Below are positions 1-64,000 of a stretch of DNA of 64,000 nucleotides, in pieces; the first letter of the stretch is position 1, and each line of letters begins with the position of its first letter. The translations under genes were made by a program, and so were the position numbers. The stretch comes from Acidimicrobiia bacterium. Its GTDB lineage: Bacteria; Actinomycetota; Acidimicrobiia; Spongiisociales; ZC4RG35. The notes beneath the pieces were generated by a model. It saw nothing but the letters and a program-made list of their open reading frames with translations. It did not search any database and was not told the origin of the DNA. The stretch is from the NCBI GenBank assembly GCA_965215185.1, contig OZ244034.1, positions 2,656,001 through 2,720,000 of the forward strand, given 5' to 3'.

Positions 1-884
1 ATCACGCCTGGTGGTATGGATATCGTGGCGGGATTTCTCACTTCGCCCTCTCGGCGATCGACCTGGCCCTGTGGGACCTGAAGGGAAAGGACCTGGGCCA
101 GTCGGTTCTCAGGATGCTGGGCGGCGCCGCCCGAGAGTCGCTGCCGGCCATTGCCAGCACCCACGCCTTTCTAACCATGGACGAGGAGATCGATAAACAC
201 GGCCGGTGGGTGCAGGAAGACGGTTACCGGGGGGTGAAGATCGGATTGGGCAAGGCGGGGATAACCCGCCTGGGTTTCGATGCCAAACGGGACATCGAAT
301 TCATGCGCCGGCTCCGGGAGGCGGTGGGTCCCGATGCCTGGATCATGCTGGACCGCGGTGTCAAGTGCACCTGGGACCTGGAACACGCCATCCGACTGAT
401 CCGCAAATTCGAGGAGTACGGGTTGCGGTGGATGGAGGAGCCGTTCGAGCCCCGTGAGTTCATCAACTACAAGAAACTCCGAGGCGCCGTGAACACCATG
501 CTGGCGTGGGGAGAGCGGGAGTGGGACGAATACGGCTACCGCGAGGTGATCGGCACCGGCACCGCCGACGTGGTGGGAGTCGACCCCGGTCGCGTCGGGG
601 GGATCACCGGCGCCCTGCGGATCATTCGCCTGGTGGAAGACGCAGGAGTGTGGTTCAACGCCCATGCGTGGAGCGGCGCACCGGTGACCGCCGCCAGCCT
701 GGCGCTGTCGTTTACCACGAACCGATGCCTGCTGTTCGAGTTCAAGCCCATCGAGAATCCGATGCAGCATGAACTGGTCACCAACCCCTTCGTCCATGAT
801 CGGGGCACCGTCGGCATCCCCCCGGAGCGACCCGGTCTGGGCATCGACGTGCAGGAGAGCGTCCTCCAGAAGTACAAGTTGTGA
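1..884 (+). CDS. Mandelate racemase/muconate lactonizing (enolase superfamily) enzyme, 5' end outside window
   Basis: Frame open from position 3 (..ALSAIDLALWDLKGK..); metal ligands MLD, WMEEP, WGE; VDPGRVGG/HAW His-Asp dyad; PERPGLGID C-terminus. Confidence 0.9.
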   Translation, partial: HAWWYGYRGGISHFALSAIDLALWDLKGKDLGQSVLRMLGGAARESLPAIASTHAFLTMDEEIDKHGRWVQEDGYRGVKIGLGKAGITRLGFDAKRDIEFMRRLREAVGPDAWIMLDRGVKCTWDLEHAIRLIRKFEEYGLRWMEEPFEPREFINYKKLRGAVNTMLAWGEREWDEYGYREVIGTGTADVVGVDPGRVGGITGALRIIRLVEDAGVWFNAHAWSGAPVTAASLALSFTTNRCLLFEFKPIENPMQHELVTNPFVHDRGTVGIPPERPGLGIDVQESVLQKYKL

Positions 885-932
885 TCATCGATCGCTCCGG
901 TAGTCTCTCCGTGACAGGGAAACCCCTGTCCT

Positions 933-1790
933 TTAACGGTCGGTGCGGTAGGGGTTGAGGAGGTCGGTGAGGGTGTCGCCCAGGAGGGTGAAGACCAGCA
1001 CCGTTATGAATATGGCGCTTCCCGCTCCCAACGCCAGGTAGGGATTGGTGGAGACCAGGGTCTTTCCGGTGAGGAGCATGGCGCCCCAGGACGGGGCGGG
1101 AGGCTGAGCGCCCAGACCCAGGAAACTGAGGGCGGCCTCGGTTAGCACCGCGGTGGCGAAGGTGAGGGTGAACTGCACCATGAGGATCGAGGTGAGGTTG
1201 GGCAGGAGCGACCGCTGCATCAGATAAACGTGACTGGCGCCCAATGCTCGGCCGGCTGTGATGAATTCACTCTCTTTGAGGGAGAGGGCCATTCCTCGCA
1301 CGAGACGGGCGAAGCGGGGGATCTGCACTATCCCGATGGCGATGATGGTATTCCGCAGGTTGGTTCCCAACACCGCCACCATGGCCATGGCCAGGATGAT
1401 GGGAGGGAAAGCCAGCAGGCCGTCGGTGGTGCGCATCATTATGGTGTCGGTGAGCTTGCCGAAGTACCCGCTGACAACGCCCATCGGCACCCCGAATACC
1501 ACCGCGATGGCGGTGGAGGCAAAGCCCACGTACAGTGAGACGCGTGATCCGTGGATGATCCGGCTGAAGATGTCCCTTCCTATCTCGTCGGTGCCCAGCC
1601 AGAACTGTGCGGTAGGCAACTCGAAGGGATAGGCGACCACTTCGGTGGCGCCGTAAGGCGCCAGGAGGTCGGCAAACACCGCCATCAGCACCAGCAGCGC
1701 CACCATGCTGAGCGTGAAGAGGTGAAGGGGATTGCGGGTTATCCTCCTCCAGATCTTGCGTCTCTCCGAGAACATTGCGGCAGAGGTCAT
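933..1790 (-). CDS. Peptide/nickel ABC transporter permease (OppC/DppC-like)
   Basis: WLGTDEIGRDIFSR, EFITAGRALGAS EAA loop, LSFLGLG..PSWG. Confidence 0.92.
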   Translation of the reverse strand: MTSAAMFSERRKIWRRITRNPLHLFTLSMVALLVLMAVFADLLAPYGATEVVAYPFELPTAQFWLGTDEIGRDIFSRIIHGSRVSLYVGFASTAIAVVFGVPMGVVSGYFGKLTDTIMMRTTDGLLAFPPIILAMAMVAVLGTNLRNTIIAIGIVQIPRFARLVRGMALSLKESEFITAGRALGASHVYLMQRSLLPNLTSILMVQFTLTFATAVLTEAALSFLGLGAQPPAPSWGAMLLTGKTLVSTNPYLALGAGSAIFITVLVFTLLGDTLTDLLNPYRTDR

Positions 1791-1812
1791 ATCCGGGTTG
1801 GTCCTTGTGCGC

Positions 1813-2756
<944 letters not shown>

Positions 2757-2760
<4 letters not shown>

Positions 2761-3767
2761 GATCGAGCGCCGGAGTGGTTTTCGGCGCCCGGGTAATGGC
2801 AGGCCACCAAGCTGTCGGCGACAAGCGCCAATGGGGGGTCCTGTTCGACGCAGAGTTGGTCGCCTCGCCAGCACCGGGTTCTGAACCGGCAGCCGGAGGG
2901 CGGATCGAGGGGATTGGGCAGGTCGCCAGCGAGAATTATCCGCTCCTGGGTCTGTCGACCCTGGGCGGCGGAGATGTCGGGGATCGCCGACAGGAGGGCG
3001 ATCGTGTAGGGATGCTGGGGGGAGTTGAAAACCGCGTCCCGGGTGCCTTCTTCCACGATGCGGCCGAGGTACATGACCGCCACGCGATCGGAGACCTGGC
3101 CCACCACGGAGAGATCGTGGGCGATGAACAGATACGCCAGGCCGAGTTCGGTTTGCAGGTCTTCCAGCAAGTTGAGAATCTGGGCCTGGATGGAGACGTC
3201 CAGCGCCGACACCGGTTCGTCCAGCACCAGAAGAGAGGGCTCCAGAGCCAGGGCTCGGGCGATGGCGATCCGCTGTCGCTGCCCGCCGGAGAACTCGTGG
3301 GGGAACCGGCGCAGGGAGTCGGGTGGCAACTGAACCAGGGAGAGCAGTTCCGGGATCTTTTGCCGGGCCACCGCCCGGGAGATGCCATGGATGCGGAAGG
3401 GCTCGTACAGGATCTGCCGGACTCTGAACCGGGGATTGAGGGAGGCGTAGGGATCCTGGAAGACGATCTGCATCTCCTGGCGCAACGGACGCATCTGTTG
3501 GTGGTTGTAGTGGGTGATGTCCTGTCCCGCAAAGTTGACCGTTCCCGCCGCGGGTTCCAGCAGTCGGATGATGGTCCTCCCCAGGGTGGACTTGCCGCAT
3601 CCCGACTCTCCCACCAGCCCCAGAGTCTCACCGGGCTTGATGGACAGGGTGACGTCCTCCACCGCCACCAGGGTGGTGGCCTTCTGGGCGCCGCTGCGGC
3701 GGATGTGGTAACTGGTGGTGATGTCCCGGATATCGAGAATCGGTCTCTGGGCGGTGTCGGTGTTCAT
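2757..3767 (-). CDS. Oligopeptide ABC transporter ATP-binding protein (OppF-like)
   Basis: GESGCGKST, FSGGQRQR, DEPVSALD, HPYT, PPSGCRFRTRC tail; start MNTDTAQ. Confidence 0.92.
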
Positions 3768-4774
3768 GTTGCTCTCTCGGTGAGCCAGGATGCCGCTTCC
3801 TCGGTGAAGTGACAGGCTGCCTGCTGGTCGGTCCCCACCTCCATCAGCCGCGGGGAGTCGGATCGGCAGGCCGAACGCTGCGCTCCGATGGCGCACCGGG
3901 GATGGAAGGGGCACCCCGGGGGGACGTTGGCCATGTCGGGAGGCTGGCCGGGAATGGAGTAGAGTTTCGTCCTCCTTTGCGTGATCGAAGGAATGGAAGC
4001 CAACAGTCCGATCGTGTACGGGTGCCGTGGCCGGGAGAAGATGTCGCCGATGCGCCCTTCCTCCACGATCCGACCGGCGTACATCACTATCACCCGGTCG
4101 GCGATCTGGGAGACCAGTCCCAGGTCGTGGGTGATCAGGATGGAAGCCGCCCCCGTCTCCTCGCGGGCCGCCTTGAGAGTCTCGATCACCTGCGCCTGGA
4201 TGGTCACGTCCAAGGCCGTGGTGGGCTCGTCGGCGATCAGCAGCTTGGGCCGGTTGGCCATGGCCATGGCGATCATGGCGCGCTGGCGCATTCCGCCCGA
4301 ATACTCGTGGGGAAACTGGTTGTAGCGTCGTTCCGGTTGCGGGATCCCCACCATGTCCAGCAATTCGATGCCACGCCGTCTGTGGTTTGACTTCGATTCG
4401 GAAGGATTGTGGGTCCACAGAGCTTCCCGCAGTTGTTCCCCCACCTTGATAACCGGGTTCAGCGAGGTCATGGGATCCTGGAACACCATGGAGATCTCCT
4501 GTCCCCGGATCGAGCGGAGCGCTTCCGTGGACAGGGGCAGCAAGTCCTGCCCTTCGAAGAGAGCCCTTCCACCGGTTATCTCCCCGGGGGGTTTGGGGAT
4601 GAGCCCCAGGATGCTCAGCACCGTCACCGTCTTGCCGGATCCGGACTCGCCGACTATTCCGAGGGTCTCCCCGGTGTTGAGGGAGAAACTCACGCCATTG
4701 ACGGCATTGATCACCTGATCAGGGGTCTTGAACCGGACCGAAAGGTTTTCGACGGTTAGCAACGGAATTGGCAT
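3764..4774 (-). CDS. Oligopeptide ABC transporter ATP-binding protein (OppD-like)
   Basis: GESGSGKT, YSGGMRQR, DEPTTALD, GCPFHPRC. Confidence 0.92.
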   Translation of the reverse strand: MPIPLLTVENLSVRFKTPDQVINAVNGVSFSLNTGETLGIVGESGSGKTVTVLSILGLIPKPPGEITGGRALFEGQDLLPLSTEALRSIRGQEISMVFQDPMTSLNPVIKVGEQLREALWTHNPSESKSNHRRRGIELLDMVGIPQPERRYNQFPHEYSGGMRQRAMIAMAMANRPKLLIADEPTTALDVTIQAQVIETLKAAREETGAASILITHDLGLVSQIADRVIVMYAGRIVEEGRIGDIFSRPRHPYTIGLLASIPSITQRRTKLYSIPGQPPDMANVPPGCPFHPRCAIGAQRSACRSDSPRLMEVGTDQQAACHFTEEAASWLTERAT

Positions 4775-4817
4775 CGAGATAGAAGATACCTTGCTGGGGG
4801 AGGTTTGGGCGGGAGGA

Positions 4818-4857
4818 GAGGAGGGGCGGGGACGCCGAAGCGCCCCCGCCCCTCCTC
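4818..4857 (-). terminator. GC-rich stem-loop after the binding-protein gene (terminator or mRNA-stabilising hairpin)
   Basis: GAGGAGGGGCGGGGACGC-CGAA-GCGCCCCCGCCCCTCCTC near-perfect 18-bp stem. Confidence 0.75.
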
Positions 4858-4875
4858 AGTTTGCGTTAGCGGAAC

Positions 4876-6753
4876 CTAGTTGTCTGTCAGGTAGACGTCG
4901 GTGAGGTACAGGGTTCCTTGAGTATGCGAGATGAAGCCGTGGACGTTGGGACTGTGGGGTATGGGGTTCAATCGCCCTCCGAGGACGATCTGGGGTTGTT
5001 CCTCCATGGCCCACGCCTGCAACTGGTGGATGGCTTCCTTGTACTCGATGTTGGAGGAGATGGATCGGGCACTGGACAGCAGTTCGAAGAACTCGGGCTT
5101 GTGGTCGATCCATCCCATGGTCTCAACGAAGAGTTTGTTGTAGGGATGATTCAGCAAGTCGTACTCGTCCGGCTTGGGCACCATTGCGCACGCGGCCAGG
5201 TCGTACAGGCCAAGCTGGTCAGGGTCATTCGTATGCGTGGGGAGCGTTCTGTCAATATAGGTCGCCACGTCCATGATGTTCAGCTCGATCTGGATGTTCA
5301 AGCCGGTTCTCAGTTGCTCCTGAACGGCCTGGGCCAGCCAGGTGTGCTCGGGGTCAGTATCGCAAACTATCATCTCCCCGCCGTCGAAGCCGTCGGCGTA
5401 CCCCGCACTCTCGAGAACGGCCTTCGCTCCGGCGACGTCAGGAGCGTTGTATGAGGCCGCGTCCGGGTTGAAGAACTGCGCGTTGTTCTCCATGGGGTTG
5501 GAAAGAATCTGCATGTGGCCCAGCAGGGTTCGTTGCAGCGCAGGGCGATCAATCGCCATGCTGGTGGCCTGGCGCACCAACGGATTCGACCAGATGTCCC
5601 TGCGGGTGTTGACGTGGAAGTGATACAGGCCGGTGTTCCCTGATGGAGGACTGGCGATTACGATGCCCGCTTCGCTGAGGGTTGCCAACTCGGCCAACGG
5701 ACCCTGGGCCAGCATGTGGACCTCGCCGGTTCGCATCTGAAGCGACATGACGCTGGTATCAGGAACGGTAACGTACTCGATCCTGTCCAGGTAAGCGTCG
5801 CCCCAGTAGTCGGGGTTGCGCTCTATGACAACCCGTTGGTTTCTCTCCCAGGACACGAACCTGTACGGGCCGGTGCCGGTAGGCGTCTGGTTCAAGTCGA
5901 TGTCCTCGGCAGGCGATATATACACGTCGATCAGCGTGCTGTGCAATATGCGATCCGGCTCTGAGAGTCGAACCTCCACGGTGAGGTCGTCAATCGCTAC
6001 GACTTCTGCGACTCGAGTCAGCAAGGAAGCTGTCCTTCCGGACCCGGGCTCCTGCGCGCGTTCGATTGAGCGAACAACGTCAACGGCGTCCAGATCCGAG
6101 CCGTCGTGAAAAACCACGTCCGGACGAATGCTGAAGACATGCGACAGTCCGTCTTCTGAGACATTCCAATGAGTGGCCAGCAAAGGCCTGATCTCGTAGG
6201 TGTTCAGGTTGAACTCAACCAGGGTTTCATACATGTTGGTGACGACGTTGCGGCCAGCTGTGGATCCGTACCGGTTGGGATGCAATTGGTGTGGATCGGC
6301 CGTTTGGGCGATGATGAGCGTCCCACCACGGGGAATCGTCGCCGCCATGGCGGCCTCTTCCAACTCCATCTCGGCCATGGCGGCTGCCGCCTCGGCTTCG
6401 GCTACCATCGCTTCGGCTTCGGCTGCCATTGCTTCGGCTTCGGCTGCCTTCGCTTCGGCCTCAGCCAATGCTTCCATGGCTGCTTCGTCTCCTTCTTCGG
6501 CGGCCATCTTGGTGTCTTCCAGTTCCGCCATGGCCTCATCCAGGGCAGCTTGTGCTGCGGCAGCGGACGCGGACGCGGACGCGGCTTCGGCTGAGGCGGC
6601 TTCGGCTGCTGCTTCGGCTTCGGCTGCCTGCGCTTCGGCGGCAGCGCGGGCTGCGGCTGCAGCTGCGGTTGCGGCCTCAGCTTCCGAAGTGTCCTCTCCA
6701 CAGGCCGTTGCAACCAAGGCCAGAATGGCCAGCAGTGTGAGAAGTTTCTTCAT
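4876..6753 (-). CDS. ABC transporter substrate-binding lipoprotein (family 5) with long Ala/Glu-rich N-terminal linker
   Basis: MKKLLTLLAILALVATA-C lipobox, AAGGAG RBS, RGGTL..FHDGS..GTGPY..RNPDYWG family-5 motifs. Confidence 0.92.
   Translation of the reverse strand: MKKLLTLLAILALVATACGEDTSEAEAATAAAAAARAAAEAQAAEAEAAAEAASAEAASASASAAAAQAALDEAMAELEDTKMAAEEGDEAAMEALAEAEAKAAEAEAMAAEAEAMVAEAEAAAAMAEMELEEAAMAATIPRGGTLIIAQTADPHQLHPNRYGSTAGRNVVTNMYETLVEFNLNTYEIRPLLATHWNVSEDGLSHVFSIRPDVVFHDGSDLDAVDVVRSIERAQEPGSGRTASLLTRVAEVVAIDDLTVEVRLSEPDRILHSTLIDVYISPAEDIDLNQTPTGTGPYRFVSWERNQRVVIERNPDYWGDAYLDRIEYVTVPDTSVMSLQMRTGEVHMLAQGPLAELATLSEAGIVIASPPSGNTGLYHFHVNTRRDIWSNPLVRQATSMAIDRPALQRTLLGHMQILSNPMENNAQFFNPDAASYNAPDVAGAKAVLESAGYADGFDGGEMIVCDTDPEHTWLAQAVQEQLRTGLNIQIELNIMDVATYIDRTLPTHTNDPDQLGLYDLAACAMVPKPDEYDLLNHPYNKLFVETMGWIDHKPEFFELLSSARSISSNIEYKEAIHQLQAWAMEEQPQIVLGGRLNPIPHSPNVHGFISHTQGTLYLTDVYLTDN
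6344..6680 (-). repeat. Low-complexity Ala/Glu repeat (AEAEAMA-like units) in the binding protein
   Basis: Repeated GCTTCGGCTTCGGCT on + strand; translates as AEAEAKA AEAEAMA AEAEAMV AEAEAAA. Confidence 0.8.
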
Positions 6754-6830
6754 CTTGATCGCTCCTTTGTTGTCAGAGGTGTCCAATGATAAGATCTTTG
6801 AGAGTCAGAATACCCAATATGTAGGTGATG

Positions 6831-6887
6831 TTTCCAGAAAAATGGAAAATAGATTACGAAAGTGGCATTTCCCCAGAAAAAGGGAGA
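6831..6887. promoter_or_regulatory. Candidate operator pair in divergent promoter region
   Basis: Perfect palindrome TTTCCA-GAAAAA-TGGAAA (6831-6848) and degenerate copy TCCCCA-GAAAAA-GGGAGA (6870-6887) in AT-rich intergenic DNA. Confidence 0.6.
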
Positions 6888-6921
6888 TCCGCCAAGGATG
6901 CATACCATGGGAGGGCAAGAG

Positions 6922-7260
6922 ATGTCCGACTTTCTGAAACGTCCCAGACTTCCTGCCGGCATCGATGGTTCCCGCCGCGATCTGTGGGAGGAATTCCGGC
7001 GACAGCCGTTTGGCAAGCACTCTCCTGATCTGCAGGCGCTGCTGGAATACATGCGGGGTGGTCCCATCAGCGGCAAGTACTTCCTGAAGCTGACCGGCCC
7101 TCATTCGGAGTGGACGCTGGCTCGGTTTAGCACCACGTACCCATTGACCACCGAGACTCTGCCCGAGCATGTCTTCACCACCATCGAAGACGCCGAATAC
7201 TTCGTGTTCCGCCGCCGCTGGGAGGAGATGTTCGCCGCCGACCCTGGAGCGGAGTCGTGA
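6922..7260 (+). CDS. N,N-dimethylformamidase small-subunit-like protein
   Basis: EF..PFGKHSPDLQALL..MR and F.TIEDAEYFVFRRRW motifs; GTGA overlap with large subunit. Confidence 0.8.
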   Translation: MSDFLKRPRLPAGIDGSRRDLWEEFRRQPFGKHSPDLQALLEYMRGGPISGKYFLKLTGPHSEWTLARFSTTYPLTTETLPEHVFTTIEDAEYFVFRRRWEEMFAADPGAES

Positions 7261-9491
7261 GCGTCAAGGCCGCGGTCATGGGATATGCGGACCGCCAGAG
7301 CGTGCGGCCGGGAGAGCGCATCGAGTTCAAGGTGAGCGCGCTGGGTCCGGAGACCTACCGGGCGGACATTGTGCGGTTGATCGCGCCGGAAGTGGGTCTG
7401 GGAGACGACTGTCCGGACTTCTGCGAGATCGAACTCGATACCGAGGTCTGCGGTGACTATCCCACGGAGTGGCAGCCCATTCATCCCGGTTCGGCGGTGC
7501 GGGTGCCGCTGCCGGGGGGTCTTCCCCTGGATAAGGGAGTAACCCTCAGCGCCAACATCTTTCCCACCTTGGCCGATGCGGGTCGGCAGGGCATCCTGGG
7601 CACCCACAGTCCCACCGACGATTCGGGCCTCAGCCTGATCCTGGAGGACGGGGCTCTCGCTCTGGCGGTGGGAAGTGGGGGGTCCACGGCCATCGTGACC
7701 AGTTCGATTACCCCGGTGGAGCACCGTTGGACGGCGGTGGCCGTCACCTATGAGCCTGGCGTCGGCACTGTGGAGTTTCATGCTCGGGGACTGGAGGGCC
7801 ATCGCCTGGAAGGTGCGCTGTCATCGCGGGAGAGACATGAAGGAGCGGCGCACGGAGCATCGGGAGGAAGCCACTTTTACATAGGTGCCGCTCGAGCCGT
7901 GGGTGACCGCAGGGTGGAGCACACCACACTCTGTTTCAACGGCCGGATCGAACGGCCCCGGGTCTACGCCCGGCTGCTTGATCATGAAGACATCTCCCGT
8001 CTGTCGGAGGTGGCCGGTCCGGGCGTGGTGGAGGATGCCTATGGAGATTGGGATCTCTCGATCGGAATCGACACCGACTCGGTCACCGACGTGTCTGGCA
8101 ACGGCCACCACGGGGAAACGGTCAACCTGCCCGCCCGCGGTGTAGGTGGCTCCAACTGGGCGGGGGAGACCGACAACTGGCAGCAGAAGACCGAACAGTA
8201 CGGCGCCATCCACTTCCACGACGACGACGTCGATGACGCCCGGTGGCGGACCACCTTCACGCTGGTGGTACCCGAGGACTGGAAGAGCGGATGCTATGCG
8301 GCTCGCCTGCGGGCCGACGACGCCGAGTTCTACGTTCCGTTCGTGGTGCGGCCCGCGCCGGGCAAGGAATCGGATGTGGTGTTGCTGCTGGCCACCGCTA
8401 CCTACGGGGCCTATGCCAACCTGCGGCTGCGGGTCGTCTTCCCATGGAACGAGTTGATCCACGGTCGCTTGACGGTGCTGGACGACACGGATCTGCTGAT
8501 GCTCCGGTTTCCCGAGATCGGCTCCTCCACCTACGACAGCCACACCGACGGGAGCACCGTTGTCTATGCTTCGATGCGGCGACCGGTCACCAATTTCCGC
8601 CCCAAGGGCCGCATCTACAAGTTCTGCCAGGACATGCTGCTGGTCTCCTGGCTCGAGGAGGATGGTGTCGACTACGACGTGATCACCGACGAGGACGTGC
8701 ACCGGGAGGGCCAGTCTGCTCTGACGCCTTATCGGGTGGTCATCTCCAGTTCCCATCCCGAATACATCAGCACCCAGATGTTCGACGCCACCGAAGACCA
8801 TGTCAGGCAGGGAGGGCGGCTTATGTACCTGGGAGGCAACGGCTGGTACTGGCGGATCGCCTATCACCCCACCCGGTCGGGGATTGTCGAGGTTCGTCGA
8901 CCCGATGCTCCCCGGCTGTGGGCGGCTGATGTCAGCCAGGGGCATCTCTCCTTTTCGGGGGAGCGCGCCGGTACCTGGTCGTGGGCGGGACGGCCCCCCA
9001 ACACCTTTCTGGGGGTGTGCTTCATCACTCAGGGCTTTGACGAGTGCTCCTACTACCGTCGCACTCCCGCTTCTCACGATGAGCGGGCTTCTTTCATCTT
9101 CGAAGGTGTTGAGGATGAGATCATCGGCGATTTCGGCCTGTTGCAGGGTGGGGCAGCCGGATACGAGATCGACCGGGCCGACGCTGCGTTGGGCACTCCC
9201 CGGCATGCGCTGGTGTTGGCGTCCTCGGAGGGACACTCCAACCTCTACGACCTGATGGTGACCTCGCTGGTCGACATCCTGCCGCCCAGCAATCCGGACG
9301 ATCCGGACCGGATTCGAGCAGACATGGTGTTCTACGAGTCGCCGGGGGGCGGAGCGGTCTTTTCGGTGGGGTCCATCGCTTGGTCCGGCAGTCTCAGCCA
9401 CGCCCGCTACGGCAACAATGTGGCGGCGGTGAGTCGCAACGTCCTGAACCGGTTCCGGGATCCAGAACCCTTCCGGATGCCCGCCCAGTGA
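7257..9491 (+). CDS. N,N-dimethylformamidase large-subunit family amidohydrolase
   Basis: GYADRQSVRPGE, LamG-like N-region, QYGAIHFHDDD, TYGAYAN, STYDSH.DG, SHPEY, YLGGNG, GAAGYEID, GGAVFSVGSIAW. Confidence 0.9.
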   Translation: MSVKAAVMGYADRQSVRPGERIEFKVSALGPETYRADIVRLIAPEVGLGDDCPDFCEIELDTEVCGDYPTEWQPIHPGSAVRVPLPGGLPLDKGVTLSANIFPTLADAGRQGILGTHSPTDDSGLSLILEDGALALAVGSGGSTAIVTSSITPVEHRWTAVAVTYEPGVGTVEFHARGLEGHRLEGALSSRERHEGAAHGASGGSHFYIGAARAVGDRRVEHTTLCFNGRIERPRVYARLLDHEDISRLSEVAGPGVVEDAYGDWDLSIGIDTDSVTDVSGNGHHGETVNLPARGVGGSNWAGETDNWQQKTEQYGAIHFHDDDVDDARWRTTFTLVVPEDWKSGCYAARLRADDAEFYVPFVVRPAPGKESDVVLLLATATYGAYANLRLRVVFPWNELIHGRLTVLDDTDLLMLRFPEIGSSTYDSHTDGSTVVYASMRRPVTNFRPKGRIYKFCQDMLLVSWLEEDGVDYDVITDEDVHREGQSALTPYRVVISSSHPEYISTQMFDATEDHVRQGGRLMYLGGNGWYWRIAYHPTRSGIVEVRRPDAPRLWAADVSQGHLSFSGERAGTWSWAGRPPNTFLGVCFITQGFDECSYYRRTPASHDERASFIFEGVEDEIIGDFGLLQGGAAGYEIDRADAALGTPRHALVLASSEGHSNLYDLMVTSLVDILPPSNPDDPDRIRADMVFYESPGGGAVFSVGSIAWSGSLSHARYGNNVAAVSRNVLNRFRDPEPFRMPAQ

Positions 9492-10270
9492 CCTCCATCA
9501 AACCGACGGATTGGAGCTTGGGCGCCGGCCTGCGGGATCGGGTGGTGTTGGTGACCGGGGCGGCAAGTGGCATCGGCCGGGCGACCGCCCGGACCATGGC
9601 GGCGCTCGGGGCCCGGGTGGCGGCTTTGGATCGGCAGGAAGCGGTGCGGGACGTGGTGTCGGAACTGGACAACCCCGGCCAACACCTGCCGGTGGTTTTT
9701 GATCTGTCCGATATCGGGTCGTTGTCTTCAATGGTGGCCGATGTGGAGGCGCGCTTGGGCCCTTTGTGGGCGCTTTCTCATGTGGCGGCCTATCTGCGCC
9801 GGAAAGAGTTGAAGGATGTGACTGAGGAGGACTGGGATGCTCAGCTGGACGTGAATTTGAAAGCTTCCTTCTTTCTCAACAAGGCGGTGGGCGAGGCAAT
9901 GATCGCCACCGCCAGGGGGGGCCGGATCATTAACTTCACTTCCGGGGCCTGGCTGACCGGACCGGTGCATGGGAGTCATGCGTATGTGGCCAGCAAGGGG
10001 GGCGTCGTCTCCATGACCCGTGGTTTCGCTCGAGCCTATGGGCCGTACAACATCTTGGTGAACTGCGTCTCGCCCGGTCAGATCGATACTCCCATGCAGC
10101 ATGTGGACAACCCACCGGAGATAGTGGCCGCTGGAACCGCGGCGTGTCCTTTGGGACGGATGGGACGCCCCGGAGAGCTAGCGGCAGTGGTGGCTTTCCT
10201 GGCTTCCGAACATGCCAGTTTCGTGAGCGGCGCTACCATCAATGTCAGCGGCGCGCTGGTCATGTATTAG
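9488..10270 (+). CDS. SDR family oxidoreductase, probably NAD-dependent
   Basis: TGAASGIG, Asp after beta2 (ALDRQ), YVASK, VSPGQIDT; GTGA overlap with upstream gene. Confidence 0.9.
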   Translation: MTSIKPTDWSLGAGLRDRVVLVTGAASGIGRATARTMAALGARVAALDRQEAVRDVVSELDNPGQHLPVVFDLSDIGSLSSMVADVEARLGPLWALSHVAAYLRRKELKDVTEEDWDAQLDVNLKASFFLNKAVGEAMIATARGGRIINFTSGAWLTGPVHGSHAYVASKGGVVSMTRGFARAYGPYNILVNCVSPGQIDTPMQHVDNPPEIVAAGTAACPLGRMGRPGELAAVVAFLASEHASFVSGATINVSGALVMY

Positions 10271-10286
10271 CCGAGTTGGATCGTTT

Positions 10287-11198
10287 GTGAACACCATCCA
10301 GACCGTTTCGGGAGAGATTTCTGTAGACGAGTTGGGTCTGACTTTGCCCCATGAGCATGTGTTCTTGGATGTCTACGAGATCACTATGAACTCGCATCTC
10401 ATCCTGAGTGATCCGCAGGTGGCACGATACGAGTTGGGGGTTTTCAAGGAAGCCGGGGGGTGCACCATTGTCGACCAAACGGTGCACGGACTCAATCCCG
10501 ATCCGGTGGCGCTTCGGCAACTGGCCGAGGATGTGGGGATCAACATTATTGCCGGGACCGGGTTTTACTGGGAGAAGTTCCATCCTCCCTGGCTGAAGGA
10601 CATGAGCGATCGCGATATCGTGGCCATGCTGGTGAAAGACCTGACGGTGGGTTTCTATGGAACCGACATCAAGGCGGGGATCATGGGCGAGATCGGAACT
10701 CATCATCGGAGAATCTCTGCTGCCGAAGAGCGGGTGATCAGGGCTTGTGCCACAGCTCAGCGGGAGACCGGAGTTCCCATCTCCACCCATGCCCTGTTCA
10801 CCCGCATAGGTCTGGAGCAGGTGAGGCTTTTCGAAGACGCCGGGGCCAATCTCGACAAATTGGTGATTGGCCACGTCGACACGACCCCGGATGTGGACTA
10901 CCATCTGGAGTTGCTTCGGAGAGGAGTTTGGATCGCCTACGACGCCATTGGACAGCTCGACAAGCAGTCTGACGAGAGACGAGCAGACGCCATCGCCCGA
11001 CTCATCCGGGCCGGTTATCGTGACCGGATTCTGCTCTCCACCGATATCGGAAAGCGGGGCGCCTTAAGGTCATATGGAGGAACGGGGTATGACCATGTGA
11101 TCACCCGTTTTGTGCCTCTGTTGCGGGGCAACGGCATCAGCGAGGAAGACATAGAGGCGCTTACGGTCGCCAATCCTCGACGTCTCTTCACCCGATGA
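10287..11198 (+). CDS. Phosphotriesterase-homology (PHP/PTE-like) metallohydrolase
   Basis: LGLTLPHEH, GEIG (Glu bridge), STHA, GHVD, LLSTD, ANPRRLF. Confidence 0.9.
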   Translation: MNTIQTVSGEISVDELGLTLPHEHVFLDVYEITMNSHLILSDPQVARYELGVFKEAGGCTIVDQTVHGLNPDPVALRQLAEDVGINIIAGTGFYWEKFHPPWLKDMSDRDIVAMLVKDLTVGFYGTDIKAGIMGEIGTHHRRISAAEERVIRACATAQRETGVPISTHALFTRIGLEQVRLFEDAGANLDKLVIGHVDTTPDVDYHLELLRRGVWIAYDAIGQLDKQSDERRADAIARLIRAGYRDRILLSTDIGKRGALRSYGGTGYDHVITRFVPLLRGNGISEEDIEALTVANPRRLFTR

Positions 11199-11251
11199 TG
11201 TACAGCAAGGAGCAACTTCCCACCGTCTTTGGCGGTAGGGAGTAACCGACC

Positions 11252-12316
11252 ATGAGCAAGGTTGGGCGCACCAGTTCTGTGTCAGTGGTCCTTTTTGGCC
11301 TGGGCACCGTTGGTCGGGCGACTCTCCGGCTGTGTCTGACCCGTCCGTGGCTTCGTCCGGTGGGGGCGGTGATCGGTTCCACGTCGCTGAAGGAACGAAT
11401 CGCCTCCGGGGAGATTCCCGCCGATCTTCAACTCTCCCACGATCCCGATCATCTGTTGGATCAACTCCGTCCGGAGGTGGCCCTGATAGCCACCCGGTCT
11501 CCGATCGCCGAAGTCAAAGACGACATCCTTAGGTGTGTGCGCAGGGGAGTGAATGTGGTCACCTCCAGTGAGGAACTGGCCTACCCGGCGGCCACCGATC
11601 CCGCGGCGGCCGAGGAGATCGCAGCCGCCTGCCGCCGCTTTGGGGTGGCGGTGGTGGCCACCGGAGTCAATCCGGGCTTCGTATTCGATGTACTGCCGGT
11701 GGTGATCTCCGGCGCCTGCTGGGATATCGACCGGATTTCGGTCACCCGGGCGCTGGACGCTTCGGTCTTCGGGCAGCGGGTACACCGTTCGCTGGGGGTG
11801 GGATACAGTCCGTCGGAATTCGAGCAGGCCCGCGGGGAGGGCATCATCCGCGGGCACATCGGCTTTGAGGAAAGCGCCCGGGTCATCGCCGAGGTGCTGG
11901 GGAGGACACTGGACCGTTTTGAGGAGAGCGTTGAGCCCCTGATCGCAGACCAACCTTATCAACTGGCCGAGTATGTCATTCCCCCAGGTCTAACGGCCGG
12001 GGTTGTCCAAGAGGCGACCGGCTGGGTTGACGGTCAACCGTGGCTTCGGTTCGACTTATCTCTGCATGTGGATCCGGGCTCGGTTGGCATGGAGACCAGT
12101 GATCGTGTCCTCATCGAGGGAGAGAACACCATCGACGTCACGATCCGGCCCGGCACCCAGTCGGTATTGACCACCTCTGCCCGTCTTGTCAACAGTATCC
12201 ATTCGGTCCTATCCGCCCCACCGGGGTTATACACCGCGGCCGATTTGCTGCCCGCCGCTCCCTGGCTGCGAAAAACTCCTCCTCAGGGCATTCGCAGGCG
12301 CGTCGCCCAGGCTTGA
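11252..12316 (+). CDS. NAD(P)-dependent amine dehydrogenase, 2,4-diaminopentanoate dehydrogenase (Ord)-like
   Basis: GLGTVG Rossmann, NVVTSSEELAYP, ATGVNPGFVFD, GHIGFEES, VNSI..V..APPGL. Confidence 0.8.
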   Translation: MSKVGRTSSVSVVLFGLGTVGRATLRLCLTRPWLRPVGAVIGSTSLKERIASGEIPADLQLSHDPDHLLDQLRPEVALIATRSPIAEVKDDILRCVRRGVNVVTSSEELAYPAATDPAAAEEIAAACRRFGVAVVATGVNPGFVFDVLPVVISGACWDIDRISVTRALDASVFGQRVHRSLGVGYSPSEFEQARGEGIIRGHIGFEESARVIAEVLGRTLDRFEESVEPLIADQPYQLAEYVIPPGLTAGVVQEATGWVDGQPWLRFDLSLHVDPGSVGMETSDRVLIEGENTIDVTIRPGTQSVLTTSARLVNSIHSVLSAPPGLYTAADLLPAAPWLRKTPPQGIRRRVAQA

Positions 12317-12375
12317 GCGACCAGGCTGGTTCGTTCTCGCGCTGTTGTGCCAACACCTGCTTTCGGTATGGTCAC

Positions 12376-12609
12376 GGGGGTTGTGAAAAAGACCGCTGAT
12401 GGGGAGTTGATTCTGTCCCACCGAGAGTCCATATTGAAAAAGCCAAACACCGAGAGACGGTCCGTTCCGGCGTCGTGCGGACCGCGTTAAGGGATTACAC
12501 CGGTTAATGCAACAAGCCCTGTTTCGAGGGGGCGGAGCTTGTTCGACCCATGGCAAGGTGGCGGCGGGGGAGGGCCCGAAAGGGACAGGAAATGTCGCGA
12601 CAATTCCTG
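12376..12609 (+). mobile_element. Candidate non-autonomous ~235-bp element (MITE-like), copy A
   Basis: Colinear similarity to 22174-22411; left end GGTTGTGAAAA is the reverse complement of copy B's right end. Confidence 0.45.
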
Positions 12610-12703
12610 CTATGTTGCCCGACGACTATCAGTCGAAAACTACGCGCCCGCACACCGACCTGGTATTCGCCCTCCTGTAGCTGCGCCTGTAAGACAGGGC
12701 AAG

Positions 12704-13096
12704 CTAGTTGCAGACGGCGGTGGCTTCGATCTCGATCAGGTATCCGGGGTCCAGGAAGGCTGACACCTCAACCATGGTGGAGGCGGGCTTTATGTCCCCG
12801 AACATCTCGGCGTGGGCTCTTCCGGCCTCTTCCCATCGAGAAATGTCGGTGAGAAACAACCGGGTGCGGACCACATTGGCAGGCGTGGCTCCCAACTTGG
12901 CCAATGCCCTGACGATGATCTGCAGACAGGCTTTGGTCTGTCCGTACATATCATCGGGGGCGATCACCGATCCGTCCGGCGCCCCGGCGGTGGTTCCGGC
13001 CACCTCGATCAGGTTGCCCACCCGGACCGCCCGAGAGTAACCCACCGGGTCCCACGGGCGGTTGGATGGTACCTGCTGTCTTTGGCCACTCGACAT
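12704..13096 (-). CDS. RidA/YjgF family protein
   Basis: WDPVGYSRAVRVG, VVRTRLF, PASTMVEV, LIEIEATA. Confidence 0.88.
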   Translation of the reverse strand: MSSGQRQQVPSNRPWDPVGYSRAVRVGNLIEVAGTTAGAPDGSVIAPDDMYGQTKACLQIIVRALAKLGATPANVVRTRLFLTDISRWEEAGRAHAEMFGDIKPASTMVEVSAFLDPGYLIEIEATAVCN

Positions 13097-13110
13097 GGTT
13101 GTCTTCGGTC

Positions 13111-13572
13111 CTAGTCGTCTTCGGCGGGGAAAACGTCCACCGTGATAGGGAACTGGACATCTTCGTGAGGCCGAATGGTGACCGGGAAAGCACCGATACT
13201 GCGGATCGGAGCGTCAAGCACCACATGGTGAGGCTCAAGAACGAAGCCGGTGTCCCGACGCACCGCCTCCACCACGTCTTTGGCGTTCACCGAGCCGTAG
13301 AGGGTGCCTGCCTCGGAGGCGCGGGCGGCGATGACAACCATTTTGCCCACCAGCCGGGTGGCGACCTGCTCGGCCTGGGACTTGCGCCGCGTGTACTCGG
13401 TCAGCTTCGTCTGCTTGAGGGCCTGGATGTGGGCGATGGCCCGAGGGGTGGCCTTGACGGCCTTCTTGCGAGGTATAAGGTAATTCCGGGCGTATCCGGG
13501 TGCTACCTCTACCACTTCGCCTTTGTCTCCCAACCCGGAGATGTCCTCGGTAAGGATTAGTCGGGCGCTCAT
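13111..13572 (-). CDS. rplI: 50S ribosomal protein L9
   Basis: [34 protein letters not shown]; start MSARL overlaps rpsR stop. Confidence 0.96.
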
Positions 13573-13835
13573 AGGTTGGTGTAGGGCAGAAGGGCCATTT
13601 CGCGGGCGTTTTTGACGGCGCGAGCCACCGCATTCTGATGTCGTTGGCAGTTGCCGGTGGACCGCCTCCCGCGGATTTTGGCGCGGGCGTCGGAGACATA
13701 CCTGCGCAGCAGGGTGATGTCCTTGTAGTCCACATAGCGGATTTTGTTGTCGCAGAAGTGGCAGGTCCGCTTCTTTACTCGCCGATAGCTTGATCCCGAG
13801 CGGGGGCGTCTTGTGGGTGAAGCTTTGCGTGCCAT
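13569..13835 (-). CDS. rpsR: 30S ribosomal protein S18 (zinc-binding form)
   Basis: [30 protein letters not shown]. Confidence 0.97.
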
Positions 13836-13847
13836 GGTGCTCCTTTC

Positions 13848-14312
13848 CTAGAAGGGCTCTTCGTCGCTGCTGTAAGAACCCGAAGGACGGGGGGGAGCGG
13901 CTGGCGGACGCGACTGTCGCTGTTGGCCTCCGGCCTGGTAACCGTCTCCGGATTCGCGGGTGGTGCGCCTCACGTCGGCGGTGGCCCACCGAAGGGATGG
14001 CCCGATCTCATCGATCCGCACCTCCACCACCGCGCGCTTTTCGCCGGTCGGGGTTTCCCAAGTGCGTTGCTGCAGGCGGCCGGTGACGACGACCCTCGAC
14101 CCCTTCTGCAGGGATTCGGCAACGTTTTCGGCGTACTGACGCCAAACCGTTCCGCTGAAAAAGCTGGTCTCTTCCTGCCATTCTTCGTTGGCGTTGCGCC
14201 AGCGGTGGCTGACGGCCATTCGGATGTTGGCTCTAGGTATTCCCGACGTAGTGAAACGCAGTTCGGGGTCTTCCACCAGATTGCCAACCAGTGTCACAGA
14301 GTTATAGGTCAT
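13848..14312 (-). CDS. ssb: Single-stranded DNA-binding protein
   Basis: VGNLVEDPELRFT, AENVAESL.KG.RV, acidic DEEPF tail. Confidence 0.97.
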   Translation of the reverse strand: MTYNSVTLVGNLVEDPELRFTTSGIPRANIRMAVSHRWRNANEEWQEETSFFSGTVWRQYAENVAESLQKGSRVVVTGRLQQRTWETPTGEKRAVVEVRIDEIGPSLRWATADVRRTTRESGDGYQAGGQQRQSRPPAAPPRPSGSYSSDEEPF

Positions 14313-14346
14313 TTCTCTTCTCTCTCTCGTTTCTCAGGGACCTGGC

Positions 14347-14634
14347 TCATGTTTCAGGACGGATGATTTTATGACGTAGCACATCATCGGCCAAAGACAG
14401 TACCCGGCGGAGGGAGTCAACGGTGGCAGGTTCCGACTCGAACCGGTTGATGGTGTAATAACCCTCAGAGACATGATCTATCGGGTAGGCAAACTTTCGC
14501 TTGCCCCACGGATCGGTCTCTTGGTTGGAGGCTCCTTGGTTGGCCATGAACGCACTCAACTCAGAAACTTTGTCCCGGTACTCTGCCTCGGACATTTCCG
14601 GGCGATGGATAGTCATAAGTTCATATTGACGCAA
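14347..14634 (-). CDS. rpsF: 30S ribosomal protein S6
   Basis: MRQYELM, WGKRKFAYPI..GYY, VLRH; TTG start with AGGAGGTGA RBS. Confidence 0.96.
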   Translation of the reverse strand: MRQYELMTIHRPEMSEAEYRDKVSELSAFMANQGASNQETDPWGKRKFAYPIDHVSEGYYTINRFESEPATVDSLRRVLSLADDVLRHKIIRPET

Positions 14635-14640
14635 CTTGCG

Positions 14641-14696
14641 TCACCTCCTTTGGGCATCCGCTCGAATGCAGAAGGCCCCTTTCAATGGGGCAGGAC
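14641..14696 (-). promoter_or_regulatory. Probable S6:S18 ribosomal protein leader RNA
   Basis: Minus strand TCCT-GCCCC(attgaaa)GGGGC-CTTCT-GCATTCG..CGGATGC..AGGAGGT; 5' TCCT can pair with the SD; directly upstream of rpsF. Confidence 0.5.
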
Positions 14697-14781
14697 AGGC
14701 GCCTTGTGGCGCGTTTGGGGGGACTTGGCAATGATAATAGCGCATGCCAGGACTAACGAGTCCGCCATCGCCTGCGATGTT

Positions 14782-15546
14782 TCACGGCGAAAAGCTGGTT
14801 TCTTCCAGGATGAGGTATTCCCTCGAAGCCACTGCGTCGAAGAATCCCGGAGGAGCTTCCAGGGCGTAACGCACCGGCATTTCAGATTGATAGGAGGGGC
14901 AGGGGTCGACGGTGCATGGAACCATGGCCACTACCAGGAAAAGAGAGTTCGCTTCGTCGAAGAATCCGATGTCGAGGGGGATGAGCGTGTTCTTCATCCA
15001 AAAGGACACCTGTAGGGGAGAATCCCAAGCAAAAAGCATTCCATCCAGTTCGCCCAGGGAGGTCACTGCCATCAAGCCGCGGCCGCGGAGGGTGGGAGTG
15101 TCCGCCAAGGCCAGCAGCAGTGACTGATCGCCTAGCAGGGCGCTGATGATCTCGAACCCGGTTACGTCTCCGCTATCGAGTGGGGAGGGGATAGGGGGGG
15201 TTGTGGATGGCGCTTCAGTGGTAAGGGTTGTGTCGGCGCTGGTGGCAGGAGGTGAGGTGGCGGCTGGGGCTGGCGCAGCGGTGGTAAGGGTTGTGGATGG
15301 CGCTTCGGTGGTAAGGGTTGTGGGGGTGGTTGTGTCGGCGCTGGTGGCAGGAGGTGAGGTGGCGGCTGGGGCTGGCGCAGCGGTGGTAAGGGTTGTGGAG
15401 GGGGTGGCGGTGGCTGTCGGCTCGATCGCGGCGACAGCAGCAACGGTGAGTGTGCCTTCTCCCTGATCGTTCCCGGACGAAGTCTGCTCGCAGGCTCCGA
15501 CAGCAAGTGTGAGGAGAACTAAAAGGAGTAGACGTTCGCGGTTGAA
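14782..15546 (-). CDS. DUF192 lipoprotein with Thr/Pro/Ala-rich linker; canonical start codon absent (TTC at expected site)
   Basis: Frame open from 15570 to 14782: NRERLLLLVLLTLAVGA-C lipobox, T/P/A linker, then RGLM..GMLF..FWMKNTLIPLDIGF..YALE. Confidence 0.8.
   Translation of the reverse strand, partial: FNRERLLLLVLLTLAVGACEQTSSGNDQGEGTLTVAAVAAIEPTATATPSTTLTTAAPAPAATSPPATSADTTTPTTLTTEAPSTTLTTAAPAPAATSPPATSADTTLTTEAPSTTPPIPSPLDSGDVTGFEIISALLGDQSLLLALADTPTLRGRGLMAVTSLGELDGMLFAWDSPLQVSFWMKNTLIPLDIGFFDEANSLFLVVAMVPCTVDPCPSYQSEMPVRYALEAPPGFFDAVASREYLILEETSFSP
15232..15399. repeat. Direct repeat (~66-bp unit, 102-bp period) encoding the Thr/Pro/Ala linker
   Basis: GTCGGCGCTGGTGGCAGGAGGTGAGGTGGCGGCTGGGGCTGGCGCAGCGGTGGTAAGGGTTGTGGA at 15232 and 15334. 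Confidence 0.85.
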
Positions 15547-16379
15547 GGTTCCTCCTCTAACAGGGCTTCCTCAAGACCCGCGTCCACTCGGTAGGTCTCC
15601 TTCTGGTCGGGAAAGTTGCCGGCTTTCACATCGTCACGGAAGCGGCGGAGCGCATCGGTGGCGATGGCGCGCAGATTCGCATACTGACGCACGAACTTTG
15701 GATAGGTGCCGAACCCCATTCCCAGCAGGTCGTGGAAGACCAGGACTTGCCCGTCTGCGCAACGACCGGCGCCGATTCCGATAGTTGGTATGCAGATGCG
15801 TTCGGTGACCACCGACGTCAACACTTCCGGTATGCCCTCCAGGACCAGGGAGAACACTCCAGCCTCCTCCAGGGCTTGGGCGTCCCGGATGATCTTGCGG
15901 GCGGTGTCCAGTCGGCGACCCTGGACGCGATAGCCCCCCTCGGTATGGATGGACTGGGGGGTGAGTCCCAAATGGCCCATCACCGGGATCTGGGCGGCCA
16001 GCAGGCGCTCGATGTGAGGTATCCGCTCTGATCCCCCTTCGATTTTCACCGCCTCGGCACCCGCTCTGATCAAGGTGGCGGCATTTCGAACGGTTTCCTC
16101 GGGGGAAACGTGAAAGCTCATCCAGGGCATGTCGCCCACAATCAGCGAATGGGGCTTGGCCCGCGCTACAGCCCCCACATGAAGGGCCATCATCTCCATG
16201 CTCATCGAAAGAGTGGTGTCGAAGCCGTGGACGACATTGGCGGCGGAGTCTCCAACCAAGATGATGTCGATGCCGGCTTCCGAGGCCAGTTTTGCGCTGG
16301 GGAAATCGTAGGCAGTCACCATGGCGATCTTTTCGGCGCCTTTGCGGGCTGCGATGGCGGGGACAGTCACCTTTGCCAT
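15519..16379 (-). CDS. panB: 3-methyl-2-oxobutanoate hydroxymethyltransferase
   Basis: MVTAYD, ILVGDS, DMPWMS, VKIEGG, GHLGLTPQS, IGIGAG..DGQVLV. Confidence 0.97.
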   Translation of the reverse strand: MAKVTVPAIAARKGAEKIAMVTAYDFPSAKLASEAGIDIILVGDSAANVVHGFDTTLSMSMEMMALHVGAVARAKPHSLIVGDMPWMSFHVSPEETVRNAATLIRAGAEAVKIEGGSERIPHIERLLAAQIPVMGHLGLTPQSIHTEGGYRVQGRRLDTARKIIRDAQALEEAGVFSLVLEGIPEVLTSVVTERICIPTIGIGAGRCADGQVLVFHDLLGMGFGTYPKFVRQYANLRAIATDALRRFRDDVKAGNFPDQKETYRVDAGLEEALLEEEPSTANVYSF

Positions 16380-16595
16380 GTTTTTTCTCCTCTCTCCCCA
16401 CCGCTAAAGGGTTGGGGGATCGGTTTTGGTTTTGAGATAGCCCAGTCCGGGGGTCAGCACGCTGCTAATCGAGTCGACCGCCCCCTGAGGGCTAGCTGAT
16501 CCTAATAATAAGCTGCCGCTAGGTGTCGAGAGCCGGGATTTGGTAGGTGGGTTTTAACCTTGTGCGTTCCGCTGTCGCCTTTGGGGCGAGGCCTG

Positions 16596-16949
16596 CTACA
16601 GGTATATGCCGACGAGGATCACAACAAGGGTGAGAACGGTGACTGCCGTGAGCCTCTTTCCCCTTACGGGCTGATCAATCTTTGCAGTTCTGATCTTGCC
16701 GACTTTGAACACTCCGACGGCAATCAACATCACCACGGGATGGAAGAGGGCATCCCAGGTCCCGTTCGCGACCAAAAGGATGATCCCCAGCAACGCCTGG
16801 ACATCCAACAAAATGGAAGTAACGCTTACCAAGGCAGGGTGATGGGAGGAGTCTTTGTTCCATTTGCCCAGTCCGATCACCAATACGGAGATCAGGGCGA
16901 CCAGCACCAGCCACCGGAGGCCTGAATGTGTTTCTAACAGAAAATCCAT
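16596..16949 (-). CDS. Small four-helix membrane protein
   Basis: HSGLRWLV..LDVQALLG..HPVVMLIA; four hydrophobic segments. Confidence 0.75.
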   Translation of the reverse strand: MDFLLETHSGLRWLVLVALISVLVIGLGKWNKDSSHHPALVSVTSILLDVQALLGIILLVANGTWDALFHPVVMLIAVGVFKVGKIRTAKIDQPVRGKRLTAVTVLTLVVILVGIYL

Positions 16950-17131
16950 ACTGGTAATGATATCGGATATTGGGTTTTTGCTTGCCGAGTTTCGACCAAC
17001 CGCTACGGAGCCGCCCTCCTGGAGACTGTTGGTACCCTGAGGCCGTGGGAAAGCGGCAAGCGCTCTGCCCATCGGCATCCCCACAGTTTGGGAGTCCGAA
17101 ATGTAACAAGAAGCCGCCAGTGGAGGACAAA

Positions 17132-17452
17132 ATGCTTTTCGAGTTGAGGCGGTACCAGTGCAAACCGGGAAAACGCGACGAATGGGTCCGTTTCATGGAA
17201 GAAACGTTGATACCCTTCCAGGTTTCCCATGGAGTGGTTGTGGTGGGATCATTCATAGACGAGGAGAATCCCGACGAGTACGTGTGGATCTGGCGTTTTG
17301 ACTCCGAAGAGGAGCGCGAGCGGATATACCAGGCCAGTTACGGAAGTGACACCTGGAACGAGGAGATACTGCCCAAGGTGGCGGAGATGGTCATTCGGGA
17401 ACGTTCGGTGATCTCGCGCCTACGACCCACGCCGAAGTCGGTTATCCGTTAG
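17132..17452 (+). CDS. NIPSNAP family protein
   Basis: FELRRYQCKPGKR, YVWIWRFDS, L.PTPKS; GGAGG RBS. Confidence 0.88.
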   Translation: MLFELRRYQCKPGKRDEWVRFMEETLIPFQVSHGVVVVGSFIDEENPDEYVWIWRFDSEEERERIYQASYGSDTWNEEILPKVAEMVIRERSVISRLRPTPKSVIR

Positions 17453-17484
17453 AGGGGGGCCTCATCGGGGGCCCACTTTGAAGA

Positions 17485-18261
17485 TCAGCTGGCGTTTAGT
17501 AGTTGATCTCTCAGCCAGACGATATCCGCTTCCTGGCCTTCCGATGGGGTTTCCACCACTGCCGGGGCGCCAGCCTCGCGGACGACTACTGCCAACAGAT
17601 CGGGCGGGATTTCGCCTTCCTTGAGATTGGCATGACGATCCCTTCTGGAGTCGAATGGATCACGGGAATTGTTGGCATGCACCAAATCGATTCTTCCCGT
17701 CGCAGCCAGGATCCGCTCCACCAGCCCTTCGAGCGGCTCTCCTCCCGCCCAGGCGTGACAGGTGTCGAGCACGAAACCCACGTCCAAGTCGCCGATTTCC
17801 TCCCACAGTCGCCGGATGTCCTCCAGCTTCCGGGCGGCGGCAAAATCTCCTGAGGCAGTGTTTTCGATCAACACCGGCACGTCGGTATCGAGTTGGACGA
17901 GCGCCTTGCGCCAGCGTTTGAAGGCCTCTCCCATGTCGCCTCCACCCGTTACATGTCCGCCGTGAACCACCACCCCCGCTGCCCCGATCTCGGAAGCAGC
18001 CTCGCAGGTATCGGCGAGGATCCGTCTGCTGGGTATCCGTATTCTGCTCACCTTCGCAACCACATTCACCAGGTACGGGCTATGAACATAAATGGGAATT
18101 GAGGAGGCGGCCAATTTTTCGGCATCATCCCGAGGTAGGGGCTTCTTCCAACTTTGCGGGTTGGACAAGAAAACCTGGATCACATCGGCGCCGATCGCTT
18201 CGGCATCGGCCAGAGGTGTCTTGTTGGACAGATGCGCCCCGATCAGCGGAGGGCTAGCCAT
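17485..18261 (-). CDS. nfo: Endonuclease IV
   Basis: IGAH, NPQSW, HSPYLVN, VHGG, IENT, DTCH, DRHANL, VET zinc ligands. Confidence 0.93.
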   Translation of the reverse strand: MASPPLIGAHLSNKTPLADAEAIGADVIQVFLSNPQSWKKPLPRDDAEKLAASSIPIYVHSPYLVNVVAKVSRIRIPSRRILADTCEAASEIGAAGVVVHGGHVTGGGDMGEAFKRWRKALVQLDTDVPVLIENTASGDFAAARKLEDIRRLWEEIGDLDVGFVLDTCHAWAGGEPLEGLVERILAATGRIDLVHANNSRDPFDSRRDRHANLKEGEIPPDLLAVVVREAGAPAVVETPSEGQEADIVWLRDQLLNAS

Positions 18262-18829
18262 TGTTGGTCGCCTCGAGTTGTTCGGACATCATGCTGAGAT
18301 AGTGATTGCTCACCGTGGCCACCACTTCGGCGCGAACTGACCAGTCGGAGGCCAATACCCGCAGGATGCGGCTTCCTGTCCATCTTGCTCCCCACGGGTC
18401 ACGGGGGAGGTCGTTGGTCGAGTAGGTGGGGTGCAGGACAATGGTCAGGCTTGACAAAAGGCTCCCGTCGTCAGACACCGCTTGGGAGAACACCTCTTTG
18501 ATCGCATCCCAGGGTAAGAGGTCGGTAGGGCGAAAAGGGCCCCGCAGCGCAAGATAAAGTCCATTCGGAGCCACGATCAGCATGGCCCGTGCCCGAATTC
18601 CTGAGATCACGCCCCAAATAATCAAGGCAACGCCCATCGCGAGCATGAGCCCCGCCCACACCCGCTCCCGAGCCTCCAAGACTTCTTCTCCTTGGTAGAC
18701 CCTCTCAACAAGTGCGGCCACCAGCCCATTCCAAACCAGCAGATCCAGGGCCACTACAACCAGCACCGCTCCCAACAGGGCGATAAACCAGCTTCGCCGG
18801 GACGAGTTGTGGACGGTGATGGTTTCCAT
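18254..18829 (-). CDS. Membrane protein, two TM helices plus soluble domain
   Basis: GAGGAG RBS before METITV; overlaps nfo start. Confidence 0.7.
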   Translation of the reverse strand: METITVHNSSRRSWFIALLGAVLVVVALDLLVWNGLVAALVERVYQGEEVLEARERVWAGLMLAMGVALIIWGVISGIRARAMLIVAPNGLYLALRGPFRPTDLLPWDAIKEVFSQAVSDDGSLLSSLTIVLHPTYSTNDLPRDPWGARWTGSRILRVLASDWSVRAEVVATVSNHYLSMMSEQLEATNNG

Positions 18830-18944
18830 TTTCTCCTCAAGGGGCGATTTACACGATACCGTGCTTTGGGAGAGAAGCTGACGGACCACTCCAAAGTGCA
18901 GATCGCGATTGGCAAGAAAAGACGGATCGGTTAGCTTGAGAGGC

Positions 18945-19625
18945 ATGAAGCTCACTCTCATCCGTCACGCCGAGCCGGCTTGGACACAGGGCGGCCGCAT
19001 GGTAGGCAACCCACCACTCTCTGAGTTGGGCGGACGCCAAGCTCAACAGTTGGCGGAGAGATCTTGGTCCGGGGTGGATGAGCTATGGGTCTCGGAGTTG
19101 AAACGTGCTCGGGAGACTGCCGCCCCCCTGGCGGAGAAGCTCGGTTTGACACCCCAGGTACACCCTTGGATGAATGAGATCGGGGACCCGGTGGAATGGG
19201 ATGGGATGCCCATCCGGCAGGTGGAGGCTCAAATGTCCAAACTGGAGGGGGCGCCTTCTCTCGAAAGGCTGTGGAGAGGCGTGCGGAGGGGAGAGGCGTA
19301 TCACAGCTTCCGGGAGAGAATCGCCGACGGACTGCTCCGGTCACTGGAGGGTTTCGGGGCAACAATGCTGCAACCCGATCAGCCTCGCCTGTGGAAGCCC
19401 GCCGAAAGGAAGTCAATTGTGCTGGTGGCCCACGGCGGAACCAACGCGGTGATCTACGAAACGCTCCTGGGGTGTGCAGCGACACCCATCGCATGGCATA
19501 AGTTCCGCTCCCTCCACACGGCGGTCTCCGTCCTGCGGACCCATCCCCTGGCACATGCGGTGGTTTTTGCTCTAGAGAGATTTGGGGATGTTACTCACCT
19601 GTCGCCCGAGCAGGTGACCCAATAG
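18945..19625 (+). CDS. Histidine phosphatase family protein
   Basis: LIRHAE, S.LKRARETA, LVAHGG, DVTHL. Confidence 0.88.
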   Translation: MKLTLIRHAEPAWTQGGRMVGNPPLSELGGRQAQQLAERSWSGVDELWVSELKRARETAAPLAEKLGLTPQVHPWMNEIGDPVEWDGMPIRQVEAQMSKLEGAPSLERLWRGVRRGEAYHSFRERIADGLLRSLEGFGATMLQPDQPRLWKPAERKSIVLVAHGGTNAVIYETLLGCAATPIAWHKFRSLHTAVSVLRTHPLAHAVVFALERFGDVTHLSPEQVTQ

Positions 19626-19627
19626 CC

Positions 19628-20410
19628 TCAGCGTCCGTAGCGACGTTGTCGACGGGAAAAGTCCCGCAGCGCCCGTAAGTAGTCGACCCGGCGAAAAGCT
19701 GGCCAGTAGACATCTGCGAATACGAACTCGGCGTAGGCGGACTGCCACAGCAAGAACCCCGACAGTCGGGATTCTCCTGATGTTCGGATCAACAGATCGG
19801 GATCGGGGAGGTCGGCGGTATACATGTGGCGGGCCAGTCCGGTGGCGTCGATCCGGTCCGCCACCTCCATTGGGTCCTTGATGGTGGCACCGAGTTCCGC
19901 CACCAGATTGCGACAAGCATCAACTATCTCTTGGCGGCCCCCATAGCCCATGGCGATGGTCAGATTGCGGTTCTCCTCACTTGGTCCAGTCTGTTCCATG
20001 GCGGTTTTTGCAGCCGTTAGCAACCTGGCGGGCAGTAGATCCAGGCTTCCTATGAATCGCAGCCCCATTCCATGACTCTGGCATCGTTTCGGGATACGTT
20101 CGAAGAAGCGGATCAGTACCTCGTAAATGGGTTCGAGTTCGGCGGGCTGGCGATTGAGGTTGTCTTTCGACAAGGCCCAGGCGGTAATAGCCGGAATCTG
20201 TAGCTCTGCCGACCAGTCGACGAATTGCTCGAACCGGCGCATTCCCTCCCAGTAGCTGTCTTCGTAGGCGGGTAGGCCGCTGCGGCGGGCATAGCGGCGA
20301 TGACCGTCGAGAATCACCCCCACATGCCGGGGAAAGCGGGAGGCGTCCATCTGGGCAAGCAGGCGTCGTTCATAGATGCGGTAAAGGAGGCTGGTGAAGG
20401 GAGCGGGCAT
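19628..20410 (-). CDS. uppS: Cis-isoprenyl diphosphate synthase (UppS family)
   Basis: HVGVILDGHRR, YGGRQEI, DLLIRTSGESRLSGFLLWQ, RRYG. Confidence 0.9.
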   Translation of the reverse strand: MPAPFTSLLYRIYERRLLAQMDASRFPRHVGVILDGHRRYARRSGLPAYEDSYWEGMRRFEQFVDWSAELQIPAITAWALSKDNLNRQPAELEPIYEVLIRFFERIPKRCQSHGMGLRFIGSLDLLPARLLTAAKTAMEQTGPSEENRNLTIAMGYGGRQEIVDACRNLVAELGATIKDPMEVADRIDATGLARHMYTADLPDPDLLIRTSGESRLSGFLLWQSAYAEFVFADVYWPAFRRVDYLRALRDFSRRQRRYGR

Positions 20411-20444
20411 ATATGTTTTCGACGAGTTGGTTCGTTCGCCAATC

Positions 20445-21227
20445 CTATCTCGCACCTCGGGGATCCCAGCTGAAGAACCGGGTGGTTATCAACAACCCGA
20501 GCAGCAACCATCCGCCCATTATCGCCAGATTATCCCATCCGAGCACCGGACCGGTATGGAAGGGGTCGAAAGCGGCGCCGAACGGTTCTGCGAAATGTTT
20601 GAGCGGAAAGATGTCTCCGAGGATCACCAGCCACCGGGGGGCGTCCTCTAGCGGGATGAAGATGCCCGAGATGAAGGCCATGGGCAGAAAAACGGCGTTG
20701 GCCACGGCTGGCACGGAATCGCCGCTCTTGACAAGTGCACACACCGACAGTCCCAGCGCTGAAAAGGTGGCCATACCCAGTACGAACGCCAACACGGCCG
20801 AACCGAGATCGTCCCACAACATTACGAAACCGAAGAGAGCCCAGCCCACCCCGAACATAAGCACCACCGAGAGCACCGCGATCCATACCCCTGATCCGAT
20901 TCGCCCCGCCATATATATCCAAGCTGGAAGGGGGGTGCCCCGCACCCGTTTGAGGATGCCCTGGTCGCGGGCCAGAGCCGTGCCGATCGAAAGGCTGGTA
21001 AAAGTGGCTGACACCGCTGAGAACACGGCCATCGCCGGAGCGAAGAACTGAGAAAAGCGGTACCCGTCGGTCACTTCTTCGCTTCCAAAGATCACGCTGA
21101 ACAGCACCAAGAAAAACACCGGGAGCGCCATCGTAAAGAAGGCGGCCACCGGCGTCCTCCAAAATGTGCGAGTCTGGCTTCGTATTTGCTGCCAAAGAAG
21201 GAGAAGGTCGGCTTGTGCGCCTTTCAC
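20445..21227 (-). CDS. ABC-2 exporter permease
   Basis: RDQGILKRVRGTP, FISGIFIP, six TM segments. Confidence 0.88.
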   Translation of the reverse strand: MKGAQADLLLLWQQIRSQTRTFWRTPVAAFFTMALPVFFLVLFSVIFGSEEVTDGYRFSQFFAPAMAVFSAVSATFTSLSIGTALARDQGILKRVRGTPLPAWIYMAGRIGSGVWIAVLSVVLMFGVGWALFGFVMLWDDLGSAVLAFVLGMATFSALGLSVCALVKSGDSVPAVANAVFLPMAFISGIFIPLEDAPRWLVILGDIFPLKHFAEPFGAAFDPFHTGPVLGWDNLAIMGGWLLLGLLITTRFFSWDPRGAR

Positions 21228-22135
21228 GATGTCCGTCCTTGGTGACTTGCTTCATCCATGATTTGCAGGTAGATGTCTTCCAGGCTGGGCCTTGTCACCT
21301 CAAGGCCGGCCAGTTGCACTCCACGGCGGGTGGCCCACCCAGTCAGGGCGTACAGGTCGGCGGTCGGATCGGTGCTTCGGTAGACCACCTTGTTGTCGAT
21401 CAACGCGGGGCCCTCTCCGATGGTGGGCAGGTCGGTTGGGTCGGGGACGGTGAAGTGGATGGTGGTGACGGGTTGGGCTGCGCCTAAAGTCTCGGGCGTG
21501 CCTTCGGCCACGACTCTTCCCTCGTTCAAAACCACTATCCGATCGGCAAGATGCTGGGCCTCGTCGAGATAGTGGGTAGTCAAGAGGATGGTTTTACCCA
21601 AGGCGGTGAGTCCCTCCACCAACTCCCATGATTTGCGGCGGGCGGCCGGGTCGAACCCGGTGGTGGGCTCATCGAGAAAAACCAGATCGGGATCGCCCAC
21701 CAGGCCCAAAGCCAGATCTAGGCGGCGACGCTGGCCACCTGACAGGGTCTTGACGCGGGAGTTCGCCTTCTCCTCCAGCCCGACCAGAGCGATCAACTCC
21801 TCTGAGGGGCGGCGGCCGGAGTAGGACGCTCCGTACAAATCGAGCACCTCCCGCACGGTCAGCACCAACTCGATGCCGGTCTCTTGGAGTACGATGCCGA
21901 TCCGATCGCGGAAAGCCCTTCCTCCGGTAGCCGGATGAAAGCCCAGGACATCGATATCGCCGCCGTCCGCCTCTCGATAACCCTCCAGAATCTCCACTGC
22001 GGTGGTTTTCCCGGCTCCGTTGGGACCCAGTAGCGCCAACACCTCGCCTTCGGCGACCGTGAAGCTGGTACTGTCGAGGGCGGTCACGTCACCATAGCGC
22101 TTCACAAGATTGCGGACGGTTATGGCGGTGGACAC
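21224..22135 (-). CDS. ABC exporter ATP-binding protein
   Basis: GPNGAGKTT, LSGGQRRR, DEPTTGFD, TTHYL, PSLEDIY. Confidence 0.92.
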   Translation of the reverse strand: MSTAITVRNLVKRYGDVTALDSTSFTVAEGEVLALLGPNGAGKTTAVEILEGYREADGGDIDVLGFHPATGGRAFRDRIGIVLQETGIELVLTVREVLDLYGASYSGRRPSEELIALVGLEEKANSRVKTLSGGQRRRLDLALGLVGDPDLVFLDEPTTGFDPAARRKSWELVEGLTALGKTILLTTHYLDEAQHLADRIVVLNEGRVVAEGTPETLGAAQPVTTIHFTVPDPTDLPTIGEGPALIDNKVVYRSTDPTADLYALTGWATRRGVQLAGLEVTRPSLEDIYLQIMDEASHQGRTS

Positions 22136-22173
22136 CAGAAAAAGGATAACCCTGGGCGCGGAGGGCTCTTCCA

Positions 22174-22411
22174 GGGGATTCTGACAAAACCCAACGTGTT
22201 AGTGGTTGACTTCTGTCCCACCCCCGTCACATATTGGACATCAGCTACAAAAACCTCGGCCACGGTAATGAGCTCACCGGGCCACAAATCCCTGAGATCA
22301 TCTCCGAATCCTTGTCCCTGACCGGACCTGGATTCTCGCGACCTCAAGTCGGCGGCGGTGGCGGGGGAGGGAGCCCGAACAGGAGAAACATGACCCCACT
22401 TTTCACAACCT
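22174..22411 (+). mobile_element. Candidate non-autonomous ~235-bp element (MITE-like), copy B
   Basis: Shares GTTGA(C)TTCTGTCCCACC..CATATTG and GGCGGGGGAGGG..CCCGAA blocks with 12376-12609 at equal offsets; right end TTTTCACAACC. Confidence 0.45.
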
Positions 22412-22454
22412 AGCGTTGCATCCATCCCGGAGCCCAGGATGTGTTCCGGCCTTT

Positions 22455-24305
22455 TCAGGGAGTCTTCACTGAGCTTGAACGGCTATTCGGCTGCCGCTGC
22501 GATGAGCGGCCTACCGCCGGGTGTGCCCCTGCAAGGAGTGGGATCGGCATGGGAACCAGCTTGGCCCGCAGATACTCGCCCAAGCTTTTGGCTTGGGGGT
22601 CGGTCCGGGTGTTGGAGGACACGCCTTCTCCCAGGAGTCCCCGCACCACGAAATTGATGGCGTGGAGGTTGGGCAGCGGATGGCGCTCCACCTCCAGATC
22701 GGCGGCCTCGGAGAGCAGTTCCTTAAACCGGGCCACAGACAGGAATCCGAGCATCCATGTGAACGCTTCCTCGCTCTCGGTCCACACCCCGACATTGGCG
22801 TCTCCACCTTTGTCGCCCGAGCGCGCCCCAGCTATCTCACCCAAGGGCGCCATCGCCGTTTCGGCGTCCTTCCAGCGATCGGGTCCCGTCTCCAACGGGT
22901 CAGTGGACTCACCAACCCCCGGATCAACGTCGACCTGATCGTTCTCACCCACCGCCGGTGCCCTGAGGGCGGGGATCTCGCTTTCCCTGTCTCCCATGCA
23001 AACCTTCTGGACCACTTGGGAGGCGTCCACTGTGGTCGGCCAGTAAACGGCGTATGGGGAGGAGTCCCCGGGTGGGGCCGTCATGAAGAACCCGGGATAG
23101 TGAGCCAGCGCCAATTCCACCGCCGCCCGGGAGAACCGCTTTCCCACCTTGTCGGGATCCTGGTCTTTCACAGTTATCCGAAGCTGCGACATGGCCGCCT
23201 CGTTGGTGACCGGATCGGGATGACCGGTCTCGGTAAAGGAGACGGCCGCCTCGGCGAACTGATCAGGGCCTCCCAGACTCTCCCATAGGGCATCGGTAAC
23301 CAACTCCGCCTTTCGATTAGCGTCTAAGCCGGTGATCATCATGGTCACCGAGTTGCGGTAGCCCCCCAGATAGTTGAGGGCGACTTTCAGGGTGGAGGGC
23401 GGGGGCTCTCCCCGAACTCCGGTTACCCCCACCCGATCGGGCCCGTCCTGGATCAGCCGGATGGTGTCCAAACGGGCGGTCACATCGGGATTGTGATACC
23501 GCGCTCCACCCACCTCATACAGAAGCTGAGCAGTGACAGTGCCCACCGACACCAACCCACCGGTTCCCGGATGCTTGGTGATCACGGCCGACCCGTCTTC
23601 GGAAAGTTCGGCGATCGGAAATCCCACCCGTTCCAATCCTGGGACCCGGTCGAAGAAGGAGTAGTTGCCCCCGGTGCACTGGGCGCCACATTCGATGATG
23701 TGCCCGGCCACCAAAGCTCCCGCCAGTTGGTGGTAATCCTCCGCTCTCCAGTCAAAGGCCCACATTCCGGGTCCGATGACCACTGCCGCGTCTGTCACCC
23801 GTCCGGTTACCACCACGTCCGCCCCCCAAGAGAGGGCCTCGGCGATACCCGCTCCGCCCAGGTAGGCATTGGCGGTCAGGGGCATGACTCCTGATGGAAA
23901 GGGCCGCCCGGAATCAAAATGACGCAGTTTGTTGACCTCCTGCAATTCGGAGACTCGCCCGGTTAGGTCATCGCCCGAAACCCAGGCGATGCGGGGTTTA
24001 AGGCCCAGACGATCTGCCATCTCCCCCAGCCGCTCGGCCATTCCTTGCGGGTTCAGGCCACCGGCGTTGGACACCACCTTGATCCCCCGGTCCAGGCAGG
24101 TTCCCAGCACCTGTTCCATCTGGGTTAGAAAGGTACGAACATACCCGCCCTTGGGGTCGCGGCGACGCAGACGCCAGAGAATCGCCATGGTCAACTCGGC
24201 CAGGTAGTCCCCGGTCAGGACATCGATTGGTCCTCCCTCCACCATCTCCCGAGCCGCTGCCAGCCGGTCTCCATAAAAGCCCGAGCAGTTGGCGATGCGC
24301 AACAT
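22455..24305 (-). CDS. Acyclic terpene utilization AtuA family protein
   Basis: LRIANCSGFYGDR, DYLAELT, GHIIECG.Q.TGGN, ARSGDKGG, DPQAK.LGE. Confidence 0.92.
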   Translation of the reverse strand: MLRIANCSGFYGDRLAAAREMVEGGPIDVLTGDYLAELTMAILWRLRRRDPKGGYVRTFLTQMEQVLGTCLDRGIKVVSNAGGLNPQGMAERLGEMADRLGLKPRIAWVSGDDLTGRVSELQEVNKLRHFDSGRPFPSGVMPLTANAYLGGAGIAEALSWGADVVVTGRVTDAAVVIGPGMWAFDWRAEDYHQLAGALVAGHIIECGAQCTGGNYSFFDRVPGLERVGFPIAELSEDGSAVITKHPGTGGLVSVGTVTAQLLYEVGGARYHNPDVTARLDTIRLIQDGPDRVGVTGVRGEPPPSTLKVALNYLGGYRNSVTMMITGLDANRKAELVTDALWESLGGPDQFAEAAVSFTETGHPDPVTNEAAMSQLRITVKDQDPDKVGKRFSRAAVELALAHYPGFFMTAPPGDSSPYAVYWPTTVDASQVVQKVCMGDRESEIPALRAPAVGENDQVDVDPGVGESTDPLETGPDRWKDAETAMAPLGEIAGARSGDKGGDANVGVWTESEEAFTWMLGFLSVARFKELLSEAADLEVERHPLPNLHAINFVVRGLLGEGVSSNTRTDPQAKSLGEYLRAKLVPMPIPLLAGAHPAVGRSSQRQPNSRSSSVKTP

Positions 24306-24319
24306 TTTCGTTTTGCCTT

Positions 24320-25771
24320 TCACGCCAACTCCCGGCTGTGTCGAGGGCTTTGCCGGCACAGGTTTTCCACCTCGTCGGGAGCCCTGGGCAAACCTGCGGT
24401 GAGATTCTCATATCCCTCGGAGGTGATCACCACGTCATCTTCGATTCTCACTCCGATGCCCAAGAGCTCGGGGGGAATGGCATGTTTGACTTTGGGAGCC
24501 TCCTCCCGCAGCTTCTGGTGACGTGCGGCGGCGGAGGGGTCCAGCATCCGCTCTGTGGCCCATTGATCGGAATCGTATTCCAGCCGGGCGAATTCAATCT
24601 CGGGGCGGGCAGGGTCCACATACAGGCCGGGTTCAACGGTCAGCACCATGCCCGGTTCCAGAGTCCTATGAGCGCCTTGGGTCCGGTAGGCGCCCACATC
24701 GTGGACATCCATCCCCAGCCAGTGGGAAGTTCCGTGCATGAAGAACTCCGAATACAGGTGCATATTCATCGCCTCTTCGACACCGGTTGGCAGCAGTCCC
24801 ATCTCCACCATCCCCTCCACCAGCACACCCAGAGCCGCCTCGTGTGGCGAGCGGATGTGGGCGCCCGGTTGACAGGAGGCGATTGCTTTGTCCTGAGCCT
24901 TCAGCACCACCTCGTAGACACGGCGTTGCGGGCCGGTGTATGAGCCGGATACCGGGAAGGTGCGGGTGATGTCAGAAGTGAAGTGGTGGAGTTCACAGGC
25001 CGCGTCCACCAGCAGCAGGTCACCTTCTTCCATCCGCCGGTTGTTGTCGACATAGTGGAGTATGCAGGCGTTGGGTCCAGAGGCGACGATGGGCGGGTAT
25101 CCCTCGCGGGGAGACCCGCCCATCCGCCACACGTGTTCCATGGCGGCCTGGACCTGGTATTCCCATCGGCCGGGGCCCGCGATCCGCATAGCCTCCCGGT
25201 GGCCTTCCATAGTCAACTCACAGGCCTCCCGCAGCCACTGGATCTCCTGGGCAGATTTGCGCAGACGAAGCTCGGATAGAAGCGGACGCAGGTCGGAGAG
25301 ATGGCGGGGGAGTTTCACCCCTAGTCGGGTGTGCAGGGCGTCGGTCTTTTCCAGCAGGTTCATGACCTGTGTTGGTCGGGCGGCCGCCGCCAGGGAAACC
25401 CAAATAACCGACCGGCCCTGCGCCAGCCTCAGCAGCCGGTCATCGAACTCGGCAACGGGATAGGCGGCATCGGCGCCGTAAGACTCTTTTGCGCCTTCCA
25501 CTCCGGCCCGAGGACCGTCCCAGATCTCTCTCTGGCGGTCTTTTGGCTGGACGAACAGCGTGAATTCCCCCTCCGGGTGTTCGGGGGCGAGTACCGCCGC
25601 GGCATGAGGTTCGGCGAATCCGGTGAGAAAAAAGAAGTCGGAATCCTGACGAAAGAGGTTTTCGACGTCGGGGTTACGGAGACTGGGAACGGCGGCCATT
25701 ACCACCGCCAAACCCTCGGGGCCGACTAATTCGGAAAGTCGCTTCCGGTTATGGGCGAAAGGGTTGTCCAT
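24320..25771 (-). CDS. pepP: Xaa-Pro aminopeptidase
   Basis: FRQDSDF, ILHY, LVDAA..SDITRT, HGTSHWLGMDVHD, TVEPG, GVRIED. Confidence 0.92.
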   Translation of the reverse strand: MDNPFAHNRKRLSELVGPEGLAVVMAAVPSLRNPDVENLFRQDSDFFFLTGFAEPHAAAVLAPEHPEGEFTLFVQPKDRQREIWDGPRAGVEGAKESYGADAAYPVAEFDDRLLRLAQGRSVIWVSLAAAARPTQVMNLLEKTDALHTRLGVKLPRHLSDLRPLLSELRLRKSAQEIQWLREACELTMEGHREAMRIAGPGRWEYQVQAAMEHVWRMGGSPREGYPPIVASGPNACILHYVDNNRRMEEGDLLLVDAACELHHFTSDITRTFPVSGSYTGPQRRVYEVVLKAQDKAIASCQPGAHIRSPHEAALGVLVEGMVEMGLLPTGVEEAMNMHLYSEFFMHGTSHWLGMDVHDVGAYRTQGAHRTLEPGMVLTVEPGLYVDPARPEIEFARLEYDSDQWATERMLDPSAAARHQKLREEAPKVKHAIPPELLGIGVRIEDDVVITSEGYENLTAGLPRAPDEVENLCRQSPRHSRELA

Positions 25772-25847
25772 CTCAAGTCCTTTGGTTCCACAAGGTGACC
25801 CTGAAAAGGATAAGGGCGATCAGTACCAGGTGTACCTCCCCGACGAG

Positions 25848-26789
25848 TCAGCCGGTTGGGGAAACGACAGCCAGGTCTACAACCAGTGGGAAGTGATCCG
25901 ACCCAACGTCGGGTCCCAGCCACCTGTCCGCAACCACGAAATCCGAGGAATGGAGTAAATGATCAATGGGAACCCGGGTGAGGAAGTTGCCATTCACAGG
26001 AAAACTTGCGGCCAGACCGAAACCGCGCTGTGAATTTCGAAGCCCGACATCGGCAAGGGCCGCGAAAACATGAGACCAGGGAGTGGCGTTGAAGTCCCCG
26101 GCCACCACGGTGGGTCCCACCGAACCCCGGGCCCAATTGGTAACAAAGCCGAATTGGGCGTCTCGCAGCGCTGCACGACGCCCGTTGGTCGGAGCCAGGG
26201 GATGGATTCCGAGCAATGTCACCTCCGTTTCGCCCAGGCTCACCACCACCTCCATCGCTCGGGCTTCCCGCTCGGCCCATCCGTGGCTGATCACCCGGGA
26301 AGGCGGCTGTTTGGTCAACGCCAGAGTGGAGAAAATCAAGCGGTCGGGACGGGAGCGATATTGCTGATAGTGAAGCCGCCCGTCTTCAAAAGCTTCTGCC
26401 AGTGCCTCTTCCCAGAGTCGGCTGGCTTCATGAACGAACACCACATCCGCGTCTGCATTTCCTAGGAATTCCACTGCCTTCTCGTATTCCTGATTCTGTC
26501 CTTGAATATTGATCGAAACCACCCGCAGACGGGGCGCATCCGGCGGAACGTCCTGCCTTCCCCAAAACAGGGGAGCCACAAACGCCAGATTCACCAGTCC
26601 CATAATCAGAGTCGCCCATCCCAGGCGCCGCCACTTCCTTAACAGCAACACCGCAGCGGCCAGCAGCAGACCCACCGCATATTGAGGGCGAAAGCTGGCC
26701 GCCAAATCCAGCGGCCAGACCCACCCACCGAGGAACCCACCGAGGCTGACCACGCCGATCAGCAAAGCGGGGATTGCTACCAGGATCAA
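25848..26789 (-). CDS. Membrane-anchored endonuclease/exonuclease/phosphatase family protein
   Basis: Three N-terminal TMs; SIN, AGDFNATPWS, PIDH, GSDHFP; start uncertain. Confidence 0.85.
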   Translation of the reverse strand: MILVAIPALLIGVVSLGGFLGGWVWPLDLAASFRPQYAVGLLLAAAVLLLRKWRRLGWATLIMGLVNLAFVAPLFWGRQDVPPDAPRLRVVSINIQGQNQEYEKAVEFLGNADADVVFVHEASRLWEEALAEAFEDGRLHYQQYRSRPDRLIFSTLALTKQPPSRVISHGWAEREARAMEVVVSLGETEVTLLGIHPLAPTNGRRAALRDAQFGFVTNWARGSVGPTVVAGDFNATPWSHVFAALADVGLRNSQRGFGLAASFPVNGNFLTRVPIDHLLHSSDFVVADRWLGPDVGSDHFPLVVDLAVVSPTG

Positions 26790-26901
26790 TTCCGCGAAAC
26801 CCTACATCCTCCCGGGCGGATCCCCCAGCCATGGGTTCTTGCAAGAGCGCTCACTACCACTTTGATTGACACCTACGGTGCGACCGGACATGGAGGACGG
26901 G

Positions 26902-27633
26902 TCACCAAAGGGGAAGACGCCGCTCCGCTTGTCGGAGGCGTTGGCGGCGGTCTTTGACGTCAGGTATCACGAAGGAAACCAGGTCCCAGAAATGGGAGGA
27001 GTGGTTCATGGCGATTAGATGGGTGAGTTCGTGCACCACCAGGTAGTCGATCAGTTCAGGGTCGAGCATCATGGCCTGCCAGTTGAAGCGCAAAGTCCCG
27101 TCACGGGCACAACTCGCCCAGCGCCGACGTTGGTCTCGAATCAGAATCCGAGGCTCGGTGTTGCATGCCACGAACGGCAGCCAGTACTCGACACGTTCGG
27201 GCAGATACTCGGCCGCTCGTTCGCGATACCACTCTATAAAGGAGTTGCGGATCAACTCCCTGCGCTCTTCCTCAGAGAATCCCGGAGGTGCGTCGAACAA
27301 GAAGCGCCCGTTGTCGAAACGGACCCATGGTCTTGAGAACTGATCAGTGCTCACGGTTATCTGAACTTCCACACCGAGATACGGCATCGTTTCCCCGCTT
27401 ATGAACTGTTTGGGTGCGGGCCTGTTCTTCAGAACTTCGCGCCGGTCCAGGATCCATCGTGCCTGTTTGCGAATCAGCTGCTCCACTTCGCGGTCAGAAG
27501 TATCAGCCGGGGCGAGCACCCGTACGTTTTCGAGGCTCACCTGGGTCTGAATGGTTTTCTTGCGTCGCTGGCTGCGAACCACCACGTAAGTGATGGTTGT
27601 ATCTCCGAATTGGACGTTGCCCTTGTGGTTCAT
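26902..27633 (-). CDS. YgjP/DUF45 zinc metallohydrolase family protein
   Basis: RSQRRK, RRWASC, YLVVHELTHL..NHS..FW; GGAGG RBS before MNHKG. Confidence 0.9.
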   Translation of the reverse strand: MNHKGNVQFGDTTITYVVVRSQRRKKTIQTQVSLENVRVLAPADTSDREVEQLIRKQARWILDRREVLKNRPAPKQFISGETMPYLGVEVQITVSTDQFSRPWVRFDNGRFLFDAPPGFSEEERRELIRNSFIEWYRERAAEYLPERVEYWLPFVACNTEPRILIRDQRRRWASCARDGTLRFNWQAMMLDPELIDYLVVHELTHLIAMNHSSHFWDLVSFVIPDVKDRRQRLRQAERRLPLW

Positions 27634-27752
27634 TGGTCCTCCCTTCAGACCACTCCAACGATTTGAGGGGTCAGTCTGTATGTTGTTGTCTCCGCAAAAC
27701 GGTAAGTTGCCCACCCGTCTTTCCTTCCCTATGCAGGAGCCGGGTTGTTGCT

Positions 27753-28625
27753 CTAGGTGCTCACCAGCCAGTCGGCGATGAGCTGTCCGATCTCGGGCCC
27801 GGAGTCTTCTTGGATGAAGTGGGTTCCCCGTACGGTGTTTTCGGTCTGGTTGGGCCAGGAGCGGCAAAACTCCCGTTGCTTTCCGATCAGGATGGTCCCC
27901 GGCTTGGCGTTGATGAACAGCTTGGGCACCTGGCTGTCCGCCAGCCACTGCGCGTAATCGGCGACAATCTGAGCTACATCGTTGGGCTTGCCATCGATGG
28001 GAATCTCCCGCGGCCAGGTCAGTGTGGGCCGGCGGGTCTCGCCTCCGTCGGCGTAGGGTCGGCGATACTCGGCCATCACCTCCTCCGACAGGGGATCAAT
28101 CACCGAGGCGGGAAGGATCCTCTCCACGAACACGTTCTTGTTGATAACGATCTCCTCCCCGGCCGGTGAACGCATGGCTTCGAATATGTGCCGAGCGGGT
28201 CCCGGCCAATCGTCCCAGGAGACCGGGCAGACGATCGTCTCCATGTAGACCAAGCCCCGGACCGCGTCTCGGTTGCGGTTGGCCCAATCGAAGGCCAGGG
28301 CTCCACCCCAGTCATGTCCCACCAAGGTCACATTGTCGGTGGCCCCCACCGCTTCCAGCCAACCATCCACGTACCGGCGGTGCTCCACGAAGCGATAGGA
28401 GCTCGGTCCCGAGGAATCGAGCTTGTCGGAATCCCCCATCCCGATCAGATCGGGCGCCAGGCATCGACCTTGGCCGACCAACGGCAGGATGACGTTGCGC
28501 CACAAGAAGGAAGAAGTGGGATTTCCGTGAAGGAAAACGATCGGGTCGCCTTTGCCGGCCTCGGTGTAGGCTATGCCCTTGCCGAGGACTTCCACGTATT
28601 TCTTGGAGGATGCGAAGTTGCTCAT
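27753..28625 (-). CDS. dhaA: Haloalkane dehalogenase (HLD-II)
   Basis: LHGNPTSSFLWR, GHDWG, TLTWPREIP, HFIQED. Confidence 0.92.
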   Translation of the reverse strand: MSNFASSKKYVEVLGKGIAYTEAGKGDPIVFLHGNPTSSFLWRNVILPLVGQGRCLAPDLIGMGDSDKLDSSGPSSYRFVEHRRYVDGWLEAVGATDNVTLVGHDWGGALAFDWANRNRDAVRGLVYMETIVCPVSWDDWPGPARHIFEAMRSPAGEEIVINKNVFVERILPASVIDPLSEEVMAEYRRPYADGGETRRPTLTWPREIPIDGKPNDVAQIVADYAQWLADSQVPKLFINAKPGTILIGKQREFCRSWPNQTENTVRGTHFIQEDSGPEIGQLIADWLVST

Positions 28626-28744
28626 GGGGCAAGCTTAGAAAGCGGATGTGACGATTTCGGGTGGCGCCCAAGGCCCACCTTGCCCGGCGGCGGCTCTAAC
28701 CCCACAGACGAGGGCTTCCACTCACATCCGTATACCCTGGGGAC

Positions 28745-29392
28745 ATGGAACTTACACAGGCTCTCTATACAACCCGCGCCATGCGCCGGGTGCTGCCAGA
28801 CCCGATTCCCACCGAGGTGGTGCAGGCAATGTTGGACGCGGCGGTGCGCTCCCCCTCGGGCGGTAACGCTCAAAACTGGCGTTTTGTGGCCGTTGCCGAT
28901 CCGCAGGTGCGAACCGGACTGGGCGCGCTCTATCAGGAGGCATTCGCCACTCTATTGGAAAAGGTCTACGGCAAGATCTTGGATCGGGCCCGCCGGGGCG
29001 GCGACGAAAAGACGCTTAGCGTCTTCAAATCAGCCCAGTGGCTGGCCGACAACGCCGCCGAAGTCCCGCTGTGGCTGCTTTTCTACACAAGAGGAGACCA
29101 GTCGGGAGCATCTACCTACCCGGCAGTGTGGAGCGCCATGCTGGCTGCTCGCGGACATGGGGTGGGCACATGTCTCACCACCATCCTGGGAGACTTCAAA
29201 GCGGCCGAAACCGACAAGTTATTGGGAGTCCCGGCCGACCGGGGCTGGAAGCAGGCGGCGGCCGTTTCCTGTGGGTATCCGATGGGTCGGTGGGGCGTAG
29301 CCAGTCGCCGTCCCGTCCACGAGGTCGCCTACGCCGACCGATGGGACACTCCGGTCTCCTGGAGGGTCGACGAGCCTCTTTGGAGTGGTTAG
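28745..29392 (+). CDS. Nitroreductase family protein
   Basis: TTRAMRR, RSPSGGNAQNWRF, ARGHGVGTCLT, GYP. Confidence 0.88.
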   Translation: MELTQALYTTRAMRRVLPDPIPTEVVQAMLDAAVRSPSGGNAQNWRFVAVADPQVRTGLGALYQEAFATLLEKVYGKILDRARRGGDEKTLSVFKSAQWLADNAAEVPLWLLFYTRGDQSGASTYPAVWSAMLAARGHGVGTCLTTILGDFKAAETDKLLGVPADRGWKQAAAVSCGYPMGRWGVASRRPVHEVAYADRWDTPVSWRVDEPLWSG

Positions 29393-30411
29393 GTCGATGA
29401 ACCCGGTATCTCCCCAAACAGCCTCTCGTAAGCAGAGATCGCGGCCCGGTCGGTGAAACCCGCCACGTAGTCGACGGCCCTCACCTGGGGAGGGTCATTC
29501 TCCAGCCCGAACCCGTCTGGGAGATCCTGGGGGTACTGGATGTAATGCTCCACCAGTCGGGTGATGACTCCGATAGCCCAATTGTGCTCGCGCCGGCGGT
29601 CGGGGCTTTCGTACACCCTTTCGAACATCATCGTCCGGAAATCGGTCATAACCGAAAGGGCCCCCGGATCCATGCAGATGGCCCCGGTCCGAGCGGATTC
29701 GTTGATAACGGCGCGGGACATGGAGGATGTCCATTGGCCGGGTTCCCCGAATCTTTGAATCATGTCGGACGGGATGTCCTGTGGTGACAGGGCTTGGTGG
29801 CGAAATGCGTCGTCCAGATCGTGGGTTAGGTAGGCGATACGGTCCGCGAATCGACACAGCATTCCCTCGGGAGTGGCGGGAGCAGGTTTGACCCGCCAGG
29901 TGTGCGCCCGGATCCCGTCCAAGGTTTCGAAGGTGAGGTTGAGGGGCTCCAACAGGTTGAGCAGCCGGATGCCGTGGGCGGCGTGGTGCCAATCGCCCTC
30001 TTCCACGTAGGGAGAGAGGGCCTCTTCGCCGACATGCCCGAAAGGCGAATGGCCGATGTCGTGTCCCAGGCATATTGCCTCGGTGAGGCCCTCGTTCAAG
30101 CCCAACGCCACCGCCAGGAATCTTCCGATCTGGGCGACATGGATGGTGTGGGTGAGGCGGGTGATCACATGGTCACCGGGTGGGTCGGGGAACACCTGGG
30201 TCTTGTTGCGCAGACGGCGGAAGGCTTTGGAGAACAGCAATCGGTCCCGGTCGACCTGGAAGGAAGTCAATAGGTCGTCGGGCGGCTCGGGTATAGACCT
30301 TCCTCGGGAGTCGGCCGAGCGAGTGGCCAAGGGGGAGAGCGAGGTCTCGGCTAACTGGCGGCGGCGGCGGTCCCGGATACGAAGAGGTGACTCGGCCGAT
30401 CGGGCTGTCAC
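29389..30411 (-). CDS. dGTP triphosphohydrolase-like HD protein
   Basis: FRRLRNKTQVF, TRLTH, GHDIGHSPFGH.GE, ADRIAY..HD..D, DYVAGFTD; GTG start with GGGAGG RBS. Confidence 0.9.
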   Translation of the reverse strand: MTARSAESPLRIRDRRRRQLAETSLSPLATRSADSRGRSIPEPPDDLLTSFQVDRDRLLFSKAFRRLRNKTQVFPDPPGDHVITRLTHTIHVAQIGRFLAVALGLNEGLTEAICLGHDIGHSPFGHVGEEALSPYVEEGDWHHAAHGIRLLNLLEPLNLTFETLDGIRAHTWRVKPAPATPEGMLCRFADRIAYLTHDLDDAFRHQALSPQDIPSDMIQRFGEPGQWTSSMSRAVINESARTGAICMDPGALSVMTDFRTMMFERVYESPDRRREHNWAIGVITRLVEHYIQYPQDLPDGFGLENDPPQVRAVDYVAGFTDRAAISAYERLFGEIPGSST

Positions 30412-30505
30412 GCATTGTCCTCCCGTTGCGGTCGCCTTCGAAAGTAGCTTTTCAGTGCGGTCTTCGGGCATGATGTTCTGTGGTCGAATATACCATTCGT
30501 AGGAT

Positions 30506-32383
30506 ATGGAGTACCGGGCGCTATATCGCAAATACCGGCCACAAGTCTTTGGGGAGGTGATCGGCCAGGAACATGTGACCAAAACCTTGGTTCGGGAGGC
30601 GCGAGAAAGACGGGTGGCCCACGCCTATCTGTTCGCCGGACCGCGAGGAACCGGAAAGACCTCCACGGCCCGGATTCTGGCCAAGGCCATCAACTGCGAA
30701 GATCCGCGTCCCGATGGTGAGCCCTGTGACGAATGCGCCACCTGCCAGGCTATATCCGCCGGCAGTTCGCTGGATGTCCAGGAGTTGGACGCCGCCTCGC
30801 ACAACTCGGTGGAGAACATCCGGGAAATCCGGGTGCAGGTGACCATGGTGGCGGCTGGTCCATCCGCCCATCGGGTCTTCATCCTCGATGAGGCGCACAT
30901 GCTGTCCACCGCCGCCTGCAACGCGCTGCTGAAGACCCTGGAGGAACCGCCGCCCAATGTCCATTTCATCCTGGCCACCACCGAGCCCTACAAGCTGCTG
31001 GACACCATTCGATCCCGAAGCCAGCGCTTCGACTTTCATCCCGTACCGGCGGAGACCCTCACCCGCCATCTGCGTTGGGTGTCCGAACAGGAAGGCTACG
31101 AAGTAGGCGATGGTGGTTTGGAGATGGTCGCTCGCCACGCGCAGGGAAGCGTTCGCGACTCGCTGAGCCTCTTGGAGCAGGTGGCCGCTCTGGGTGATGG
31201 GCGAGTGAATCCGGAAGGGGTAGAGCGGGCGCTGGGAGTGGCGGATCGAGCTTCTATGATGGTCCTGGCCAAGGCGGTGGCCGATCGGGACGCTCCGGCG
31301 GTACTGTCGCTGGTGGGCCGTCTGGATCGTCTGGGGGTAAACCTGCGATCCTTTATTTCCGAGGCGATCGGGTTCTTCCGAGGGGTGTATTTGGCGCATC
31401 ACCTTTCCGATCCTCGTGCAGTTTCCGATGAACCCTCCGAAACGGTAGAAGATTGGACGCAGACGGCTAAAACCCTGTCCGTCTCCGATGTAAATCGGGT
31501 TATCGATCAGCTAGGGGAGGCGCTGATCAAAATACGGGAAGGCCGGGAGGAGCGCCTCATGCTGGAAATGGCGCTCTTGTGGATCGTCCGTCCTGAAACC
31601 TCCATCCATCCTGCCGCCCTGCTCAGAAGGATCGAGGCACTGGAAGCCCGGATGACGGAGGCTCGCGTTCCGGTTCCGGGGGTCATATCCACCGCTGGTT
31701 CAACCGCGGCGGCTGTCCCGGCCGCCTCACCTCCACATCCCTCCAAGGCTGATGTTTCGTCTGCGTCGGCCTCTCGACCCACTACCAAGCCAAAAGAGTC
31801 CCCCGCTCCGGCTGAAAGGCCCCCGGCAGAAGCCTCTGACTCGCCGCCCCTTACCGGTCCTCTCACCTACCAACAGGTGCTGGGCATGTGGGCCGAGATC
31901 GTAGGGGGTTTCAACCGGATGGATAACGCACTCCTACGTCAGACCAGACCGGTCGCCTTGGAGGGAAACCGTCTGATGATCGATTGTGGCAGTTCTTTCC
32001 GCGGTGATCGTTTGAAAGAAAGAAACCTGGGTACCCGGATCAATGAGGAGATCCTAAAGCGCACCGACCAGAAGATAAAGGTTGAATTCGTCATCCTGGC
32101 TGTTGATGGCGCCTCCTCCCTCACTCCGCCCCCACCCCCGTCTGCGGACCCCCCGCAGCCCGCACCGCCGCGTCCGGATCCCGGAGCTCAGGAAGCGGAA
32201 GAAGAACGGCCGTTTTCGCCCCCCGATGCGACACTTGAAATCGAGAAGATCCAAGCGCCTAAGCCCGACGAGGAGGATGGAGATGGTGGCGGCCAACCGG
32301 AAGCCGACCTGAAAGCCTTTTTTGAAGCCGCGGAGATATCAGTAACCGAAGTAAAGCACCCTTCAGGTCCCAGTCTCTTCTAG
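30506..32383 (+). CDS. dnaX: DNA polymerase III subunit gamma/tau
   Basis: YRALYRKYRP, GPRGTGKTS, zinc Cys cluster, DEAHML, LKTLEEPP, Pro-rich linker. Confidence 0.96.
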   Translation: MEYRALYRKYRPQVFGEVIGQEHVTKTLVREARERRVAHAYLFAGPRGTGKTSTARILAKAINCEDPRPDGEPCDECATCQAISAGSSLDVQELDAASHNSVENIREIRVQVTMVAAGPSAHRVFILDEAHMLSTAACNALLKTLEEPPPNVHFILATTEPYKLLDTIRSRSQRFDFHPVPAETLTRHLRWVSEQEGYEVGDGGLEMVARHAQGSVRDSLSLLEQVAALGDGRVNPEGVERALGVADRASMMVLAKAVADRDAPAVLSLVGRLDRLGVNLRSFISEAIGFFRGVYLAHHLSDPRAVSDEPSETVEDWTQTAKTLSVSDVNRVIDQLGEALIKIREGREERLMLEMALLWIVRPETSIHPAALLRRIEALEARMTEARVPVPGVISTAGSTAAAVPAASPPHPSKADVSSASASRPTTKPKESPAPAERPPAEASDSPPLTGPLTYQQVLGMWAEIVGGFNRMDNALLRQTRPVALEGNRLMIDCGSSFRGDRLKERNLGTRINEEILKRTDQKIKVEFVILAVDGASSLTPPPPPSADPPQPAPPRPDPGAQEAEEERPFSPPDATLEIEKIQAPKPDEEDGDGGGQPEADLKAFFEAAEISVTEVKHPSGPSLF

Positions 32384-32671
32384 GAGCCGCTAACAGGCAG
32401 GTCTGAGCTGTCCACTATGGTGTCGGGACTTGCCTTCCCAGGTTCGTCGGACCGGCCAGGTGCGCCCCCTGGGATGGCGGAGGGGATGATCGTTAAGCGA
32501 TGTCCTCGTCGATTGTCTTCATTACTTCTTCTGCGACAAATCGTCTCTGTCGCCGCCTCCCAGGTTCCATTTCAGTCAGTATCCCTAACTCCTCCAGTAA
32601 ACATCGGCATCAGAGACTCGCTCGATAGATTCCCGCAGGTTGTCTCATCCGGCCAATACCCTCAGGTAGAT

Positions 32672-33268
32672 ATGAAATTCGAGGCGCCCGTCCAGAAGGT
32701 GATTGATGAGTTCGCCAGGTTGCCGGGGATCGGGGCCAAAACCGCCCAGCGGCTGGCTTTTCATCTTATGTCGCTTCCCAGAGAGACCGCTGAACGCCTG
32801 GGAGAGGCGATTCTTGAGATGACTGAGCGGGTCGGGCGCTGCGTTCGGTGTTTTAACCTCACCTCCGAGGAGTGGTGCGCTATCTGCCGGGACACGCGGC
32901 GGGACCAAACTCTGATATGTGTGGTGGAAAGGCCCCAGGACATCTCGGTGATTGAGCGCACCAACGAGTTTCGAGGGGTATATCACGTCTTGGGCGGCTC
33001 CCTGTCGCCCCTGCGGGGGATAGGTCCGGAACAGCTTCGCATCCCCGAGTTGGAGAAGCGGATGCAGACAGAGGGGGTCGTCGAGTTGGTGATGGCCACC
33101 AATCCGACACTTGAAGGGGACGCCACGGCTCTGTATCTGGCGCGTCTTTTCCAGTCGGTGAACGTGCGAATCACTCGGTTGGCCTCGGGACTCCCGGTGG
33201 GTGGGGACCTCGACTACGCCGACGCAATAACCCTGGGGCGGGCCTTGGCCGGTCGCCTGCAGATGTAG
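32672..33268 (+). CDS. recR: Recombination mediator RecR
   Basis: LPGIGAKTAQRLA, C4 zinc finger, YHVLGG, TNPTLEGDATA, LDYAD. Confidence 0.96.
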   Translation: MKFEAPVQKVIDEFARLPGIGAKTAQRLAFHLMSLPRETAERLGEAILEMTERVGRCVRCFNLTSEEWCAICRDTRRDQTLICVVERPQDISVIERTNEFRGVYHVLGGSLSPLRGIGPEQLRIPELEKRMQTEGVVELVMATNPTLEGDATALYLARLFQSVNVRITRLASGLPVGGDLDYADAITLGRALAGRLQM

Positions 33269-33306
33269 GCACCACGGGACAACCCGCTCAGCTTAGAGAA
33301 CCCTCG

Positions 33307-34614
33307 TTAGCCGAGGCGGGCAGCCATCATGCGCCGCAGTTGGGCTGCCAAAAGGGAAGAGTCGGCGGTTTGAAGGTCGCCGTCGCGCACCACCACCTGT
33401 CCGGCCACCACCACATGCCGCGGGCGACGACCCGGGTTGGCCCATAAGAGCCCGGTCAGCGGGTCGCTCACTCCGGCGTCTTCCGGCCCGGTGATGTCGT
33501 AACAAACCAAATCGGCGGCGGCGCCGGGTTCCAGAGTTCCGAGTTCGGCCCTTCCCAGACCCAGCGCCGAACCCGCGGTGGCTAGTCCCAGCACCTCGAC
33601 AGCGGTGGGCGACCTGTCCGTCAGTCCTCCCACCTGCAGTGCGAACCTGGCGTCCGCCAACAGGTTCCCGGCGTCGTTGTAGCCCCCGCCACTGGTGCCT
33701 AGGCCCACTGTGATCTCCGCGTCGATCAGTGCGCCCACCTCGCAGATACCCAGGCCCATCGGCACATCGAACCCGGGAGCGTGAGTGGCCGATGCTCCCG
33801 ACTCGGCCAGGCGGGTCCGCTCCGGTCCGGTGATCCCGCACAGGTGAGCGATGGTGACGTCGGACTCCAGCCAACCCCATTCCTCCAAGAGGTCCAGGGG
33901 ACGACGGCCATATAGGGCTGCGGCCCGCTCGACATCCACCACCTCGTTGGCTTGGGTCCGGCGACGAAGACCCCACTGGCGGGAGGCTTCCGCAAAGACT
34001 GCGAAGGTCTCCGGACCATCGGAGTGCACCCCGGCCGGCCCGCAAGCCATCTGAAGCATCCCGTCGGAGCTCAGCGTCGGGAAGCGACCCATCACAGCTT
34101 CTAGTCCGGCTGCCACATCTTGGGGAGAGTCACCTGCCGAGCCATAGCCGAAAACCAACCTGGCCCCCAGTCGGGAGGCGGTACCCACCGTGGCTTCCAC
34201 CATCTGAAGCGGCGTGACACTGCTCGGCCAGGTGAAGTGATGGTCGGCGACGGTGGTGACCCCTGCCAGCAACCCTTCCGCCATACCCACCGCCGCGGCG
34301 GCAGCAGCCAGGTCGGGATCCACCGCCGCTCGACGATAGTAGCCGGCCATGGCAGCCAGCCAGTCTCCCATCGACAGGTGACGGGTGCCCGGCAGAGTGC
34401 GGAAAGCGGATTGCAGGAGATGATGGTGGGCATTGACCAGCCCAGGTATCATCACACATCCGGAGGCGTCTAGGGATTCGGCTCCTTCTTGGCTAGCAGG
34501 GGGAATCGGGTCGGTTGTCACCTCCCTTACTCGACCTGTGTCACAGACCACGGAAGCACCCGAAATCCTTCTGGAACCGGTCCAAACCAGGTCAGCGCCT
34601 GTGACGATGAGCAT
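33307..34614 (-). CDS. Amidohydrolase (8-oxoguanine deaminase/AtzB-like) with atypical metal site
   Basis: PGLVNAHHHL.Q, GVTTVADH, G.LEPG.AADL; TQANE and LGTSG replace THxxE and LGxDG. Confidence 0.85.
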   Translation of the reverse strand: MLIVTGADLVWTGSRRISGASVVCDTGRVREVTTDPIPPASQEGAESLDASGCVMIPGLVNAHHHLLQSAFRTLPGTRHLSMGDWLAAMAGYYRRAAVDPDLAAAAAAVGMAEGLLAGVTTVADHHFTWPSSVTPLQMVEATVGTASRLGARLVFGYGSAGDSPQDVAAGLEAVMGRFPTLSSDGMLQMACGPAGVHSDGPETFAVFAEASRQWGLRRRTQANEVVDVERAAALYGRRPLDLLEEWGWLESDVTIAHLCGITGPERTRLAESGASATHAPGFDVPMGLGICEVGALIDAEITVGLGTSGGGYNDAGNLLADARFALQVGGLTDRSPTAVEVLGLATAGSALGLGRAELGTLEPGAAADLVCYDITGPEDAGVSDPLTGLLWANPGRRPRHVVVAGQVVVRDGDLQTADSSLLAAQLRRMMAARLG

Positions 34615-34649
34615 CAACACGATGGTAAGCCTGGCCTACCATATTTCCA

Positions 34650-35453
34650 ATGGCCGCCCTCTCCTCCCGCCGACTGGAAGAAATGACCCTTCCGCAGGTA
34701 AAGAAGATGATCGGCCCACCCTCGATCCTCATGTTGCCTATCGGATCGGTGGAACAGCACGGCCCTCATCTTCCTCTCACAACGGATCATTTGATCGCCT
34801 CGGAGGCAGCCAAGGCGGTGGCCCTCCGCGGTGGCGAAGAGTTGGATCTCTGGCTTTTGCCCACCCTGGCGGTGTCCAAGGCGAACGAGCACGCCTGGGC
34901 GCCGGGGACCCTCTGGCTTCAAGCGGCCACTCTCCTTTCTGTGGTGAATGACATCGCTTCCTCGGCGGCGACCACCGGCGCTCGACGGCTGGTGTTCCTC
35001 AACTCCCACGGTGGAAACACCGCCCTGCTAGTGGTGGCTTGCCGAGAGGTGCGACTTTCGCAGGGCTTGCAGACATTCTTGCTCCATCCCTTCCTTCCTC
35101 CTGATCACGGTGGGAGGTCCTCGACCGCCCCGGCGGGGGAGTTGGGTATGGGAATCCACGGAGGCCATGACGAGACTTCCATGATGCTGTATCTGCGCCC
35201 GGATCTGGTAAATATGAGGCTGGCTACGCGGAGGGTGCCGGATCGACTGGCTGACAATCGACATGTGCGCTTCGGTGGACCGGTGCCCTTCGGTTGGACT
35301 TCCGATGATTTCGGTCCGGACGGTCACATCGGCGATCCCACCGGTGCCACCGCCGAGCAGGGGCGAGAGTTATTCGATGCAGCCGTAGAGATGTTGTGCG
35401 AACAATTGGCCGAGATAGCTCAGTTCGATTTCGGTGTCGGCTCGGCGGGTTAG
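34650..35453 (+). CDS. Creatininase family protein
   Basis: GSVEQHGPHLPLTTD, NSHGGN, HGGHDETS, GDPTGATAEQG. Confidence 0.9.
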   Translation: MAALSSRRLEEMTLPQVKKMIGPPSILMLPIGSVEQHGPHLPLTTDHLIASEAAKAVALRGGEELDLWLLPTLAVSKANEHAWAPGTLWLQAATLLSVVNDIASSAATTGARRLVFLNSHGGNTALLVVACREVRLSQGLQTFLLHPFLPPDHGGRSSTAPAGELGMGIHGGHDETSMMLYLRPDLVNMRLATRRVPDRLADNRHVRFGGPVPFGWTSDDFGPDGHIGDPTGATAEQGRELFDAAVEMLCEQLAEIAQFDFGVGSAG

Positions 35454-35762
35454 GCAACCAGGACACGTTTCGGCCCAGAAGACTGGGCCAAGCACTGGTA
35501 GCCGGCTGTTCGCCCTGGTCAGAGCCATGTTTCCGAGCAAGGAAGCCACAGCCGACCTGACCGTTTTGCTACGGGGCTATCCAGTATTCGGGGTTCATCT
35601 TGCCAAGCCAAACACTTGCAGGGTCTTTGGGATCGGAAATGCTTTGTTTTCGAATCGCGGCGGTGTAGTTTTCGGTAGAGAAGCGGGCGGATCTGGCGGC
35701 GCTTGCGTTGGAGGTTCAACGCCCAAGAAATGAATAACATCCTTGTTTCAAAGGACCCTGCA

Positions 35763-38700
35763 ATGAGCGCGGGGTCTGGGAGAGGCCGCCACCGTGTGGC
35801 GGTTATTGCTTTCGCTATGGTGGTCTCGGCTATTGGTATCACCCTGAGCAGTGGTGGTGTAGCACTCGCCACTCCAAGTGTGGACTCGGTGACCGTTGTC
35901 CGGGAGAATCCGACAACGGCTGAAATTTCGGTAGCGATAGCTAACCCCGGTACGGAAGAGAACACTATCTATCTTCGGTACCGCGTCAAGTCGGACGACC
36001 AAAACAACCAGAACCCGTGGGTTCCAATCCAGATTGATGCCACCGGGTCTACGGCGGACCTCAAACTGACGGGGTTGACGGAAGGTACTACGTATGAAGC
36101 GCAGGCGTCTGTGGACAGTTCCAACTGGTCATCGCCCGAAAAAGAGTTCACTACCGTATCGCCCGAGATCAGCATAAAGCGACTAGCTGGCTCCTTCGTA
36201 GATGACACCTATGCCGGGTTTAGCTTCATTACGGTTGAGTGGAATTCGCCCTTAGCGGCCTCGAACAACAACGATGAGATAGCTAAGAACCTTTATGTGC
36301 GTTATTACGACGAACCAGCCTCATATTCAGACGATTGGGATTCCATCCCGGTAATCAGCAATAGTAAAGCCAAACCAGGTTTCAGACTGACCGGTTTGCA
36401 GCCGGACACGGGCTACCATGTTGAAGCTTCGCTTGATAGCGATTTCAATGACAAACACACCGTAACCATAGGGTTTAGAACCCGCGGTAGAGCGCATGTG
36501 TCCGATTTGGATGCCAGGGATATCACGAGAACCTCGGCAGAGGTTGACGTGGGTTTTACCAGTCTCCCATCCGGTATCAACCCGACGGTGTACTGGCGTT
36601 ACCGAGTAGTGGGAACGGATTGGCCTGTTCTCCCGGAAACAACCACGATGGACCGCAACGGCGACACCATCAGTCTGACCGGCCTGACTCCGAACACCAA
36701 ATATGAAGTCCAAGCTTCTTTGGAATACAACTTCAGTATTGCCGCCTCGGATATGTTTGTCACTACCTCACCTGGTGTGGATGCCATTGATGTGGTGGAC
36801 ATAAAACAAGTCAGCGCCAATGTCATTGTCACCATTGAAGACCCAAATGCGGAATATCAAGAGGTATATATCCGCTATGTCAGTTACCTAGAGTTGGGTC
36901 CGCAAAGGACTTATGGCAATTGGAGCGCGGCTACAAACGTTTCCATCACTACCGACCCTGACTCCCAAGCCAGGACCGCCTCGCTCCTGTTAGAAGAGCT
37001 TTCCTCTGATACGAAATATGTAGTGCAGGCTTCGCTTGTTCAACTGGACTCCTCGGAAGAGGGCACCAGTCCTGCGACGGACCCCCAGACAACCGGTAAA
37101 GAAACAGATCCCCAGGACGCCAACACTGTTATCAAGGATATCGAGATTTTCGAGACTCTGCGGCCCCAAGTCGTCGAACCTCTGGTCGTGAGCGATGTGG
37201 GGCAGACGGAAGCCACCGTCACCGCCACCATTGACCACCCGAATGGGCGCCCGCAGGCAGTGAATATGCGGTGGCGGTCTTTCGAGTTAGTGAATGGTGT
37301 CAGGAATTACGACAATTGGGTTTCGAAGCAAGCACCAAGCACCACCACAAATGCCGCTGAACTTACATTGACAGGCCTGCAGACCGGGACAGATTACCAG
37401 GTGCAAGCCTGGCTGGATGCCAGTCGTAAAGATACTGAAAGGCCGGTCAAGGACTTTAAAACCACTGATGTCACTGTCTCCGAAGTGAAGGTTGTTCCGG
37501 GTTCGGTGTCTGACATCGGCGCTCAATTGGAGATCGTGATCGTGCCGCATGGTGGCACCGCCTTGACGGCGCACCTGCAATACCAGGTTGACGGCACAAC
37601 CACATGGACGTCTGGTCAATGTGATACCACCAGCGCCGACCCGGACAGTTGTACGGTCACCCTAGAGAATCTCGCTGCGAGTACGGATTACAACGTGGAG
37701 GCGTCCTTGGATTCGACCTTCCCAGAAGATCCTCCCCAACCCGCCATACCGAAGACCAGGAGGACCCAGTTCACCACATTGTCGGGGGATCCGAGTGTCA
37801 CCGATCTGATTATTGCAAACGTCGAGCAGACCGAGGCCGACGTGACGGTCACGTTCGACAACCCTGATTCGACTGCGAAGGACGTTTATCTGCAATATCG
37901 GACGGCCGTCGAAAATGAGCCGGTTGGGAATTGGGAAAAGAAGGACAAACCCAGCACTCCCAGTGGAACAAGTGTGGATTTTGCCTTGGAGGGTCTCTAC
38001 TCTGGGACGACGTACGAAGTATGGGGTTCCCTTGACGGCGAATTCAACGAGTACAGAGCTAAGACCTTCGACACAGATCCTCCCAGCATTAAGGGAGTGA
38101 CCATCGTAAACAAATCGTCGAACGAAGCTACGGTGAGGGTGTTTATCCAGGAGCCGAATGGGCGGGATCAAACGATCTACTTGCAATACCGCACCTATGC
38201 AGATCAAGACCCGTGGCCAGATCCAGAGGACAGCAACACATTCTCTAGCACTGTAGACACTGCGGAATACATCATGCATGAACTCGACAAGGACACAGCA
38301 TATGAGGTGCGGTTGTCGTTGTACGGCGACTACCCCGATGATGGAAGAACCTGGACGGTAATTTTCACCACGACGGCAATAGTGCTCAGGGTAGACGACA
38401 TCACTCAGCACACCGCCTTGGTAAAGACCGAACTTACCGACCCGTCAACGGCGGACGACACAGTGTTTTTGCGCTACCGCACGGCGGATCCCTCCAATCC
38501 GGACTCTTGGATTGATGACTACGCGTTGGGTCCTGATTCCAACAGTCAGCCACAGAATCTGGGGACCACAAAGAGTGAGCAAGGAGGTTTAGGGACACCG
38601 AAGGGTTCGGAAGAAGATGACGGAGATATGGTTCGACAGGTTCTGCTAGAAGGTCTGGACGCCGGCACCACTTATGAAGTGGAGGCCTCTTTTGAGGACT

Positions 38701-39473
38701 TCGACTCAGCGAAGCGAGTTATCTTTCTGGATACATTCATCACCTTGCCTGCTACCCAGACTTCCAATCCGGGTGGAAGTGGCGGAGGTGGAGGTGGCTC
38801 TGGTGGCGGAGGTGGAGGAGGCTCTGGTGGCGGAGGTGGAGGAGGCTCTGGTGGCGGAGGTGGAGGAGGCTCTGGTGGCGGAGGTGGAGGTGGAAGGCCG
38901 CCTTTGCAGGTGGAGTACACCGATGTCCCGGATGGTCACACCCATAAGGAGGCGATCGATGCGATGGCCGCCGAAGGGATATTCGTGGGCACCGAGTGCA
39001 GGCCGGGGGAGTTCTGTCCGGAAAAGCCCATCCCCCGGTGGGTAATGGCGGTGTGGCTGGTGCGACTGGTCGATGGTAAGGAGCCTGAGCCCGAGACTGA
39101 GAGCAGCTTCGTCGATGTGAATCCAGGAAAGTGGTGGGCTGCTCATGTGGAGCGGCTGTGGGATCTTCGTATAACAATTGGTTGCTGGGACGAACCCGGT
39201 GACTTCAGATACTGTCCCGAGGCTTCCACCACCCGTGCCCAGATGGCCAGTTTCCTGGTGCGAATGTACAAGTTTGCCCCCGCCGTGTCGGCTGGGTTTG
39301 TGGACACGGATCACACCAGTCACCGCTTCGACATCGATGCCCTATACGCGGTGGGAGTGACCAAGGGTTGCTTTGTCAATCCACTTCGGTACTGCCCCGA
39401 CGAACCCACATCCCGGGGAGAAATGGCTTCCTTTCTTTACCGTACCCGCCAACACTTGGGGACCACTTCCTGA
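35763..39473 (+). CDS. Secreted surface protein with ~9 fibronectin type III-like domains and three C-terminal SLH-like repeats
   Basis: Signal peptide ending VALA; nine L..L...T.Y.V.ASLD-type motifs; Gly linker; PRWVMAVWL, TRAQMASFL, SRGEMASFL. Confidence 0.88.
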   Translation: MSAGSGRGRHRVAVIAFAMVVSAIGITLSSGGVALATPSVDSVTVVRENPTTAEISVAIANPGTEENTIYLRYRVKSDDQNNQNPWVPIQIDATGSTADLKLTGLTEGTTYEAQASVDSSNWSSPEKEFTTVSPEISIKRLAGSFVDDTYAGFSFITVEWNSPLAASNNNDEIAKNLYVRYYDEPASYSDDWDSIPVISNSKAKPGFRLTGLQPDTGYHVEASLDSDFNDKHTVTIGFRTRGRAHVSDLDARDITRTSAEVDVGFTSLPSGINPTVYWRYRVVGTDWPVLPETTTMDRNGDTISLTGLTPNTKYEVQASLEYNFSIAASDMFVTTSPGVDAIDVVDIKQVSANVIVTIEDPNAEYQEVYIRYVSYLELGPQRTYGNWSAATNVSITTDPDSQARTASLLLEELSSDTKYVVQASLVQLDSSEEGTSPATDPQTTGKETDPQDANTVIKDIEIFETLRPQVVEPLVVSDVGQTEATVTATIDHPNGRPQAVNMRWRSFELVNGVRNYDNWVSKQAPSTTTNAAELTLTGLQTGTDYQVQAWLDASRKDTERPVKDFKTTDVTVSEVKVVPGSVSDIGAQLEIVIVPHGGTALTAHLQYQVDGTTTWTSGQCDTTSADPDSCTVTLENLAASTDYNVEASLDSTFPEDPPQPAIPKTRRTQFTTLSGDPSVTDLIIANVEQTEADVTVTFDNPDSTAKDVYLQYRTAVENEPVGNWEKKDKPSTPSGTSVDFALEGLYSGTTYEVWGSLDGEFNEYRAKTFDTDPPSIKGVTIVNKSSNEATVRVFIQEPNGRDQTIYLQYRTYADQDPWPDPEDSNTFSSTVDTAEYIMHELDKDTAYEVRLSLYGDYPDDGRTWTVIFTTTAIVLRVDDITQHTALVKTELTDPSTADDTVFLRYRTADPSNPDSWIDDYALGPDSNSQPQNLGTTKSEQGGLGTPKGSEEDDGDMVRQVLLEGLDAGTTYEVEASFEDFDSAKRVIFLDTFITLPATQTSNPGGSGGGGGGSGGGGGGGSGGGGGGGSGGGGGGGSGGGGGGGRPPLQVEYTDVPDGHTHKEAIDAMAAEGIFVGTECRPGEFCPEKPIPRWVMAVWLVRLVDGKEPEPETESSFVDVNPGKWWAAHVERLWDLRITIGCWDEPGDFRYCPEASTTRAQMASFLVRMYKFAPAVSAGFVDTDHTSHRFDIDALYAVGVTKGCFVNPLRYCPDEPTSRGEMASFLYRTRQHLGTTS
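38796..38891 (+). repeat. 24-bp tandem repeat x4 encoding GSGGGGGG linker
   Basis: (GGCTCTGGTGGCGGAGGTGGAGGA)x4, last copy differs at one base. Confidence 0.92.
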
Positions 39474-39629
39474 CATTGGCCTACCCGACTGCATGCGCAG
39501 GGAGACAAGCCGGATCAGGTCTGGGTTCAACTTCTAGCTTGGTGATGTCCGGGTAAGAACCGGTACTCCGAGAAGCTAAAATGTGACCACGACCGCCAAA
39601 CGGCGCTCTACGGGACGAGTTGAGGTCTT

Positions 39630-40781
39630 ATGGAAACCGGAATATTCTTGTTCGGAGCAGTGGAGATGGACGACGCGGGAGCGGGCCCTCCGCTTCCAAC
39701 CGACCGCCGCTACAACCAAAAGCAGATGTGGTACGCGGCGGAGCGGATGCTTGATATGGGGGTGGTGACCGAAAAGAGTGGCTTCGACATCTTCTGGTTG
39801 ACCGAGCATCACTTCCAGTACGAGGGATATGAAGTAATCCCCAATGCCGTGCTGTTCGGCGCCGTGCTGGCCGAGCGCACCGAGACTCTGCGGATCGGGG
39901 CACTGTTCAACATCGTGCCCCAATGGAACCCCCTGCGTTTCGCCGAGGATTTCGCCACGATGCACAACCTCTCGGGGGGGCGAGGAGTGCTGGGAGTGGG
40001 CCGGGGAACCGTGCCGCGGGAAGCGCAAACCCTCGGCTCCATGATCGGAAGCCACGACAATCCCGACAAGGCCGACGCCGATCGGATCAACCGGGAGATA
40101 TTCGACGAGACGATGGATGTGATCATGGCGGCCTTCGAGAACGAGACCTTCTCTCACCACGGGCGACATTTCCGGTATCCCCCGGCCGGCATTCCGGACC
40201 GAGGGGGAACCGTTCAGACCCTCACCCTGGTGCCTCGTCCCCTGTATCCTTTCGACACTTGGCAGGCCATCACCTCGCCCCCCACCTTGGAGTACGTGCC
40301 CAAGCGGGGCTGGGGAGGGGTGTTCTGGCTGAAGCACCACCACTTTACGGCCCTTTGGTGGGAAAAGTTCGCCGAACTCTACGACAACGCACAGGGAACG
40401 GCGCTTGAACCGGGCGAAAAGAGGATGCTGGTGCTGAACGTGCGGGTGGGGGACACCCACGAAAAGGCGTGGGAGACAACGCGGCCCGGCCACGATGAGT
40501 TCTGGAAGTTCCTGGGACCCTACGGGTGGAGCCGGGGCTACATGGGCGAAGATGGAAGGCCAACTCCGCCTGGGCTGATTCCCACCTTGGAGCAGTCGGT
40601 GGAGCAAAAGACCTGGATCATCGGTACCCCTGAGGAAGTGGCCGAAGGCGTCTCCTTTTACGCGGAAGCGCTGGGCGGCCTGGAGCACCTCACCTTCTTC
40701 CCACACCTGCCGGGAGACACCTACGACCAAGCCGCCGAACAAATCCAACGACTTGGAGAAGAGGTCCTTCCCCTTCTCTAA
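39630..40781 (+). CDS. LLM-class flavin-dependent oxidoreductase
   Basis: FWLTEHHF, NPLRFAEDFA..LSGGR..LGVGRG, IIGTPEEV. Confidence 0.9.
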   Translation: METGIFLFGAVEMDDAGAGPPLPTDRRYNQKQMWYAAERMLDMGVVTEKSGFDIFWLTEHHFQYEGYEVIPNAVLFGAVLAERTETLRIGALFNIVPQWNPLRFAEDFATMHNLSGGRGVLGVGRGTVPREAQTLGSMIGSHDNPDKADADRINREIFDETMDVIMAAFENETFSHHGRHFRYPPAGIPDRGGTVQTLTLVPRPLYPFDTWQAITSPPTLEYVPKRGWGGVFWLKHHHFTALWWEKFAELYDNAQGTALEPGEKRMLVLNVRVGDTHEKAWETTRPGHDEFWKFLGPYGWSRGYMGEDGRPTPPGLIPTLEQSVEQKTWIIGTPEEVAEGVSFYAEALGGLEHLTFFPHLPGDTYDQAAEQIQRLGEEVLPLL

Positions 40782-40828
40782 TCTTGGGTTCGATGAGAAT
40801 CAACCTTCCCGACTCTTGCCGTGAATAG

Positions 40829-41818
40829 ATGACTATCCCCGGCTCCAAGGCGCCCACTCCGGTGGTGGCCGTGGTGAGCTACACCGCTCGGGCGCCCTCC
40901 AAATTGGCGATGATTGGAGAGGAAGCCGAACTGCGGGCGGCTTGCACCCGAGAGCGTCTGGATGCAATCCTGCCCGAGGCCGACATCGTCTTGATCTGGA
41001 ACTACAAATCAGGCCTACTGACAGAGTCGTGGCATCTCGCCCGAAAAGTGAGTTGGGTGCATGTAGCGGCAGCAGGGGTGGATGGTCCTCTTTTCCCCGA
41101 ACTGGTGGAGAGCCCGGCGTTGCTCACCAACGCCGCCGGCGTGTTCGATCATCCCATGGCCGAGTGGACGCTGATGATGATTCTTGCTTATGTGAAAGAA
41201 CTCTTCGACAATGTCGAGTACCAGCGCCAGCGACATTGGGCTTACCGCGAGGTGGGAGTCCTGGAGGGTCAAAAGGTACTGATCATCGGCGCGGGTGGCA
41301 TCGGCCGGGACATCGCCAAAATCCTGGGATTGATGGGGATGGATATCCGGGGCGTGGCGCGCAGTCGCCGTGACGTAGACCCGGACTTCGGTAAGGTCCA
41401 CCCGGTGGCCGATCTGGATCGGTTGCTTCCCTGGGCCGACTTCGTAATCGCCGCTCTTCCTCTCACTCCCCAAACGCGGGGACTGTTGGGAGCAGAGCAG
41501 TTCTCCCTGATGAAGAGCTCGGCCCGGTTCATCAACGTAGGCCGAGGAGCGTCGGTGGATGAGCAGGCCATGATCTCAGCCTTGCAGGATGGAAAGATCG
41601 CCGGGGCGGCTCTGGATGTGTTCACCACCGAACCGCTGCCACCCGAGAGCCCTTTATGGGAGATGCCTAACGTTTATGTCTCGCCTCACATGTCGGGAAG
41701 CGGTTTCGAAGAGCGCCTTGCCGCCCAATTTCGGGACAACTTGCGCCGTTGGAAAGAAGGTCGCCCCCTCCTCAACGTAGTCGACAAACACCTCGGCTTC
41801 GTGCCCTACCGGGGCTAG
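40829..41818 (+). CDS. D-2-hydroxyacid dehydrogenase family protein
   Basis: AAGVD, GAGGIG, INVGRG, LDVF..EPLP, SPHMS. Confidence 0.92.
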   Translation: MTIPGSKAPTPVVAVVSYTARAPSKLAMIGEEAELRAACTRERLDAILPEADIVLIWNYKSGLLTESWHLARKVSWVHVAAAGVDGPLFPELVESPALLTNAAGVFDHPMAEWTLMMILAYVKELFDNVEYQRQRHWAYREVGVLEGQKVLIIGAGGIGRDIAKILGLMGMDIRGVARSRRDVDPDFGKVHPVADLDRLLPWADFVIAALPLTPQTRGLLGAEQFSLMKSSARFINVGRGASVDEQAMISALQDGKIAGAALDVFTTEPLPPESPLWEMPNVYVSPHMSGSGFEERLAAQFRDNLRRWKEGRPLLNVVDKHLGFVPYRG

Positions 41819-41974
41819 GGACTCTGGCCGGGGTTAGCCGGTCAGAACGAACCTCGTGGTACAACCCACTCTGTGAGTATTGGGGGGGCCTTGTAGAGGC
41901 TGCCAGGATTGGCGTCAGCGGTGGTGTCGTGACCCGGAGTTTCACCGTTTGGATCTGAGGTTGCAATTACCTGC

Positions 41975-42901
41975 TTAGAGGCTACGTCCGCCTTCGATGA
42001 CGATCACCTGTCCGGTGATGAAAGATGACTTATCCGAGCAGAGGAAAGCGATCAGGTCAGCGATCTCTTCAGGTTGGCCAGTTCTACGTAAAGGGGTGCT
42101 CTTGACCAGCATCTCCTTCACCTCGGGCGGCATGGATCGGGTCATGGCGGTTTCGGTAAGTCCCGGCGCCACGGCATTGCAACGAACCCTAGGCGCCAGT
42201 TCTCGGGCAACGCAGGCCCTGGTCATGCCCACAAGCCAAAAACCTCCCTTGGGACATGCCACGGTAATTCACCGTTTGGATCTGAGGAACGATGACGATC
42301 ACCTGTCCGGTGATGAAAGATGGCCGATCAGCTTCTCCAGATATGCGCGGGACGGAAAGGCTTACCACCGCCGATCCCTCTCCCAGATGCAACGAACCCT
42401 AGGCGCCAGTTCTCGGGCAAAGGCCCTGGTCATGCCCACCAAACCTCCCTTGGACATGCCGTAATTGAACTGGCCGAAGCTTCCCAGATATGCGCGGGAG
42501 GAAAGGCTTACCACCGCCGATCCCTCTCCCAGATAAGGGATCAGCCGCCGGGTCAATAGATACGAAGCTCCAAGATTCACACCGATCACCGACGCGAAGT
42601 CCTCGTCTGTCATTTTCACCAATCGGGCATCCCGGAGGATGCCGGCGTTATTGACTAGCGCCGCCACCTCTCCGCCTCGATTCACCACCGCCGCCGCAAC
42701 AGTTTCTCTGCCTTCGTTGGTGAAGAGGTCGGCCACCAATCCAGTTGCTGTATCCCCCCCGCCAAGGGTGGCGGCTGTCTCTTTGACCGTGGGATCAACA
42801 TCCACCATCAGGGTGTGATACCCGTCTTCGATAAGTCGCGCGGAAATCGCCCGTCCGATCCCTCGCCCGGCGCCGGTGACCACAGCCGTTGGCCTGGTCA
42901 T
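41975..42901 (-). pseudogene. FabG-like SDR interrupted by a 210-bp scrambled duplication (possibly assembly artefact)
   Basis: TGAGRGIG, NNAG, YGMSK in 5' part; NAVAPGLTETAM..ITGQ in 3' part; deleting 42178-42387 gives an intact 238-aa ORF. Confidence 0.8.
42178..42533. repeat. Imperfect tandem duplication of a 146-bp unit with embedded copies of nearby sequence
   Basis: 42178-42387 equals 42388-42533 plus insertions, including copies of 41941-41960 and 41995-42027. Confidence 0.9.
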
Positions 42902-43353
42902 GGGAGCGCCCTTGCCAAATGGGTCGAACCCAGGCGGATCAGCTCACCGGTGGTGCCTGGCCGGTCAAGGAGCCTGGCAATCCAATTGGCGACCACCTGC
43001 GGATCGGTGGATTCGTCAGTGGCCAGCACATTGACCGGTATGCCGGCCCGGACGGTCTCCTGCGCCAGATCACGGGCCGCTGACAAGATGCCGGTGGCCA
43101 CCATAGCTTTTCCTGCGCCCCGTCTACCCAATAGATCGGCGCTTTCTACCACATACACGACCGGCGCTCCCGCCCGTGCTGCTTCCCGAGAGAGCACGAA
43201 CGCCTCGGTCATCTCGTCGAGCACATCTTCCCATTTGTCGCCGAGGGCTTTATCGGCCCAGAACACCAAACCTTGGGCTGTAGTACCGGGTTCTACCCCT
43301 GCCTGGGCCAACCTCTGCTGCCACTCGCAAGGAACTCTCAGATAACTACGCAT
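42898..43353 (-). CDS. Hypothetical protein resembling a non-catalytic SDR-like module
   Basis: ARDLAQE..GIPVNVL..TGELIRLG; no Gly-rich loop or YxxxK; ATGA-coupled to the SDR. Confidence 0.65.
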   Translation of the reverse strand: MRSYLRVPCEWQQRLAQAGVEPGTTAQGLVFWADKALGDKWEDVLDEMTEAFVLSREAARAGAPVVYVVESADLLGRRGAGKAMVATGILSAARDLAQETVRAGIPVNVLATDESTDPQVVANWIARLLDRPGTTGELIRLGSTHLARALP

Positions 43354-43485
43354 GACGTCTAAAGCTACATACCTCGGGAATTCACATTCTGCGGATTTGT
43401 AGATCAGCCCCGGTCGCCCGTGTCTCTATGTTGGCGCAACTGGTGTGTTGGAAATCACCAGGCAAGGTCTAGAGTGGGGGCCAAG

Positions 43486-43929
43486 GTGTTTGGTGCGCGA
43501 ATTCTATTCCTGCTTTTTAGGTTGTTATTTCACATTGTGGCGCCGCCCACCACGGTCGGCCAGGACCAGGTGGGCACCTTAAAAAGGGGAGACTCCTCCC
43601 GTAGATCGGATGAGCTCGGCAGAGAAACTTCTGAAGGAGACACCGGGGGGCCGCCACGTTAGGGAGAAAACGACCGCCAAAGCAACTATGCGGGTGGCGA
43701 CGAAACTGGACACTTTGAAGGTGATGGCAATGATGAGCATGTGGGTGGCGCTTGCAGCAGCCAAAAGCGGGATCACCGGGGATTCAGCCAAGACGGTGTC
43801 CACCGAGAAACCGACAGTTATTACGGTCCAGATGGTTTTGACATTTACGGATACGATCAGGAGGGCTATGACCTGGAGGGATACGACTCTGAGGGATACA
43901 ACAGGCGAGGATCCCTTAGGCGCGCCTAA
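43486..43929 (+). pseudogene. GYDxx pentapeptide-repeat protein with in-frame TAG at 43660-43662
   Basis: ORFs 43420-43662 and 43741-43929 share a frame separated only by TAG; GFDIY-GYDQE-GYDLE-GYDSE-GYN. Confidence 0.5.
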
Positions 43930-43943
43930 ACGTGTTGAGAGAA

Positions 43944-45152
43944 TTACTGCGGCGGGTTCTCTCCGTCAACTGCGGCTCCCTCACGCACGAGTTTGCCAAT
44001 CTCCATTTGTGTGGCGCCCAGTTCGGCCAGCACCTCAGCGGTGTGTTCGCCCAGAGCCGGGGCGGGATTATCGGAGCGAACGGATTCGGAGTTCACCCGA
44101 AAAGGTGAACCGGTGTGCGTCCAGGAACCCAATCGCGGGTGGCTTTCCTCATAGAACATCTCCTGATGGAGCGCTTGGGGATCTTCCATGACTTCGGGTA
44201 GGGTGAGAACCTTCCCCACCGGCACTCCAACCGACCTGATCGCTTCCACCCAAGCATCCACATTCCTGGTCGCAAAGATCCCTCCCAACTCTTGCGCTAT
44301 TACTTCTCTGTGGGCCACACGGTCAGGGTTGGTCGGATAGCGATCCGTCAAATCGGGTCGGTCGATTACCTCGCAGAGTCTCCGAAAGTGGGCGTCCGCC
44401 ACTATCGCCACAGCTAGGAATCCCCCCTGGGCCTCAAAGAGTTGATTAGGGGCAGTGAAGGGAGAGGCGGTACCCAACCGGGGCGGTTGTCCTTCTTCAG
44501 CCACGGCGATGGCATTCCAAGTCGACTGAGCGGCGATCAACCCGTCTCGTAGAGACACCTCCACCTTCTTTCCCCTGCCGGTTCTGGCCCGTTCCACCAA
44601 AGCGGCGCAAATGAGGAAAGCGATGTTGGTTCCCGCCAGGAAATCTCCGATGGTGGTGGCAGTCTTTTGGGGCGGGTCGTCGGCGTGGCCGGCGATGGAG
44701 ACCATCCCGGACTCAGCCTGAAAGATCAGGTCGATTCCCGGTCGGGCGGCGTCGGGGCCTTCGGTTCCGAACGCCGAAACCACCGCGTAGACGAGTGCGG
44801 GGTTGGTCTTTCTCACATCGGATTCCCCCAGACCCATCCGCTCCATTGCCCCATGACGGAGATTGTGCAGCAGCACATCGGCGGTGCTGACCAGTTCGAC
44901 CAGCCATCGCCGGGCCTGAGGATGGCGGGGATGAAGCGCCACCGACCGCTTTCCCCGGTTCATGGCCAGGAAAAAGGCCGATTCCCCGGCTACGAAGGGA
45001 GGAAACGCCCGTGACAGGTCGCCGCTGGGCGGTTCCAATTTGATCACCTCTGCCCCCAGGTCGGCCAAGGCCATGCCTCCGTAAGGGGCGCCCACCAGGT
45101 TGCCCATCTCCACCACCCTGATCCCCGACAGGGGACCAGACGGGATGCTCAC
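43944..45152 (-). CDS. CaiB/BaiF family III CoA transferase
   Basis: GPLSGIRV, LADLGAEVIKLE, NRGKRS, IGDF, APALGEHT. Confidence 0.92.
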   Translation of the reverse strand: MSIPSGPLSGIRVVEMGNLVGAPYGGMALADLGAEVIKLEPPSGDLSRAFPPFVAGESAFFLAMNRGKRSVALHPRHPQARRWLVELVSTADVLLHNLRHGAMERMGLGESDVRKTNPALVYAVVSAFGTEGPDAARPGIDLIFQAESGMVSIAGHADDPPQKTATTIGDFLAGTNIAFLICAALVERARTGRGKKVEVSLRDGLIAAQSTWNAIAVAEEGQPPRLGTASPFTAPNQLFEAQGGFLAVAIVADAHFRRLCEVIDRPDLTDRYPTNPDRVAHREVIAQELGGIFATRNVDAWVEAIRSVGVPVGKVLTLPEVMEDPQALHQEMFYEESHPRLGSWTHTGSPFRVNSESVRSDNPAPALGEHTAEVLAELGATQMEIGKLVREGAAVDGENPPQ

Positions 45153-46357
45153 ACCCTTTCCACCACCAGAGAAATCCCTTGTCCTACCCCTATGCACATA
45201 GTGGCCAGTCCGTAGCGTGACCCCCGCCGGGCCAGTTCGTGAACCAGGGTGGTGAGGATACGGGCACCCGAGCAGCCCAGAGGATGACCCAAGGCGATGG
45301 CGCCCCCGTTTACGTTCACCCTGTCGGGGTCAATGCCCAACTCGTTTCGGCAGGCAACGGCTTGTGCGGCGAATGCCTCGTTTAGCTCCACCAGATCCAG
45401 ATCGTCAACGCCCAGGCCAGCTCGAGCCAAGGCCTTCTCAGTAGAGGGGACCGGTCCGATGCCCATCAGGTCGGGATGCACTCCGGCCACTCCCGAGGAG
45501 ACCAACCGGGCCATGGGGGTCAACCCGGCTCTTTCCAATCCGGCGGCGGTTGCCAGGATCAGCGCGGCGGCCCCGTCATTCATTGGTGAGGCGTTGCCGG
45601 CAGTTACCGTGCCGCCCTCTCTGAACACCGGGCGGAGTCGCCCTAGGGCTTCCATTGAAGTGTTGGTACGGGGACCCTCATCGGAAGTAATCAAGGCGAT
45701 GGTGCGCTTTTTGGGGCCCACCGGCGCTTCTATCGGAACGATCTCGTCGTCGAACCGTCCGGCCTGTTGGGCGGCCACGGCTCGCTGGTGGCTCGTCAAA
45801 GCAAAGCGATCCTGATCGGTGCGTGTAACCCCATACTTGGAGGCGACCTCCTCGGCGGTTTCACCCAGGGTGATGGGTGGATACATGGCCTGCATGCGAG
45901 GGTTAGTTAACCGCCATCCCAGAACGGTGTCCACCATCTGCGGCGCTCCCACCGCGTACCCGCGTTCGGGTTTGGTGACCACGAAAGGAGCGCGGCTCAT
46001 CGCCTCCGACCCGCCGGCGATCATTATCTCCCCCCATCCCGAAGCCAGACCCTGAGCGGCGGTGATGACCGCCTGCAAGCCCGACCCGCACAGGCGGTTG
46101 ACGGTCTGCCCGGTGATCTCGATTCCCAATCCGGCCAGTAGAGCGGCCATCCGGGCCACGTTACGGTTATCCTCCCCGGCCTGATTGGTGGCGCCCCACA
46201 CCACATCTTCGATGTCCATTGCGGTCAAGGTGGGGTTGCGTTCCATCAGGGCGCCTACTACATGGGCTGCCAAGTCGTCGGGTCGGACAGCCGCCAGTTG
46301 TCCTCCGATTCGCCCCATGGGGGTGCGGCACGCATCGGCGATGAAAACTTCAGTCAT
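45149..46357 (-). CDS. Thiolase (PcaF/PaaJ-like)
   Basis: QAGEDNRNVAR, NRLCGSG, NEAFA, GHPLG, MCIGVGQG. Confidence 0.93.
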   Translation of the reverse strand: MTEVFIADACRTPMGRIGGQLAAVRPDDLAAHVVGALMERNPTLTAMDIEDVVWGATNQAGEDNRNVARMAALLAGLGIEITGQTVNRLCGSGLQAVITAAQGLASGWGEIMIAGGSEAMSRAPFVVTKPERGYAVGAPQMVDTVLGWRLTNPRMQAMYPPITLGETAEEVASKYGVTRTDQDRFALTSHQRAVAAQQAGRFDDEIVPIEAPVGPKKRTIALITSDEGPRTNTSMEALGRLRPVFREGGTVTAGNASPMNDGAAALILATAAGLERAGLTPMARLVSSGVAGVHPDLMGIGPVPSTEKALARAGLGVDDLDLVELNEAFAAQAVACRNELGIDPDRVNVNGGAIALGHPLGCSGARILTTLVHELARRGSRYGLATMCIGVGQGISLVVERV

Positions 46358-46383
46358 TAGGGATGGCCTTTCCTGGATGTCTG

Positions 46384-46686
46384 CTATCCAAATGTATACG
46401 GTCGATTGGTCGAACCGGCGGCGGTTATGTGACGGGCGAGAATTCCTGCAAAATGCTGTGCCCAATCGGCGCCCTCCGGCCACTCCTTGTAGGCCTTCAC
46501 CAGCAAGTAGGTCAGTTCGCTTTTGGTGACTTCCCGGGGTAGAAATTCCTGGATGGGCTCCCAGAAGTATTCTGCATACCAGATGGGCCATTCGGGATCC
46601 CAACCTTCGATTTCCAAGAACGCCTGGTGGTGGGCCGGACCTGACCGGTTAATCAGGTCGATTAGTCGGGGGTCAGGAGATGACAC
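46384..46686 (-). CDS. Hypothetical protein
   Basis: Protein-like ORF (AHHQAF..G.DPEWPIWYAEY) co-oriented with and just upstream of the thiolase. Confidence 0.65.
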   Translation of the reverse strand: MSSPDPRLIDLINRSGPAHHQAFLEIEGWDPEWPIWYAEYFWEPIQEFLPREVTKSELTYLLVKAYKEWPEGADWAQHFAGILARHITAAGSTNRPYTFG

Positions 46687-46811
46687 GTTGTGAGCGCCTT
46701 TCTAGTTGGGGGCGACTTCTTGTTTGGCATTATGGTGGGAAAAGACCTACAGGCAACGCTCGGGAGCGTTTGGCTGATGGCAAGTCCCTTTATAAGCGAG
46801 GATACGCCGAT

Positions 46812-47867
46812 ATGAGCCCCAACAGCCGGTTGGCGGGTTTGGAATTAATGGACTTGACCTTCAGTTATCCGGATGCCTCCAAACCGGCCGTGAACGGGTT
46901 GGACCTGGTGGTTGAACCTGGTGAACTGGTTTGTCTGCTGGGTCCTTCCGGGTGCGGAAAGACCACCATCTTGAAGGCGATTGCCGGGTTGTTGACGCCT
47001 AACAGGGGAGACATCCGAATGAACGGCGAATCGCTGGTGGGCGTTCCAACGGAGAAACGCTCCATCGGAATGGTGTTTCAAAAGCCCCTGCTGTTTCCTC
47101 ATCTGAGTGTGGGCGCCAACGTAGCCTTCGGGCTGAGAATGCGTCGCCTCGACCCGGCGCTTATCAAGGCTCGGGTTGGGGAGATGCTGCGGCTGGTGCA
47201 ACTGGAAGGAATGGAAGACCGTCGGGTAACCGAGATTTCTGGGGGACAAAGCCAACGGGTGGCGTTGGCCAGGGCACTGATCATTGAACCAGGGTTGTGG
47301 CTACTGGACGAGCCCCTCAGTCAGTTGGACGCCAACCTGCGGGAAGAAATGCGCGAGTTGATCCGTTCCATCCAAAGACAACTGGGCGTAACCACCTTGT
47401 TTGTCACTCACGACCAGGAGGAGGCTGTGGTGCTGGCCGACCGAATTGGCCTGGTGCTGGAAGGCCGGCTTCAGCAAATCGGCCCCCCCACCCAACTCTT
47501 TGAAACCCCCGCCACGGTGGAGGTGGCCAGGTTCTTCGGTGGACACAACCAGGTCGAAGGGATGGTGGAGGAAGAACAGTTTCGTTGCGAGCTGGGGATC
47601 TTCAAGATCGGACGTCAGATCCCATCCGGGCCGGGGATAATGGTTATACGCCAAGAAGCTGTGGAACTGGGGGAGGGAGAGAATTCCTTCCTTGCCCGGG
47701 TGGAGGACGCCCGGTACCTGGGGACCCATCAGCAGGTCAACTTGTTGGCGGGGGAGCTCTCTTTGGCGATGCAAGCCTCTTCCCACCACCTTTTCAGCCC
47801 GGGTCAGACCGTGGAAGTGCGCCTCCCACCCGATCGAATCTGGGTTATCCCGTCCCGGGGCCTTTAG
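46812..47867 (+). CDS. ABC importer ATP-binding protein (PotA/FbpC-like, TOBE domain)
   Basis: GPSGCGKTT, ISGGQSQR, LLDEP, VTHDQEEA. Confidence 0.9.
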   Translation: MSPNSRLAGLELMDLTFSYPDASKPAVNGLDLVVEPGELVCLLGPSGCGKTTILKAIAGLLTPNRGDIRMNGESLVGVPTEKRSIGMVFQKPLLFPHLSVGANVAFGLRMRRLDPALIKARVGEMLRLVQLEGMEDRRVTEISGGQSQRVALARALIIEPGLWLLDEPLSQLDANLREEMRELIRSIQRQLGVTTLFVTHDQEEAVVLADRIGLVLEGRLQQIGPPTQLFETPATVEVARFFGGHNQVEGMVEEEQFRCELGIFKIGRQIPSGPGIMVIRQEAVELGEGENSFLARVEDARYLGTHQQVNLLAGELSLAMQASSHHLFSPGQTVEVRLPPDRIWVIPSRGL

Positions 47868-48043
47868 CTGAGGGCCCGACTCACCCGGCTCTGCGCTTGA
47901 GTCCCACACATGTGGACATCGGCCACTCCACAATCTGTACATGAGAGCTCTTTTGCGGCCAGCACCGAGGCAGGGGCGTGCCGGGTGGTGTAAGGGTTAT
48001 GCTTGAACGACAGGGTTTTCGTCCAAGAATCAAGGAGAAAATA

Positions 48044-48766
48044 ATGACCACCGACTGGAAAGATCTTTCCCTCCGGCTCACCGATCTGCTCGAACTGGAG
48101 CATGCCCCCATCGCCATTACGTTTTCGGAGGCGGGGGTGACCGCCGATAGTGAAATTGCGCCATTCGGAGGCCCGTTGTCAGCACCCACGCCCGACGGGC
48201 GATCAGGCGCGGTTCCGGCGCCCTGCGTTTTTTGGATGCAAGCCCACACCCGTACTTTCTCCACCTCCCCCGCCGATCACGGCAACTGCTCCGTGGGCGA
48301 ATACACCCACGGATTGGTGGAAGCGGCTGACATTTTGGAAAGAGAAGACGTGGGCGCCCTCCTAGAGGTTGGCTGGGTGACCATGGAGGCTTTTGCCGGA
48401 GTGGCGGCCTTGGAGCGCCGTCCCAAGTCCATCATCTACGGCCCCCTTTCCGACACGGGCCACGACCCTGATGTCGTACTCCTGAGACTGAGTCCTCGCC
48501 AAGCTATGGAACTGGGTGATGCGGTTTCATTGCATCTGAGCGGAAAACCGCAGTGTCAGATACTCCCCATCGCCATCGACCAGGGCAAGGTAGCCCTGTC
48601 CATGGGCTGCGCCCTCTCCCGGGCCCGCACCGGCATGGGCGACGATGAACTCACCTGCGCCATTCCCCCCGGACAGCTTTCGGAGATTGTGGGGAACCTG
48701 GAAGGCGTGGTGGGCGCCGACAAGCAGGTAGTGGGCTACGCTCAAGCCGACGCCGCTCGCTTCTGA
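48044..48766 (+). CDS. DUF169 family protein
   Basis: Conserved Cys pattern (PCVFW, NCSVG, KPQC, SMGC..SR), DDEL..IP; AAGGAG RBS. Confidence 0.8.
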   Translation: MTTDWKDLSLRLTDLLELEHAPIAITFSEAGVTADSEIAPFGGPLSAPTPDGRSGAVPAPCVFWMQAHTRTFSTSPADHGNCSVGEYTHGLVEAADILEREDVGALLEVGWVTMEAFAGVAALERRPKSIIYGPLSDTGHDPDVVLLRLSPRQAMELGDAVSLHLSGKPQCQILPIAIDQGKVALSMGCALSRARTGMGDDELTCAIPPGQLSEIVGNLEGVVGADKQVVGYAQADAARF

Positions 48767-48857
48767 ATACCTGACCGTTCCCCGTCAACAGACCCCGGGA
48801 ATGAGAAATAACGCAGGGCAATAGACCAAGCCGGGTGATTGGCCGGTTCTTGTGCCC

Positions 48858-50039
48858 CTAGCTTGACAGCTCCCGATAGAGGGGAGTGGGAAAACGCGGG
48901 GTGATTTTCGCCCCGCCCAGCCATTCCTCCAGCCCTTGGGCGCGCTCAGCCACCAGGTGCTCGCCGTCGGCGCCGATGTCTTCAGTCAGCCGGTAGACGA
49001 CCCTCCCGTCGGGTCGCTGTCCCCAGCCGCCCACCACTCGGCCGCACCACCAGACGGTGGGCCCGGCGTTGCCGTTGCGGTCGAAGAGTCCATCCCACCG
49101 CTCCCCGAGGTACCAGTGGCGTTCCCGCCATCCCATTACGGTCGGATCGAGTCCCGGCAATAGGGCCGCCCACGGCGGTGGGGAGGGGATCGGGTTGAGA
49201 TCATCGGCCATTACCCATGCCGGTCCCGTGTTGACCTCCACTTCCTCCAGATCCAAGGCGGCCAGTGCCGGTCGCAGACTGCGCAGCGGCCATCCGGTCC
49301 ACCACTTGAGATCGGCCTCCGTCCCGGGGCCGTAGGTGCGGAGCCAACCCTCCACGAGTCGGGTCCGAGCGACGCCCTGATCCAGATCGGGAATGCCGCC
49401 GGGGAGTCGGGATTCCATGGCAACCCATCGGTACTGGCCACTCCGCCAGGTCCCCCGTGGACGTCCCCGCAGGATCCGTCCCTCGGTGGCCAAGAGAAAC
49501 AGCACCCGCGTGGAAACTCCCACCTTTCCGCCCCACTTCCTGCCCACGCCGAAGGTGAGGGTTTCCTTGAGTTCGGGCACATCTTCGCGAAGCTCGGTGG
49601 CCAGCGCCTCTCCCCGCCGGAGAATCGCTTCCACGGTGGCGTTTTCCACTTCTTGGAGCCACCGTGTCCCGTTTTCGGTTATGCCCTCTCCTTCCAGATA
49701 ACCCACCAGCCGACGTCGCTCGGCGGCTGCCAGCGGCAGGGCGCATCCATGGTGGAGCAGGGGGATCAGATCGACGGGCACCGCAAAAAGGGTCCGGCGC
49801 ATTCCCAAGATTCGGAATATGGAGGGTTGTTCATAGAGACAGGCCTTTATGTCTGATACCTTCAGCCCATTCATACGCGCCCACAGGGACAAAAACACCG
49901 TGGCAGGGTCGCTGGAATGGAGCCCCACCTGTTGGCGGGCGGCTTCCATGGGCGAGGCCGCTGGAAAGCCGCGATGCAGATGATGGCGGGAAGCGAGTCG
50001 GGCGCGTCTTTCCTCGACGCCGATCCGCCTTCTCACCAT
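48858..50039 (-). CDS. Winged-helix (HTH_42) AlkZ-like DNA glycosylase
   Basis: GLHSSDP..LSLWAR, MRRTLF, YGP.T..DL.WWTG, LLPGLDP..MG. Confidence 0.88.
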   Translation of the reverse strand: MVRRRIGVEERRARLASRHHLHRGFPAASPMEAARQQVGLHSSDPATVFLSLWARMNGLKVSDIKACLYEQPSIFRILGMRRTLFAVPVDLIPLLHHGCALPLAAAERRRLVGYLEGEGITENGTRWLQEVENATVEAILRRGEALATELREDVPELKETLTFGVGRKWGGKVGVSTRVLFLLATEGRILRGRPRGTWRSGQYRWVAMESRLPGGIPDLDQGVARTRLVEGWLRTYGPGTEADLKWWTGWPLRSLRPALAALDLEEVEVNTGPAWVMADDLNPIPSPPPWAALLPGLDPTVMGWRERHWYLGERWDGLFDRNGNAGPTVWWCGRVVGGWGQRPDGRVVYRLTEDIGADGEHLVAERAQGLEEWLGGAKITPRFPTPLYRELSS

Positions 50040-50145
50040 GGGTATATCACCTTACGACAAGACCCTTATCACAGCCATAAGAGAAGCGACGGGTCGTCCC
50101 GGTGGAATGTGTGTCCAGTCCGGGACGACCCTGGGGCGGGTGCGT

Positions 50146-51504
50146 CTAAGCAACCACCGGAACGCTCTTCATGGCTTCGGCGACCTTCTCGTCGGGGTAC
50201 TCATAATCGGTGAAACCGCCGGCGAGATAGTTGTCGTAGGCAGCGAGGTCGAAGGATCCGTGTCCGCACAGGGCGGTGAGGATCACCTTTTCCTCGCCGC
50301 TTTCGCGACACTCGTTCGCCACCCGGATGGCCGAAGCCAGAGCATGGGCGGGCTCCGGCGCTGGAACGATACCTTCGGTGCGGGCGAACTGAACGCCAGC
50401 CGCGAAGCACTCCGTCTGTCCGATCGCCTCCGCCTCGATCAATCCCGACTCGTAGATGTGGGACAGCAAAGGCGACATGCCGTGGTAGCGCAAGCCCCCG
50501 GCATGGATCGGGTCGGGAACAAAGGAGTGCCCGAGGGTGTGCATCTTGATGAGGGGGGTCATACCGATGGTGTCCCCGAAGTCGTACCGGTACTCGCCCT
50601 TGGTGAAGGAAGGGCAGGAAGCTGGCTCCGACGCCCGAATCACCGGGTTGATCCTTCCGGCCAGCTTTTCCCGAAGGAAGGGGAAAGCCAAGCCCGAGAA
50701 GTTGGAGCCGCCTCCCGTGCATCCCACGATCACGTCGGGAGTTTCTCCCGCCATCGCCATCTGGTCGAGGGCTTCTTCTCCGATCACGGTCTGGTGAAGC
50801 AAGACATGGTTGAGGACGCTTCCCAGCGCGTACTTGACATCGGGGGAGCCGGCGGCCATCTCTACCGCCTCGGAGATGGCGATCCCCAGGCTCCCCGGAG
50901 AATCGGGGTCGGCGGCAAGCACGGTCCGCCCGGCATTGGTCACCTCCGACGGTGAGGCGTGGACTGTGGCGCCCCATATTTCCATTAGCGACTTGCGGTA
51001 GGGCTTTTGGTTGTAGGAGGCCCGAACCATCCAGACTTCGCATTCCAGACCGAACATGGCGCAAGCCAAAGACAAGGCAGATCCCCACTGTCCGGCGCCG
51101 GTCTCGGTGGTGAGTTTCCGCACGCCTTCTTGGGCGTTGTAGAAAGCCTGGGCTATCGCGGTGTTGGGCTTGTGCGAGCCGGCCGGGCTTCCGCCTTCGT
51201 ATTTGTAGTAAATACGAGCGGGGGTGTCGAGTGCCTTTTCCAAACTGAGAGCCCGAAAAAGAGGAGTGGGTCTCCACATTCGATAGACATCGAGGATCTC
51301 ACCGGGGATGTCGATCCGGGAATCCCCCGAGACTTCCTGGAGGATGAGAGCCATGGGAAACAGGGGAGCCAGATCCTCGGGCCCAACCGGCTGGTGGGTC
51401 CCAGGGTGAAGAACCGGCGGAGGGGGAGCCGGGAGGTCGGGAATGATGTTATACCAGCTGCTGGGTATCTGGGACTCGGTGAGAGTAAACTTCCTTTGAG
51501 CCAT
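50146..51504 (-). CDS. TrpB-like PLP enzyme (TrpB2)
   Basis: [40 protein letters not shown]. Confidence 0.95.
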
Positions 51505-51580
51505 AGTCGATCCTCGTTTCTTTACCAGATTGCTTTCGGCTGCTGATGATGATAGAGAACCCAATAACCTAGGTGTGCAG

Positions 51581-52159
51581 ATGACTGTTAGTTCTCCCAC
51601 CTCCCTTCCTTGGACGAACAATCCCGAGGCCGATCGCCTTCTGGCCACCGACAGCCTGGCGCTACTGGTCGGGATGTTGCTGGATCAACAGTTTCCCATG
51701 GAACGGGCGTTCTTCGGCCCTTACCTCCTTCAGGAACGTCTGGGCCGTTCCTTGGATGCCGGGGAGATCGCCGACTGGGATCCGGAGGAAATGGCGATCA
51801 CCTTCCGTGGTCCGCCGGCTATCCATCGTTACCCGGCCTCCATGGCCAAGCGCACCCAGGCCCTGTGCCAAGCTCTGGTCGATGAGTACGACGGCGAGAC
51901 CGAGCGTCTGTGGAACGAAGCCGAGAGCGGACTGCAGTTGTACAGGCGCCTGATAAGTCTGCCCGGTTTTGGGGAGATGAAGGCCCGCGTGTTCGTGGGT
52001 GTGTTGGGCAAGCGTATGGGAGTTCGCCCGGATGGATGGGAAAGGGAAGCCGCCCAACGCCCCTCAATAGCCGATGTGGCCCGCTGGGAGGACGTGGCGG
52101 AGTTGCGGGCGCACAAGCGGGAGATGAAAGCCGCCGCTAAGGCCAAGACGAAGAAGTAA
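51581..52159 (+). CDS. Actinobacterial HhH-GPD-type protein
   Basis: [38 protein letters not shown]. Confidence 0.88.
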
Positions 52160-52201
52160 CCGGGCAATCCTCACGGCAGAGGGTCGTCTATTCTTCGGAC
52201 C

Positions 52202-52804
52202 ATGAAAATTGACTTCTATTTCGACCCTGTCTGTCCGTGGTGCTGGATAACGAGTCGCTGGCTGACGGAGGTCGCTCCCCAACGTCCGGTGGACATCCGC
52301 TGGTGCACCTTCAGCCTGTATATCAAGAACCAGGGCCGTGAACTCCCAGAACAGTATTGGGAGGTATCCGACTGGGGGCGGGGAGCGTTGCGGATCGTGG
52401 AAGCGGCCCGCTCCACCGAGGGAGAGCAGTTCGTAGGCGACTTCTACACCGAGCTGGGGGCCCGCTTTCACCACGACGAGGAATACTTGCCAGACCTGGC
52501 TGACAGCTTGGAAGCCATCGGACGCTCTGCGGACTGGGCCACCGCGGTTGATGATCCGCAATGGGATGAGGCGATCAAGACATCCATGTCGCAGGTGTTG
52601 GGCCTACTGGGGGATGACATCGGGGTACCTTCGATTGTGTTCGATGGGAAGTACGGCTACTTTGGACCGGTGATCTCCCCGGCGCCAACCGGTGAAGCCG
52701 CCTTGAAACTATTCGACGGCTTTGCCGCCTTGGCCGCTCAACCGGGGATCTGGGAGGTAAAGCGAGAACGAACCGTCGGCCCAGTTTTCGGTCCCCGCCC
52801 TTAA
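52202..52804 (+). CDS. DsbA-like thioredoxin-fold protein (Rv2466c-like)
   Basis: FYFDPVCPWCWITSRW, GVPSI, FGPVISPAP, EVKR.R. Confidence 0.88.
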   Translation: MKIDFYFDPVCPWCWITSRWLTEVAPQRPVDIRWCTFSLYIKNQGRELPEQYWEVSDWGRGALRIVEAARSTEGEQFVGDFYTELGARFHHDEEYLPDLADSLEAIGRSADWATAVDDPQWDEAIKTSMSQVLGLLGDDIGVPSIVFDGKYGYFGPVISPAPTGEAALKLFDGFAALAAQPGIWEVKRERTVGPVFGPRP

Positions 52805-52950
52805 CTGAAGGTTGGGGGAAATCTAAGGCTCCGGGGCGGGGAGGACGTTGACCAGCCACTGTCCTTGGTGTTCGGGATTCTGCCGTCTCTGGGCGGTGCT
52901 ATCCACAACAGCACTCTTCTGAACCCACCCGGCTCTTAGAATCTGGGCGT

Positions 52951-53757
52951 ATGTCGTCTTCCCCTTCTATAGCGGTGCTCGGCGCCGGGGCGATGGGGTC
53001 CGCCTTGGCCAGGGGCCTCTTGAGGAATGGCTGGTGTCCGGATGATCTGATCCTGGCTGAAGTTGTGGCCGAGCGAGCTGCTCAGGTAAAGGCTGAACTG
53101 GGGTGCGAATGTGTCTGCGATCCTGCCGAAGCCGTTAGGGGTCGGCAGGCTGTGGTAGTGGCGGTGAAGCCCCAGGACATAGAAACTCTGCTGGAGCAGG
53201 TGGCCCCAGTGATCACCCCGGATCAGGTGGTCATCACCCTGGCTGCCGGGGTTCGCATCGAGACCCTCGAAAAGGCGTTGGAGGAGACCCCGGTGGTGCG
53301 TGTTATGCCCAACACCCCGGCTCTTTTGGGCAAGGGCATCGCCGGTTTGGCGGGAGGCACATATGCGAGATCAAGCCATATGGCAATGGCCCGGATGGTG
53401 ATGGAAGCGGTGGGAGAGGTGGTGGAACTGGAGGAGGCCGACCTGGACGCGGTCACAGCAGTTTCCGGGTCCGGACCCGCCTATGTTTTTGCCTTGGCCG
53501 AGTCGATGACCGAGGCGGCTCTCAAACTGGGATTGCCGGCGGGCGTCGCGGCCAAGTTGGTGAATTACACAGTTTTGGGAGCGGGAGAGATGCTGGTACG
53601 CACCGGCCAGAGCGCCGCTCATCTACGTCGACAGGTTGCCTCGCCGGGTGGCACCACCGCGGCTGCGCTGGCGGTGATGAACCAGGGCGGGTTCTCGGAA
53701 CTGATGGTGCAGGCTCTTGAAGCAGCCCACGCCCGTTCCGTCGAGTTGGGCGGATAG
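52951..53757 (+). CDS. proC: Pyrroline-5-carboxylate reductase
   Basis: GAGAMG, AVKPQ, VRVMPNTP, SGSGPAY, SPGGTT. Confidence 0.96.
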   Translation: MSSSPSIAVLGAGAMGSALARGLLRNGWCPDDLILAEVVAERAAQVKAELGCECVCDPAEAVRGRQAVVVAVKPQDIETLLEQVAPVITPDQVVITLAAGVRIETLEKALEETPVVRVMPNTPALLGKGIAGLAGGTYARSSHMAMARMVMEAVGEVVELEEADLDAVTAVSGSGPAYVFALAESMTEAALKLGLPAGVAAKLVNYTVLGAGEMLVRTGQSAAHLRRQVASPGGTTAAALAVMNQGGFSELMVQALEAAHARSVELGG

Positions 53758-53774
53758 AAACCGGAGAGGGCCAG

Positions 53775-54206
53775 ATGCAGGCGCCGGAATTCACTCTCCT
53801 GGACCAAGATCGGACCCAGGTCTCCCTATCGGATTTCTCCGGTCAGCGGGTGGTGGTGTACTTCTATCCCAGGGCCATGACTTATGGTTGCACCATACAG
53901 GCGTGTGACTTTCGGGACAGCTATCAGGAGTTTCTGGATGCCGGTCTGGCGGTGGTGGGCATCAGCGGAGATCCGCCGGAGAGGCTCGCCAGATTCCGCG
54001 AGAAGGAGAATCTCCCTTTTCCTCTCTTGTACGACGAGGGTCATGCGGTAGCCCAAGCGTATGGCGCCTGGGGGGCGAAGAAGCTGTTCGGGGTGGTTCG
54101 CACAACTTTTGTGGTGGGTCCCAACGGAGAGTTGGAGAGGCAGTACTCTCATATTCGCCCCAAAGGACTGGTCGGTGAGGTCAAAAGCGACCTGCTGGAT
54201 TCCTGA
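53775..54206 (+). CDS. bcp: Peroxiredoxin Bcp, diverged paralogue
   Basis: YFYPRAMTYGCTIQACDFRD, RTTFV. Confidence 0.9.
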   Translation: MQAPEFTLLDQDRTQVSLSDFSGQRVVVYFYPRAMTYGCTIQACDFRDSYQEFLDAGLAVVGISGDPPERLARFREKENLPFPLLYDEGHAVAQAYGAWGAKKLFGVVRTTFVVGPNGELERQYSHIRPKGLVGEVKSDLLDS

Positions 54207-54331
54207 TTGAGGAAGGCCACAACAGTGGCGTCCCCCAAGATTGATTTGAGGAAAAGTTAAGGGCCTGCAAGAGGCTCTTCTTCGCCGCTTCGCCGAAACT
54301 CGGCTGCGGCCGACAACGATCGCGGTGTGTA

Positions 54332-54754
54332 CTATTCTGCGAACAGCTTTACGTCCATGAGCTGCATGCGCTTTTTCGAGTCAGCCGGGTTGTGCGGCAC
54401 TCCGATGGCCAGGAGGCGGAATGAATCTCCCAAAGTGGCCCCTACCGCATGCGGCACTAGACCAGGTACGTATATGAGTTCACCTGGGAAGACCTGGAGT
54501 TGCTGCTCTTCGAATGTGACGGTCCCCTTGCCGAAGGTGCAGTACAGCAAGTGGTGACCTTCATGGATATGAGGAGGAAACGAGAATCCGCTGGGGATAT
54601 TCAATACTTCGGCGCCGAAGTAGTACCGCGAGTCCAAGACCACCGGTACCCGAAACAGCTTGTTGGCGGTAACACCCTCCACACCGTGCACCTTCACCCC
54701 ATCTTCGGGGTCGCATTCCATGTGAAGTAGACGGAAATCCTTAGTGGCTGCCAT
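54332..54754 (-). CDS. Cupin domain protein
   Basis: FPPHIHEGHH, PGELIYVPGLVPHAV; AAAGGA RBS. Confidence 0.85.
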   Translation of the reverse strand: MAATKDFRLLHMECDPEDGVKVHGVEGVTANKLFRVPVVLDSRYYFGAEVLNIPSGFSFPPHIHEGHHLLYCTFGKGTVTFEEQQLQVFPGELIYVPGLVPHAVGATLGDSFRLLAIGVPHNPADSKKRMQLMDVKLFAE

Positions 54755-55045
54755 GATCGGGTCCTTTCGAGCGTTTCTTGCAAGCGGATCTTCGTCGGGC
54801 GCCCAACTCGTTATATGCTCAAAAGTACCCGTCTCCCGGGCTTATGAGGGAGAGTTTCTACCGATCTGCCATGTGCCACTTCGACGCTTCCGCAGGCTCG
54901 CCGAGGCATATGCGCTGAGCCTTGGCTATCAAGCGAGACCTGCCGAGGGTTTTGAGGTTGTTGCAACCCCTCCCCCGGTTTTCCAGGTAAGGGAACGGCT
55001 TCGTAGAGTGGGGTCGAGCGGTACATCGGGACTCAGGGGGAGTAC

Positions 55046-55492
55046 GTGAAAGCACCACAATTCACCTTGTTGGATCAGGATCTGAGTCCCGTCTCCCTGT
55101 CCGACTTCTCCGGTCAGAGACTGGTGGTGTTCTTCTACCCCAAGGCCATGACACCGGGTTGCACTGTCCAGGCGTGTGACTTTCGGGACAGCTACCGGGA
55201 ACTGCTCGAATCCGGACTGGCTGTGGTTGGGATCAGCCCCGATCCACCAGAGAGGCTGTCGGAGTTCCGCCGTAAAGAAAACCTGCCTTTCCCACTGCTG
55301 TCCGATGGGGACCACGCAGTCGCAGAGGCGTTCGGGGCTTGGGGCACCAAAACGCTGTATGGAAAAGAGACGGTTGGGCTTATCCGCTCCACCTTTGTGT
55401 TGGGTCCCGACGGTGAGGTGGAACGGGCCTTTCGGAATGTTCGGGCCAAGGGGCACGTAAGCCGCCTCAAACGAGACTTGGTGGGCCACTGA
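55046..55492 (+). CDS. bcp: Peroxiredoxin Bcp
   Basis: FFYPKAMTPGCTVQACDFRD, KTLYGK..GLIRSTF, VRAKGH. Confidence 0.93.
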   Translation: MKAPQFTLLDQDLSPVSLSDFSGQRLVVFFYPKAMTPGCTVQACDFRDSYRELLESGLAVVGISPDPPERLSEFRRKENLPFPLLSDGDHAVAEAFGAWGTKTLYGKETVGLIRSTFVLGPDGEVERAFRNVRAKGHVSRLKRDLVGH

Positions 55493-55603
55493 GGTTCTGC
55501 ACGACCCTGGAGCAGGGGTGGAGTATCCTTTGGGCGGACAAGCGGGGCAGGTGTACGTGAGAGGGCCCCGATTGACATCGACTGCGGGGAGCAATATCAC
55601 AGC

Positions 55604-57769
55604 ATGAAAGCGTCGAAGGTCTTGTTTGCCTTGGGGGTGGTTTCAGCGGTGGGGGTGATGGGGCTGTGGTGGTTGGGGGCGGTCATGCACGCCGAGCCAC
55701 CCGGCGACGTGGGGCGGGAGGTGTTCGGGAATATCCCGAGCGGTCTGGAAGCGGCTTTCTATGTCTCGATAGCCGCCTTCCTGTGGCTGGCTTTCTATCT
55801 GTTCTCCCTACGTGCTCGCAACTGGTCGCGGGGGGATTCGGAGAAGCGACTGGGTGAATGGAAGAGGAGGGTGCGCAGCCTGGCTGAAGGTCTTCGCATG
55901 AAGACCTTGTTGGAGGACACTGCCGCCGGCCTCATGCACTCCATGATCTATTTTGGATTCCTGGTGCTCTTGGCAGGAACTATCACCCTCGAAATAGATC
56001 ATCTGATGCCCGAGTTCCTCAAGTTCCTGCACGGCCCCTTCTACCTGGGGTATTCGGCGGTCTTGGACCTTTTCGCCCTGATCTTTTTGGGTGGCTTGGC
56101 ATGGGCGGTGTTCCGTCGTTACATTCGACCGCCGGCCCGCATAGCCTCTAAAACCCGGCCGGAGGACGCCCTGGTGCTGGGTCTTCTGATTCTGGTGGGC
56201 GTCACCGGACTGGTAACGGAAGCTGCCCGGATCGCGGTGGACGGCCAACCCGACTTCGAAAAGTGGTCTTTCGTCGGGTATCCGCTCTCTTTCCTGATGC
56301 CCTCGTCACCGCAGCTCTTCCATCAAGTGGTGTGGGGGATTCACGCCGCTTCCTTCCTGGCCTTCTTGGTGGTCCTTCCCATGACCAAACTGCGGCACGC
56401 GGTCACCTCACCGGTCAACATGTTTCTGTCTCCCAAAGAACGGGTGAAAGGTGCGATGAAGGCCATGCCCAACCTCATGGAGGCCGACGACCTCGAGATG
56501 ATTGGCGCGGCAACGGTGGGCGATCTGTCCTGGAAGCAGTTGTTTGACACCGACGCCTGCACTATTTGCGGCCGCTGCACCTCGGTATGCCCGGCCAACA
56601 TCACCGGCAAGACACTCGACCCCCGAGAGATCGTGGTCAAGGCGGGAGAGGTGCTCACAGCTTCCGGCCAACCGGTGGTGACCGCTCCGGTGGCTCTTCC
56701 CGCCGGCATCACCATCGACACCGACAGTCTCTTCGAACGCATATCTTCGGAGGAGGTCTGGTCGTGCACGTCCTGTCGAGCATGCGACGACATCTGTCCG
56801 GTCAACATCGAGATTCTCGACAAGATTCTCGACATGCGCCGCTACCTGACGCTGATGGAAGCCGATTTCCCGCCCGAGCTGGCCAAGGCCTTCGTGGGCA
56901 TGGAGAATCAGGGCAACCCCTGGGGCTTGGGAAGGGAACAGCGAATCGAGTGGACCAAGCAACTGGACTTTCCAGTCAGGGTCTTGGGGGTGGACGGGGT
57001 GGATTCTGCCGAGTACCTGTGGTTTGTGGGTTGTGCCGGGTCCTTCGACGATCGCAATCGGGCGGTGACCGTGTCACTGGCACGCTTGATGCACGCCGCA
57101 GGCATAGATTTCGCAGTGCTCGGGCCCCGGGAGATGTGTAACGGAGATCCCGCGCGGCGCAGTGGCAACGAGTTCGTCTACCAGCAGTTGGCCTTCCAAA
57201 ACATCGAGACCTTCGACTCTCTGGGAGTCAAGAAGGTGATCACCCAGTGCCCCCACTGTTTCAACACCCTGGCCAACGAGTACCCGCAACTAGGTGGGAA
57301 CTACGAGGTGATCCACCACAGCCAACTTCTGGCGGAACTGCTGAAGCGGGGAGCGCTGACCACTCCCAATGGGTCCTCCAACGGCGTGTCGGAGCCCCGC
57401 CGGGTCACCTATCACGACCCCTGTTACCTGGGTCGGCACAACGACATCTACCTGGCGCCCCGGGAAGTGGTGGCTGCTTCGGGCAAGGTCGAGATGGTGG
57501 AGATGCCCCGACACGGAACCAAGGCGCTGTGCTGCGGGGCGGGAGGAGCCCGGTTCTGGATGGAGGAACGTGTGGGGAAGAAAATCAATATCGAACGCAC
57601 CGAGGAGGCCTTGGCCACCGGCGCCTCGGAGGTGGCGGTTTCCTGTCCGTATTGTTATGTGATGTTGGATGACGGAGTTAAAGAGATTGGCCGGGCAGAG
57701 GAGGTGGTGGTGAGGGATATAGCGGAGATGTTGGCTGAGGCGGCTTTGGATGGGACGGACCACAGGTGA
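55604..57769 (+). CDS. Membrane Fe-S oxidoreductase, heterodisulfide reductase/FadF-like
   Basis: N-terminal TM domain, two CxxCxxCxxxCP motifs, CCG domains (CPHC, YHDPC, CCGAG, SCPYC). Confidence 0.92.
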   Translation: MKASKVLFALGVVSAVGVMGLWWLGAVMHAEPPGDVGREVFGNIPSGLEAAFYVSIAAFLWLAFYLFSLRARNWSRGDSEKRLGEWKRRVRSLAEGLRMKTLLEDTAAGLMHSMIYFGFLVLLAGTITLEIDHLMPEFLKFLHGPFYLGYSAVLDLFALIFLGGLAWAVFRRYIRPPARIASKTRPEDALVLGLLILVGVTGLVTEAARIAVDGQPDFEKWSFVGYPLSFLMPSSPQLFHQVVWGIHAASFLAFLVVLPMTKLRHAVTSPVNMFLSPKERVKGAMKAMPNLMEADDLEMIGAATVGDLSWKQLFDTDACTICGRCTSVCPANITGKTLDPREIVVKAGEVLTASGQPVVTAPVALPAGITIDTDSLFERISSEEVWSCTSCRACDDICPVNIEILDKILDMRRYLTLMEADFPPELAKAFVGMENQGNPWGLGREQRIEWTKQLDFPVRVLGVDGVDSAEYLWFVGCAGSFDDRNRAVTVSLARLMHAAGIDFAVLGPREMCNGDPARRSGNEFVYQQLAFQNIETFDSLGVKKVITQCPHCFNTLANEYPQLGGNYEVIHHSQLLAELLKRGALTTPNGSSNGVSEPRRVTYHDPCYLGRHNDIYLAPREVVAASGKVEMVEMPRHGTKALCCGAGGARFWMEERVGKKINIERTEEALATGASEVAVSCPYCYVMLDDGVKEIGRAEEVVVRDIAEMLAEAALDGTDHR

Positions 57770-57823
57770 ACCGGGAGGCCCTAGCCAACTGATGAGCGTT
57801 TTCGCAATACCGGTGAGATCTTG

Positions 57824-58630
57824 ATGCGGGTCGGATATCAGGGAGAGATCTACTCCTACAGCCATCAGGTAGCCACCGAGTTGTTCGCCGATCAGGAATT
57901 GTGTGGCTACCCGAACTTCTCTGCGGCCTTCTCGGCGATGAAGGCCGCAGAGGTGGACCGATTGGTGCTGCCTATCGAGAATTCCACCACCGGCAGTGTG
58001 CTGCCGGTGCTCAACAGGTTGGTCACCGGCGATCTCCACATCGTCGCCGAGTACAAGAAGGTGGCCACTCACAGCCTCCTGGGGCTTTCCGGCGCCGAGC
58101 TATCCGGGGTCCGTAAGGTGTTTTCCCATCCCGAGGCTCTGTCTCAAGCGGAGAGGACCATCGCCCGGCGGGGGTGGGAAGGGGTCCCCGTACATGACAC
58201 CGCCGGAGCGGTGCGGATCGTTGCATCCCAAGGTGATCCAGAACAGGCCGCGTTGGCACATATCAGCGCCGCAGCACTGGGTCTGGAGGTACTTTTGGAA
58301 AATGTGGTCGATCGGGTCGACAACACCACTCGTTTTGTGGTGCTTGCCCCCGGGGAGCCGTCCGTGCCCGAGGATGCCAACAAGACTTCGGTGGTCTTTG
58401 AAGTTCTCCACCGGCCCGGTTCGCTGGCCCTGGCCCTCACCGAACTAGCCGCCCGCGGCGCCAACCTGACCCGGATCGAATCCCGCCCCTCCACCGAGGC
58501 GTGGCGCTACCGTTTTTTTGTGGAATTGGTCCACTCCCCGGGACCCGAAGGCCTGTCCAAGGTGTTCAACCCGGACCTTGTGACCGTCAGTGACCTGCAG
58601 GTGCTGGGCAGTTACCAAGCCGCCCGCTGA
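57824..58630 (+). CDS. pheA: Prephenate dehydratase
   Basis: PIENS..G.V, SHPEAL.Q, N.TRFV, ACT domain NLTRIESRP. Confidence 0.92.
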   Translation: MRVGYQGEIYSYSHQVATELFADQELCGYPNFSAAFSAMKAAEVDRLVLPIENSTTGSVLPVLNRLVTGDLHIVAEYKKVATHSLLGLSGAELSGVRKVFSHPEALSQAERTIARRGWEGVPVHDTAGAVRIVASQGDPEQAALAHISAAALGLEVLLENVVDRVDNTTRFVVLAPGEPSVPEDANKTSVVFEVLHRPGSLALALTELAARGANLTRIESRPSTEAWRYRFFVELVHSPGPEGLSKVFNPDLVTVSDLQVLGSYQAAR

Positions 58631-58631
58631 T

Positions 58632-59615
58632 TCACCGGCCGCGTTTGTGAGCTGAGCCATCAGCGGTTCGAGGGCGGTCTGAAAGGAGGTGGGAGGAGGA
58701 CTTCTCCATTGGAGGTCGTCGCGTACCCCGATTAGTGCATCGGGTTGCCTTCCCGTCCAGGCGGCCAGGTGAAGCGAAAACTCCTTACCAAGACCTTGGT
58801 CGACCCTCAGACGGTTGACCACGGTGCGGGGAAGCGATCCACCGCCAAGCCTGGCAAGAAGGGCTGCCGCCCGCACGATCCCAGAAGGGCTGGCCTCACA
58901 CACCACTACTCGCTCCCCTGGCCAATTCTCGAATGAGCGATGCCCGGGGCCCAGATCCACCACCACGGTCTGGTAATCCCAAAGGCGTGACCAGCCACCG
59001 TGGATCATTCCCCCAAACGTTTCACCGACGCCGCCCAACAGCACGTCGATGCCGTGGGTGTAATCGGTTCCTGGTAGCGGCTGGGTGGAGCAAGCCCGAG
59101 TCGAAGTCCCAAGGCGGGAGAGGGGTCTGCTTCGATCAGTAGGCAGGCGCCGCTTCGAGCACCCAACCAGGCCAGTCCCACCGCCACTTCGGTTCTCCCC
59201 GGAGCACCGCGTGGTCCTCCCACGGCCACCACCATGGGACTCTTCGGTGTAGTGTGACAGGTATTCGTGGAACGAGTGGCCAGCAAAATGGCGGCGGCTT
59301 GTTCGGGGTCGGGTTCTTCCAGCACGAAGTGGCATCCCCAGTCTTCCAGCAGGCGACAATTAACGGGTTGGTAAGGGTCGTTGACCCCGATGACGACGGT
59401 TCCCATCTGACGCCAGGTGTCCACCAGGCCGTGGGACAACCAGGGGATTTCTGTCCCCACCATCACCGCATCTGGTAGTTGATCTGCCAGTGCCCGGTGG
59501 ACCTGGGCCGGATGGAAGGCGCGTTCGACGATCCGAAGAGTTCCAGTCATTCTGGCTCTCTCACCAATTCGGTTTCCCACAGCGGCCCGACAGTGGTGAC
59601 CACCCGGGGGATCAT
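58632..59615 (-). pseudogene. MinD/CpaE-like P-loop ATPase with receiver-like N-terminus, three apparent single-base deletions
   Basis: GPRGAPGRT Walker A, LLIEAD, VVVDLG, VVNR spread over different frames; shifts near 59556, 59057 and 58637. Confidence 0.65.
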
Positions 59616-59914
59616 GGCAGTTCAACCATCTCGATGGCGGAGAAGGGAACAATCAGGCGGTTGGTGTCTCCCAACTCCACATGATCCCTCCCCACCGCCG
59701 AGGGTATGCCCTCGCACAGATGACCTCCTCGAACCCAGATGCGGATGGAGTGCGCCGCGTCTTCTTCGTCCAATAGACGATCTCGGAGGGTGGCCATGCG
59801 GCGGATCTGAAACATGGCGGCTTCCTGTTTGTACTCCAGGGCCGCGTCGAACCGCCGTTGAGCCAGATTCTCGAACACTTTGACCAGGTCTGGATGCTCC
59901 CGTGGGTCAGTCAT
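59612..59914 (-). CDS. Hypothetical protein
   Basis: [27 protein letters not shown]; ATGA-coupled to the ATPase. Confidence 0.7.
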
Positions 59915-60074
59915 ATTTTCACCTTCAATCAGCCGCTTTATGACAATCTGGTATGCCCGAACCCATCGAGTCAACCCTGTAAAGAGGGTTTCAAGAAAAC
60001 TTTTCCCAACTCTGGCTTTACCTATCGATGGAAACCTGATAGCGTCAGGGGAAGTTTCGCCAGATAGGAGGTCT

Positions 60075-60578
60075 ATGCACGTATCACTTACGGTTAACGG
60101 CCAGCGAGCGGTGACCGATGTTGAACCGCGTACGCTGTTGGTCCACCTGTTGAGAGAAGAACTGGGTCTGACCGGTACCCATGTGGGCTGTGACACTTCA
60201 TATTGTGGGGCCTGCACAGTGATCCTCAACGGAAGAACCGTCAAATCATGCACCATGCTGGCCGTACAGGCGCAGGGCGCCGAGGTAACCACCATTGAGG
60301 GATTGGCCGCCAACGGCGATCTTCATCCCGTTCAGGAAGGTTTCTGGGAACGACATGGTCTCCAGTGCGGATTCTGCACACCGGGGATGATCATGTCGGC
60401 GGTGGGCCTGCTGTCTGAAAACGAGTCTCCTACAGAAAATGAAATACGCCATGGGTTGGAAGGCAATCTCTGCCGGTGCACCGGGTATCACAACATTGTG
60501 AGGGCTGTGGAGTACGCAGCCGCCAAGATGCGAGGCGAAGAACCACCAGCCCCCGAATGGGAGGAGGGCTCGGCGTGA
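60075..60578 (+). CDS. coxS: Mo-hydroxylase/CO dehydrogenase 2Fe-2S subunit
   Basis: [29 protein letters not shown]; AGGAGG RBS. Confidence 0.93.
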
Positions 60579-62968
60579 GTACCACCAGTGTCCTGGGCGG
60601 AGTGGTCAAGCGCCGGGAAGACCCAGCCCTGATCAGGGGTACCGGCCTGTATGTGGACGACCTGCAATTGACAGGAATGCTGCATGTGGCCTTCGTTCGC
60701 AGCCCTTATGCCCATGCCCGGATAGAGTCGATAGACGCATCCGATGCTCTGGCGATGGAAGGCGTTCGGGCGGTCTACACGGCTGCGGATGTCGCCCATC
60801 TCGGAGACTTGGTTACCCAAGTGGCGGTAGGAAAACTGCGGCCGCTCCTAGCGGGCGGTCATGTCAACCATCTGGGCGAGGCGGTGGCCATGGTAGTGGC
60901 CGACAGCCGCTACGGGGCCCGCGATGGCGCCGACGCAATTGATGTGGAATACGATCCGCTCGACCCGGTGATCGACCTCAAGGAGGCCGCTTCCGACGCC
61001 GCCCTGGTTCATGAAGACATGGCTTCCAATGTCCTGCTGGCCTGGGAAGGCGGTCCCTGGGGCGATGAGGATGGCATCGCTGCCACCAAGCAGACCATCG
61101 CCGACGCCAAGGCGCAAGACGACACGGTCTCCGTCTCGTTGGAAGCGGTGAATCAGCGGCTGCTGCCCATGCCGATGGAGCCCCGCGCGGTGGTGGCGGA
61201 CTGGAATGTCGGCTATGGTCGATTCACAGTCCATTCCTCCACCCAGATACCCCATGCCCTGGCGGGGGGAATCGCCCAGACCTTCGGGCTTTCCCTCAAC
61301 GATGTCCGGTGTATCGCCCCCGAGGTGGGCGGAGGATTCGGATGCAAACTCAATGTCTACAACGACGAGATCCTGGTCTGTTTCGCCTCCCAGCAACTGG
61401 GTAGTCCGGTCAAATTCACCGAGACCCGGCGGGACGCGGCAGGCTCCACCATTCACGGTCGGGGCTGGGTGGCGACCGCCACCATAACCGGGACCCGGGA
61501 CGGAAAGATCCTGGGATACGAGTTGGACGGCATCGCCGACATGGGCGCCTACAGTCAGAACTTCACGGTGGCCATTCCTTTCTTGGGACTGTTCGTTGGA
61601 GCTGGCCAATATGGGTTCCCCACCCATTGGAGAGTGGCCTGTGTGCACACTCACACCATGACCACCGACGCCTATCGCGGCGCTGGCCGGCCGGAAGCCG
61701 CCTATTACCTGGAGAGAGCTATCGACGCCTTTGCCCGGGAGATCGGGGTGGATCCGGCCGAGGTACGGAGACAGAACTATATCCCTGCCTCGAAATTCCC
61801 TGGCGCGGCGACTCATATCGGGTTCCCCATGGACACCGGCGACTACGAAATGAACCTCGACGCCCTGTTGGAGACCGCCGGCTATGACGAGCTCAAGGCC
61901 GAGCGGGACCAAATGCGGGCCGAGGGAAGGCTGGTGGGTCTGGGCCTGGCCACCTATGTGGAAGTATGCGGTTTCGGTCCTTCCGCGTTGGTGGATCTGG
62001 GATTCTCCTGGGCGGCCTACAAGATACCCTCCGGATTCAGCGGATCGGGCCTGGTTCGTGTGCATGCCGACGGCACCGCCTCGGTGATCATCGGCACCGG
62101 CCCCTCTGGACAAGGTCATCAGACCACTTGGGCGCAGATTGTCTCCCAACAGTTGGGGATCACGATGGAGAACATCAGGGTAACCCATGGAGATACCGCC
62201 GAATCGCCGCTGGGTATCGGAACCTTCGGGTCCCGCTCCGCGGCGGTGGACGGATCGGCCACCTACGAGGCTGCCAACAAGGTGGCGGCCAAGGCCGCCC
62301 AACTGGCCGCCCATCTGCTGGAGGCCTCCTCGGACGACATCGTGTTCGCCGACGGCGGCGCCCATGTGGCCGGTTCACCCGACCAGCAGGTGTCGTGGTC
62401 CGACATCGCCACCCTGGCTTATCAACCTCACCGACTGCCCGCAGGCATGGAGGGAGGCCTGGAGGCCCACGCCGTGTTCAGTCCCGCCAACGCCACCTGG
62501 CCATTTGGTTCCCACCTGGCCTTGGTGGAGGTGGATGGCGACACTGGCGACGTCTCGCTGCTCCGCTACATAGCCATGGATGACTGCGGAAACGTCATTA
62601 ATCCGATGATCGTGGACGGACAGATCCACGGCGGTCTGGCGCAGGGAATCGGCCAGGCGATGTTTGAGGATGGCGAGTATGAGTCGGACGGAAACCTGCT
62701 CAAGTGGTCGCTTGTGGAGTACCCACTGCCAACCGCTGTCGATCTGCCTTCCTTCGAGTTGCATCGAACCGTTACTCCCACGGATGTCAATCCGTTGGGC
62801 GTGAAGGGGATCGGCGAGGCGGGTACCATCGGGTCGGCGCAAACTGTGGTCAACGCGGTTGTCGACGCTCTTTCGCCCTTGGGGGTGACACATGTGGATA
62901 TGCCCCTGCGCCCCAAGCGGGTGTGGGAGGCGATCCAAGCGGCCAAGACGAACGGGAGTGTGAGCTGA
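60575..62968 (+). CDS. coxL: Molybdopterin large subunit, form II CoxL-like
   Basis: [38 protein letters not shown]. Confidence 0.9.
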
Positions 62969-63828
62969 TGTATCCCAGGTCATTTGAGTATGTATCCCCG
63001 GGGTCGCTGGACGAGGCAACCTCGATTCTGGCTTCCACGGAAGGCGCCAAGGTGCTGGCCGGAGGAATGAGTCTTCTGCCCATCATGAAGCTGCGCCTCT
63101 TCTCGCCCGAAGTCGTGGTGGATATCGGACGAATCCCTGGGCTTTCCTCCATCGAAGATCGGGGAGATCATGTGGCAGTGGGGGCGTTGGTACGCCATGC
63201 CGCCACCGCGTCGGATCCGCTGATTGCAGAGCACGCCGCGGCCCTAGCCACCGCAGCTTCCTGGACGGGAGATGTTCAGGTGCGTAACCAGGGCACCACT
63301 TGCGGTTCGATTGCTCATGCCGATATCGCTGCTGATCAGCCTTCCGCGGCTTTGGCTTTGGGCGCCACTATGGTGGCGGCCTCGGCCGGGGGCATTCGGG
63401 AGATCGCGGCAGCAGATTTCTTTGTGGACACCCTCACCACGGCCTTGGAGCCCGGCGAAATTCTCACCGAGCTCCGTCTCCCCAAGCAGGGCGGAGGATC
63501 CGCCTATGAGAAGCTGGGCCGCCGCGGTGGCCACACCGATTACGCGGTGGCGGGCGCTACGGCCTGGGTGGACCTTGCCGACGGTGCGGTCTGCTGCGGG
63601 CGGGTGGCGCTCACCGGAGTGGGTCCCAAACCCACCCTGGCGGAAGGCGTCATGGAAAGTCTGATCGGAACCGACGGTTCAGACGCGGCGGTGGCGGAAG
63701 CCTCCGAGCGGGCCATCGAGGGCGTCACTGTTCTCGACGATCTTTTCGGAACTGTGGAATATAAGGCTCACTTGGCCAAGGTCATGACCCGGCGGGCTCT
63801 GCAACAGGCTATAGCCGCCGCCAGATAA
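62968..63828 (+). CDS. coxM: Mo-hydroxylase/CO dehydrogenase FAD subunit
   Basis: [39 protein letters not shown]. Confidence 0.92.
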   Translation: MYPRSFEYVSPGSLDEATSILASTEGAKVLAGGMSLLPIMKLRLFSPEVVVDIGRIPGLSSIEDRGDHVAVGALVRHAATASDPLIAEHAAALATAASWTGDVQVRNQGTTCGSIAHADIAADQPSAALALGATMVAASAGGIREIAAADFFVDTLTTALEPGEILTELRLPKQGGGSAYEKLGRRGGHTDYAVAGATAWVDLADGAVCCGRVALTGVGPKPTLAEGVMESLIGTDGSDAAVAEASERAIEGVTVLDDLFGTVEYKAHLAKVMTRRALQQAIAAAR

Positions 63829-63865
63829 TCAAATCTCTCTGTCGGAAGCGGGCGGAGATCAAAAC

Positions 63866-63908
63866 AAAGAGGGTTGGGACTCTTTTGGAAGTCCCAACCC
63901 TTCTTTTT
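63866..63908 (+). terminator. Intrinsic terminator of coxSLM
   Basis: AGGGTTGGGACT-loop-AGTCCCAACCCT followed by TCTTTTT. Confidence 0.85.
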
Positions 63909-64000
63909 GGCTGTTGCTATTTCAGGTTTTGATAAAGGGCTTGTGTTGCCTTGAACAGTGACTGCTAAGTGGCCGGGTTTTGGTTGCCGGTTTCTTTGAG

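Follow-up and report, generated by a model that had tools for sequence, protein, structure and literature searches.

A dimethylformamidase-family amidase in a predicted sugar-acid setting in an Acidimicrobiia bacterium

The window analysed here is a 64,000-nucleotide stretch of contig OZ244034.1 from an Acidimicrobiia bacterium (assembly GCA_965215185.1, positions 2,656,001 to 2,720,000). The genes reported near its left end in the initial annotation were all located in place (Table 1): the two subunits of a dimethylformamidase (DMFase)-like amidase, an SDR, a PHP/PTE-like hydrolase, an Ord-like amine dehydrogenase, an Opp-type importer and an enolase-superfamily enzyme. The GTGA overlap of the large-subunit and SDR genes was confirmed (9488-9491), and the small- and large-subunit genes also overlap by GTGA (7257-7260). 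No LacI-type operator or conserved palindrome was seen by eye in the intergenic region when the genus copies were aligned. In four RNA runs, 11676-12609 was without cover in all four and 6775-6942 was also without cover; this was not counted as evidence. The Rid-family gene adjoins the cluster across the genus and in the second genus described below (53%), its link to the cluster being uncertain.

Table 1. Features at the left end of the window (+, forward strand; -, reverse strand).
Feature	Coordinates	Strand	Basis and remarks
MR/MLE enolase, 3' part in window	..884 (gene start -240, outside window)	+	PF13378/PF02746; YPEPND subfamily; predicted acid-sugar dehydratase or lyase
OppC-type permease	933-1790	-	PF00528, PF12911
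OppB-type permease	1813-2760	-	frame 1813..3600, ATG at 2760; orthologue in L037
OppF-type ATPase	2757-3767	-	PF00005, PF08352
OppD-type ATPase	3764-4774	-	PF00005, PF08352
Family-5 solute-binding lipoprotein, Ala/Glu-rich linker	4876-6753	-	PF00496
Divergent intergenic region, 168 bp	6754-6921	.	13 aligned genus copies
DMFase-type small subunit, 112 aa, start MSDF	6922-7260	+	6LVB_B match E 2.6e-4; start from genus alignment
DMFase-family large subunit, 744 aa, GR[IM]YKFCQD clade	7257-9491	+	PF20254; predicted Tyr/Tyr/Glu iron amidase
Classical SDR	9488-10270	+	PF13561; TGxxxGIG, D48, S152, Y166-K170
PHP/PTER-type binuclear amidohydrolase	10287-11198	+	PF02126; lactonase or N-deacylase predicted
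Native amine dehydrogenase, Ord/AmDH4-like	11252-12316	+	PF19328
Rid-family protein, convergent	12704-13096	-	PF01042

The left edge of the described cluster is the window boundary, not a cluster boundary: in the same genome the cluster reaches about 55 kb upstream. Genes 33-54 kb upstream encode a Gfo enzyme, a TIM barrel, an AraA-like isomerase, an AKR, E1 alpha/beta, a ceramidase-like protein and a second SDR, and the same gene kinds adjoin the amidase in L024, L031, L033, L105 and L110. An enolase-Opp block of 6.4 kb is duplicated at 79% identity, with an IS110 and an integrase upstream, and the genome as a whole yielded 9 PTE, 30 SDR and 16 family-5 binding-protein matches. The description of the locus as an island did not hold: its GC content is 0.621 versus 0.607 for the genome (sd 0.016, 12-kb windows) and the cluster is common across the genus. 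A horizontally acquired island was therefore rejected.

The large subunit belongs to the DMFase family, scoring 315.5 bits against PF20254 (DMFA2_C; cut-off 27); for the amidase the Atlas returned family names and nothing more specific. Its best PDB matches are 6LVB_A (E 8.9e-134), the DmfA1/DmfA2 DMFase of Paracoccus sp. DMF (PMC7686228), and 8HUY (E 1.6e-115), which by PDB title, like 8I59 and 8I5A, is an N-acetyl-(R)-beta-phenylalanine acylase. An AF2 model (pLDDT 86) has the same Ig-like, pentraxin and catalytic three-domain fold, with Foldseek TM scores of 0.91 to 6LVB and 0.82 to 8HUY. The small subunit, also shared with DMFase, is fused to the large one in 44 of 120 homologues. The iron-ligand motifs listed in the initial annotation are present (TYGAYAN 382, STYDSH 424 and SHPEY 499, plus GGNG 526 and GYEID 635) and align with DMFase S395/Y399, Y440, H519/E521, N547 and E657, all of which except E657 are named in PMC7686228. 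The predicted Tyr/Tyr/Glu ligands Y386/Y426/E502 are thus kept in the alignment at the positions of DMFase Y399/Y440/E521, together with H500 and N528 at those of H519 and N547. We predict from the alignment and the model that the window encodes a two-subunit DMFase-family member, a putative iron amidase. The acylase shares the fold and the ligand motifs and takes a larger N-acyl amino acid substrate than DMF; it is 33% identical to the window protein, whose loops after Y386 and at 451-459 differ. The suggestion that the cluster offers a clue to the family's natural role has to be tempered by this enzyme, a non-DMF activity already known.

Identity to DMFase 6LVB is only 34%, and the window amidase falls in a separate clade. 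In a quick tree of 93 rows, in which DMFase and the acylase themselves were not included, the clade marked by GR[IM]YKFCQD comprises 30 rows (SH-aLRT 100, stem 0.59). The motif occurs in 73 of the 120 top homologues; R392 is present in all 73 and D673 in 69 of them, the latter position being mostly V/A/I outside the clade. Relative to DMFase, F693 is replaced by D673, F611 by Q592, E474 by K455 and M405 by R392. DMFase proper (EC 3.5.1.56) splits DMF into formate and dimethylamine. Its F693 restricts it to small amides (PMC7686228), and this aromatic constriction is missing from the window protein. Since pocket loops 403-406, 552-557 and 630-634 are modelled at pLDDT <50, F693 is the sole documented pocket position. 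Q592 is found in 93 of 106 non-clade rows and is therefore no specific link to the beta-phenylalanine acylase. We found no description of the clade or of a corresponding pathway in the open-access literature.

The surroundings also differ, as the window amidase neighbours sugar-acid and amine enzymes whereas those of DMFase are C1/methylamine enzymes. A DMF/methylamine pathway was rejected, the gmaS model staying below its cut-off. The absence of formate or dimethylamine enzymes, which the initial annotation had noted, is true of the cluster but not of the genome, where FTHFS and a TGA-containing formate dehydrogenase lie together at 2.124-2.131 Mb; their absence from the cluster is thus weak evidence. 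The broader claim, that this is no DMF operon and that a larger polar natural amide is handled in a sugar-acid setting, is supported, as is the recurrence of the gene set.

Among the 14 clade loci from beyond the genus, 7 had a partner enolase (at least 40% identity, in fetched flanks), versus 0 of 58 other DMFase-family loci; these counts are not independent, since four of the seven belong to a single subclade and Binatia make up 26 of the 58 controls. This adjacency spans two phyla, and the amidase and enolase trees both group L040, L100, L102 and L109. Of the seven clade loci lacking the enolase, three are short contigs; the L039 genome has no enolase orthologue (best 35%), and none lies within 20 kb at L107 or 14 kb at L112. 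LacI regulators occur at 4/14 clade loci versus 0/58 control loci and TRAP importers at L040 and L102, which fits a sugar-acid substrate. An Ord-like gene stands beside the amidase at three of the 14 loci (31-35% identity), and no deaminating enzyme was seen in the DNA examined at the alphaproteobacterial-type loci L040, L100, L102 and L109. The co-occurrence check proposed earlier is passed in part: the enolase alone recurs as a partner across phyla and the whole set is found in a second genus, but PTE and Ord partners are mostly confined to Acidimicrobiia-type loci.

Within the class, the clade amidase motif was found in 5 of 401 genomes (G263 and four members of the genus); within the family, 7 of 111 genomes have the enolase, namely G263 and six members of the genus. 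The full clade amidase is present in 13 of 17 genus genomes and Ord in 16. G263, the second genus, carries amidase, enolase, Opp, SDR, PTE and Ord-like genes on one 76-kb contig that also bears many unrelated catabolic genes; its binding protein, SDR and PTE are 61%, 68% and 75% identical to those of the window. The congener G011 (95% complete) has no match for the clade amidase, Ord, PTE, binding protein or enolase, and in G013 and G016 PTE and Ord are retained while the amidase and the binding protein are absent. A route by N-formylmaleamate and pyridine ring cleavage was considered because G263, L112 and L100 carry maleate-isomerase-like and fumarase genes, and was dropped because no ring-cleaving oxygenase recurs.

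Judged by motif, the enolase has what we take to be the MR-subgroup catalytic positions (Mg ligands D199/E227/E253 and the His-Asp dyad H303/D276, counted from -243), with K161-x-G in place of K-x-K. Its top PDB matches are 3SJN, 5OLC, 4GGB, 3SQS and 3STP; it lies below all NCBIfam cut-offs, the best acid-sugar dehydratase equivalog giving 124 versus 750 for the in-window part only. At the amidase-free loci L118, L119, L130-L134 and L136 the enolase sits in a sugar module with a CUT2 ABC importer, FadR, Gfo/Idh/MocA, a xylose-isomerase-like barrel, a rhamnose mutarotase and an SDR, often with an acetoacetate-decarboxylase-like enzyme and a 2-hydroxyacid dehydrogenase. A 40% homologue at L120 has CoA and shikimate-dehydrogenase genes as neighbours instead of sugar genes. 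The non-phosphorylative acid-sugar pathways with MR-subgroup dehydratases (L-rhamnonate, L-lyxonate, galactarolactone) share with this system the SDR/Gfo, hydrolase, enolase-family dehydratase, rhamnose mutarotase and 2-hydroxyacid dehydrogenase; the window system adds an N-deacylase and an amine dehydrogenase and has no FAH hydrolase in the cluster. Acid-sugar pathways include a diketo-hydrolase route. Such an ending was rejected here: G000 and G263 have four FAH matches each, none in the G000 cluster or on the 76-kb contig.

The Ord-like enzyme reaches 238.7 bits against the 2,4-diaminopentanoate dehydrogenase model NF040740 (cut-off 400) and so falls short of that equivalog. Aligned to 6G1M it has E107, R166 (P9), L168, F173 (P12) and H202 (P15), the P numbers being our own mapping, in which spacing was used to transfer them from CfusAmDH in the PMC11164908 supplement. 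Glu P3, Arg P9 and His P15 place it with the carboxylate-binding G1/G2 native amine dehydrogenases, in which Arg P9 and His P15 are tied to substrates that combine a terminal carboxylate and a distal amine (PMC11164908). The catalytic Glu and the P9, P12 and P15 residues are shared with Ord/AmDH4 (6G1M, 7XDU), whereas AmDH4 N163 and H264 are both Leu here and the ornithine-fermentation genes of Ord systems are missing from the cluster. Judged by these residues, the enzyme probably needs an acid substrate and acts late. The step order of the initial annotation is revised in this respect: the sugar-acid setting stands, but oxidative deamination more likely follows acid formation.

The PHP-like enzyme keeps the metal ligands H22, H24, E135, H168, H196 and D253, with Glu at the bridging position, a binuclear site common to E. 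coli PHP (YhfV) and the PTER N-acetyltaurine hydrolase. Its top matches are 4LEF, 1BF6 and 9EFA, the last a phosphotriesterase-related protein; the score against NF007373 (206 bits, cut-off 486) is below that equivalog. It is without the PTER-type insertion and its operon is unlike that of E. coli PHP/PTER. The PTER group includes N-acetyltaurine hydrolase, and PTER is reported to act on N-acetyltaurine and N-acetyl-beta-alanine (PMC11374699, PMC13311154). The lactonase role proposed earlier is therefore only one option, as the Glu-bridged site and the 9EFA match also permit an amidase. The SDR has orthologues of 60-68% in L107, L113 and G263 and, as to substrate, generic matches only. For the binding protein, all NCBIfam Opp/Dpp/Nik models were far below cut-off, and its 20 PDB matches at E<=1e-20 include no close liganded or characterised relative; AgaA and what we take to be sialic-acid-type matches rank below peptide/haem binders.

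The amidase clade is a separate one, and in unrelated bacteria its members have the same predicted sugar-acid enzyme as a neighbour, which points to a natural amino sugar acid as the likely substrate, not DMF. We give about an even chance to catabolism of an N-formyl/N-acetyl amino-deoxy sugar acid. The Opp system would import the N-acyl amino sugar or its acid, and the SDR or the upstream Gfo/Idh/MocA enzyme would oxidise C1 to a lactone; the PHP-like or another hydrolase would open this ring or take off a second acyl group. The DMFase-like enzyme would remove the N-acyl group (N-formyl or N-acetyl), the enolase would dehydrate C2/C3 to a 2-keto-3-deoxy acid, and a distal amine of the gamma type would be oxidised by the Ord-like dehydrogenase, giving a ketone. 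Cleavage of the keto product may fall to the ThDP E1 alpha/beta pair encoded 48 kb upstream, and released formate may pass to FTHFS or formate dehydrogenase. Perosamine/viosamine-type 4-acylamido-4,6-dideoxyhexoses come from bacterial surface glycans; this is the best single candidate class, though a rather doubtful one. It is more speculative still, and improbable, that the clade serves specifically to deformylate N-formylated 4-amino-4,6-dideoxy sugars of bacterial surface glycans and, jointly with the Ord-like enzyme, feeds them into an uncharacterised deoxy-sugar-acid route based on the YPEPND enolase.

Other assignments of the same genes have to be weighed against the amino sugar acid. 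It is possible, if unlikely, that an N-acyl-beta-amino acid is the substrate, either a 3-acylamido-3-deoxy aldonate or a non-sugar such as N-acetyl-beta-alanine or N-acetyltaurine. The amidase and the PHP-like enzyme would deacylate it, and the enolase would eliminate ammonia at the beta carbon. The one other family member with a solved structure acts on such a compound, the PTER activities agree, and L040, L100, L102 and L109 pair enolase and amidase without a deaminase in the DNA examined. Q592 matches the acylase rather than DMFase F611 but is general in the family; moreover, the window PTE resembles E. coli PHP more closely than PTER, enolase modules exist in genomes without the amidase (G495, G500, G521), and this reading gives the Ord-like enzyme nothing to do. 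In a further reading the compound is an imino sugar or sugar lactam: a polyhydroxy cyclic amine would be turned into its lactam through oxidation by the Ord-like enzyme and SDR, the DMFase-like enzyme would open the ring, and the enolase would dehydrate the amino acid. This would employ the same five enzymes with a sugar-type enolase, and a tertiary or cyclic amide suits a family able to cleave DMF (PMC7686228). We consider it very unlikely, as the Ord-like site looks carboxylate-dependent (R166, H202), native amine dehydrogenases favour ammonia over amines (PMC11164908) and we found no family member known as a lactamase.

A small-amide formamidase mopping up formamide, N-methylformamide or DMF from a neighbouring pathway would agree with the best structural match, with the preference of DMFase for N-methylformamide (most efficient substrate; PMC7686228 Table 1) and with the formate enzymes of the genome. 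The low identity, the separate clade, Asp, Gln and Lys at F693, F611 and E474, and the lack of gmaS above cut-off leave it with little probability, and a small neutral amide requires no Opp importer. The amidase, enolase, PTE and Ord could instead act on different compounds in a mosaic of scavenging operons at one hot spot. The many paralogues, the duplicated block with its mobile elements, the mixture of hydrolases and transaminases on the G263 contig and the partial retention in G013 and G016 agree with such a mosaic, but translational coupling of the small, large and SDR genes, the enolase adjacency found in two phyla, with subtrees that agree, and its absence from control loci, and the joint loss in G011 make it fairly improbable.

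DMF has existed only since 1893 (PMC7686228). A survey of 20,762 complete genomes counted 924 with DMFase genes and took the carriers to be putative DMF degraders (10.1101/2021.03.18.435917); we caution that such genes should not be annotated as DMF degradation. Thanks to an altered pocket and a recurring partner, the natural role of the clade can be put to the test using five soluble proteins and a binding protein. For those Ord-like amine dehydrogenases to which PMC11164908 could assign no substrate on the basis of genomic context, the cluster supplies a setting. Should the deformylase reading be true, it would provide a first catabolic pathway for N-formylated 4-amino-4,6-dideoxy sugars, a DMFase-family branch and an orphan type of amine dehydrogenase would each gain a natural function, and the Acidimicrobiia here could live on digested bacterial cell surfaces. 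The enolase exposes a widespread uncharacterised sugar module, with 2,629 homologues at E<=1e-60. In a plasmid collection, 74 records carry DMFase-family genes, all at <60% identity.

All genes listed in the initial annotation were confirmed by gene calls and profile searches. The window (G000:C1:2656001-2720000) lies in a 3.12-Mb genome assembled as one contig, and the large subunit of its amidase is the sole PF20254 match in that genome (315 bits). The large subunit aligns over its full length with Paracoccus dimethylformamidase (DMFase; E 8.9e-134) and with N-acetyl-(R)-β-phenylalanine acylase (E 1.6e-115). Its AlphaFold2 model (pLDDT 86) matches the structures of both enzymes, with TM-scores of 0.91 (6LVB, 34% identity) and 0.82 (8HUY, 33% identity). 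PMC7686228 names Tyr399, Tyr440 and Glu521 as the DMFase iron ligands, His519 as essential, Asn547 as an active site residue and Phe693 as a constriction that keeps out larger amides; a preprint describes the same pocket (10.1101/2019.12.17.879908). In our alignment the first five are kept as Tyr386, Tyr426, Glu502, His500 and Asn528, whereas Phe693 is replaced by Asp673. The small subunit matches 6LVB_B (E 2.6e-4); in 44 of the best 120 homologues listed, both subunits form a single fused protein.

The window amidase belongs to a distinct clade. The motif GR[IMVL]YK[FL]CQD is found in 73 of the best 120 homologues listed, and 30 of 93 rows form one clade (SH-aLRT 100, stem 0.59) in a quick tree of catalytic domains from the loci, which omits L003-L017 as duplicates and contains neither solved enzyme. 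Beyond the defining motif, Arg392 is present in 73/73 listed clade members versus 47/106 sequences outside the clade, and Asp673 in 69/73, with mostly Val, Ala or Ile outside. These sequences suggest a more polar and more open pocket in the clade, although Phe693 is the sole position documented as lining the pocket and the model is poor in three loops close by. The clade motif was seen in five of the 401 genomes of the class and on 18 metagenome contigs; one clade protein (P0083) comes from a cultured Dactylosporangium. Other DMFase-family clades (L042-L098) have pocket motifs of their own, such as SSLWQFNAD in Binatia, GRLWNLFLD in Rokubacteria and TNAREFILD in Alphaproteobacteria. None of the neighbourhood of the window amidase was found at these loci, and each of these clades likely represents a different natural amidase. 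A second, distant paralogue (34-36%, motif GTPRHFSTD) is present in nine of the 17 genus genomes (G001-G004, G009, G011-G013 and G015; loci L019, L020, L022 and L023) and absent from the genome under study.

At 14 loci with 82-96% identity, and within the flanking DNA retrieved for them, the small subunit, SDR and binding protein are always present, and the Ord-like gene, PTE and enolase are found at 12, 11 and 9, respectively, two loci ending early. Of the 17 genus genomes, 13 encode a full clade amidase and 16 encode Ord; the amidase is partial in G009 and reduced to a fragment in G013. G013 and G016 retain PTE and Ord without the amidase or binding protein. In G011, which is 95% complete, none of five genes sought (the clade amidase and the enolase, Ord, PTE and binding-protein genes) was matched. 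At one locus (L028) part of the set is tandemly duplicated.

The expectation that the set would co-occur in other genomes held in part. Outside the genus, 14 clade loci were kept after seven duplicates or near-duplicates were dropped (L101, L103, L108, L111, L114, L115 and L116). The enolase (at least 40% identity) accompanies the amidase at 7/14 of them versus 0/58 other DMFase-family loci (L041-L098), where four of the seven form one subclade in both the amidase and enolase trees, 26 of the 58 controls are Binatia and three enolase misses are on contigs shorter than 7 kb. Ord-like genes were found in 3/14, SDR (at least 50%) in 2/14 and PTE in 1/14, each versus 0/58. LacI was found in 4/14 versus 0/58, and CoA-transferase III in 2/14 versus 9/58. 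Several accessory queries were taken from clade loci, so the counts free of circularity are those obtained with window-derived queries. A search of 111 genomes of the family found the enolase in six of the genus and in G263 only; G263 belongs to a second genus and also carries the amidase motif. One 76-kb contig of G263 encodes the amidase, two YPEPND enolases, a further enolase, Opp, SDR (68%), PTE (75%), two Ord-like genes, E1 alpha/beta, Gfo, a TIM barrel, rhamnose mutarotase, a P450 and several hydrolases and transaminases.

The enolase keeps the MR-subgroup ligands and the His-Asp dyad, but has K-x-G at strand 2. It scores far below cut-off against all curated models, and its nearest structures include sugar-acid dehydratases and cycloisomerases. 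Within the order of L040, a clade locus, 11 of 44 genomes have it. None of nine further enolase regions contains the amidase, and three of five genomes with the amidase-free module have no PF20254 match. The six long regions among the nine carry sugar ABC genes, Gfo and a TIM barrel, mostly with FadR, rhamnose mutarotase and SDR, and in some cases with a gene for an acetoacetate-decarboxylase-like protein or a 2-hydroxyacid dehydrogenase; two of three plasmid matches share this setting and the third differs. The enolase is therefore part of a rare-sugar route that can do without the amidase, which looks like an entry step for an N-acylated form. In Alphaproteobacteria-type genomes (L118, L119, L130-L134 and L136) the module comprises the YPEPND enolase, CUT2 ABC, FadR, Gfo/Idh/MocA, a TIM barrel, rhamnose mutarotase, an acetoacetate-decarboxylase-like protein, SDRs and a 2-hydroxyacid dehydrogenase. 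It occurs, uncharacterised, in cultured Shinella (sp. PSBB067) and Chelativorans (sp. AA-79) and is worth its own study.

The "island" of the initial annotation is not borne out. The cluster extends upstream of the window, several of the upstream genes directly flank the amidase elsewhere (L024, L031, L033, L105, L107 and L110), and GC is ordinary. The locus is thus a catabolic region found across the genus and bearing traces of mobile elements; an island is not demonstrated. A 6.4-kb stretch holding the enolase-Opp block is present twice, with 79% identity between the copies, and G004 shows this duplication too. The upstream CUT1 operon encodes two mutually related proteins (26% identity) that have no Pfam match and are conserved at 83-88% in G004 and G006. 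In binding proteins of the genus (that of the window and those in L121 and L001) the lipobox is followed by a long repeat linker, rich in Ala/Glu or Thr/Pro and of varying length.

Positions of the features (window-relative, negative values upstream, unless a contig or locus is named)
Feature	Position	Remarks
Amidohydrolase	-53.5 kb	G000 upstream
Second SDR		G000 upstream; 51-53% to window SDR
Ceramidase-like hydrolase		G000 upstream
E1 beta/alpha		G000 upstream
Gfo/Idh/MocA		G000 upstream
CUT1 sugar ABC system		G000 upstream
Aldo-keto reductase		G000 upstream
TIM-barrel enzyme		G000 upstream
AraA-like isomerase		G000 upstream
Second enolase (87%), second Opp set		G000 upstream
Ferredoxin, P450		G000 upstream
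Two 2-hydroxyacid dehydrogenases		G000 upstream
CUT1-operon proteins	L121:17209-17985, L002:1170-2066	
Enolase-Opp, upstream copy	-33.5 kb to -27 kb (L002:5267-12820)	binding-protein gene appears broken
Mobile-element stretch	-4442..-823 (L001:15558-19177)	just before enolase; phage-type integrase, IS110 transposase, third binding-protein paralogue fragment (61%), fragment resembling helicase/restriction gene
Enolase-Opp, window copy	-620..6753	75-codon AraA-like gene remnant in front
Binding protein	4876-6753 (-)	
Amidase small subunit	6922-7260 (+)	
Amidase large subunit	7257-9491 (+)	
SDR	9488-10270	
PTE	10287-11198	
Ord-like	11252-12316	
Secreted-looking ORF	35703-39473	1,256 aa
FTHFS, formate dehydrogenase alpha	G000:C1:2124349-2131293	adjoining
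Duplicated amidase 3' end, SDR, PTE, Ord	L028:12120-19454	across IS-like gene

We propose a route for N-acyl amino-deoxy sugars, every step of it predicted, as the most likely reading, with about an even chance of being right. An N-formyl or N-acetyl amino-deoxy sugar would be imported and oxidised to the aldonate, the predicted iron amidase would remove the N-acyl group, and the enolase would dehydrate the deacylated product. Oxidative deamination at a distal carbon would follow, and the E1 pair would cleave the keto product. Formate, if released, would pass to FTHFS or formate dehydrogenase (2.124-2.131 Mb); the sequence cannot tell formyl from acetyl as the leaving group. The formate dehydrogenase alpha gene contains one in-frame TGA, probably a selenocysteine codon. 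A 4-acylamido-4,6-dideoxyhexose fits the γ-amine specificity, Phe at P12 and the mutarotase, but the cluster has no diketo hydrolase. The Ord-like enzyme keeps Glu102, Arg161, Phe168 and His197 of AmDH4, whereas Asn163 and His264 are both Leu. For AmDH4, PMC9325545 confirms Glu102 and reports activity on 4-oxo acids. PMC11164908 associates the pair of an Arg in P9 and a His in P15 with substrates that have a terminal carboxylate and a distal amine (our P numbers are mapped by spacing).

The nearest structure-database matches of the PHP-like protein are E. coli PHP and then 9EFA. PTER hydrolyses N-acetyltaurine and N-acetyl-β-alanine (PMC12873775), so by analogy the PHP-like protein may be a second deacylase. 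Elsewhere the second hydrolase is M81 (L040, L100 and L102), ceramidase-like (L110), fuconolactonase-like (L106) or SMP-30 (L039). At L039 a class III transaminase gene immediately precedes that of the amidase, and the genome has no enolase orthologue. Among the readings other than the sugar route, an N-acyl-β-amino acid substrate is unlikely, and that the cluster is a mosaic of operons is somewhat less likely still. We regard an imino sugar or lactam route as improbable, and small formamides as substrates as equally improbable.

All enzymes of the cluster come from known families, and a non-DMF member of the DMFase family is already on record. DMFase homologues are regarded as putative DMF degraders in one preprint (10.1101/2021.03.18.435917). 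In the open-access literature we found no account of the amidase clade, the enolase module or N-formyl amino sugar catabolism.

Assembled RNA contigs from four libraries, which come from two studies, span nearly all of the binding-protein gene and parts of the enolase, small subunit, large subunit and PTE genes; being contigs rather than reads, they do not demonstrate transcription or strand. The Ord gene is matched in one run only, and one run with contigs matching the window (X5) is labelled sponge metagenome. The long secreted-looking ORF lies where the GC of the window is lowest (0.53-0.55).
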